From the IMG/VR virus record IMGVR_UViG_2681813316_000024, positions 1 to 24,423 of that record: DNA of 24,423 nucleotides; one strand, written 5' to 3'. Below are positions 1 to 24,423 of this stretch, piece by piece. How positions within the stretch are numbered: the first letter of the stretch is position 1; each line of letters starts with the position of its first letter. The DNA is from a virus (taxonomy: Duplodnaviria; Heunggongvirae; Uroviricota; Caudoviricetes). Below the pieces are notes generated by a model that was given only the letters and a program-made list of their open reading frames with translations, was not told where the DNA came from and made no database searches. The translations under genes were made by a program, and so were the position numbers.

Positions 1-507
1 ATGGCGCAATCACAAGCCGGATTCGGAATGGCTGCATTCTGTGGTAAGCACGAACTCAGCCAGAACGACAAACAAAAGGCTATCAACTATCTGATGCAAT
101 TTGCACACAAGGTATCGGGGAAATACCGTGGTGTGGCAAAGCTCGAAGGAAATACTAAGGCAAAGGTACTGCAAGTGCTCGCAACATTCGCTTATGCGGA
201 TTATTGCCGTAGTGCCGCGACACCGGGCGCAAGATGCAGAGATTGCCACGGTACTGGCCGGGCCGTTGATATTGCCAAAACAGAACGGTGGGGGAGAGTT
301 GTCGAGAAAGAGTGCGGAAGATGCAAAGGCGTCGGCTATTCAAGGATGCCAGCAAGCGCAGCATATCGCGCTGTGACGATGCTAATCCCAAACCTTACCC
401 AACCCACCTGGTCACGCACTGTTAAGCCGCTGTATGACGCTCTGGTGGTTCAATGCCACAAGGAAGAGTCAATCGCAGACAACATTTTGAATGCAGTCAC
501 ACGTTAG
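1..507 (+). CDS. Q: Late-gene antiterminator Q (lambda Q type); 5' end cut by the window edge
   Basis: The 168-aa ORF matches my memory of the C-terminal ~170 aa of lambda Q almost residue for residue (MAQSQAGFGMAAFCGKHELSQNDKQKAINYLMQFAHK...NILNAVTR). It includes the zinc motif CRDCHGTG...CGRCKGVG. The first Met is internal in lambda Q, so the true start lies upstream of the window. Confidence 0.95.
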   Translation: MAQSQAGFGMAAFCGKHELSQNDKQKAINYLMQFAHKVSGKYRGVAKLEGNTKAKVLQVLATFAYADYCRSAATPGARCRDCHGTGRAVDIAKTERWGRVVEKECGRCKGVGYSRMPASAAYRAVTMLIPNLTQPTWSRTVKPLYDALVVQCHKEESIADNILNAVTR

Positions 508-549
508 CAGCATGATTGCCACGGATGGCAACATATTAACGGCATGATA

Positions 550-591
550 TTGACTTTTTGAATAAAGTTGGGTAAATTTGACTCTAACGAT
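550..591 (+). promoter_or_regulatory. Late promoter pR' with overlapping qut (Q-utilisation) site and a sigma70 promoter-proximal pause element
   Basis: TTGACT (550-555), a 17-nt spacer and TAAATT (573-578) form the promoter. AACGAT (586-591) follows; this is the -10-like pause inducer of lambda pR'. The whole block is nearly identical to the lambda pR'/qut sequence as I remember it, and it sits directly downstream of Q. Confidence 0.8.
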
Positions 592-609
592 GGGTTGCTG
601 CCTTCGTTC

Positions 610-645
610 AAGCCCTGATATTAACGTCTCGGGGCTTTTTGCGTT
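610..645 (+). terminator. Intrinsic terminator of the short pR' leader (functional analogue of lambda tR')
   Basis: A 9-bp stem pairs AAGCCCTGA (610-618) with TCGGGGCTT (629-637), with one G-U pair and a 10-nt loop. It is followed by TTTGCGTTTT. It lies about 50-60 nt after the predicted pR' start, so the 6S-like leader RNA would be much shorter than lambda's. Confidence 0.55.
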
Positions 646-876
646 TTAAGCACAACGGAAAGCCTTCTTTCATGCCCTGCTTAGGCTCGACACTAAGTAT
701 TTGGGAGAGTTGGCTTCCCCATGTGGTTAAAACATGGTTTGTAATGGGTACTCAGCCAAAGAACCTTCCTGTAGGGCGCTGAGCTAAGTCTCACGTAGTA
801 GCCACCACATCCTAACCTGCTACCTCAGGAAATCGGTCGAAAGACGCCTGATAAACGTAACTGGTCCCCTTCAGCT

Positions 877-1233
877 ATGGCTAGACCGGCCAGTCGAAAA
901 GCAGTATCGTCACTGCCTGCCATAGCGAACATAGACGAGCAACTAGACGAGGTTGTTATGGAAAAAATCTCTGGAAGAGAACTGCATTTTCTCAATCGAA
1001 TTCTTCAATTTAAGCAGGAGAGAATTGCTGATTCTGACGTACAGGATGATGAGATTCTCATGGTTGACTCATTGGTCCGTCATGGATATCTTGCTGTTGG
1101 CTTTTTCGACCGTGATAATAACGGCGGATATCATAGCTTAATGCAATACTACTCTCTTACCGAACTTGGCGTTGCAGCTCATAAAGATGAATGGAAATGG
1201 AGAGGGAATCCAAATTCAAATAAAGGTCGCTAA
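877..1233 (+). CDS. Hypothetical protein (118 aa; 91 aa if started at ATG 958) on a foreign insert between pR'/tR' and the lysis genes
   Basis: This is the only long ORF in the 0.65-1.5 kb gap. ATG 958 has a good SD (GAGG, then 5 nt). ATG 877 has none. The stop codon sits in the loop of a strong terminator hairpin. The pattern ...SGRELHFLNRILQF...DSLVRHGYLAVGF... looks like a small winged-helix fold, but I recognise no family. Confidence 0.5.
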   Translation: MARPASRKAVSSLPAIANIDEQLDEVVMEKISGRELHFLNRILQFKQERIADSDVQDDEILMVDSLVRHGYLAVGFFDRDNNGGYHSLMQYYSLTELGVAAHKDEWKWRGNPNSNKGR

Positions 1234-1248
1234 GGCGGCCTTTTTATT
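1223..1248 (+). terminator. Intrinsic terminator immediately after the insert ORF
   Basis: An 8-bp stem pairs AAGGTCGC (1223-1230) with GCGGCCTT (1235-1242), with one G-U pair. The 4-nt loop UAAG contains the stop codon. A T5 run follows (1241-1245). Confidence 0.7.
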
Positions 1249-1516
1249 GCACGACATTTCTGAAAGCGCATTCCACCAAAAACCAGACAGACAAAACCCT
1301 CACCTTATCCGCTGTGGCTACGGTGCGGTGTGCTTTGCATAAAAGAAAACCAGCTCAATGGCTGGCTTCGTGAAAGCGGGTGGCAAGAGGTTGCGCTAAC
1401 AACCTGATGCCGTTTTGCCCGTGCATATCGGTCACGAACAAATCTGATTACTAAACACAGTAGCCTGGATTTGTTCTATCAGTAATCGACCTTATTCCTA
1501 ATTAAATAGAGCAAAT

Positions 1517-1530
1517 CCCCTTATTGGGGG
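1517..1530 (+). promoter_or_regulatory. sdi-type stem-loop upstream of the dual-start S gene
   Basis: CCCC-TTATT-GGGGG lies just 5' of ATGAAGATG. The sequence from about 1420 onward matches lambda upstream of S as I remember it. In lambda this hairpin sets the S107:S105 initiation ratio. Confidence 0.5.
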
Positions 1531-1536
1531 TAAGAC

Positions 1537-1860
1537 ATGAAGATGCCAGAAAAACATGACCTGTTAGCCGCCATTCTCGCGGCAAAGGAACAAGGCATCG
1601 GGGCAATCCTTGCGTTTGCAATGGCGTACCTTCGCGGCAGATATAATGGCGGTGCGTTTACAAAAACAGTAATCGACGCAACGATGTGCGCCATTATCGC
1701 CTGGTTCATTCGTGACCTTCTCGACTTCGCCGGACTAAGTAGCAATCTCGCTTATATAACGAGCGTGTTCATCGGCTACATCGGTACTGACTCGATTGGT
1801 TCGCTTATCAAACGCTTCGCTGCTAAAAAAGCCGGAGTAGAAGATGGTGGAAATCAATAA
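1537..1860 (+). CDS. S: Class I holin/antiholin S (S107/S105 dual start, Met1-Lys2-Met3)
   Basis: The 107-aa product is essentially identical to lambda S ([41 protein letters not shown]...). It has the MKM dual-start motif and three hydrophobic segments. Its end overlaps the R start. Confidence 0.96.
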
Positions 1861-2320
1861 TCAACGTAAGGCGTTCCTCGATATGCTGGCGTGGTCAGAG
1901 GGAACTGATAACGGACGGCAGAAAACCAGAAATCATGGTTATGACGTCATTGTTGGCGGAGAGCTATTCACTGATTACTCCGATCACCCTCGCAAACTTG
2001 TCACGCTAAACCCCAAACTCAAATCAACAGCAGCCGGACGTTACCAGCTTCTTTCCCGTTGGTGGGATGCCTATCGTAAGCAGCTTGGCCTGAAAGACTT
2101 CTCTCCGAAAAGCCAGGACGCTGTGGCACTGCAACAGATTAAAGAGCGTGGCGCTTTACCGATGATTGATCGCGGTGATATCCGTCAGGCTATCGACCGT
2201 TGCAGCAATATCTGGGCTTCACTGCCGGGCGCTGGTTATGGTCAGTTCGAGCATAAGGCTGACAACCTGATTGCAAAATTCAAAGAAGCAGGCGGAACGG
2301 TCAGAGAGATTGAGGTATGA
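1844..2320 (+). CDS. R: Endolysin R (lambda-type lytic transglycosylase)
   Basis: The 158-aa product is near-identical to lambda R ([39 protein letters not shown]...). The catalytic Glu context AWSEGT is present. Confidence 0.96.
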
Positions 2321-2754
2321 GCAGAGTAACCGCGATTATCTCCGCTCTGGTTATCTGCATCATCGTCTGCCTGTCATGGGCTGTTAATCATTACCGTGAT
2401 AACGCCATGACCTACAAAGAGCAGCGCGATAAAGCCACATCCACAATCGCTGACATGCAGAAGCGTCAACGTGATGTAGCTGAACTCGATGCCAGATACA
2501 CAAAGGAGCTTGCTGATGCTAACGCGACTATCGAAAGTCTCCGTGCTGATGTTTCTGCTGGGCGTAAGCGCCTGCAGGTCGCCGCCACCTGTGCAAAGTC
2601 AACGACCGGAGCCAGCGGCATGGGCGATGGAGAAAGCCCAAGACTTACAGCAGATGCTGAACTCAATTATTACCGTCTCCGAAGTGGAATCGACAGGATA
2701 ACCGCGCAGGTTAACTACCTGCAGGAATACATCAGGACGCAATGCCTTCGATGA
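2317..2754 (+). CDS. Rz: Inner-membrane spanin subunit Rz (i-spanin)
   Basis: ATGA start/stop overlap with R. It has an N-terminal TM helix ([18 protein letters not shown]) followed by a charged coiled-coil periplasmic part. The first ~30 aa match lambda Rz; the remainder differs. Confidence 0.9.
2516..2701 (+). CDS. Rz1: Outer-membrane lipoprotein spanin subunit Rz1 (o-spanin), embedded in the +1 frame of Rz
   Basis: SD AAGGAG (2503-2508) lies 7 nt before ATG 2516. The signal peptide [19 protein letters not shown]|C carries a lipobox. The mature part is about 41 aa and proline-rich ([13 protein letters not shown]). It is wholly nested inside Rz, the classic lambda/P22 architecture. Confidence 0.8.
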
Positions 2755-2894
2755 TAGCGATAATTTTACTCATCATCCTTCACATCTGGCTCTGTAGACA
2801 GGGTGGTGATCACTTCTGGAGTGAATCCAGATTAAACATCTCATTGCTGATGCTTGATATTGAGCATCTGGCGCGCGGTAAGGGGCTGCGTTGA
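2751..2894 (+). CDS. Possible 47-aa small membrane peptide, translationally coupled to Rz (speculative)
   Basis: I found this by hand; it is below the ORF-track size cutoff. ATG 2751 overlaps the Rz stop (ATGA). The product is [47 protein letters not shown], with a strongly hydrophobic N-terminal 15 aa. I know of no homologue. Confidence 0.2.
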
Positions 2895-3133
2895 GATAAG
2901 AGCCAGTTCATTACAAAGCCTATCTACTGGTGGGCTTGATAATGAAACCGGAATTTATTCTGGGTAACCAGTTACGGCAGTACAGCGAAACAACCCAAGC
3001 CAGTAAGTGGGGAAATAACACTGGCAGCCACTGAAAGATGAACCTCCTGCCTTATGGCAAAAAAAGATTCTTTGTGGTGGCGGACTGATGGAAAGACATC
3101 CTAATCAAGCAACCACTCCACAGGGTCATAATT

Positions 3134-3514
3134 ATGAACGACCAGCAAATCGAAAAAGAAATCGTTGAGAAAGGCAAAACCGCTCCGAGAATCACTCCGC
3201 AGCACATCGAAGACGTGATTAAAAGCGAGCATTACTTTACTGCTTATGATGGACGTAATGGTGCCATTTCCAGCAACGAATATTGTGGCAGGGAAAAACC
3301 AGAAGAAGGCGATCGTGATTTATCACCATTGAAGTTGCTCACTTTCTGCGTACTGGTGCTGAAGAATGGCTTCACCGTCACCGGAGAGAGTGCCTGTGCA
3401 AGCCCGGAAAACTTTGATGCAGAAATTGGTCGGAAGATTGCCCGGCAAAATGCTGTAAACAAAATCTGGATGCTCGAAGGTTACTTGCTGAAGCAGAAGC
3501 TAAGCGAACAGTAG
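3134..3514 (+). CDS. Conserved phage protein, probably N4 Gp49 / Sf6 gene 66 family (unknown function)
   Basis: 126-aa ORF. The C-terminal pattern ...LTFCVLVLKNGFTVTGESACASPENFDAEIGRKIARQNAVNKIW.LEGY resembles that family as I remember it. It lies between lysis and terminase genes, as in other P22-like phages. Confidence 0.6.
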   Translation: MNDQQIEKEIVEKGKTAPRITPQHIEDVIKSEHYFTAYDGRNGAISSNEYCGREKPEEGDRDLSPLKLLTFCVLVLKNGFTVTGESACASPENFDAEIGRKIARQNAVNKIWMLEGYLLKQKLSEQ

Positions 3515-3617
3515 TTATTACAAAAGCCATTCCCTACAGAGTGGCTTTGATAATGGCTTATACCCTACACGGGATAACTTAACTGATATCCCTTTTAACG
3601 GATAAACGGAGCCAACA

Positions 3618-3860
3618 ATGGCAGAGATTATTCCCATGACTGAAGAACAGAAATTCAAGTTAGAAATTTACCGACTGCTATCTAAGAACAATTCAGCGGC
3701 AGAGGAAGCGTTTGCATTCATTGGGGCTGACCAGCTGAAACTGGAATTGTTCAAGTTGCACTACAACGATGGCGGTGCAAATCCAGACTTCACATCTCGC
3801 ACTATCGAAGCGGTGCGTAAATCGAAGGAAGCGTTAGACCTGTTCACTACCGGAGCATGA
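3618..3860 (+). CDS. Hypothetical small phage protein (80 aa)
   Basis: Clean ORF with SD (ACGGAG) about 7 nt upstream. It has no overlap with other genes and sits directly upstream of the small terminase gene, where P22-like phages carry small accessory ORFs. Confidence 0.55.
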   Translation: MAEIIPMTEEQKFKLEIYRLLSKNNSAAEEAFAFIGADQLKLELFKLHYNDGGANPDFTSRTIEAVRKSKEALDLFTTGA

Positions 3861-3895
3861 TGCTCAGCCTGAAATGACAACTAAGTGAGATGAAT

Positions 3896-4384
3896 ATGGC
3901 AGCACCAAAGGGCAACCGATTTTGGGAGGCCCGCAGTAGTCATGGGCGAAATCCTAAATTCGAATCGCCTGAGGCGCTGTGGGCAGCTTGTTGTGAATAC
4001 TTCGAGTGGGCTGATGATAACCCGCTATGGGAGGGAAAGGTATTTTCATATCAGGGAGAAATAATTAAGGCTAATGTCCCTAAGATGCGAGCCATGACTA
4101 TTTCAGGATTGTGTACCTTCCTTGATATCACCAGGCAAACATGGGGAACCTTCCGGTCAATGGAAGGTTTTTCTGACGTCACATCACGAGCGGAAGACAT
4201 CATCTACGACCAGAAATTCTCTGGCGCAGCCGCTGACCTTCTCAACGCTAACATCATCGCCCGTGATTTGGGCCTCAAAGAGCAGTCGCAAGTTGAAGAC
4301 GTGACACCTGATAAGGGAGATCGCGATAAGCGACGCTCTCGTATCAAGGAGCTATTCAACCGTGGAACTGGACGCGATTCTTGA
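3896..4384 (+). CDS. 3: Terminase small subunit (P22 gp3 type)
   Basis: From the second Met, [38 protein letters not shown]... and the C-terminus ...[24 protein letters not shown] match P22 gp3 (162 aa) as I remember it. The central part (about residues 40-100) diverges. An alternative start lies at 3890. Confidence 0.9.
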
Positions 4385-5861
4385 TAACCTGAGCGACGAA
4401 GAGCAAATCGAATTGCTCGAGCTACTCGAAGAAGAAGAGAACTACCGGAACACACACCTGCTATATGAATTTACGCCATACAGCAAACAGCGTGAGTTCA
4501 TCGACGCCGGGCATGACTATCCAGAGCGATGTTTTATGGCTGGTAACCAGCTTGGTAAGTCATTTACTGGTGCTGCTGAAGTCGCGTTTCACCTTACAGG
4601 GCGTTATCCGGGAACAAAAGGCTATCCGGATGATGGTAAATATGGCGGGGAGTGGAAAGGTAAGCGTTTCTATGAGCCTGTTGTCTTCTGGATTGGCGGC
4701 GAGACAAACGAGACGGTAACCAAAACGACTCAACGCATCCTGTGCGGTCGTATCGAAGAGAATGACGAGCCAGGCTACGGTTCCATACCGAAAGAAGACA
4801 TCATTAGCTGGAAGAAGTCTCCTTTCTTTCCGAACCTTGTTGATCACCTTCTGGTTAAGCATCACACGGCTGATGGCGTTGAAGATGGCATTTCAATCTG
4901 CTACTTCAAACCATACTCGCAAGGCCGTGCTCGCTGGCAGGGTGACACAATCCACGGCGTGTGGTTTGACGAAGAGCCACCATACAGCATTTATGGCGAA
5001 GGTCTTACCCGTACCAACAAATACGGGCAATTCTCAATCCTGACGTTTACCCCGCTGATGGGGATGTCTGACGTTGTTACCAAGTTCCTGAAGAATCCCA
5101 GCAAGTCGCAGAAAGTGGTCAACATGACCATCTATGACGCTGAGCACTACACCGACGAGCAGAAAGAGCAAATCATCGCATCCTATCCTGAGCATGAGAG
5201 AGAGGCGCGTGCTCGCGGTATTCCTACGATGGGTAGCGGACGAATCTTCCAGATACCGGAAGAGACGATTAAGTGTCAGCCGTTCGAGTGTCCTGATCAC
5301 TTCTACGTAATTGGCGGGATGGATTTCGGATGGGATCACCCACAGGCGCAGGTTCAGCTTTGGTGGGATAAGGACGCAGACACAATCTACGTTTCACGCG
5401 TGTGGAAGGCGAAAGAAAAAACAGCCGTTCAGGCATGGGGAGCCGTTAAATCATGGGCGCATAAAGTGCCAACAGCATGGCCTCATGACGGAAACCAGCA
5501 TGAGAAGGGCGGTGGTGAGCAGCTCAAAGGGCAGTATGCAGACGCTGGATTTATGATGTTGCAGGAGCATGCGACATGGCCTGATGGCGGTAATGCTGTT
5601 GAGCCTGGCATCACTGAATTGCGAGACATGATGCTCGATGGCCGCTTCAAAGTATTCAACACCTGTGAGCCATTCTTTGAGGAGTTCCGCCTCTATCACC
5701 GTGATGAAAACGGGAAGATCGTCAAGCTTAACGACGACGTTCTCTCAGCCGTTCGCTATGCATACATGATGCGCCGCTTCGCCAAAATGATGCGCGACAT
5801 CAAAAAACCAAAAGAGAAAAAGATACCAGCCCCAATCAGGCCCATCGCACGGAGAACTTAA
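4362..5861 (+). CDS. 2: Terminase large subunit (P22 gp2 type)
   Basis: The 499-aa product matches P22 gp2 in length and N-terminus ([30 protein letters not shown]...). The Walker A-like motif GNQLGKS is present. It overlaps the gene 3 end by 23 nt. Confidence 0.95.
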
Positions 5862-8027
5862 ATGGCCGACGAAAACAGACTCAATTCCATTCTGTGTAAG
5901 TTTGACGCGGACTGGATGGCGAGCGATGAAGCCAGAACCGAGGCGACAAATGACCTGTATTTTAGCCGAGTGTCGCAATGGGATGACTGGCTATCAAACT
6001 ACACTACCCTGCAATATCGGGGACAATTCGATGTTGTTCGCCCGGTGGTCAGGAAACTGGTCGCAGAGATGCGCCGGAACCCTATCGACGTTCTCTTCCG
6101 ACCCAAAGACGGCGCTAATCCTGATGCTGCCGATGTGTTGATGGGAATGTATCGTACTGATATGCGCCATAACACGGCAAAGATTGCCGTTAACGTTGGC
6201 GTTCGTGAGCAGATAGAGTCCGGCGTTGGTGCATGGCGTCTGGTCACCCAGTACGAAGACAACGACCCAACAAGCAACAATCAGGTAATCCGACGCCTGC
6301 CAATCCATGAAGCCTGCTCACACGTCATATGGGACGCCAACAGCAAGCAGATGGATAAGAGCGACGCTAAGCACTGCACGGTGATTAACGCTTTGTCACG
6401 CAATGGCTGGAAAGAGTTCGCAGAGGATTACGGTATTGATCCTGACACCTTGCCATCTTTCCAGAATCCGAACGATACATGGCTGTTTCCGTGGGTATCG
6501 AATGATGTCGTCTACGTCGCTGAGTATTACGAGGTCGAAGAGAAGAAAGAGAAAGTCTTCATCTACCGCGACCCGCTGACAGGTGAGCCGGTAAGCTATT
6601 ACCAGCAGGATATCAAAGACGTCATCGACGACCTGGCTAATCGTGGATTCATTAAGGTAGCAGAGCGCAAGGTGAAGCGTCGGCGTGTGTATAAGTCGAT
6701 CATCACCTGTACGCAGATACTGAAAGACCGCGAGAAGATAGCCGGAGAGCATATTCCAATCGTTCCAGTGTATGGTGAATGGTCATTCGCTGGTGACAAG
6801 GAGTGCTACGAAGGAGTGGTAAGGCTGACGAAAGACGGTCAACGCCTTCGTAACATGATCATGTCGTTCAACGCCGATATTGTTGCTCGTTCACCGAAGA
6901 AGAAACCGACCTTCTTCCCTGAGCAAATCGAAGGCTACGAATACATGTACGGTGGAAATGATGACTATCCGTACTATCTGCAGAACAGGACCGATGAAAA
7001 CGGTAACGACCTGCCGATTGGTCCAATCTCCTACATGGAAAACCCTGAAGTGCCGCAAGCCAACGCTTACATGCTTGAGGCAGCCACCAACGCAGTGAAA
7101 GAGGTGGCTAGTCTTGGCGTGGATGCGCAGGCGGCAAATGGTCAGGTCGCTTTCGATACCGTCAATCAACTGAACATGCGGGCAGACCTTGAGACATACG
7201 TGTTTCAGGATAACCTGGCTACCGCAATGCGACGTGATGGCGAGATTTATGCCTCAATGGTCAACGATATTTATGACGTTCCTCGCCATGTAACGCTGAC
7301 TCTTGAAGACGGAAGCGAGAAAGACGTTCAACTCTACGCGCAAGTTGTAGATTACCAGTCCGGCAATGTGGTCACACTCAACGACATTCGCGGTCGCTAT
7401 GAGTGCTATACAGACGTTGGACCATCCTTCCAGAGTATGAAGGAACAGAACCGCGCAGAGATTCAGGAGTTACTCACCAAGGTTCCACAAGGTACTCCAG
7501 AGTTCCAGATGCTGATGCTGCAATACTTCACGCTGCTTGATGGTAAAGGCGTCGAGATGATGCGAGAGTACGCGAACAAGCAACTGGTGATGATGGGGCT
7601 GAAGAAACCAGAAACACCTGAAGAGATGGAGATGGTACAGCAGGCTCAACAGCAGCCGCAGCAGCCATCAGCAGAGCAAATTCAGGCGCAGGGTATCCTT
7701 CTGCAAGGTCAGGCTGAATTGCTCAAGGCAGAGAACCAACAGGCGCAGATTCAGGTTGAAGCCGCCAAGGTTGAAGCCCAAAACCAACTCAACGCCGCGA
7801 AGATTGCGGAAATCTTCAACAATATGGACCTAGACAAGCAGGCAGAACTGCGTGAGTACCTCAAGCTCGTAGGTCAATTCCAGCAACAGCGCAGCAAAGA
7901 TGCTCGTGCTAACGCTGAGCTGCTTCTTAAAGATGCAGACCAGACTCATTCACAACGCATGGATTTCGCGAATCTTATGCGTCAAGTTCAAATCCCCTCC
8001 GGCGGAGTAGCCGAGACACCTCAATAA
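5862..8027 (+). CDS. 1: Portal protein (P22 gp1 type)
   Basis: 721 aa, collinear with P22 gp1 (...[16 protein letters not shown]..., ...[24 protein letters not shown]...). It includes the Q-rich C-terminal coiled-coil barrel region. Confidence 0.95.
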
Positions 8028-8040
8028 GAGAGAGTTAACC

Positions 8041-8952
8041 ATGGACCAAACCACCGACATTCAGGCTTCTGAAGAATTAACCCTGCCCGGCAATCATGCA
8101 GCGGCATCTGCTGATGGCTTAGTTGTCGATAATGCCAACGACAACGCAGGTCAGGAAGAAGGCTTCGAGATTGTCCTGAAAGACGATGAGAAACCAAAAC
8201 AAGACCCGGCAACTAATGCTGAATTTGCCCGTCGCCGCATTGAACGCAAACGCCAGCGTGAGCTTGAGCAGCAGATGGAAGCGGTTAAGCGTGGAGAGTT
8301 GCCGGAGCACCTGCGGGTGAACCCTGAGTTACCAAAACAACCAGACCCTAACGATTATCTTTCCGAAGATGCACTGGCTAAGTACGACTATGACCAGAGC
8401 CGCGCACTGGCTGCCTTCCAGCAGGCAAACAGTGAATGGCAGATCAAGGCTATGGACGCACGAAGCCAGGCTGTCGCCGAGCAGGGTCGCAAAACTCAGG
8501 AGTTCACCCAGCAATCAGCGCAATACGTCGAGGCAGCCCGTAAGCACTACGACGCAGCGGAAAAGCTCAATATCCCTGACTATCAGGAGAAAGAGGATGC
8601 ATTCATGCAACTGGTGCCGCCAGCAGTCGGTGCCGACATCATGCGCCTCTTCCCGGAGAAATCCGCCGCTCTCATGTATCACCTTGGTGCTAATCCTGAG
8701 AAAACACGCCAGTTGCTGGCGATGGACGGGCAATCCGCGCTGATTGAACTCACTCGACTGTCAGAACGTTTAACTCTCAAGCCTCGAGCCAAGCCAGTTT
8801 CAGAAGCCCCGTTACCTGATGAACCCATTCAGGGACACGCTGTTGCTGCAAATATTTCTGCGATTGAAAAGCAGATGGAAGCGGCAGCAAACAAAGGGGA
8901 TGTAGAGACATACCGCAAGCTCAAGGCGCAACTGAATAAAGGAATTCGATAA
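8041..8952 (+). CDS. 8: Scaffolding protein (P22 gp8 type)
   Basis: 303 aa, the same length as P22 gp8, with long identical stretches ([30 protein letters not shown]..., ...[11 protein letters not shown]). Confidence 0.95.
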
Positions 8953-10247
8953 TGGCATTAAATGAAGGTCAACTGGTCACGTATGCTCTGGATGAAATCA
9001 TCGAAACCATCCAGAACCTGACGCCAATGGCGTCTAAAGTGACAAAATACACCCCTCCGGCAGAATCCATGCAACGTTCAAGCAACACCGTGTGGATGCC
9101 TGTTGAGCAGGAAGCGCCAACTCAGACTGGCTGGGATTTAACTGGCAACGCTACCGGTATTCTGGAACTGTCCGTGAAATGCAACATGGGCGATCCGGAT
9201 AACGATTTCTTCGAGCTTCGTGCAGATGACCTGCGTGATGAGCGTTCTTACCGTCGCCGCATCCAGGCATCAGCTAAAAAACTGGCGAATAACATTGAGT
9301 CAGCAATTGCCAAACAGGCAACTGAAATGGGCTCACTTGTTGTTCACGATACCCGAGCAATTGGTCCATCTACTGGCCTGTCTGGCTGGGATTTTGTGTC
9401 TGATGCAGAGCGCCTGATGTTCTCCCGTGAGCTAAACCGCGATATGGGCATCAGTTACTTCCTGAACCCTGACGATTACCGCAAAGCAGGCCGCAACCTG
9501 GTAGATGGTGACATCTTCGGGCGCGTTCCTGAAGACACGTATCGCAACGGTACTATTCAGCGTCAGATTGCTGGCTTTGATGAAATTCTTCGCTCACCGA
9601 AACTTCCGGCAGTTACCAAGTCAGCCGCTACTGGTGTAACTGTTTCTGGTGCGCAGAAGTTTAAGCCGCAGGCATACACCCTTGATACCGATGGTAACAA
9701 AGAGAACGTCGACAACCGTGTTGCAACGGTGACCGTATCCTCCACCACCGGATTTAAGCGCGGCGACAAAATCAGTTTCACTGGTGTGAAATTCCTGTCT
9801 CAGATGGCGAAGAACGTGCTGACTGATGATGCGACTTTCTCAATCACCCGTGTGATCGATGGTACTCACATCGAAATCACGCCGAAGCCGATTGCGCTTG
9901 ATGACGTTTCACTGACAAAAGAAGAGAAGGCTTACGCTAATGTAAACACCTCTCTTGCTGATGCCACCCCGGTAAACGTTCTGAACGTGGCAACAACCAC
10001 CGCTAACGTGTTCTGGGCTGATGACTCAATCCGCCTGCTATCTCAGCCGATCCCGGTAACCCATGAACTGTTTGCTGGCATGAAAACGTCTTCCTTCAGC
10101 ATTCCTGGCATTGGTGTTAACGGCATCTTCGCAACGCAGGGTGATATCAACACTCTGTCTGGTAAGTGCCGTATTGCTGTGTGGTATTCAGCATGTGCTG
10201 TACGACCAGAGGCAATTGGTGTTGGTCTGCCTAACCAGACTGCGTGA
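8952..10247 (+). CDS. 5: Major capsid (coat) protein (P22 gp5 type, HK97 fold with I-domain)
   Basis: 431 aa. MALNEGQ...MQRSSNT.WMPVEQE...[10 protein letters not shown]...GVGLP.QTA is collinear with P22 gp5. The TAATG start overlaps the gene 8 stop. Confidence 0.95.
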
Positions 10248-10255
10248 TAACCAGA

Positions 10256-10277
10256 GGGAGCTTCGGCTCCCTTTTTT
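10256..10277 (+). terminator. Intrinsic (probably partial) terminator after the coat gene
   Basis: Perfect hairpin GGGAGC-TTCG-GCTCCC (10256-10271) followed by T6 (10272-10277), 9 nt after the coat stop codon. Confidence 0.75.
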
Positions 10278-10291
10278 ATCTGGAGACAAAC

Positions 10292-10528
10292 ATGACACAC
10301 ATGATCTTTCGTCATGGCGACATGAAGAAGTGGAAAGGCGTTGGATACGACTTTGAAATCGTGAAAGCCGAAGAGCTTCAGGAATATCTGGATGCTGGCT
10401 GGTTTGCACATCCCGATGACCTTCTGAAGGATGTTGCAGAGCCAGAGCCAGAGCCAGAAGAAAAACAGAGTAAAAAGCCTGGTCGAAAACCTAAGGCGGC
10501 AGCAGATGAACCTGACAACGAAGGGTGA
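10292..10528 (+). CDS. Small acidic protein of unknown function (78 aa) between coat and gp4
   Basis: SD GGAG (10282-10285) precedes ATG 10292. The product is [38 protein letters not shown]...[29 protein letters not shown]. It occupies the same position as the small ORF found between coat and the gp4 homologue in Sf6-like genomes. The track ORF start at 10244 lies inside the terminator, so I do not favour it. Confidence 0.55.
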
Positions 10529-11006
10529 TTTAGTCCTTGCAGCATTACGTAAGCTCGGTGTTGCATCAAATGCCACGTTAACCGATGTCGAACCGCAGTC
10601 TATGGAAGACGGCGTCAACGACCTTGAAATGATGATGGCTGAATGGCTTGGCGGTGATGTGTCACCTGGTATCAACGTTGGCTACATTTTTGCTGATGCA
10701 GATGTCGCTCCGGATCCGGGCGATGAGCACGGTTTATCAAATAACGCTATCAATGCCGTCATTTTCAACCTTGCCTGCCGCATTGCTCCGGATTATGCGC
10801 TGGAATCGTCAGCAAAACTTATAACCACTGCCAGATACGGGAAAGAGCGACTCGTCAAACTGTCTGCAATGGACAGAGCAAAAGCCGCTAAATGTAAGTC
10901 CGGTTATCCAAACCGTATGCCTGTTGGTAGCGGTAACCAGTTGGCGAAGTGGAACGGTTGGAATTACTTCCACCGAAAGGAACCTTGCGATAACGGGAGC
11001 GAATAA
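10506..11006 (+). CDS. 4: Head completion / tail adaptor protein (P22 gp4 type)
   Basis: Starting at ATG 10506 gives 166 aa, the length of P22 gp4. The sequence ...[37 protein letters not shown]... and ...[13 protein letters not shown]... matches P22 gp4 as I remember it. Confidence 0.9.
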
Positions 11007-12425
11007 ATGCCGATTCAGCAACTTCCGCTTATGAAAGGTGTCGGCAAAGACTTTCGAAACGCCGACTATATCGACTATCTGCCAGTGAATATGCTGGCTA
11101 CGCCCAAAGAAATCCTGAACAGCAGCGGATATCTTCGCTCATTCCCGGGCATTGCCAAACGTTCTGATGTGAATGGTGTATCGCGCGGTGTCGAGTACAA
11201 CATGGCGCAGAATGCTGTTTATCGCGTTTGCGGTGGCAAGTTGTATAAGGGCGAAAGCGAGGTCGGTGATGTTGCCGGAAGTGGTCGCGTATCAATGGCG
11301 CATGGTCGAACATCTCAGGCGGTAGGCGTTAATGGTCAACTGGTCGAGTATCGCTATGATGGCACGGTTAAAACAGTCTCAAACTGGCCTACAGACAGCG
11401 GATTCACTCAGTATGAGTTAGGTTCAGTCCGCGACATTACACGCTTACGTGGGCGTTATGCGTGGTCAAAAGACGGCACGGATTCATGGTTTATCACTGA
11501 CCTTGAAGACGAATCGCATCCTGACCGTTACAGCGCACAATATCGCGCAGAATCGCAGCCGGACGGTATCCTCGGCATCGGAACATGGCGAGACTTCATC
11601 GTCTGCTTTGGTTCATCGACGATTGAATATTTTTCCCTGACAGGTGCAACCACTGTTGGTGCCGCTTTGTATGTCGCACAGCCATCGCTGATGGTGCAAA
11701 AAGGCATCGCCGGGACTTACTGCAAAACGCCATTCGCTGATTCGTATGCGTTCATCAGCAATCCGGCAACAGGTGCGCCGTCTGTGTATATCATCGGTTC
11801 CGGTCAGGTATCACCAATCGCCAGCGCGAGCATTGAGAAAATACTACGCTCCTACACTGCTGATGAACTGGCTGATGGTGTGATGGAATCGCTGCGATTT
11901 GATGCGCATGAACTGCTGATTATCCATCTTACGCGTCACGTCCTCGTGTACGACGCATCTTCAAGCGCCAATGGTCCGCAATGGTGTGTACTGAAAACAG
12001 GCCTGTATGACGATGTGTACCGCGCTATCGACTTCATTTACGAAGGCAATCAGATAACGTGCGGCGATAAGCTGGAATCGGTTACCGGCAAATTGCAGTT
12101 CGATATCAGCAGCCAGTACGACAAACAGCAGGAACACCTGCTGTTTACTCCGTTGTTCAAAGCAGATAACGCCAGAGTTTTCGACCTTGAAGTTGAATCT
12201 TCAACTGGCGTTGCGCAGTATGCTGACCGCCTTTTTCTCTCTGCAACCACTGACGGCATCAATTACGGGCGTGAGCAGATGATTGAGCAGAATGAACCGT
12301 TCGTTTACGACAAACGCGTTTTGTGGAAGCGAGTAGGGCGCATCAGGAAAAATGTCGGCTTCAAATTGCGCGTTATCACTAAGTCACCTGTCACTCTGTC
12401 AGGCTGCCAGATAAGGATTGAGTAA
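11007..12425 (+). CDS. 10: Tail hub / head completion protein (P22 gp10 type)
   Basis: 472 aa, the same length and position as P22 gp10. It is tightly coupled to the flanking genes (start 1 nt after the gp4 stop; TAATG overlap with the next gene). Confidence 0.88.
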
Positions 12426-13126
12426 TGGTTGATTCATCACTGAATAATCCTGTCGCGGTTCAGGCTACGCGCCTTGATGCTTCAATTTTGCCACGCAATA
12501 TATTCAGCCAGTCTTACATGCTGTATGTCATAAATCAGGGTGCTGATGTTGGCGCAATTGCCGGGAAGGCAAATCAGGCTGGTCAGGGCGCTTACGATGC
12601 TCAGGTGAAAAACGATGAACAGGACGTCGAGCTGGCAGATCACGATGCAAGAATCACCGCAAACACAAAAGCGATAAATCTCCTTGAGGTCAGGTTAACA
12701 ACCGCCGAAGGGAAGATAGTCGTACTACGTAGCGATGTTGATTACTTGCTGGATGAGGTTATCGATATTCAGGCGCATCTGGTCACTGTTGACCAAAGAC
12801 TGGATGGCGTAGAAAGCGATGTATCTGACATTAAGAGTGATTACGTATCGAAAACCGTAACCGAATCGCAGTCTCTTGCGTTACCGCTGGATGTAAAAAC
12901 ATCATATTCAGTTGATGGAATTCAGGTTATTGGAGCAAGAAATACCGGATGGACTGCAGCCACAGGTACACCTCTTCTTGGCTCATTCAACGCTAACCAG
13001 TCATACACAGTCGGCACTACGTACACACAATCCGAAGTCGCAGCACTCGCTACAGGTTTGCAGCAGGCGCGGCAGCGTATTCTGGCGCTTGAAACGGCAC
13101 TTAGATTACATGGGCTGATTGACTGA
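12425..13126 (+). CDS. 26: Tail needle / plug protein (P22 gp26 type)
   Basis: 233 aa, the length of P22 gp26. The N-terminus .[23 protein letters not shown] and the motif [22 protein letters not shown] are recognisable. It has a heptad coiled-coil core. Confidence 0.9.
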
Positions 13127-13581
13127 TGATTACATTCAAACCAACGCGAAACATCGACCTGATAGAAGCCGTAGGAAATCACCCTGACATTATCGCCGGG
13201 AGCAACAACGGTGATGGATACGACTACAAACCTGAATGCCGTTACTTTGAGGTTAACGTGCACGGGCAGTTCGGCGGAATTGTTTACTATCAGGAGATTC
13301 AGCCGCTGACCTTTGATTGCCACGCCATGTACCTGCCAGAGATTCGCGGATTCAGCAAGGAAATAGGGCTGGCGTTCTGGCGATACATTCTGACTAACAC
13401 CACCGTTCAGTGCGTCACATCGTTCGCTGCACGCAAATTCCGCCACGGGCAGATGTACTGCGCAATGATTGGCCTTAAGCGTGTAGGAACCATCAAGAAA
13501 TACTTCAAAGGCGTGGATGACGTGACATTTTACAGTGCTACACGCGAAGAACTAATCGACTTCCTGAATCACGGGAGATAG
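13126..13581 (+). CDS. Gene in the P22 gene-14 position (virion assembly / ejection-protein assembly factor); assignment by synteny
   Basis: 151-aa ORF coupled by a TGATG overlap to the needle gene and located directly before the three ejection-protein genes. I cannot confirm sequence similarity to P22 gp14 from memory. Confidence 0.55.
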   Translation: MITFKPTRNIDLIEAVGNHPDIIAGSNNGDGYDYKPECRYFEVNVHGQFGGIVYYQEIQPLTFDCHAMYLPEIRGFSKEIGLAFWRYILTNTTVQCVTSFAARKFRHGQMYCAMIGLKRVGTIKKYFKGVDDVTFYSATREELIDFLNHGR

Positions 13582-13583
13582 CC

Positions 13584-14276
13584 ATGTTATATGCATTTAA
13601 GCTGGGCAGAAAACTGCGCGGCGAGGAACCTTATTGCCCTGAAAAAGGCGGGAAAGGTGGCAGCTCTGATAAAAGCGCAAAGTATGCAGCAGAAGCTCAG
13701 AAGTATGCCGCAGACCTGCAAAATCAGCAGTGGCAGACGATCATGAAAAACCTTGCTCCGTTCACGCCTCTTGCGGAGCAGTATGTTAACCAGCTTCAGA
13801 ACCTTTCCAGTTTAGAAGGTCAGGGGCAGGCACTTAATCAGTATTACAACTCTCAGCAGTATAAAGACCTTGCAGGTCAGGCTCGTTACCAGAGTCTTGC
13901 TGCTGCGGAGGCGACGGGTGGACTTGGTTCGACAGCCACAAGCAATCAACTGGCTACGATCGCGCCGACACTCGGTCAGTCTTGGTTATCAAATCAGATG
14001 AGCAATTACAACAATCTGGCAAACGTTGGGCTTGGTGCGCTGCAAGGTCAGGCAAACGCCGGGCAGACGTACGCCAACAACATGAGCAGCATTGCACAGC
14101 AAAGCGCAGCTCTTGCCGCTGCTAATGCCAATAAACCATCAAGTCTTCAGACCGCAATTAGCGGTGGCACGTCTGGTGCGATTGCCGGTGCAGGTCTTGC
14201 CAGCCTTTTGGAAACATCAACGCCTTGGGGCGCTGGCATTGGTGCTGGTATCGGATTGCTTGGCTCGTTGTTTTAA
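13584..14276 (+). CDS. 7: Ejection (internal virion) protein, P22 gp7 type
   Basis: 230 aa. The N-terminus MLYAF.LGRKLRGEEP..PEKGGKGGSSD.SAKYAAEAQKYAADLQNQQ matches P22 gp7 as I remember it. The body is low-complexity and Q/A/G-rich. Confidence 0.85.
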   Translation: MLYAFKLGRKLRGEEPYCPEKGGKGGSSDKSAKYAAEAQKYAADLQNQQWQTIMKNLAPFTPLAEQYVNQLQNLSSLEGQGQALNQYYNSQQYKDLAGQARYQSLAAAEATGGLGSTATSNQLATIAPTLGQSWLSNQMSNYNNLANVGLGALQGQANAGQTYANNMSSIAQQSAALAAANANKPSSLQTAISGGTSGAIAGAGLASLLETSTPWGAGIGAGIGLLGSLF

Positions 14277-14285
14277 GGGGTAATC

Positions 14286-15692
14286 ATGGCTACTTGGCAA
14301 GGAACAAACGGCGGATTGTTGGCTGGTATCGGCGGCGTCAACTCAAACGCTCCGAGCGTAAATGACATCGGCAATACGCTTCAGCTTATCAGGCAGAACA
14401 ATGATATTGAGCGTTCAGGCGCTAACAATGTTGGGCTGACTGCTTTGCAAGGCCTTTCAGGTATTGCGGGGGTGTTTCAGCAGGAAAAGCAGGCTCAGCG
14501 GCAGAAAGAATTTCAGCAGGCATACGCTAATGCTTATGCGTCTGGTGATCGCGGTGCTTTGCGTCAGTTAGCTACTGAATATCCAGACCAGATTGAATCC
14601 GTTCGTAAAGGCATGGGATTCATTGATGAAGACCAGCGCAATTCCATCGGTACCTTAGCGGCTGGCGCTCGCCTTGCGGCATCGTCTCCAGAAGCGATGC
14701 AATCATGGCTGCAAAACAACGCCAAGGAACTGACTCGCGTAGGTGTTGACCCTAATAACGTTGCTCAGATGTATCAGCAGAATCCTTCAGGATTTGGTGA
14801 GTTTGTTGATCACCTTGGGATGGCTGCTCTCGGTCCGATTGACTACTTCAATGTTCATGACAAGATGGCTGGTCGTGAGATTGACCGAGGCAGGCTGGCA
14901 GAGACAATCCGCAGCAATCGGGCTGGAGAAGCACTTCAGGCGAGAGGGCAAAACCTTTCCTATCAGTCAGCAATGACTGGGCACAATATCGCAGCACAAC
15001 GCTTGGCTCTGGATCAGCAAGAGTTCGGGTTTAAGATGCAGCAAGCGCAGGAAAAGGCTCAGCAGTTGATTAGCGAAGCACCTAAGCTGTCAGTAAACAT
15101 GGAAAAAGGCATCGAGACGGCTGTAAACAATGCTACAGCATCATCAAACTCAGCCAATTCTATGAGTGCGCTTGCTCAACAGTTCAGAGCAGAAAAACCA
15201 ACGACAGGTTTGTTCGGTAACGCACAGAACATGTTCGCAAAACTTACCGGAAGCGATACAACATTGCGTGATTTGCGCATCCGCCAAAATGCCCTTGTTA
15301 ACAGTCAGGTTCTTAAATTCCTACCTCCAGGCCCCGCAACGGATAAAGACGTTGAGATCGTTCGGCAGGGGGCACCAACTGACATGGATAACCCTGAGAC
15401 GGTCGCAAGATGGCTTGATGCGATGGCAAACCTTGAGCGACGAAACGCGCAGTTTAATGAGTTTAAAGCCGAGTGGATGAGCGCGAATGGCAATCCAGGA
15501 CAATCGCGTAATGGCGGTCAGATATTGGGGTTGGATGTTAAAAAAGGTGAATCATTGGGGAGTGCCGTTAAGCGGTATATGTCAATGAATACTGACGCAG
15601 CGCCAGCACAAGATTCGACACCTTCAGGAGAACCACGGAATCAGGTTGGATCATATACCTCAAAATCAGGCATTCAATTTACGGTGGAATGA
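14286..15692 (+). CDS. 20: Ejection (internal virion) protein, P22 gp20 type
   Basis: 468 aa (P22 gp20 is about 471 aa), in the correct syntenic position with similar composition. Confidence 0.8.
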
Positions 15693-17920
15693 TGAAAGTA
15701 ACTGCAAACGGTAAGACATTTACCTTCCCTGATGGTACGAGCACGGAAGATATTGGCACCGCCATTGATGAGTATTTTGCTGGTCAGGCTGTTCAGCAAC
15801 AAACAGTTAATCAGGCCAATAATGAACCAGCACGGGAAGAACCATCATTGATGCAACAAGCTGGCGATTGGCTCACTGGTGGTCAAAGTGCAGGGCAAAT
15901 TGCAGAACAGGCTGGTCGTGGTCTGGTAAACATACCATTTGACGTATTGCAGGGTGGCGCAAGTCTGATTAATGCAATCAGTCAGGGGCTTGGGGGGCCA
16001 AAAGTATTGGATGATGTTTATCGTCCAGTAGACAGACCGACAGACCCCTACGCGCAAGCTGGAGAGTCAATAGGCGGTTATCTTGTTCCTGGAGCAGGTG
16101 TAGCTGGAAACATGGTCATTGGTTCTCTCGCTGACGCGGCGAATCAACGGGGTGATTTTGCCGAAAATGCCGCTATTAATGCCGGACTTAACATTGCTAC
16201 GCATGGCCTGATAAATGGCGTTACCCGTGGTGTTCGTGGTGCATCAAATATAATTAGTGGCAATAAAACATCTGCACAGAGAGCGACCACTGCGCCAACA
16301 GAAACATCACCATTCTCAGGTGATGCCGCTGCAGCAACAAATCCTGAGATTCATGCCGCAGAGGCAAGAGTAGCACAAGGTGTACCAATGATGCCTGCGA
16401 CGAGGAACCCAGAGGAAGTCGTTCGCACAGTAGCAGCACAAAAAAGGCCAAATCTCGCTTCATCGCTTGATGAACTAGATATCAATCCTCAGGCTGAAGT
16501 TCTGGAGTCTGCTGAAAGGCTTAATGTTGATTCATTACTCCCTTCACACTTTTCCGGGAACGAGCAATACAAGGCAGTTGAGCAAGCAATCAAGTCCCGT
16601 GCGGGTTCTGCTCTACAGGTGCAGGAAAATGAAGCAATCAGGCAGCTAGCACAGGGCGCGGGGGAGATAATTGATCGCGTTTCCGGTGCAAAAGATGCTC
16701 TTGGTATGAGCGACAAGTTTATTGATACGGTCAATGGAAGAATGTCTGCGCTGATGAAACGAAGCGACCAGCTTTATCGCAATGTTGAAAAGGCGATGCC
16801 TGCAGGTGCAAAAATTGATGCGCCATCAACAAGGTCAATGCTCAAACAGGTGGCAGAAGATCTTGGCGGGATGAAAAACCTTGACCCTATTGAAAAGAGA
16901 GTCTTTCGGGCAGTTAATCCAGGCAAGAACGGCGCATTAACTTATGCAAATCTCAATAAGCAACGACGACTTGTTGGTGATGCACTTCATAAGAATTCTG
17001 GACCATATAAAGATGCTGATCGCGCTGCTTTATCGAGGCTTTACGGTTCGCTCGCCGATGATCAAAAGGCGGCGCTGTCAGAGACAAATGCATTACGTGA
17101 TTTTGAAGTTGCTCAGAGGCTTGTTCAGATGCGAAAAAGCATGGAAGAGCAAATGATTAATCTAACTGGCAGAACGCTGAACGGTGATGTTTCTCGCAAA
17201 GCAACTACAGCACTACAGGCAATGTCGAAAGGCGATGCCAAAGGATTTCGTGAATTGATGCAAAACACGCCGTCCAGGAAGCTAAGAACCGAGCTACTGG
17301 GAACAGGTCTTCGGGATATGCTTTCGAACGGAAAACGTGGCGCTGATTTTAATCCTGCAGGGTTTGCTGACTGGTATCAAAACATGTTAGCAAACGGGCA
17401 GATGCGCAATCTTGCCCGACATTTACCAAAAGAGACTATGTCAGGTCTGAACGATGTATATAAGGTCGCAAAGGCTATCAAAGACGCAAAATCTTACGAG
17501 ATAACTACAGGAAGACTAAACGAGTTCGTCAAACGGTTTAATCGCGTCACTGCGGCAAATGAATTTGTTGCTAACCATGCCCAACGCATTGGCACTGCGG
17601 TTGGTTCAACTGTGTCAGGACCGTTCAGTGCAGTAGGTGCTGTTGCTGGGTCAGAAATTGGGGCAAAAGTCGCCAGCAAAATCAGGGTGATGGGCGGCGC
17701 TGCATCAATGGAATCTGCAGAAAAGCTAATTAGCTCACCAGAATTCCAGAAAGCAGCAAGGCTGGCAGTAAAACAAGCACCAGAAAGCATCGTTGATACA
17801 ACTGTAAGACGCTCTTCTGCTTGGCGCTCGTTTTACAACTCACTTCCAGAATCAGATAAGAAAACCATATCAAGGCTAGGCATCATGTACTGGATGAACA
17901 GTGATGATAACCAGAAGTAA
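15689..17920 (+). CDS. 16: Ejection (internal virion) protein, P22 gp16 type, enlarged
   Basis: The N-terminus (M)[32 protein letters not shown] matches P22 gp16 as I remember it. ATGA overlap with gene 20. It is 743 aa, against about 609 aa for P22 gp16. Confidence 0.85.
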
Positions 17921-18198
17921 CGGAAAGCCACGGATGGTTAGTTGCAGTCTTTTTTATATAAATCTCTGTCCATAAATCCTCCTGTTTACCAAAACTATAT
18001 CAAACTTTAACGCAATGCTGCGCAACTTAAGTGACTGTCAGGTTGATAACAGACACTCTTTTTTGCATGATTCCTTTAGACCATCACAATTGATGAAGAA
18101 TCATGAAAAGAAGAACTCTTCTAAAGTCTTTGCTCGGCCTGACGTCACTCTTACCAGTTAAGTTTGCAGCATCTCAAAACCTGCAAGGTAAAAGTATA

Positions 18199-20436
18199 AT
18201 GTCAGACATTACACCCAATGTTGTAGTGAGTATGCCTTCGCAACTCTTCACTATGGCTCGTTCTTTTAAAGCCGTAGCTAATGGAAAGATTTATATCGGG
18301 AAAATTGACACTGACCCGGTAAACACTGAAAACCAGATTCAGGTTTATGTAGAGAACGAAGATGGTTCTCACGTTCCTGTTTCGCAACCAATCATCATTA
18401 ACGCTGCTGGATATCCGGTATATAACGGACAGATTGCCAAATTCGTAACCGTGCAAGGCCATTCTATGGCTGTTTATGATGCGTATGGTGCGCAGCAGTT
18501 CTATTTTTCGAATGTGCTGAAGTATGACCCTGACCAACTCAGGCAAGATCTTGCATCTCAAGGAGGTGTTAATCTGGTAAACGGAGCTATCTCACAGGAA
18601 GATCTTGTTTTGCAGTCGATCACAAAAATTCCAAGTTATGATAATTCTAACGTAGTCCAGGCGTGGCGCGATAGTGTTGCGACCTACGGGTATGTTTACT
18701 TCTCTAATCATTCAAAAAATCAGATGGTGTACACCGTACCGTCTACAGCTGCTAACGCTTCTTTCCTTGCGAACAGTAAAGTAATCATTGATAAAAATGT
18801 CACCCTGAGATTCGACAGTGATCTGTACTCACTGTTTAAATCGTTGCAGTACGAGGGGGAGGGTACGTTTGAATTTACGCACCTGAACTTTAAAGCAACC
18901 GGTGGAGAAGTGGATTATCTGGCTAAGCAGGCCATCCTCAACCGAAACCCTATTCGCATGAAGCGAGTGGAATGGTCAGATTGTAAAGTTTATTCCATAA
19001 ATGGTGACACGTTCTTCTATGAAGGTGAAGTCACCATATCCTCAGATAGCGCAGCTATCTTCCCCTTAACTACTGACCGTACAACAGGCCTGTTCGCACC
19101 AATAGATATTGGAGAGCATATTTCTGCACATATTCGTATGGAATCTCAGGCCGCCTCAGAAGTTGGGATTGTTCTGCGATGCTCTGGTGGTTGGATGATG
19201 TTCTATGGGGCACCAGGTGCTACACAGTGGTCTTATAGACAGAAACCAATTGGTGGTCCAGTAGCAGAAGGAACTCCATTCCCGCTGCCAGGAGGTTTAC
19301 TGTCGTACGCCCCGGGCAAAGCAACCGTTGGCGTATCACTGCAAGGTAAAAACTGGGCGCAGATAACGATGAATGGCGTTGGGATACGTTTGCCCTTTGA
19401 TACTGCTGATGTAGGGGATGTATACGAAGTTGGGTTTGTTGCACTGACCACGGCATCTGGAGGTTCTGCGCGTGTAACTGGATTATGCAGCTACACCTCT
19501 GATAATGGCGTGCACGGTAAGCCTCCACTTAATATCCTTATCCACGGTGATAGTACAGCTGAGGATTTCATTTCCGCGTTCAGCTCGTACATTCCGCAAT
19601 TAATGGATGGAGCGAACGGCCACCGTTCACATAGCATTGTAAACAAGGCAGTTGCCGGACAGACAATGAGGCAACAGTTAGATCTCCTGAAGGCTCAGGG
19701 GCCGGGTGATGCTTACATCGTTATTATGGTTGCCGGAACTAACGAAGGGCAGGCAAACCAAAACGGCGATTATATGGCGTCATTGATAGATGAGTTTGTC
19801 TTATATTGCAATGGCCTTGGTCGTATCCCTGTTTGGGTTGAGCCGTGGATGTGGTATAGCCAGTCATTTATTGGAGGGGCTGGCCAGCCATCTTCTAACT
19901 ACGACGGTGTCGCAGAGTTGCGAGAAGCTGGTAAACGCCAGATGATGAAATATGGCAATAACGTCATTTGTGTAACAACAACTCACCAGCTCCCGGCCCC
20001 ATATCCAGAGTATTTCAATACGCAATACGACCCACTTCTGCGTGATGACATTCACCAAAGCCAGTTAGGGTATCGTCTGTATGCGGAAATTATCTGCTCT
20101 GCCATTATCGACTGGTGGTCGCGTGTTGATTACACGCCAAGAGCAGCTGTTCAATGGTGGGCTGGAACAAACGTAACAGTACAGGCACCGTCAAGTTTAA
20201 CTGCCAATTCAATTAATATTAAACTGGCAGCCACTTCATTTGCGAATGGTAATACTGTTCTAACGCTGCCAAGGTGGTGTAGACCAACAGTAACAAAAAA
20301 TGTCCCTGTACCGTTCACTGCTGATGGAATATCTTACGGTATGGCGATGGCAACAATAAGCGCATCAACCGGGTCGATAACAATTAATGGATCTACTACA
20401 GCCTCACCAATATTTTACATTGATGCTTCCTGGTAG
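18199..20436 (+). CDS. Tailspike: P22-type head-binding domain fused to a non-glycanase receptor module containing an SGNH/GDSL esterase domain
   Basis: From ATG 18199 the product is 745 aa. Residues 1-113 ([11 protein letters not shown]...[21 protein letters not shown]...[13 protein letters not shown]...NVLKYDPDQ) match the P22 gp9 N-terminal domain up to the known YDPDQ hinge. The rest is unrelated to the P22, Sf6 or HK620 beta-helix as I remember them. SGNH blocks are I: LIHGDS (G450-D451-S452), II: [11 protein letters not shown]: AGTNEG, V: DDIH (D616..H619). The track ORF start at 18103 adds 32 codons that I consider untranslated. Confidence 0.9.
19517..20120 (+). other. SGNH hydrolase (acetyl-esterase-like) domain inside the tailspike
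   Basis: All four catalytic or oxyanion blocks occur in the canonical order and spacing: GDS at nt 19546-19554, G of block II at about 19650, GTNE at about 19735-19746, DxxH at nt 20044-20055. Domain borders are approximate. Confidence 0.75.
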
Positions 20437-20465
20437 AAAAAGGCCGCAATGCGGCCATCTTTTAC
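20437..20465. terminator. Bidirectional intrinsic terminator shared by the convergent tailspike and SGNH genes
   Basis: GGCCGC-AAT-GCGGCC (20442-20456) is flanked by A5 on the left and ATCTTTT on the right. It lies between the tailspike stop (20434-20436) and the stop of the minus-strand gene (20462-20464). Confidence 0.8.
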
Positions 20466-21157
20466 TTCACATGTTTATTAATCTCTCTCATCCAAACGGC
20501 ATAGCCATTTTTATTTAAATGCACTCCATCATCAAAGTACAATTCAGATTTTTTATCAGATAAAAAATCTGCAGGAACTTCTATTATATTGCAGTTAACT
20601 ATGCGACTACATGTTCTATCAATAATAGAGTTAATCATGCTTATTCTTGAATTGACATGGTCTACGTCTTTTCTTGCCCCGCTTATGATTGGCAAAACTT
20701 TTAATGCATAAATATTATCAACCTTTGATACACTCTTAAGCAGTTTGTCATAATCATCAAATATTTCCTCTTCGGTTTTCGCACCCATCGCATCGTTAAC
20801 TCCACCTTCAATTATCGCAGCTTTATATCCAGACGCCCCATAATTTTCTGATAGAGTTAGGATCTGATGTATAGAGTATCCTCCGACCCCCATATTAACA
20901 TATTTAAAGTTTAACCCATATGGTGACATTCCTTGTATGAGCGAGTCGCCATAAACCACAATGTCGCCGTCAGCTTGATTAGCATTCATTTTTTTAAAAT
21001 CTAGCATCACAGCCTGAAAGTCGTTAACTTTTTTTTGAGATAAATAATTTCTAATTGAACGAACAGACAATACTATAATAACTATTGCAATCAGAATAAA
21101 CAGCATTGCCAAATATTTATTTGCTTGAGACTTTCTATTTGTTTGTTTTGACTTCAT
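20462..21157 (-). CDS. Membrane-anchored SGNH/GDSL hydrolase-fold protein (231 aa), standalone
   Basis: SD AAGGA lies 7-8 nt upstream of the ATG. It has a single N-terminal TM helix (YLAMLFILIAIVIIVLSV). SGNH blocks are I: VVYGDSLIQG, II: NMGVGGYS, III: EGGVNDA, V: DDGVHLN. The gene is AT-rich. The layout resembles the TM-linker-SGNH C-terminal half of OafA/OafB-type O-antigen acetyltransferases. Confidence 0.8.
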   Translation of the reverse strand: MKSKQTNRKSQANKYLAMLFILIAIVIIVLSVRSIRNYLSQKKVNDFQAVMLDFKKMNANQADGDIVVYGDSLIQGMSPYGLNFKYVNMGVGGYSIHQILTLSENYGASGYKAAIIEGGVNDAMGAKTEEEIFDDYDKLLKSVSKVDNIYALKVLPIISGARKDVDHVNSRISMINSIIDRTCSRIVNCNIIEVPADFLSDKKSELYFDDGVHLNKNGYAVWMREINKHVK

Positions 21158-21241
21158 TGCATTTTCCTTTTAATAAGGTTTAAGGTTAAAAATATATTTA
21201 CGCTTCAAATCAACGAATTGAGAAAATTATTCAGCCAACCA

Positions 21242-21520
21242 CTAACTAGACTTGCAATCTAATCTTATATATGATCTGAGTAAGAGTGTAAAAATCCGCT
21301 TAATCCTTCTTAAGTAAAAATCGGAAAAAGAAAATTTACCGCTATTTAAATTTTTAAAAATAATACTTGAAATTAAAAGGCTAGATATTATGAAAAATAA
21401 ATCAAACCCATTGAACTCTCCAGAAAATGCGCTTGGGAAAGCGTGAAACATCACAACAGCGACTGCTCTTAAACCATCTATACCAGCTCTATACTTTATC
21501 ATTTTTATTGTCCAATTCAT
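21242..21520 (-). pseudogene. Remnant of the N-terminus of an AT3 (acyltransferase_3) gene
   Basis: The 92-aa ORF contains MIKYRAGIDGLRAVAVVMFHAF...DLFFIIS...FYLRRIKRIF. These are the first three AT3 signatures (R/H of TM1, FF..S, RR..R). It then stops after about 90 aa, where an intact AT3 domain needs about 330-370 aa. It has no SD, and the SG(F/Y)LI motif is degenerate (SSLLIS). Confidence 0.55.
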
Positions 21521-21805
21521 CTACAGTGAAAGAGCAAAGAAAAACAATGCAATATATCTCATGTGACTACCCCTAAAATAAATTTAATGATAATAACATC
21601 ATGAGGATAAATTTAGAAGTGGGAAGATCGGAAATGCTCATTGAGCAGCAGAAAAAATATCACTGACTCTGTATACACATACAGTATTTTTTGTCTGTTA
21701 TTGATCATTGGATACTTGAGCCTAGCGTAAAAGTAATATGAATGATACAGTATGCTTATATAATTGATTTTTGCTCTCGGTGTAAGTTCGGATTGTATTA
21801 TATAA

Positions 21806-21837
21806 CCAGAAAATATCCCCAGAACTAAGCTGGGGAT
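21806..21837 (-). terminator. Intrinsic terminator after the AT3 acyltransferase gene
   Basis: On the minus strand, ATCCCCAG-CTTAGTT-CTGGGGAT (8-bp perfect stem, 21815-21837) is followed by ATTTTCT. It starts 13 nt after the stop codon at 21850. Confidence 0.6.
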
Positions 21838-21849
21838 TCATGTCATATG

Positions 21850-22890
21850 TCAGCTTGCTAGTGCGATCTTCCTAAGCCTGTGACCTATATTTATAGATGG
21901 TTTTTCAATTACCTTATAAGAAATAGTTGCTAGTGCGATCGTAGCTAATAGGTATAAAACAAAAATAATAAAATTAAAATCTGTGTCCATGTCTATACTG
22001 ACAGATACAATCTCTAAAAAGAATGGGTGAATCAAGTATACAGAGTAACTTATCGATCCCAGGAAAACCAATAATCCTACATTCAATTTTACCCGTGTAG
22101 TGAGCAATAGCGTCAATACTATGCCTGTAAGATAGCTAGCAATATAGGAGGAAGCATTTTCCCCATGCCCATAGTCTTTATTGTAGGACATTAAGCAAAT
22201 CGGAGCAATCGCCACTAGGAATGTTATTAAAAATACAATGCACATATTTCTTTCTGATCTCGATGCAATCCCAATGCTCACTGAACGCCATAAGCTACCA
22301 AAGAACATTAATGACATAGCTAGCGGTATTGCCACAGGAACTTTTTTATCAAGAACGAATCTCACGTATGAGAAAGCAAGAGCGGTTGCAATAAGTCCTA
22401 TAGAAATTAAAAATAAAGAAACCTTACTCTTTAATAAATTTACTTTGAAAAGAAACGCACAGGAAGCATAGAAGAACAACTCAATTATTAGCGTCCAATA
22501 AACACCAAACATATCTGGAGATCTCAGTAAAGATTGAAGCATGGTAATATTAGACAACAGAGTTCTTATATCAAGTGGTCTATGAGTTACAAACAAAAAA
22601 GTAAAGGCCGCCAGAAATACTGAAAACCAGTAAGCGGGATATAGTCTAAAAAACCTTGATATAATGAACCCGGATATCGCTCTTTTCCCTTCCTTTAGGC
22701 TGTAAGGTATTACCATGCCACTTAACACAAAGAAGCAAACAACACCAACCTGACCAAAGTTAACATGCTTAAATAAAAAACTGTTATGCAATGGTGTTCG
22801 CTCTATGAAATGTGCACATGCAACCATCAGGGCTGCAAGTCCACGCAAAGAGTCTAGGAATTCTAGACGATTTCCATTTCTTATAGACAT
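21850..22890 (-). CDS. Integral-membrane acyltransferase, AT3 family (Oac-like O-antigen/polysaccharide O-acetyltransferase)
   Basis: 346 aa, polytopic and hydrophobic. AT3 signatures are RLEFLDSLRGLAALMVACAHF (R...H), VVCFFVLSG, SRFFRLYPAYW, YWTLIIELFFY and SISYSVYLIHPF. Its size and position (between tailspike and int) match Sf6 oac. About 30% G+C by eye. Confidence 0.85.
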   Translation of the reverse strand: MSIRNGNRLEFLDSLRGLAALMVACAHFIERTPLHNSFLFKHVNFGQVGVVCFFVLSGMVIPYSLKEGKRAISGFIISRFFRLYPAYWFSVFLAAFTFLFVTHRPLDIRTLLSNITMLQSLLRSPDMFGVYWTLIIELFFYASCAFLFKVNLLKSKVSLFLISIGLIATALAFSYVRFVLDKKVPVAIPLAMSLMFFGSLWRSVSIGIASRSERNMCIVFLITFLVAIAPICLMSYNKDYGHGENASSYIASYLTGIVLTLLLTTRVKLNVGLLVFLGSISYSVYLIHPFFLEIVSVSIDMDTDFNFIIFVLYLLATIALATISYKVIEKPSINIGHRLRKIALAS

Positions 22891-22925
22891 TAAAGATACC
22901 TAAGTTAAGTGTAGTAATAGGATTA

Positions 22926-22953
22926 ATTTTAACAGCATGATTCTGTTGATCAA
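22926..22953 (-). promoter_or_regulatory. Candidate sigma70 promoter for the AT3 gene
   Basis: On the minus strand, TTGATC (22953-22948), a 16-nt spacer and TAAAAT (22931-22926) lie about 35 nt upstream of ATG 22890. This is prediction from sequence only. Confidence 0.35.
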
Positions 22954-23204
22954 TGGATAAGCAGCGTGTTTTGAAGTTGATCTGATTTTTACTATGATTA
23001 TATTGTGTTCTCGCACAGTATTTTATCGTAAGTGCACTATGGGCTTCTATCTCCAGCAGCAGAACTAGTTGAAGATAGTGTGTCAATCGACAAGAGCCTT
23101 ATTGCTCCAATCTCAGTCACGTACATGATGATATCCGTCAGGTCATTATCAACGAAGAGTGTTATGGTTAGTTTGATTATTGTGCGGTGATGTGAGAAAA
23201 ACTT

Positions 23205-23235
23205 AGAAAAACAAAGTCTTGCACTGGATTGCAAG
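23205..23235 (-). terminator. Possible intrinsic terminator downstream of int
   Basis: On the minus strand, CTTGCA-ATCCAG-TGCAAG (23235-23218) is followed by ACTTTGTTTTTCT. It begins about 30 nt after the int stop codon (23268). Confidence 0.45.
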
Positions 23236-23267
23236 GCTTTGCGCTATTCGATTGTGGTTGAGGCTGA

Positions 23268-24423
23268 TCACTTCACCTTTTCATCAAGCCAATCCGCCCA
23301 CCACTGCATCATTTCTCTGCGCTTATCGAGATACTGAGCGTGGTTGTAAATCCCGCGCACAGATCCGCCGTTGGCATGTGCCAGTTGCACTTCAATAGCG
23401 TCAGCAGGCCATTCGTGCTCGTTCATAATCGTGCTGAATTCATGCCTGAATCCGTGACCGCTTTCCAGACCTTCATAGCCGATTTGTTTGATCACAAGCA
23501 GTACAGCGTTCTGGCAAATTGGCTTCTTCTTATCGTTGCGCCCGGCAAAAACAAACTCTGACACTGGTTTAGTGATTGAGCTTAGCGTAGTGAGAAGTTC
23601 AATCACCTGGTCTGACATAGGAACCACATGAATTTTTCGACCCTTCATCACACTGGCGTCGATGGTGATAATCCTGTTTTCAAAATCGACGTTCTTCCAT
23701 AGCATGGAGCGAAGCTCTTTCGTTCTTAGGGCTGTGTAGCGCAAAACTTTAGTCGCAATGAGCGATACGATGCTCCCTGAAAATGTTGCCAGTGCTTTGT
23801 TGAATGCAGGGATCTGGTCTGCAGGAAGAAACGGGAAGTTCTTCTTGCGGTATCCCTTCATGGCGTCAGCAAGGTCAGGTGCCGGGTTATATTTAGCCCT
23901 ACCAGTGACAATAGCGTAACGGAAAACCTCGCCGCATCTTCTGCGGGCTTTATTTGCTCGCTCCATTGCACCGCGATCTTCAAATCTGCGGATTACTTCC
24001 AGTAGTTGCATCGGCTCAATATCCTGAATTTCAAGACCGCCGATGATGGGTAAAATGTCGTCATCAAACATTTTTGCAAGTTCATTTGCATAGCCCTGAC
24101 CAGACTTGCTTCTTGTGCTCGTACCATTCCTTGTAAATGGCGCTAAAGGAATTGTTGTTAGACGAAGCCTTTTTCGCCTTTACCGGATCGATGCCAACCG
24201 AGATGTCTTTCCTCGCAGTCCATGCTTTATCCCTTGCCTCTTGCAAAGTCATAAGCGGATATTTTCCGACGGTCAGGATTTTCTCCTTACCGTCAATCTT
24301 GTAGCGAAGCTGCCATACCTTTTTCCCTGACACAGGGACATAAAGGTACAGGCCATTACCATCGAGTAGGCGGTATGGTTTTTCTTTCGGCTTTGCTGCT
24401 TCAATCTGCTTAACGGTGAGCAT
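23268..24423 (-). pseudogene. int: Tyrosine integrase, P4 / IntS / Sf6 (argW-type) family, interrupted by a frameshift; start codon at the window edge
   Basis: Two adjacent ORFs (24423-24082 and 24071-23268) together give about 385 aa. The N-terminal DUF4102-type arm domain is MLTVKQIEAAKPKEKPYRLLDGNGLYLYV...KVWQLRYK. The catalytic residues sit in ...YTALRTKELRS..., ...HGFRHEFST... and ...HANGGSVRGIYNHAQY. The sequence looks nearly identical to E. coli K-12 IntS (CPS-53) as I remember it. The frames switch at the GGG run (plus-strand CCC, 24094-24096). Confidence 0.85.

Follow-up and report, generated by a model that had tools for sequence, protein, structure and literature searches.

A probable moron cassette with an int-alpA RNA leader in the Q-to-S slot of a P22-like prophage

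The concept of the phage 'moron' reportedly goes back to Juhala and Hendrix. Morons have been discussed for P22-like phages (PMC2629481), and the slot between the Q and S genes of lambdoid phages is known to carry cargo, such as stx genes and the tRNA genes of phage L and Sf6 (PMC8022706, PMC8065619). The locus described here resembles a moron in that extra DNA, comprising a small dispensable gene and a terminator of its own, lies between genes that are adjacent in phage HK022, and related cassettes also have their own -10 box. It differs in that the present copy has no recognisable promoter and follows directly on the terminator tR', and in that the ends of the cassette (an RNA leader and a terminator) are standardised across dozens of unrelated cargos, which goes beyond the classical definition. 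The genomic slot and the logic of Q-dependent read-through from pR' are those of the other Q-to-S cargos, but the product is a small protein with a predicted DNA-binding fold, neither toxin nor tRNA, and it comes with its own leader and terminator. No tRNA or tmRNA was found in the leader.

The folded element at the front of this cassette belongs to the int-alpA RNA motif (Rfam RF02996), which Weinberg et al. reportedly described in 2017 as a candidate sRNA and named after the neighbouring int and alpA genes. Rfam files the family as 'Gene; sRNA', and the literature searched mentions it only as a list entry. The present copy shares with the family the three-way junction, the junction bases (CUAG, CGAAAAGC and GCCUG) and the occurrence in proteobacterial phages and prophages; it differs in fronting a winged-helix cargo gene in a late operon and in a tail that is not U-rich. 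The int and alpA neighbourhood was not encountered in the window, where the element is preceded by Q/tR' and followed by the 91-aa cargo gene and then the holin, and the cargos at related int-alpA loci are diverse. Riboregulators that sequester the Shine-Dalgarno (SD) sequence, such as riboswitch platforms and RNA thermometers, likewise have a conserved folded core, covarying stems and one element complementary to both the ribosome-binding site and a competing copy upstream, but the competitor here is a direct repeat bound by a hairpin loop (pseudoknot or kissing interaction) and not an alternative helix. The put RNAs of HK022 are promoter-proximal, cis-acting antiterminator RNAs and to that extent similar folded RNAs of lambdoid phages. 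A relation to them was rejected because int-alpA finds no match in the HK022 genome at the gathering threshold, and the predicted targeting of the ribosome-binding site by the int-alpA loop, together with the terminator that ends the cassette, argues against a role in antitermination.

The window (the whole stretch of DNA analysed, 24,423 nucleotides) matches lambda by blastn over positions 1-596, which cover Q, pR' and qut (97.1% identity), and again from 1366 to 1951 (98.5%), so that the stretch unlike lambda is 597-1365. HK022 matches 1-653 and 1249-2000, the two matches overlapping by 4 bp, and presents an empty site with clean junctions; the extra DNA is flanked by GCAC on the left (650-653) and on the right (1249-1252). 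The alignment to HK022 therefore places the true extra DNA at 654-1248, where it separates two genes that are adjacent in that phage. The preliminary description had recognised foreign DNA in the Q-to-holin cargo slot, which agrees with the comparisons to both phages; its limits (about 593 to 1380-1420) hold approximately against lambda and need to be narrowed against HK022, and what it took for one insert consists of two separable modules. The Q gene is labelled 'antitermination protein' in a near-identical E. coli prophage, and the holin gene S (1537-1860) directly follows the resumed late leader. It is probable that 654-1248 represents accessory DNA added to the leader of the late operon in a P22-like prophage with a lambda-type Q, composed of two independent modules, the second of which (module B) would be a portable moron cassette that is read late under Q and carries a cis-acting translational leader. 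The insert itself is ordinary: a moron in the usual place for Q-to-S cargo, whose gene is small, rare and of winged-helix type. Of greater use is the leader: an orphan motif that Rfam lists among the sRNAs is found in phage contigs at predicted 5' ends of transcripts or immediately after tR'. The features of the locus are as follows.

1-507, plus strand: Q antiterminator gene, lambda-type, 3' part (ORF; 97% identity to lambda over 1-596)
550-578, plus strand: late promoter pR' (TTGACT-17-TAAATT) with qut (promoter scan; identity to lambda and HK022)
610-645, plus strand: late terminator tR' of P22/HK022 type (fold; P22 homology; present in HK022)
654-870, plus strand: module A, conserved non-coding late-leader block (core identity across phages; hairpin fold)
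871-1252, plus strand: module B, the cassette (int-alpA RNA, linker with SD, 91-aa ORF and terminator)
874-940, plus strand: int-alpA RNA (Rfam RF02996), three-way junction (cmscan; stem covariation)
874-881/919-926, plus strand: int-alpA stem P1
884-886/893-895, plus strand: int-alpA hairpin P2
896-900, plus strand: int-alpA junction GAAAA
901-904/913-916, plus strand: int-alpA hairpin P3, with loop UAUCGUCA at 905-912
931-957, plus strand: linker and ribosome-binding region, nearly invariant in 79 leaders among the matches listed
934-938, plus strand: repeat R1, GACGA
938-944/951-957, plus strand: SD hairpin P4
946-950, plus strand: repeat R2, GACGA
949-952, plus strand: SD, GAGG
958-1233, plus strand: cargo ORF of 91 aa, predicted winged helix (MarR/PadR-like), rare orphan family
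1222-1248, plus strand: cassette terminator at the right end (stem 1222-1230/1235-1243; U-tract 1241-1245)
1249-1536, plus strand: HK022/HK97-type late leader resumes (GCAC junction 1249-1252; lambda identity from 1366)

Transcription from pR' would start at about 585, judging from the homology to the lambda promoter and a -10 box that ends at 578. With the U-tract of tR' at 636-640, the constitutive leader would measure ~56-61 nt, in keeping with the ~55 nt proposed earlier. The terminator at 610-645 folds at -14.8 kcal/mol (z -3.05) and is 89% identical to a stretch annotated 'terminator' in P22 records; it had been correctly recognised as a terminator and wrongly counted as part of the insert, since it is the resident tR' of P22/HK022 type and is present in HK022. 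A consensus terminator scan listed neither this terminator nor that at 1222-1248, and the basis for both is folding, homology to an annotated terminator and conservation across loci. The promoter scan of the window returned no promoter-like site between 579 and 1063, and a -10 box at the spacing seen in other contexts is missing from the window copy, whereas the same cargo in the related locus L117 has TACAAT 7 nt upstream. Expression of the ORF is therefore probably Q-dependent, and the earlier proposal that only Q-modified polymerase transcribes it stands as the default reading. Q-modified polymerase would pass tR' and read the cassette late, some leaky read-through of tR' may occur in the lysogen, and the cassette terminator would halt unmodified polymerase ahead of the lysis genes.

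Module A contains a long hairpin (651-725; -28.3 kcal/mol, z -3.06), an invariant core at 746-783 (GGGTACTCAGCCAAAGAACCTTCCTGTAGGGCGCTGAG) and a conserved block at 801-866. An unchanged core is present in Klebsiella phage RCIP0114, in an E. coli prophage and in six IMG/VR contigs, counted beyond the three close relatives of the window (L012, L013 and L016). In the annotated records of RCIP0114 and the E. coli prophage the module lies between the gene in the late-antiterminator position and the lysis genes, and the IMG/VR contigs show the same late-leader setting where their flanks are readable. Module A occurs with or without the cassette, and in other lambdoid phages it is present without any ORF. 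No Rfam family matched it, either in the window or in consensus-type loci, and the stability of 646-975 as a whole is unremarkable (z -0.41). The small hairpin at 719-737 to which the preliminary description drew attention does exist, but its fold is weak (-7.3 kcal/mol, z -1.5), it is not preserved among relatives, and it competes with the conserved hairpin 651-725; as a functional unit it was rejected.

The assignment of the folded element in module B is based on a cmscan score of 43.7 bits against a gathering score of 35.8 (E 2e-7, or 3.7e-6 when the whole window is scanned), and related loci score 41.6-45.9 bits. No other Rfam family was found within 400-1700 at E <= 1. All three stems covary, with 133 double-change cells compared to 43 +/- 5.7 after shuffling (0 of 500 shuffles as high); controls in which the stems were slid gave 2-23 double-change cells, while the true stems are paired in 93.9% of cells. 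Covariation of the three-way junction extends across more than 150 phage leaders, and the G-U pairs in the stems indicate that the structure belongs to the sense strand. Some 20 junction nucleotides are invariant, a conservation that is partly by construction because the loci were retrieved by patterns that fix junction nucleotides (the first scan also fixed GACGAGG). A looser regular expression found no extra int-alpA copies without an SD in the fetched loci. Likenesses to boxB (through the GAAAA loop) and boxA of lambda/P22 and to the RfaH ops element were set aside as chance by inspection, and a hammerhead-like core was rejected on inspection because the junction strands are too short. The ops element shares only GGTAGC, in group-2 leaders, and this motif is absent from the window.

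The UCGUC of the P3 loop (907-911) is complementary to both downstream repeats, R1, over which the 3' tail of the RF02996 model reaches, and R2, which overlies the ribosome-binding site. Hairpin P4 is paired in 93.5% of cases, with three pairs changed on both sides. As the loop and both repeats hardly vary within the enterobacterial subfamily, the support for loop-repeat pairing is derived from a wider leader set and a custom permutation test rather than from a register-true alignment. A second scan dropped the SD requirement and provided 70 leaders with distinct loops among the matches listed. At least one loop-complementary site follows in 75% of these loops, compared to 16% with swapped loops, and at least two sites in 52%, compared to a null of 4% (maximum 12%, 300 permutations); the median distance from the end of the last site to the start codon is 8.5 nt. 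Among the 45 two-site leaders listed, the mean duplex energies are near-isoenergetic (-8.7 kcal/mol for loop:R1 and -8.4 kcal/mol for loop:R2), with the stronger duplex at R1 in 29, at R2 in 12 and equal in four. The leader thus contains a covarying element complementary to the ribosome-binding site and a competing partner of similar stability, as in riboswitch-like regulators. The Rfam structure line shows no pairing of the hairpin-2 loop with the 3' tail; nonetheless, the consensus has CCUU in the loop and AAGG in the tail. Together these observations point to a leader that acts as a translational switch in cis and not as an sRNA in trans. Pairing of the loop with R2 would occlude the SD and ribosome-binding site, while R1 in the linker would serve as a decoy whose pairing with the loop would leave that site free. 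The covariation, from which action in cis on translation is inferred, gives the int-alpA motif a concrete mechanism that can be tested.

A trans-acting sRNA that regulates other mRNAs, derived from the late transcript or produced by processing, and only incidentally placed before an ORF, would agree with the 'Gene; sRNA' class of RF02996 and with an Rfam consensus that is U-rich after the outer stem. Loop-repeat covariation fits pairing in cis or in trans alike, and cross-talk would be possible given the near-identical loops and repeats of a phage with two cassettes. We nevertheless consider this reading improbable, because an ORF of at least 40 aa follows on the same strand behind 69 of the 70 distinct-loop leaders among the matches listed (median start 36 nt downstream), leader identity extends up to the ATG, and the complementary sites belong to the linker and ribosome-binding site downstream of the RNA itself. 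In the window, moreover, no terminator separates the RNA from the ORF, and the tail (GAACAUAGACGAGC) is not U-rich.

Alternatively, the leader may mainly be a stabiliser of the mRNA 5' end, its stem shielding the transcript from 5'-end-dependent decay, that also serves as a boundary element and homology arm, with the loop-repeat pairing forming a fixed pseudoknot and no switch. The position of the element would suit such a function: in 42 of 78 other contexts among the matches listed a -10 box ends 6-9 nt upstream of GGCTAG, which places P1 at approximately +1 of the transcript, and in the remaining contexts the element starts a few nucleotides past a terminator. That leader and terminator are near-identical while the cargos differ is also as expected for such an arm. 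A fixed pseudoknot, however, needs only one partner, whereas 52% of the leaders listed have two copies that covary with the loop (4% expected by chance); the ribosome-binding site is overlain by the second of them, the two duplexes are almost equal in energy, and the ~20 invariant junction nucleotides exceed the needs of a protective stem. This explanation is accordingly regarded as rather unlikely.

The motif-finding method of Weinberg et al. (2017) also detects attC-like motifs of single-stranded DNA (PMC5737381), and the folded element could in principle be such a recombination site, used for recombinase-driven insertion of cassettes. The cassette limits coincide with the folded element and the terminal hairpin, cassettes occupy at least two slots of one genome (L012), and the junctions have GCAC microhomology. 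Integron attC sites fold at the 3' end and are linked to an integrase, whereas the structure here is at the 5' end of the cargo, includes the SD and start context, always lies on the sense strand with G-U pairs, coincides with a predicted transcript start in most contexts and has a loop complementary to the ribosome-binding site; in the annotated contexts examined, no integrase or other recombinase gene adjoined the cassette. A recombination site of this type is very unlikely.

Returning to the translational switch in cis, a broader proposal is that the int-alpA junction is the sensor of a widespread phage riboregulator that has gone unrecognised, in which a ligand or a host or phage factor at the invariant junction would set the balance between loop:decoy and loop:ribosome-binding-site pairing and which, combined with the standard terminator, would form a plug-in cassette with which lambdoid and other phages carry and time dozens of unrelated accessory and early genes. 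This proposal is tentative, and the invariant junction bases are only suggestive of a trigger site.

The preliminary description had offered two starts for the ORF ending at 1233, of which the 91-aa form from 958 stands. The 118-aa form from ATG 877, with its shared 27-residue N-terminus as a signal or tag peptide, is open in frame and is annotated by NCBI in E. coli HL15 and Serratia, but it was rejected as having next to no likelihood: codons 877-957 are the int-alpA leader and score as structured RNA with compensatory changes; the identical 27 residues precede ~20 unrelated proteins and always end right before an internal Met; a stop closes the upstream frame in 58 of 75 distinct leaders among the matches listed; the SD GAGG lies 6 nt upstream of ATG 958 while ATG 877 is inside stem P1; the leader nucleotides show no synonymous drift (from the window to E. 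coli HL15 the leader hardly changes, compared to an ORF dS of 0.72 with dN/dS 0.06); and the PGAP annotation of strain OkiPb01684 has the 91-aa form. The leader explains a recurrent mis-annotation, in which many database proteins carry 'MARPASRKAVSSLPAIANIDEQLDEVV' as a 27-residue N-terminal extension.

Purifying selection acts on the 91-aa protein, a member of a very rare family (dN/dS 0.06-0.19, where a value near 1 had been named beforehand as speaking against the ORF). The predicted structure has a winged helix-turn-helix fold, likely MarR/PadR-like, with one of five AlphaFold2 models confident and the others at pLDDT 42-57, from an alignment of seven sequences. Identity to MarR/PadR proteins and to the viral winged-helix protein STIV F93 (PDB 2co5) is 12-18%, the likeness in fold being a predicted one. 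No Pfam match was found even at E <= 10, nor a meaningful sequence match in the PDB, and no annotated relative appeared among Pfam, PHROGs, PDB sequences and 1.84 billion representatives; a BFVD fold search gave weak, unnamed matches only. These results agree with the earlier remark that the product has a helix-turn-helix/wing-like pattern and belongs to no recognised family. Judging from the predicted fold, we take the product most likely to be a small accessory factor that binds DNA; its absence from close relatives indicates that it is dispensable for the phage's own late programme.

The loop (UAAG) of the cassette terminator holds the stop codon of the ORF (TAA, 1231-1233), as had been noted previously, and both the fold (-13.4 kcal/mol, z -4.12) and conservation across loci support the terminator. 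Its GGTCGC-NNNN-GCGGCC-T run lies behind 57 of 90 distinct cargos among the matches listed, and these 90 cargo proteins form 28 unrelated clusters. The 20 leader-bearing sequences examined side by side come from 17 IMG/VR loci, from two E. coli prophages and from the window; they carry ~11 different cargos, with a leader ~100% identical ahead of unrelated ORFs and the same terminator after most of them. In L012 a second cassette lies between Rz and the terminase, with compensatory changes in three stems and the same linker and terminator. The ORF, previously read as the single cargo of the insert, is one of many interchangeable cargos that this leader and terminator enclose. These near-identical ends probably double as homology arms for the exchange of cargo between phages, and together they provide a sequence handle for accessory-gene cassettes in enterobacterial prophages. 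Genes that follow the leader include small orphans, DUF551 and DUF1376 (primosomal-like by PHROGs), and cargos judged by eye from their sequences were HNH-like, methyltransferase-like and primase-like. A pattern scan of a genome collection gave 18 matches, of which 12 are in line with a rough hand estimate of ~25 chance matches and six are in Enterobacterales (Ewingella, Citrobacter, Buttiauxella, Trabulsiella and two in Yersinia).

The window comes from an E. coli podophage of the P22-like type and covers its late region; the closest records are IME10, APC_JM3.2 and HZ41 (~96%). The preliminary description of an insert ahead of the holin gene is confirmed as an observation, and its interpretation is partly right. 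The non-lambda stretch is real, since blastn identity to lambda covers only 1-596 (97.1%) and 1366-1951 (98.5%) around it, and the limits described were correct to within ~20 nt. HK022 is a better comparator than lambda for the insert site, matching the window at 1-653 and 1249-2000 with a 4-bp overlap (blastn) and reading ...GGGCTTTTTGCGTTTTAAGCAC|GGCCTTTCTGAAAGC... across the empty site (~36980); the extra DNA relative to an "empty" lambdoid late leader is therefore exactly 654-1248. Judging by sequence, this insert is two modules, a non-coding block at 654-870 (module A) and a cassette of leader, cargo ORF and terminator.

Landmarks around the insert
1-507, + strand: lambda-type Q gene, 3' part (the window starts inside the gene)
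550-578, + strand: pR', TTGACT-17-TAAATT, from a promoter scan
1537-1860, + strand: holin S, followed by R and Rz

GCAC occurs at both insert junctions (650-653 and 1249-1252), and a T-run followed by ATTGCAC comes after tR'-type and cassette terminators alike in many loci; these microhomologies may be recombination points between modules. As a whole the insert is rare, being present in 4 of 5426 complete E. coli genomes, and a 90%-identical version occurs in two duck isolates behind a different antiterminator. One of the four genomes, E. coli OkiPb01684, carries it in a prophage broken by IS3-family and IS21-family elements and with a truncated Rz, and thus its copy looks defective.

The preliminary description offered two starts for the ORF ending at 1233, and of these 958 stands and 877 does not. 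Positions 874-940 (+ strand) match the int-alpA RNA (Rfam RF02996) at 43.7 bits against a gathering score of 35.8 (E 2e-7, and 3.7e-6 when the whole window is searched). In a protein search with the 118-aa translation, residues 28-118 found homologues in Serratia, Yersinia proxima, Sodalis ligni and metagenomes (74-98% identity), and ~20 proteins matched only in MARPASRKAVSSLPAIANIDEQLDEVV and continued after the Met into wholly unrelated sequences. Among the matches listed, the frame upstream of the ATG has a stop codon in 58 of 75 distinct leader variants, and the leader of E. coli HL15 is nearly identical to that of the window, while for the ORF dS is 0.72 and dN/dS 0.06. ATG 877 sits within stem P1 of the RNA, and GAGG (949-952) lies 6 nt ahead of ATG 958. 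The proteins sharing only the leader, the closed frames, the constancy of the leader and the position of ATG 877 rule out the 118-aa ORF, and the gene is therefore 958-1233 (91 aa), the same call as the PGAP annotation in OkiPb01684. Many database entries (P0010-P0028, from Salmonella, E. coli and metagenomes) begin with a spurious 27-residue N-terminus, MARPASRKAVSSLPAIANIDEQLDEVV, which is int-alpA leader translated as protein, so the start codons of these entries are wrongly placed.

The leader forms a three-way junction that is 94% paired over 79 distinct sequences among the matches listed, with 133 double-change cells, where column shuffles give 43 +/- 5.7 (0/500 as high) and slid controls 2-23; G-U pairs assign the structure to the sense strand. 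The ~20 invariant junction bases, which the search patterns also hold fixed, suggest a bound factor or ligand.

Elements of the leader
874-881/919-926, + strand: stem P1, with covariation
884-886/893-895, + strand: stem P2, with covariation
896-900, + strand: junction GAAAA
901-904/913-916, + strand: stem P3, with covariation; loop UAUCGUCA at 905-912
938-944/951-957, + strand: fourth small helix, the Shine-Dalgarno (SD) region in or beside its loop; modest covariation (3 pairs changed on both sides)

In the window, UCGUC of the P3 loop is complementary to GACGA, which is present twice as a direct repeat, at 934-938 (R1) and 946-950 (R2), the latter overlapping the SD GAGG. Loop and repeats hardly vary within the enterobacterial subfamily, where the pairing is only "consistent", and IMG/VR was therefore rescanned with the junction fixed and the linker free. 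The rescan recovered at least 75 new leaders with many different loops; as the loop sequence changes, so do the repeats downstream of it.

P3 loops and downstream repeats in rescanned leaders (repeat 2 includes following bases)
Loop UCCGCA; repeat 1 UGCGGA; repeat 2 GCGGAgg
Loop UCAUCAC; repeat 1 GUGAUGA; repeat 2 UGAUGAGAgg
Loop UCCCGA; repeat 1 UCGGGA; repeat 2 CGGGAgg
Loop CCCUAA; repeat 1 UUAGGG; repeat 2 UAGGGG

Pairing statistics used one representative per distinct loop (n = 70, among the matches listed), and an ORF of at least 40 aa follows 69 of these, its start a median of 36 nt downstream. Counting perfect complements of at least 5 nt between junction and start codon, one or more occur in 75% of leaders compared to 16% when loops are swapped among leaders, and two or more in 52% compared to 4% (maximum 12%, 300 permutations). 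The two sites lie a median of 7 nt apart, the last ends a median of 8.5 nt before the start codon, and the two duplexes are near-isoenergetic (means -8.7 and -8.4 kcal/mol), with R1 the stronger in 29 of 45 leaders. The Rfam consensus has a CCUU loop and an AAGG tail, and its structure line marks no such pairing. The leader appears to be built as an anti-SD element opposed by a competing decoy, a design that would imply cis-acting control of translation initiation.

An exact leader search of IMG/VR found 17 loci, and these, the window and two E. coli prophages were compared. In all 20 sequences the identity extends from where the outer stem begins up to the ATG, after which the ORFs differ (~11 cargos, 69-129 aa), and in most of them identity resumes at the terminator GGTCGC-NNNN-GCGGCC-T(5-7)-ATTGCAC. 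A looser pattern matched at least 120 contigs; the matches listed include 79 distinct leaders and 90 distinct downstream proteins in 28 unrelated clusters, with the GGTCGC-NNNN-GCGGCC terminator after 57 of the 90. Most cargos belong to no Pfam or PHROG family, the exceptions being DUF551 and DUF1376. The recurrence of leader, cargo and terminator together around different cargos makes these three the modular unit. In a species-representative genome collection the credible pattern matches are Enterobacterales (6 of 18; the rest are in line with ~25 estimated chance matches).

The closest relative of the window (L012, IMGVR_UViG_2778261202_000006) carries a further int-alpA cassette, its second, between Rz and terminase (3462-3553, minus strand). 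All three stems of this copy show compensatory changes; linker, SD and terminator are the same, and the cargo is another one. It sits behind a TAGAAT -10 box. In this slot (3040-3560) the gene of the window is a different one, 126 aa long and leaderless (3134-3514), followed by a hairpin and GATAAT element (3521-3556) that trails cassettes elsewhere, and the two phages share 135 nt (2967-3100) upstream of the slot. Otherwise different cargos have short modules in common, a C-terminal tail ...GNG.YPFN.PGW.EQSQQ(R/K)(K/R)IF and an N-terminal (I/V)GGP.DG (L008, the second cassette of L012, P0017 and P0025; and L010, L023, L034, P0021 and P0023, all compared records or database proteins), which suggests domain shuffling among cassette genes.

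The close-in terminator at 610-645 attributed to the insert is real (-14.8 kcal/mol, z -3.05), but it lies outside 654-1248 and, at 89% identity to a feature annotated "terminator" in P22 records, is the resident P22-type tR'. The pR' transcript would be short, as proposed, at ~56-61 nt to tR' from a start site placed by lambda homology. The strong downstream terminator is likewise as described, with a 9-bp stem, a UAAG loop holding the stop codon (TAA, 1231-1233), U5 and a z of -4.1. A simple terminator scan of the window listed neither, and both were called from folding, homology to the annotated P22 terminator and conservation. A minus-strand hairpin at 1346-1369 (GAAGCCAGCC-ATTGAG-CTGGTTTT + T-run), in HK022/HK97-type DNA upstream of the holin gene, may be a leftward or bidirectional terminator.

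Among the matches listed, 42 of 78 distinct upstream contexts have a well-matched -10 hexamer (e.g., TATAAT, TAGAAT, TAAAAT or GATAAT, in many cases preceded by TG) that ends 6-9 nt ahead of GGCTAG, a spacing by which P1 would begin at about +1 of a dedicated transcript. In ~20 other contexts, the window's subfamily included, an intrinsic terminator ends a few bases before the element. A promoter scan of the window found nothing promoter-like from pR' to the ORF, which points to expression by Q-mediated read-through of tR', and to this extent the proposal of late, Q-dependent expression is probably right. Q-modified polymerase would read through tR' into the cassette, perhaps with some leaky read-through in the lysogen, and the cassette terminator would keep unmodified polymerase out of the lysis genes. 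In another record (L117) the same cargo, at 86% identity, occurs behind a promoter-type leader, so the mode of expression depends on context.

The 91-aa protein is under purifying selection (dN/dS 0.06-0.19, well away from the value near 1 of an unconserved ORF). Its family is tiny: a search of 1.84 billion cluster representatives gave six matches, and only two of these (P0029 and P0030) are independent and full-length. Searches of Pfam, PHROG and PDB sequences returned no match, in agreement with the earlier failure to recognise a family, and the winged-helix reading holds as a predicted fold. The cargo is most likely a small DNA-binding accessory factor, and could act as a regulator, exclusion factor or anti-defence factor.

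The locus itself is of an ordinary kind, and the leader mechanism is its interesting and testable part. By blastn against lambda and HK022, and with holin S downstream, the insert occupies the Q-to-holin cargo slot (the Stx-toxin position) as first described. Both slot and logic match Q-dependent cargo, stx for example or the tRNAs of phage L and Sf6 (PMC8065619, PMC8022706); the insert is a moron in the sense of Hendrix, the window copy being without a promoter. The leader RNA is a genuine int-alpA member in Rfam, which classes the family as an sRNA, and in the literature searched int-alpA appears in one paper, as a list entry. The RNA is not related to HK022 put, as an int-alpA search of the HK022 genome gave no match at the gathering threshold. 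So far as the databases and literature searched show, the evidence for the motif as a cis-acting leader with a two-site anti-RBS design is new, and so are the findings that this leader and a standard terminator frame interchangeable cargo and that the leader causes recurrent false N-terminal extensions in protein databases.

The insert had been treated as a single unit, which is not borne out. In many relatives (L005, L006, L011, L015 and L018) int-alpA follows tR' within a few bases, so 654-870 is separable from the cassette, and the core of module A occurs both with and without a cassette.

Elements of module A
651-725, + strand: long hairpin (z -3.06), base conserved, apical part variable between phages
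746-783, + strand: invariant core of 38 nt

This core also occurs in the late leader of Klebsiella phage RCIP0114, in an E. coli prophage and in six further IMG/VR contigs; in the first two, which are annotated records, it lies between the gene in the late-antiterminator position and the lysis genes. Module A contains no ORF and no match to an Rfam family, and 646-975 folded as a whole shows no unusual stability (z -0.41). The hairpin noted at 719-737 exists, at the junction of module A elements, but it is weak (z -1.5) and not conserved in relatives. Copies of the block in E. coli and Klebsiella lambdoid phages (L129 1460-1660, L130 1460-1670 and L149-L154) come after the gene in the late-antiterminator position, or after tR', and before the lysis genes. 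In one of these, L149 (4449-4995, minus strand), an STnc100 sRNA and two tRNA genes stand immediately upstream of module A in a lambdoid late leader, and it thus appears that RNA genes in general are parked in the Q-to-lysis leader.

What the first reader, a model, noticed from the sequence alone, without database searches (positions are those of the whole stretch)
18538..22890. Esterase tailspike next to an acetyltransferase conversion island: a candidate phage-encoded acetyl 'eraser/writer' pair acting on the receptor polysaccharide
**What the sequence shows.** The virion adhesin carries an SGNH esterase domain with all four catalytic blocks in place of a glycanase beta-helix. The next genes are convergent, share one bidirectional terminator with it, and lie on a visibly AT-rich acquired segment. 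They encode an intact AT3 O-acyltransferase and a periplasm-facing membrane-anchored SGNH protein.

**What is known.**
- Sf6 Oac and other AT3 enzymes O-acetylate O-antigen to block superinfection.
- Esterase tailspikes, such as G7C gp63.1 and those of the Vi-specific phages, bind acetylated polysaccharide and deacetylate it.

**Inference.** This phage may both read and erase an acetyl mark when it infects, and write or rewrite acetylation when it is lysogenic. The conversion could move the acetyl to another position. Alternatively, the anchored SGNH could strip the receptor acetyl in the periplasm. I do not recall this combination being described in a P22-like phage. It is my best candidate for a new receptor-modification and exclusion logic.
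Basis: partly seen in the sequence, partly recalled or inferred. Interest (0 to 1): 0.75.

Follow-up and report, generated by a model that had tools for sequence, protein, structure and literature searches.

The report
Esterase tailspike with acetyl-editing island
A P22-like prophage of O88 E. coli carries a tailspike that is an acetyl-esterase rather than a sugar-cutting enzyme, and the gene that reliably travels with such tailspikes is a small membrane-anchored esterase-like protein of unknown function, not the acetyltransferase next to it, which probably edits the acetyl mark on the receptor in lysogens.

Summary
The tailspike (18199-20436) has a P22 head-binding domain followed by a beta-sandwich, an SGNH esterase and a second beta-sandwich, with no beta-helix. 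GDS/G/GxN/DxxH are invariant in 35 homologs. A 15-bp hairpin (20442-20456) separates it from a convergent, AT-rich island (34% GC).

New findings:
- **Host range.** All 12 complete E. coli genomes with this tailspike module are O88. Only 30 of 5426 genomes are O88 (p=6e-29). The O88 cluster encodes two acetyltransferases.
- **AT3 is not specific.** A convergent AT3 follows 8 of 57 non-esterase P22-like tailspike clusters. The 346-aa gene is a mobile cassette.
- **The small SGNH is the specific partner.** The 231-aa anchored SGNH (phrog_14008, function unknown) follows a tailspike in 10 of 13 lineages. Eight of those tailspikes are esterases, of two unrelated architectures. None of the 57 control clusters has it.
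- **Variable architecture.** It occurs alone, after an AT3-only gene, after a complete OafA-like gene, or fused to AT3.
- **Deletion remnant.** A 92-aa ORF (21242-21520) is what remains of an OafA-like gene.

Best reading (about 0.45): the small SGNH deacetylates the O88 receptor in the periplasm of lysogens. Main rival (0.3): it is the split transferase partner of an AT3. I found no published description. New variant of a known kind.

The parts
18199..20436 (+). Tailspike CDS, 745 aa. An in-frame upstream start at 18103 is probably not used.
   Evidence: ORF list. RefSeq annotates the 745-aa form in PigCaeca_1. Head_binding scores 1.6e-66.
18199..18540 (+). P22-type head-binding (virion adaptor) domain, aa 1-114.
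   Evidence: PF09008. PDB matches to the Sf6, P22 and HK620 tailspike N-termini. This part is 88-98% identical at nucleotide level to many Lederbergvirus phages.
18955..19497 (+). Beta-sandwich (jelly-roll, CBM-like) domain of the receptor module, aa ~253-433.
   Evidence: AF2 strands 140-320 of the 632-aa fragment. Foldseek matches to the CE2 N-terminal domain, GH16 and galectin folds.
19528..20118 (+). SGNH esterase domain of the tailspike, aa ~444-640. Catalytic residues are S452, G487, N515, D616 and H619.
20173..20433 (+). C-terminal beta-sandwich of the tailspike, aa ~659-744.
   Evidence: AF2 strands 546-631 of the fragment, pLDDT above 90.
20442..20456 (.). GC-rich hairpin GGCCGCAATGCGGCC, a bidirectional terminator shared by the tailspike and the small SGNH gene.
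   Evidence: Scored on both strands. An equivalent hairpin sits between the tailspike and the SGNH gene in L002, L006, L007, L017, L022, L025 and L029.
20462..21157 (-). Small membrane-anchored SGNH protein, 231 aa. Motifs are GDS 70-72, GVGG 90-93, GGVND 118-122 and DGVH 210-213.
   Evidence: PF13472 scores 9e-14 and phrog_14008 ('unknown function') scores 3.7e-19. AF2 pLDDT is 88, with an N-terminal helix at 3-61 followed by the SGNH fold. The catalytic residues are invariant in 26 homologs.
21242..21520 (-). 92-aa ORF. It is the 5' remnant of a 660-aa OafA-like AT3-SGNH gene that has a 1.67-kb internal deletion. The junction is at about 21291-21296.
   Evidence: 74% aa identity to residues 1-78 of L025:702-2684. 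blastn aligns window 21510-21291 with L025 693-922, and window 21296-20404 with L025 2593-3490. The R-X10-H motif is shortened to R-X7-H; this is read directly from the alignment.
21669..21684 (.). Intact LexA (SOS) box CTGT-N8-ACAG. It is left over from a divergent humD/acetyl-gene promoter region.
   Evidence: Pattern search and alignment. The same box lies next to humD/umuD in 8 related loci.
21815..21837 (-). Intrinsic terminator of the 346-aa AT3 gene.
   Evidence: Terminator scan. It lies inside the conserved cassette 22979-21815.
21850..22890 (-). AT3-only O-acyltransferase, 346 aa. It is part of a mobile cassette spanning about 21815-22979.
   Evidence: PF01757 scores 2.3e-30 and phrog_3333 'O-acetyltransferase' scores 5e-56. 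Motifs are given. The cassette is 82-83% identical at nucleotide level in L137 and L138.
22930..23018 (-). Promoter-region homolog upstream of the AT3 gene, with a degenerate LexA box at 23003-23018.
   Evidence: Window 23006-22930 matches L025 419-495 at 79%. Sequence shown.

Best explanation
**What the window is.** It is the right end of a P22-like (Lederbergvirus) prophage integrated at argW in an O88 E. coli.

**The tailspike.** It keeps the P22 head-binding adaptor. Its receptor module is a carbohydrate-esterase assembly of beta-sandwich, SGNH domain and beta-sandwich. The module is specific for O88 hosts. I infer that it binds the O-acetylated O88 O-antigen and removes an acetyl group, in the manner of G7C gp63.1, rather than cutting the chain.

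**The island.** Across a shared hairpin terminator lies a mosaic conversion island with three elements:
- a small inner-membrane-anchored, periplasm-facing SGNH protein (phrog_14008);
- the deletion remnant of an OafA-like AT3-SGNH gene;
- a separately promoted and terminated mobile AT3-only O-acetyltransferase cassette.

**The conserved partner.** The small SGNH, not the AT3, is the conserved and specific partner of esterase tailspikes.

**Proposed mechanism (inferred).** In the lysogen the small SGNH acts on Und-PP-linked or nascent O-antigen at the periplasmic face. It removes the acetyl group that the tailspike reads, so the lysogen surface no longer offers the receptor. That would give superinfection exclusion and prevent trapping of progeny. 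The AT3 enzymes that come and go upstream would add acetyl at other positions. The combined effect is that the acetyl mark is edited or relocated.

**Shown versus inferred.**
- Shown: domain identities, conservation of catalytic residues, O88 restriction, the pattern of gene association, and the mosaic history of the island.
- Inferred: substrate, direction of the reaction and the exclusion phenotype.
For: **Esterase tailspike.** Catalytic blocks are invariant. The AF2 model is confident. The fold matches carbohydrate acetylesterases.

**O88 restriction.**
- All 12 genomes carrying the module are among the 30 O88 genomes of 5426. Hypergeometric p=6e-29.
- Published serotypes agree: O88:H31, O88:H8 and O88:H16.
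- The O88 gene cluster has two acetyltransferase genes.

**Specific association of the small SGNH.**
- In 10 of 13 lineages it lies convergent, directly after a tailspike gene. Eight of those tailspikes are SGNH esterases, of two unrelated architectures.
- None of 57 non-esterase P22-like tailspike clusters has it.
- In complete E. coli genomes it is present in 6 genomes. All are O88 and all have the esterase tailspike next to it.

**Autonomous function.**
- It is intact, with conserved catalytic residues, in at least four lineages with no AT3 within the fetched flanks (5-8 kb): L006/L023, L007, L008 and L009.
- It also follows complete OafA-like enzymes, which already have their own SGNH domain.

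**Hydrolase-like character.** It has canonical hydrolase-type blocks and matches PF13472, not PF19040. Its nearest folds are acetylhydrolases and sialate O-acetylesterases.

**Inheritance with the tailspike module.**
- Identity of the tailspike module and of the SGNH fall together across lineages.
- L017 and L025 have 100% identical tailspike modules and keep the SGNH, while the AT3 part differs.

**Precedent for the logic.**
- G7C requires O-acetylated O-antigen.
[quoted passage not shown] That this phage is epsilon15, and that its lysogens lose O-acetylation, is from my own knowledge.
- A 2026 preprint title reports an esterase domain in the epsilon15 tailspike.
Against: **Fusion to AT3.**
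- Orthologs of the small SGNH are fused to an AT3 domain in a 595-aa protein, 79% identical over the SGNH part.
- L029 carries the split version of the same pair: the AT3 is 60% identical and the gap is 11 bp.
- Every characterised AT3-SGNH fusion is an acetyltransferase in which the SGNH domain does the transfer.

**AT3 is usually present.** Eight of 13 lineages have an AT3 directly upstream on the same strand.

**Structure does not decide.** The OatA transferase domain is also among the fold matches.

**Association is not obligatory.** Three O88 prophages have the tailspike without any island.

**Gaps in the evidence.**
- One tailspike type that is followed by the SGNH has no recognisable esterase domain.
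- I could not read the O88 structure paper, so native O-acetylation of O88 rests on the two cluster genes only.
- There are no expression data. In this window the gene upstream of the SGNH is a deletion remnant.
Confidence: 0.45

Rival explanations
1. **Split acetyltransferase.** The small SGNH is the periplasmic transferase partner of an AT3. Together they would be an OafA/OafB-like enzyme encoded as two polypeptides. The AT3 carries acetyl from cytoplasmic acetyl-CoA across the membrane. The anchored SGNH puts it on the O88 O-antigen at a position that blocks the tailspike. The island would then be a pure 'writer', and the only 'eraser' would be the virion esterase.
For: - L029 (AT3 377 aa, an 11-bp gap with an RBS, then SGNH 222 aa) is the split ortholog of the fused 595-aa AT3-SGNH of SRY149 and L017. 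The AT3 halves are 60% identical and the SGNH halves 52-56%.
- The fused protein has the AT3, TM11 and SGNH layout of known O-acetyltransferases.
- Four different AT3 types sit directly upstream of the SGNH in different lineages.
- The AT3-346 cassette lies upstream of an SGNH gene in two of its three contexts: the window and L138.
- The OatA transferase domain is among the fold matches.
- The AT3 review names a possible 'missing SGNH partner' of AT3-only enzymes as an open question.
Against: - At least four lineages keep an intact small SGNH with no AT3 nearby.
- In two lineages the upstream gene is a complete AT3-SGNH (PF19040) that needs no second SGNH.
- In this window the AT3 is 0.7 kb away, ends in its own terminator, and is only 26-28% identical to the AT3 that is fused or paired with the SGNH elsewhere.
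- None of the eight AT3 genes behind non-esterase tailspike clusters comes with this SGNH.
Confidence: 0.3
2. **Position only, no functional link.** The region between the tailspike and int/attP is the standard moron slot of P22-like phages. The island is a decaying mosaic. Its presence next to an esterase tailspike reflects physical linkage and descent, not function.
For: - A convergent AT3 follows 14% of non-esterase tailspike clusters.
- The island contains a deletion remnant and a lost humD.
- A30, GPEC1240 and PEC301 have the same tailspike and no island.
- The integrase is frameshifted in this window.
- Several of the counted loci are related by descent.
Against: - The small SGNH accompanies two unrelated esterase tailspike families, at SGNH identities of only 40-47% between them. 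That indicates long-standing, separate associations.
- The receptor module plus SGNH occurs on P22, Tail_spike_N and T7-type adaptors, so it moves between phage types as a unit.
- Its catalytic residues are invariant.
- With 100% identical tailspike modules the AT3 part differs while the SGNH is kept.
Confidence: 0.12
3. **Other substrate.** The small SGNH acts on something other than the tailspike's receptor. Candidates are peptidoglycan O-acetyl groups (Ape1-like), ECA, colanic acid or a lipid. Alternatively it scavenges nutrients, like the prophage NanS-p sialate esterases.
For: - Fold matches include sialate O-acetylesterases and PAF acetylhydrolases.
- The wider family has 1337 representatives at E<1e-10, mostly stand-alone proteins of 220-260 aa from unknown contexts.
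- The Aeromonas homolog is not next to a tailspike.
Against: - The tight, repeated placement behind tailspike genes, and the co-divergence with the receptor module, are hard to explain for an unrelated substrate.
- It is membrane-anchored, not released.
- It is restricted to O88 hosts among complete E. coli genomes.
Confidence: 0.08

Closest known systems
G7C gp63.1 esterase tailspike (PDB 4QNL)
   Different: There is no sequence similarity in the catalytic part. The domain order differs: here a beta-sandwich precedes the SGNH domain, as in CE2 esterases. The adaptor is P22 head-binding rather than the N4-like type. This phage is temperate and its hosts are O88. Activity here is untested.
Sf6 Oac, Sf101 Oac1b and other AT3-only O-antigen acetyltransferases of P22-like phages
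   Same: The gene is AT3-only and about 330-350 aa. It lies between tailspike and int and is convergent with the tailspike. The motifs R-X10-H, FFxxSG and RxxR are present. It matches phrog_3333 'O-acetyltransferase'.
   Different: Its closest relatives are uncharacterised AT3-only proteins of Pantoea, Pseudomonas and Yersinia. Here it sits in an island with an anchored SGNH and behind an esterase tailspike. Its substrate is unknown.
OafA/OafB (and BTP1 GtrC) fused AT3-SGNH O-antigen acetyltransferases
   Same: Relatives of this island encode complete AT3-SGNH proteins of 611, 639 and 660 aa (PF01757 + PF19040). The window keeps the first ~80 codons of one. A 595-aa fusion of AT3 with the small SGNH also exists.
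   Different: In the window nothing is fused. The small SGNH matches PF13472 and not the PF19040 domain typical of OafA/OafB. It also occurs alone.
Salmonella phage epsilon15: tailspike with an esterase domain, and conversion that abolishes O-acetylation
   Same: A temperate phage whose tailspike carries an esterase domain (title and abstract only). [quoted passage not shown] That this phage is epsilon15, and that its lysogens lose the O-acetyl group, is from my own knowledge. It is the same 'read acetyl, then remove it in the lysogen' logic that I propose.
   Different: The epsilon15 tailspike also cleaves the chain. Loss of acetyl is attributed to inhibitors of the host AT3, not to a periplasmic esterase. 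The proteins are unrelated.
PatA/PatB/Ape1 peptidoglycan O-acetylation cluster
   Same: One locus encodes a membrane acyl carrier, an SGNH transferase and an SGNH esterase acting on the same polymer. This is a precedent for a writer and an eraser side by side, and for stand-alone periplasmic SGNH partners (own knowledge for Ape1).
   Different: The carrier is an MBOAT rather than an AT3. The substrate is peptidoglycan. The cluster is chromosomal and not phage-linked.
SGNH-domain receptor-binding proteins of Klebsiella prophages (PMC13123978)
   Same: SGNH RBPs are among the commonest enzymatic RBPs of temperate phages. Two were shown to be active esterases. The paper notes that 5-30% of prophages encode acetyltransferases and that some RBPs have adjacent SGNH proteins.
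   Different: That work concerns capsule specificity in Klebsiella. It does not describe a conserved anchored SGNH partner or any pairing rule.

Membership tests
SGNH/GDSL hydrolase superfamily (tailspike domain) | Blocks I (GDS), II (G), III (GxN) and V (DxxH) with the Ser-Asp-His triad | tested here: met
   S452, G487, N515, D616 and H619 are present. They are invariant in 35 homologs.
SGNH/GDSL hydrolase superfamily (tailspike domain) | Three-layer alpha/beta/alpha SGNH fold | tested here: met
G7C gp63.1-type esterase tailspike | Sequence homology of the catalytic part to gp63.1 | tested here: not met
G7C gp63.1-type esterase tailspike | Deacetylates the O-antigen without depolymerising it, and the phage needs the acetyl group | not testable with these tools
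   Needs purified protein plus NMR or MS on O88 polysaccharide. Only the strict O88 host association is shown.
P22-like (Lederbergvirus) tailspike | N-terminal head-binding domain | tested here: met
   PF09008 scores 1.6e-66. The region is 88-98% identical at nucleotide level to Lederbergvirus phages.
P22-like (Lederbergvirus) tailspike | Right-handed parallel beta-helix glycanase receptor domain | tested here: not met
   The AF2 secondary structure and domain layout show two beta-sandwiches and an SGNH domain. There are no beta-helix matches.
AT3-only O-antigen acetyltransferase (Oac type) | Full-length PF01757 domain without a fused SGNH | tested here: met
   PF01757 scores 2.3e-30 over profile positions 2-325 of 326 in a 346-aa protein.
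AT3-only O-antigen acetyltransferase (Oac type) | Functional motifs R/K-X10-H (TMH1), FFxISG-like, and RxxR (loop 2-3) | tested here: met
   R16-X10-H27, FFVLSG 53-58 and RFFR 79-82 are present. The motifs are as defined in PMC7448272.
AT3-only O-antigen acetyltransferase (Oac type) | O-acetylates the O-antigen in vivo | not testable with these tools
   Requires LPS analysis of strains with and without the gene.
OafA/OafB fused AT3-SGNH acetyltransferase | AT3, 11th TM helix and SGNH in one polypeptide | tested here: not met
   In the window AT3-346 and the SGNH are separate genes 0.7 kb apart with a terminator between them. Only a 92-aa remnant of a fused gene is left. Relatives do have fusions.
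OafA/OafB fused AT3-SGNH acetyltransferase | SGNH domain of the PF19040 type | tested here: not met
   The small SGNH matches PF13472 and PF00657 only.
phrog_14008 (phage protein family, function unknown) | Match to the family profile over nearly its whole length | tested here: met
   E=3.7e-19, residues 29-228 against profile positions 27-231 of 234.
Lysogenic conversion (O-antigen modification) module of P22-like phages | Located between the tailspike gene and int/attP, transcribed opposite to the late operon, with atypical composition | tested here: met
   Gene order is tailspike, SGNH, AT3, intS, tRNA-Arg (argW). The island is 34% GC.
Lysogenic conversion (O-antigen modification) module of P22-like phages | Alters the O-antigen and blocks adsorption of the same phage | not testable with these tools
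   Needs lysogen versus non-lysogen adsorption assays and LPS chemistry.

The most novel reading that the evidence does not exclude
phrog_14008 proteins are a previously unrecognised class of prophage conversion factor. They would be inner-membrane-anchored periplasmic O-antigen deacetylases, or transacetylases that can take the acetyl either from an AT3 or from the native ester. They would erase or relocate the acetyl group read by the phage's own esterase tailspike. The gene would travel with the receptor-binding module as one cassette between podo-, sipho- and T7-like temperate phages. As a by-product, the split, fused and stand-alone forms would provide a natural series for testing whether AT3-only enzymes use a separate SGNH partner.
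Probability: 0.3. Interest if true: 0.8.

Novelty: new variant of a known kind. Interest (0 to 1): 0.6.

Why it matters
**Background.** Esterase tailspikes are now known to be common in temperate phages, but how their lysogens avoid re-adsorption is not known.

**If the favoured reading is right.** If the small anchored SGNH removes or moves the acetyl mark, it would be a new way of receptor-based superinfection exclusion. Known ways add sugar (Gtr), add acetyl (Oac, OafB) or inhibit the host acetyltransferase (epsilon15). This one would be enzymatic erasure in the periplasm.

**Use for annotation.** It would explain a recurring gene of unknown function next to tailspikes. It would also give annotators a rule, namely that tailspike module and partner SGNH predict the receptor chemistry.

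**Relevance to AT3 enzymology.** Independently of direction, the series gives a natural experiment for an open question in the AT3 field (PMC9558356): do AT3-only enzymes need a separate SGNH partner? The series is:
- L029, AT3 and SGNH as two genes;
- SRY149 and L017, the fused 595-aa form;
- L025 and L011, an OafA-like gene plus an extra SGNH;
- L006-L008, the SGNH alone.

**Practical point.** The strict O88 restriction of the tailspike module makes it a candidate O88-specific probe.

Tried and rejected
- **GTDB scan.** A scan of species-representative genomes for the small SGNH found nothing, so I used IMG/VR and exact-protein look-ups instead.
- **Shared origin of the two SGNH domains.** The small SGNH and the tailspike's own SGNH domain share no detectable sequence similarity, so I rejected a common recent origin.
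- **Esterase versus transferase from structure.** Foldseek returns both acetylesterases and the OatA transferase domain. This was inconclusive.
- **Type-3 tailspike module (L006/L022/L023).** It gave no Pfam, PHROG, PDB or profile-profile signal.
- **Phage Hf4s.** This P22-like seroconverting phage of the G7C host turned out to use Gtr glucosylation and a glycosidase-like spike, so it is not a precedent.
- **O88 repeat-unit structure.** I could not read the structure or its acetylation. Only the citation (Torgov et al. 1996) was found. Acetylation is inferred from two acetyltransferase genes in the cluster.
- **SOS control of the SGNH.** I considered that the LexA box might make the SGNH SOS-inducible. 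In stand-alone loci the box lies about 87 bp upstream of the SGNH start and about 20 bp from the humD start, so it most simply controls humD. This stays an open side note.
- **Upstream tailspike start.** An upstream in-frame start at 18103 gives a signal-like peptide, but RefSeq and homologs start at 18199. I treated it as not real.

Full report
**1. What is in the window.**

ORF listing and Pfam give this gene order:
- P22-type ejection proteins;
- a tailspike (18199-20436, +);
- a convergent 231-aa SGNH protein (20462-21157, -);
- a 92-aa AT3-like ORF (21242-21520, -);
- a 346-aa AT3 acyltransferase (21850-22890, -);
- a P4/IntS-type integrase (23268-24423, -).

**2. The tailspike is an esterase-type adhesin.**

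- Residues 1-114 are the P22 head-binding domain.
- The remaining 632 residues have 80 homolog clusters. These carry at least four kinds of N-terminal adaptor: PF09008, PF18668, PF03906 and PF12571. The receptor module is therefore exchanged between phage types.
- In an alignment of 35 homologs (30-92% identity) the SGNH blocks are invariant: GDS with S452, G487, GxN with N515, and D616-x-x-H619.
- AlphaFold (pLDDT 87.4, pTM 0.83) gives a small alpha/beta domain, a beta-sandwich, an SGNH domain and a C-terminal beta-sandwich. There is no beta-helix.
- Foldseek's best matches are CE2 and acetyl-xylan esterases, which have the same arrangement of jelly-roll followed by SGNH.
- There is no sequence-level similarity to gp63.1's catalytic part.
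- So it works like gp63.1 on present evidence, but it is not a member of that sequence family.

**3. The receptor is almost certainly the O88 O-antigen.**

- Published serotypes of three independent hosts are O88:H31, O88:H8 and O88:K+:H16.
- The O88 wzx-wzy region occurs in 30 of 5426 complete genomes.
- All 12 genomes with the tailspike module are among those 30. The hypergeometric p is 6e-29.
- The O88 cluster in SRY149 encodes two cytoplasmic-type acetyltransferases, besides rfbBAC and an epimerase/dehydratase.
- An O-acetylated O-unit is therefore expected. This is an inference, because I could not read the 1996 structure paper.

**4. The island is a mosaic.**

- The hairpin at 20442-20456 is a terminator on both strands. 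It recurs in related loci.
- The island is 34% GC against 46-48% in its flanks.
- The 92-aa ORF is 74% identical to the first 78 residues of a 660-aa AT3-SGNH (PF19040) protein. In L025-L028 that protein sits directly upstream of the closest relative of the small SGNH.
- blastn maps a 1.67-kb internal deletion in that gene.
- The AT3-346 gene, with its promoter region and its own terminator (21815-22979), is a cassette. It is found at 82-83% nucleotide identity in L138 and L137.
- In SRY149 the orthologous position holds a fused 595-aa AT3-SGNH plus humD.
- The window keeps an intact LexA box (21669-21684), a degenerate one (23003-23018) and a frameshifted humD 3' remnant.

**5. Which neighbour is specific?**

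*Control sample.*
- I sampled 80 P22-like loci by their head-binding domain. They form 59 tailspike clusters.
- Of the 57 non-esterase clusters, 8 (14%) have a convergent AT3 right after the tailspike. None has the small SGNH.
- AT3 adjacency is therefore generic. This agrees with the literature on O-antigen modification genes behind P22-like RBPs.

*Contexts of the small SGNH.* It is phrog_14008, 'unknown function'. It has 28 close clusters, nearly all 212-245 aa. I examined 13 lineages.
- In 10 it lies convergent, directly after a tailspike.
- Six of those tailspikes carry the window-type module.
- Two carry an unrelated esterase architecture, Tail_spike_N followed by an N-proximal PF13472 domain. 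These are homologous to PDB 9lna, 9d84 and 9d80.
- Two carry a module of unknown fold.
- One further case is the beta-propeller-like tailspike of phage vB_EcoP-683R2, which is followed by a distant SGNH.

*Further support.*
- In complete E. coli genomes the gene occurs 6 times, always in O88 and always next to the esterase tailspike.
- Tailspike-module identity and SGNH identity fall together across lineages.
- L017 and L025 have identical tailspike modules and both keep the SGNH, while the AT3 part differs.

*The association is not obligatory.* A30, GPEC1240, PEC301 and several IMG/VR contigs have the tailspike alone.

**6. Architectures around the small SGNH.**

- (a) After an AT3-only gene: L029, with an 11-bp gap, and the window, with a scar.
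- (b) After a complete OafA-like AT3-SGNH: L011-13, L024 and L025-28.
- (c) Fused to AT3 as a 595-aa protein: SRY149 and L017-20. L021 is frameshifted.
- (d) Alone, next to humD/umuDC: L006, L007, L008 and L023.

L029's AT3 is 60% identical to the AT3 half of the fusion, and its SGNH is 52-56% identical to the SGNH half. Split and fused forms are therefore orthologous.

**7. Mechanism.**

The small SGNH has a basic N-terminus and one TM helix. All catalytic blocks are invariant in 26 homologs. Fold matches include acetylhydrolases, sialate O-acetylesterases and the OatA transferase domain. Structure therefore does not decide the direction of the reaction.

For a deacetylase role:
- stand-alone conservation in at least four lineages;
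- co-occurrence with complete acetyltransferases that need no second SGNH;
- restriction to phages whose adhesin reads acetyl esters;
- hydrolase-type motifs (PF13472, not PF19040).

For a transferase role:
- the AT3 fusion and its split ortholog;
- the frequent presence of an AT3 upstream.

My estimates are about 0.45 for a periplasmic receptor deacetylase, possibly acting as a transacetylase, and about 0.30 for a split OafA-like transferase. The rest goes to 'no functional link' or another substrate. Both leading models predict that the island edits O88 acetylation and blocks re-adsorption.

G7C's dependence on the O-acetyl group is documented. The epsilon15 case is a further precedent for removing acetyl from the receptor in lysogens, but it rests partly on my own knowledge and on a preprint title.

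**8. Novelty.**

- Esterase tailspikes and AT3 conversion genes are each well known.
- Full-text searches found no description of a conserved anchored SGNH partner of esterase tailspikes, or of a prophage periplasmic O-antigen deacetylase.
- The Klebsiella prophage study notes SGNH RBPs, adjacent SGNH proteins and prophage acetyltransferases, but no pairing rule.
- The AT3 review lists 'a missing SGNH partner' for AT3-only enzymes as an open question.
- I class this as a new variant of a known kind, with moderate to high interest. It depends on experiments that are simple to do.

Noticed in passing
window 21242-21520 (-): The 92-aa ORF is the 5' remnant of a 660-aa OafA-like AT3-SGNH gene with a 1.67-kb internal deletion (junction ~21291-21296). 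Its R-X10-H motif is shortened to R-X7-H.
   Followed up: yes
window 21669-21684 and 23003-23018; L002, L006, L007, L011, L017, L023, L025, L028: There is an intact LexA box (CTGTATGTGTATACAG) and a degenerate second copy. In eight related loci the same box lies in the short divergent region between humD/umuD and the acetyl-editing genes. It may control only humD. Whether the SGNH or AT3 genes respond to SOS is unknown.
   Followed up: partly
window ~23130-23190: A frameshifted 3' remnant of a humD (UmuD-like) gene. SRY149 and L025-L028 have the intact gene at the corresponding place.
   Followed up: partly
window 23268-24423 (-), around 24096: The integrase is split into two ORFs by a 2-bp deletion relative to the 99.5% identical PigCaeca_1 prophage. 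This is either a pseudogene (a locked-in prophage) or a sequencing error.
   Followed up: partly
L017 vs L025 (tailspike L017:2360-4630, L025:3458-5743): The two receptor modules are 100% identical. One locus has a fused 595-aa AT3-SGNH. The other has a 660-aa OafA-like gene plus a separate small SGNH (87% identical SGNH). The AT3 part turns over quickly beside a fixed tailspike and SGNH.
   Followed up: partly
L138:690-6048: An island with the AT3-346 cassette, a signal-peptide SGNH (227 aa), a convergent AT3-SGNH (639 aa), a Tat-signal SGNH with a C-terminal extension (378 aa) and a humD remnant. That is five acetyl-handling genes in 5.4 kb.
   Followed up: partly
L006:5693-7909, L023:2434-4650, L022:3650-6151: A third tailspike receptor module occurs on P22 and T7-type adaptors. 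It has no GDS motif and no Pfam, PHROG or PDB match, yet it is also followed by the small SGNH. Its fold and activity are unknown.
   Followed up: partly
NZ_CP076267.1 (38.7-kb record of strain NADC1036) and its chromosome NZ_CP076264.1: The same esterase receptor module (95% nucleotide identity) is present both on the chromosome and on a separate 38.7-kb replicon-sized record. That record may be an excised or plasmid-like phage.
   Followed up: no
window 18103-18198 (+): An in-frame upstream extension of the tailspike ORF encodes a signal- or Tat-like peptide ([24 protein letters not shown]). RefSeq and homologs start at 18199, so it is probably not translated.
   Followed up: no
L052 (phage vB_EcoP-683R2, ON470594.1) 2127-2663: An isolated Lederbergvirus has a distant (28% identical) 178-aa SGNH esterase convergent behind a non-SGNH tailspike. 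It is followed by a DUF1796 papain-like protein and int.
   Followed up: partly

Follow-up and report, generated by a model that had tools for sequence, protein, structure and literature searches.

The DNA analysed here (the window, 24,423 nt in full) belongs to a P22-like E. coli prophage, which lies at argW in matching complete genomes. Adjoining its tailspike gene is a slot that holds an AT3-only acyltransferase gene (AT3-346), the wreck of a fused AT3-SGNH gene, and a gene for a membrane-anchored SGNH protein of 231 aa (SGNH231). The tailspike gene (18199..20436, plus strand) encodes a P22-type protein, 745 aa from the annotated start, with an N-terminal head-binding domain (PF09008, E 1.6e-66). 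SGNH-like motifs occur in its C-terminal region (GDS at aa 450, AGTNE, and DDIH at aa 616; approximately nt 19546-20055), where the match to PF13472 is weak (E 1.5e-3, under the gathering score), and hhalign aligns all four SGNH blocks, though at no more than 10% probability. The SGNH231 gene (20462..21157, minus strand) converges on the tailspike gene, and a bidirectional terminator-like hairpin, GGCCGCAATGCGGCC, lies between them at 20442..20456; six hairpins of this kind were found in the region, compared with 1.4 expected.

The segment had been described, from lines counted by eye, as AT-rich relative to the structural genes, and formal calculation agrees: G+C is 33.8% over 20462-22953, compared with 49.3% over positions 1-18100 and 46% in the tailspike gene. 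Codon usage follows the same pattern, GC3 being 0.29 and 0.33 for the AT3-346/SGNH231 gene pair and 0.42 for the tailspike gene.

The AT3 cassette, the OafA-type remnant and the flanking genes

AT3-346 is encoded by an intact gene on the minus strand (21850..22890), and its 346 aa match the Acyl_transf_3 profile over essentially its full length, as originally proposed (PF01757, positions 2-325 of 326, E 2.3e-30, 106 bits with a cut-off of 31). It also matches phrog_3333, annotated 'O-acetyltransferase' (E 5e-56). Oac, OafA and OafB cannot do without an R/K-X10-H motif in transmembrane helix 1 and an RXXR motif in the loop between helices 2 and 3 (PMC7448272); AT3-346 contains R16-X10-H27 and R79-F-F-R82, and these four residues are invariant in 17 homologues. 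A simple hydropathy scan detects nine peaks, ten transmembrane helices being the AT3 criterion, and dN/dS is 0.06-0.12. PF01757 is the sole recorded domain in all 120 of the homologues among the matches listed, with full-length members of approximately 330-400 aa.

The gene had been credited with both a promoter-like element and a terminator of its own, and the latter is confirmed. A terminator-like hairpin (21815..21837, minus strand) lies 13 nt after the stop codon, and because homology to another prophage contig (L034) stops at 21815, this hairpin marks the downstream edge of the AT3 cassette. A weak sigma-70-like match upstream of the gene (22926..22953, minus strand; TTGATC-16-TAAAAT with TG, 9/12 matches) does exist, but such sites occur at chance frequency (15 found, 13 +/- 3.9 expected). 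A relative of AT3-346 stands alone beside tail-fibre genes in L033, and no SGNH-family gene was found within the available flanks of further relatives (L040, L042-L045). As judged from these contexts, AT3-346 is a one-gene cassette that travels without SGNH231 and is also solitary in unrelated prophages. It would be a self-contained AT3-only O-acyltransferase, most likely acetylating O-antigen alone.

The description of the locus as two stand-alone genes was incomplete, as the 692-nt spacer separating them holds a third, PF01757-matching element that had been overlooked. It is what is left of a fused AT3-SGNH(PF19040) gene of the OafA type (21205..21520, minus strand), recognised by blastn against L003 and by alignment of the junction. 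An internal deletion of ~1.67 kb has brought approximately the first 73 codons next to the last ~30, and an additional 9-nt deletion has converted R-X10-H of the first transmembrane helix to R-X7-H. The 92-aa ORF that survives (21242..21520) matches PF01757 positions 2-81 only, while the intact L003 homologue is a protein of 660 aa with PF01757 and PF19040. Window positions 21510..21291 correspond to L003 positions 693..922 at 83% identity, and 21296..20305 to 2593..3589 at 77%. By domain content, this dead gene is the sole one of the OafA type in the window. A perfect LexA-box-like palindrome, CTGT-N8-ACAG, lies ~150 nt upstream of it (21669..21684), in a 300-nt stretch of spacer with no homologue among the loci compared.

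Two other genes nearby are damaged, so that the oafA-like gene, humD and intS all show decay. The umuD-like humD remnant (23015..23255, plus strand) has lost ~250 bp internally by comparison with L023, in which humD occupies 5233..5622: window positions 23255-23165 correspond to L023 5172-5263 and 23146-23015 to 5514-5644. A degenerate copy of the humD LexA box lies beside it at 23003-23020. Compared with the intact intS of complete genomes, the intS-type integrase gene (23268..24423, minus strand) has lost 2 bp near 24096, which splits it into ORFs of 113 and 267 aa.

Comparison with L003, L015, L033 and L034 resolved the slot into separate blastn blocks: AT3-346 (22979/23075..21815), the remnant (21510..21291), and the SGNH gene together with the tailspike (21296..20305). 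Furthermore, the 96% identity between L003 and L015 starts at approximately codon 42 of the SGNH gene and extends across the tailspike; upstream of that codon they are unrelated. AT3-346, the OafA-type remnant and SGNH231 have separate histories, and the slot is of mosaic ancestry. Origin of AT3-346 and SGNH231 from one gene or lineage was considered and rejected in view of these separate blocks, the distributions of the two families, and the state of the window's OafA-type gene as a remnant.

SGNH231 and its fused, paired and solitary relatives

The gene for SGNH231 is intact, and its product matches Lipase_GDSL_2 (PF13472, E 9e-14, 52.8 bits with a cut-off of 32.9), the only other Pfam match being PF00657. 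The original prediction of one N-terminal transmembrane helix and a complete SGNH set is well founded: there is a single hydrophobic segment at approximately aa 16-35, and four blocks, GDS (S72), GVGG (G92/93), GGxND (N121) and DGxH (D210/H213), are invariant in 26 sequences, as are two cysteines in the family. An AlphaFold2 model (mean pLDDT 88) consists of a helix at aa 3-61 followed by an SGNH fold with the alpha/beta/alpha architecture. The predicted Shine-Dalgarno sequence was likewise located (AAGGA, 21169-21165, 7 nt before the ATG), while no promoter-like minus-strand site was found between the AT3-346 terminator and the SGNH231 gene. With dN/dS values of 0.09-0.18 relative to its relatives, SGNH231 is under long-term purifying selection. 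The exact protein is recorded on 126 contigs; because all copies of the window allele are identical, they are uninformative on selection since the rearrangement.

The charges flanking the anchor (+5 on the N-terminal side and +3 on the C-terminal side) are in the N-in/C-out direction, as they are in 15 of the other 25 homologues, with seven neutral and three weakly opposite. In a 595-aa fused relative, described below, the helix corresponding to this anchor sits directly after the AT3 domain, and PhoA/LacZ mapping of Oac placed the C-terminus of its 10-helix AT3 domain in the cytoplasm (PMC9833829). The two invariant cysteines point the same way, and the SGNH domain of SGNH231 is probably periplasmic.

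The suggestion that SGNH231 resembles the TM-linker-SGNH half of a fused enzyme is supported, although the enzyme is of another kind than the one named. A 595-aa AT3::TM::SGNH protein (PF01757 plus PF13472) is 73% identical to SGNH231 over its aa 368-595. It occupies the same slot (argW-intS-humD-[gene]-tailspike, with a tailspike 96% identical to that of the window) in E. coli SRY149 and IMG/VR contigs, and is present at this locus in complete E. coli genomes. A split counterpart occurs in L024 as a bicistron with its genes 11 nt apart, the AT3 protein (377 aa) being 60% and the SGNH protein (222 aa) 56% identical to the respective halves of the fusion. Because the SGNH domain is absent in all but two of the 120 matches listed for its AT3 part, the 595-aa fusion appears to be the derived state; a fused gene of this type is degraded in L019. 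The OafA/OafB-type SGNH domain is PF19040, found in the 660-aa protein of L003, a 611-aa protein of L022 and a 639-aa protein of L034, whereas SGNH231 carries PF13472, so it is not the product of a split OafA.

The close family of SGNH231 is small and phage-borne, and its genes are nearly always convergent with a receptor-binding-protein gene, with three types of attachment domain represented (P22 Head_binding, Tail_spike_N and the T7 tail-fibre N-terminus). A survey of synteny, one of the checks originally proposed, gave a divided result. Distant ~240-aa TM-SGNH relatives in chromosomal polysaccharide clusters have an AT3-only gene directly downstream in 5/17 loci, compared with 0/63 loci of generic SGNH proteins (Fisher p = 2.6e-4; AT3 genes confirmed by Pfam; the two genes overlapping by up to 58 nt or lying up to 31 nt apart); in L058 this layout is embedded in a cluster whose other members include a GT4 glycosyltransferase gene and a Wzy-like one. 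Yet within the phage family, pairing was seen in L024 and nine of 14 distinct contexts lack an AT3 gene in the available sequence, up to 5-6 kb on each side (L007/L021, L008, L009, L020, L025, L028, L030, L048 and L049/L050, with L055/L057 resembling L048), and SGNH231 therefore cannot in general depend on a phage-encoded AT3. Since its relatives are fused to, paired with or devoid of AT3 proteins, the family looks like a detachable partner, and the idea of a detachable SGNH half is supported for it by these sequence comparisons.

Transfer, hydrolysis or disuse

The interpretation we favour overall, held tentatively and at somewhat less than an even chance, is that of a mosaic conversion slot in which SGNH231 is a transferase taking acetyl from a non-cognate or host AT3. 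The region would be a lysogenic-conversion slot for surface-glycan acetylation, built from three independent acquisitions, with the OafA-type fused gene destroyed by deletion. SGNH231 would supply the SGNH part, periplasmic and anchored in the membrane, of an acetyltransferase type with two components, AT3 and SGNH. Because the SGNH catalytic domain stays linked with the tailspike gene, its choice of acceptor appears to be matched to the receptor of the phage. The upstream membrane module that donates acetyl would be swapped among alleles: some have a cognate AT3, either fused or separate, others an OafA-like gene or AT3-346. The window lacks the cognate AT3 lineage, and the AT3 gene found 692 nt upstream is non-cognate, so SGNH231, if a transferase, must use a non-cognate donor such as AT3-346 or a host AT3, e.g., WecH. 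The acetyl group would pass through Ser72 to the glycan. An O-antigen substrate, transfer instead of hydrolysis, and the identity of the donor are all points that we infer for SGNH231. Two published observations bear on their plausibility. WecH, an AT3-only protein, can stand in for the MBOAT protein PatA as the partner of PatB, a separate SGNH protein (PMC9558356). Furthermore, the oxyanion hole of the S. aureus transferase OatA is a canonical Ser/Gly/Asn one (PMC9487903), and a complete SGNH set is thus no argument against transfer.

Several observations weigh on the other side. Autonomous activity is a simpler account of the nine AT3-less contexts, and in allele B (L003) the upstream gene has an SGNH domain of its own, which would leave a second one with no need to act in transfer. 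AT3-346 is unrelated to the cognate AT3, belongs to a normally solitary family and has its own terminator; no promoter was found for SGNH231 after replacement of its native upstream region, and the neighbourhood is decaying.

Autonomous hydrolysis is the main competitor, and transfer is preferred to it only tentatively, hydrolysis being possible but on the unlikely side. SGNH231 would then be a periplasmic O-acetyl esterase anchored in the inner membrane, an 'eraser' to which the AT3 neighbours are independent 'writers'. Acetyl would be stripped from O-antigen units before ligation, removing a feature of the receptor on which this phage or related ones depend, and the tailspikes may be esterases as well. 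This would explain why the catalytic residues are all invariant though most contexts lack an AT3 gene, and would spare SGNH231 a promiscuous protein-protein hand-off with AT3s of three unrelated types. It is also consistent with the convergence on receptor-binding-protein genes of three attachment types in nearly all contexts, with the closest structures being esterases, including a sialate O-acetylesterase, and with the clearly secreted SGNH proteins of other prophage modules, such as a Tat-signal protein of 378 aa in L034. Several of the convergent tailspikes have SGNH domains, the signal being weak in the window type and strong beside the solitary family members of L008 and L048, where PF13472 is clear. 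However, no Pfam SGNH match was found in the tailspikes of L007, L021 and L028, and no GDS...DxxH motif pair in those of L007, L021, L025 and L028, so there is no general tie to esterase tailspikes. Also against hydrolysis are the fusion of the 73% identical SGNH domain to an AT3 in allele A, the co-inheritance of an orthologous pair as a tight bicistron in L024, and the enrichment of distant relatives beside AT3-only genes. Among SGNH proteins that have a membrane acyltransferase as fusion or pairing partner, all those characterised to date are transferases (PMC9487903, PMC12148441).

It is improbable that SGNH231 is a relic not yet decayed, idle here after loss of its cognate AT3 and promoter, with AT3-346 alone functional. 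The three damaged neighbours, the replaced upstream region devoid of a promoter-like site and the degradation of the fused gene itself in L019 would fit such a history, and the identical copies of the window allele are no evidence of selection after the rearrangement; against it stand the intact ORF, Shine-Dalgarno sequence and catalytic residues, the occurrence of the exact protein on so many contigs, and the low long-term dN/dS. Solitary family members are widespread, and persistence therefore needs no adjacent partner gene.

Least probable is the original prediction in its strict form, a co-evolved pair of genes for the halves of one OafA-type enzyme: strand and AT-rich segment are shared, and in one other contig (L034) an AT3 89% identical to AT3-346 is followed by a small SGNH gene, but that SGNH protein shares just 26% identity with SGNH231 and the contig matches the window's DNA in the AT3 gene alone, relatives of AT3-346 are elsewhere solitary in an AT3-only family, a terminator and an OafA-type pseudogene separate the two genes, the SGNH231 domain is not PF19040, and the cognate AT3 is of a different lineage (28% identity to AT3-346 over the N-terminal ~150 aa only), so that ancestry, as read from sequence, argues strongly against the pair.

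Returning to transfer from a non-cognate donor, a broader generalisation is doubtful and more speculative still: TM-anchored SGNH proteins of ~220-250 aa might be portable acceptor-specificity modules for AT3-only acyltransferases, promiscuous toward host and foreign AT3s. If so, they would be the 'missing SGNH partner' speculated on in the AT3 field, and a prophage with an SGNH gene alone, or beside a non-cognate AT3, would redirect acetyl (e.g., from WecH) to the O-antigen recognised by its own tailspike.

Relation to known systems

SGNH231 shares the canonical Ser/Gly/Asn/His set with S. aureus OatA's C-terminal SGNH domain (6VJP), although its identity to this domain and to SGNH esterases of the PAF-AH and sialate-esterase type (2HSJ, 1BWP, 7PZG) is only 14-19%; these structural neighbours are a mix of transferases and hydrolases and so do not decide between transfer and hydrolysis. 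SGNH-domain tailspikes and receptor-binding proteins, such as phage G7C gp63.1 and those of Klebsiella prophages, act as deacetylases (PMC13123978). The SGNH-like motifs of the adjacent tailspike and the PF13472 domains of the L008 and L048 tailspikes recall these proteins, whereas SGNH231, at 231 aa, encoded on the opposite strand and bearing a membrane anchor, is not a virion protein.

In Sf6, also P22-like, oac lies in the same slot as AT3-346, from tailspike to integrase and on the strand opposite the tailspike, and AT3-346 resembles Oac and the AT3-only OacB/C/D in its length of ~340 aa and its R-X10-H and RXXR motifs. It is not an Oac orthologue, since identity is only 28% over 145 N-terminal residues; Sf6 was not returned by tblastn of phage genomes, and its slot, unlike that of the window, contains no SGNH gene. 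Salmonella OafA and OafB (GtrC family II, fused AT3-TMH11-SGNH) are prophage-associated, O-antigen modifying proteins that join an AT3 to a periplasmic SGNH domain through one extra transmembrane helix, a logic also proposed for SGNH231 with an AT3 partner. The dead gene at 21205-21520 is exactly of that type, as its intact L003 homologue indicates, whereas SGNH231 is a separate polypeptide of the PF13472 family, and its 595-aa fused relative has its origin in a lineage of AT3-only proteins that is not related to OafA (23% identity).

In the current literature the two systems are an MBOAT with a separate SGNH protein and an AT3 with a fused SGNH domain (PMC12148441). In PatA/PatB, DltB/DltD and AlgI/AlgJ-AlgX the membrane partner is an MBOAT protein and not an AT3, and SGNH231 differs further in that its cognate partner gene is missing from the window and its family is known from sequence alone. 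Nevertheless, a like division of labour with a separately encoded SGNH protein, probably extracytoplasmic in the case of SGNH231, would be common to these systems and SGNH231, and the equivalent pairing, with an AT3 as the membrane partner, occurs in L024 and in five chromosomal loci.

Gene layout and a dead OafA-type gene

The two genes singled out by the original prediction, encoding a 346-aa AT3-only acyltransferase (AT3-346; 22890-21850, minus strand) and a 231-aa TM-anchored SGNH protein (SGNH231; 21157-20462, minus strand, preceded by AAGGA), were both found as described by ORF analysis, Pfam search, alignment and hydropathy, and the low G+C content of the segment was borne out when computed formally (33.8% for 20462-22953 versus 49.3% in the structural genes). 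A terminator-like hairpin downstream of AT3-346 (21837-21815, minus strand) supports the terminator assigned to this gene. The promoter proposed for it was not confirmed, as matches like the one upstream (22953-22926, minus strand) occur at chance level in this AT-rich DNA. SGNH231 is followed by a bidirectional terminator (20456-20442) and then by the convergent tailspike gene. Beyond the other end of the segment, intS (23268-24423, minus strand) lacks 2 bp near 24096 that complete E. coli genomes have, and so falls into ORFs of 113 aa and 267 aa; either the prophage has lost the ability to excise or the deletion is a sequencing error. The adjoining humD, which we take to encode a translesion polymerase subunit, persists as a remnant (23255-23015) that has lost about 250 bp internally relative to E. 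coli SRY149.

A stretch of about 300 nt after the AT3-346 hairpin, for which no homologue was found among the fetched loci, holds a perfect CTGT-N8-ACAG box (21684-21669). All related loci have such a perfect LexA-box-like palindrome ahead of their conversion genes (L003 407, L015 408, L023 5641, L007 5895, L028 4893, L024 7, L033 57 and L034 564; L-numbers denote fetched comparison loci), and in most cases it serves as operator for humD, a umuD-like gene that is divergently transcribed. In the window, the perfect box (21669-21684) has no humD beside it, and a degenerate box (23003-23020) adjoins the humD remnant. It is possible that the conversion genes are under SOS control.

Between the two intact genes, a 92-aa ORF (21520-21242, minus strand) gives a partial AT3 profile match, covering profile positions 2-81 only in the Pfam search. 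The closest homologue of SGNH231 among those listed (P0002, 76% identical) is encoded on contigs L003-L006 directly downstream of a 660-aa AT3-SGNH protein of the OafA/OafB type (PF01757 plus PF19040) and is convergent with a tailspike gene. In blastn comparisons, window positions 21510-21291 matched the first ~230 nt of the 660-aa gene (83%), and positions 21296-20305 matched the terminal ~90 nt of that gene together with the SGNH gene and the 3' end of the tailspike gene (77%), while the junction alignment revealed a 9-nt deletion that cuts R-X10-H to R-X7-H. It follows from this two-block match and the junction alignment that the spacer contains the wreck of an OafA-type gene from which about 1.67 kb is gone, a remnant that the original prediction had missed. 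The idea that SGNH231 is a mere C-terminal fragment of the deleted fused gene was rejected, since the 3' end and stop codon of that gene persist upstream of the SGNH231 Shine-Dalgarno sequence and since the homologues listed are nearly all stand-alone proteins of 212-245 aa (two entries are shorter), with an N-terminal hydrophobic helix.

Alleles beside one tailspike type and the origin of AT3-346

Three alleles were compared that lie beside tailspikes with receptor-binding parts (from about aa 114) that are 87-96% identical. In allele A, AT3 (PF01757, aa 11-345), a TM helix and an SGNH domain (PF13472) that is 73% identical to SGNH231 are joined in one 595-aa fusion protein; this allele was seen both in IMG/VR contigs and, at the same argW locus, in three complete genomes of E. 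coli. In allele B, the gene for the 660-aa OafA-like protein precedes one for a 228-aa SGNH protein, and allele C, that of the window, has a separate SGNH gene accompanied by a dead OafA-like gene and a non-cognate AT3. Between alleles A and B, identity is 96% from about SGNH codon 42 on and throughout the tailspike, with no relationship upstream of that codon. What is conserved as a unit is therefore the SGNH catalytic domain together with the tailspike, and the membrane module before it is exchangeable. Damaged copies were also seen: in L019 (573-1802) a fused AT3::SGNH gene is truncated and frameshifted, with loss of block V, and in two metagenome copies of the window allele (L051 4255-6494 and L054 5722-7961) the tailspike is split into ORFs of 570 aa and 195 aa. 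Such modules decay readily.

AT3-346 has no counterpart in L003 or L015 (blastn). An 81%-identical copy in L033 is solitary and adjoins myovirus-type tail-fibre and baseplate genes; an 89%-identical copy in L034 lies in a different module, in which DNA homology to the window is confined to the AT3 gene and its terminator and the small SGNH protein encoded nearby shares only 26% identity with SGNH231. No SGNH-family gene was found in the flanks of any of the five distant viral AT3-346 loci with downstream sequence (L040 and L042-L045), and PF01757 was the sole domain in all 120 hits listed for the AT3-346 family, full-length members of which have ~330-400 aa. AT3-346 occupies the same slot as oac of phage Sf6, although it is only 28% identical to Oac, over 145 residues. 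From these comparisons we conclude that AT3-346 is a self-contained cassette, an analogue of Oac. Close relatives of AT3-346 or SGNH231 were found in no isolated phage genome, and NCBIfam has no model for either protein.

The L034 prophage segment (690-6048) packs four acetyl-related genes into 6 kb, namely the AT3-346 homologue, a 227-aa SGNH protein, a 639-aa OafA-type AT3-SGNH protein and a 378-aa SGNH protein carrying a Tat-like signal (MNRRNLIKSAAIGALAFPF), which suggests combined 'writer' and 'eraser' modules.

The SGNH family, its AT3 partners and its tailspikes

An exhaustive profile search with the SGNH231 family returned 11 clusters at E <= 1e-30 and 1,337 at E <= 1e-10, with lengths of 220-260 aa for most of the 150 listed. 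The family hits phrog_14008, a group of no known function, and has a conserved juxtamembrane helix (F47, Q48, K55, Q61, D63, G64) and invariant catalytic blocks. An AlphaFold2 model of SGNH231 (pLDDT 88) consists of a long helix (residues 3-61) followed by an SGNH fold; the fold is thus confirmed, but it does not tell in which direction the reaction runs. Nor does the complete set of SGNH motifs, because S. aureus OatA, a transferase, also has a complete set and a canonical oxyanion hole (PMC9487903). Flank charges, an invariant Cys pair and the TM helix that follows the AT3 domain in the fusion suggest that the catalytic domain is periplasmic.

A cognate pair is encoded in L024, where an AT3-only gene (product 377 aa) is followed, after an 11-nt spacer containing GGAGG, by a TM-SGNH gene (product 222 aa). 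Over 367 aa, the L024 AT3 protein shares 60% identity with the fusion's AT3 part, and the L024 SGNH protein is 56% identical to the fusion's SGNH part; the same pair is therefore known both split and fused. Of the matches listed for the fusion's AT3 family, 118 (356-465 aa) carry PF01757 alone; an SGNH domain is present in addition only in the E. coli cluster of 595 aa and a 462-aa fragment thereof. The fusion is therefore the derived state.

When species-representative genomes were scanned, the close-family alignment (A1) gave no hits. The successful scan used a seven-sequence subset of more distant ~240-aa relatives (A6) and yielded 17 loci that match over the full length, including the anchor region, and 63 that match in the catalytic domain only or far more weakly. 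An AT3-only gene lies directly downstream in five of the 17, overlapping by up to 58 nt or spaced by up to 31 nt, versus no AT3 within 4 kb in any of the 63 (Fisher p = 2.6e-4). The same overlap occurs in metagenome locus L058, within a cluster that also encodes a GT4 glycosyltransferase, a Wzy-like protein and a further SGNH protein, and in other loci the SGNH gene lies in polysaccharide clusters adjoining hexapeptide acetyltransferases or flippases. The adjacency in the wider family speaks for a genuine split AT3 + SGNH system. The close family indicates that the SGNH protein can do without a phage AT3: AT3 is present in five of its 14 distinct contexts (the window, L003, L015/L023, L022/L056 and L024) and was not found in the other nine in the available sequence, up to 5-6 kb on each side. 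Pairs of a ~240-aa TM-SGNH gene and a following or overlapping AT3-only gene (L058 823-2719, L062 4007-5831, L067 3989-5736, L069 3959-5820, L070 3893-5710 and L071 3893-5711) occupy chromosomal polysaccharide clusters in several phyla; in L060 and L064, a hexapeptide-repeat acetyltransferase gene takes the place of AT3 downstream of the TM-SGNH gene.

In nearly all contexts the SGNH gene is convergent with a receptor-binding-protein gene, whether the product has a P22 head-binding, Tail_spike_N or T7-type tail-fibre N-terminus. Since the SGNH catalytic domain is so tightly linked to the receptor-binding-protein gene, receptor specificity and the acetyl editing of that receptor may well be inherited as one. 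Exceptions to the convergent layout were seen in an Aeromonas prophage, in which the family member (L009 6001-6663) adjoins a LuxR-type regulator, and in an N15-like telomere phage, a linear-plasmid prophage in which it lies between primase (PriCT_2) and protelomerase genes (L030 5001-5738). In L025, a second protein, of 289 aa (136-1005), which has a signal peptide, a GDS motif and a weak hit to PF13472, is encoded directly upstream of the TM-SGNH gene, and no AT3 gene was found in the 6.7 kb of contig sequence fetched.

The window tailspike itself shows the SGNH-like motifs GDS, AGTNE and DDIH, together with a weak hit to PF13472, at aa ~450-619 (19546-20055), and clear PF13472 domains are present in tailspikes adjoining solitary family members in L008 (6700-8949) and L048 (5699-7945). 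When the SGNH family was compared with the tailspike C-region by hhalign, all four blocks aligned at a probability of only 10%, so the esterase nature of the window tailspike is a lead only. As with G7C gp63.1, the tailspikes of the phages in the window, L008 and L048 may be O-acetyl esterases. An invariable association of solitary SGNH genes with esterase tailspikes was rejected, as the tailspikes of L007, L021, L025 and L028 show no SGNH motifs.

Possible roles of SGNH231 and known systems

The SGNH family looks like a detachable SGNH component of AT3-dependent acetylation. The original prediction of a detachable SGNH half thus holds for the family but not for the window, in which the partner that co-evolved with SGNH231 is absent, the former preceding gene dead, and the present upstream AT3 a foreign, normally solitary cassette. 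Our preferred reading, held tentatively and at somewhat less than an even chance, is that SGNH231 would serve as a module for acetyl transfer, with a non-cognate AT3, either AT3-346 or a host protein, as its donor, for which cross-talk between WecH and PatB provides a precedent of a non-cognate donor (PMC9558356). An autonomous periplasmic O-acetyl esterase would explain the solitary majority of contexts most simply, and is considered less likely, though a serious rival. That SGNH231 is a silent relic is improbable: long-term dN/dS is low (0.09-0.18 in the SGNH lineage and 0.06-0.12 in the AT3 lineage) and both lineages are therefore constrained, although all copies of the window allele are identical and thus say nothing on selection since the rearrangement.

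With its orphan SGNH gene beside a foreign AT3, the window is the least clean member of the allele series, and is of moderate interest alone and of more as an entry to that series. Our search of the literature found no described bacterial AT3-only protein with a separately encoded SGNH partner. Reviews of AT3 proteins ask how a stand-alone AT3 works without SGNH and whether a partner exists (PMC9558356, PMC9833829). Only two systems are recognised at present, MBOAT with a separate SGNH protein and AT3 fused to SGNH (PMC12148441; 2025 mechanistic paper). An AT3-only protein with a separate SGNH partner is listed in reviews as a possibility, and the alleles, the L024 pair and the chromosomal bicistrons constitute a natural, genetically tractable series in which the handing of an acetyl group from an AT3-only enzyme to a separately encoded SGNH protein could be tested.
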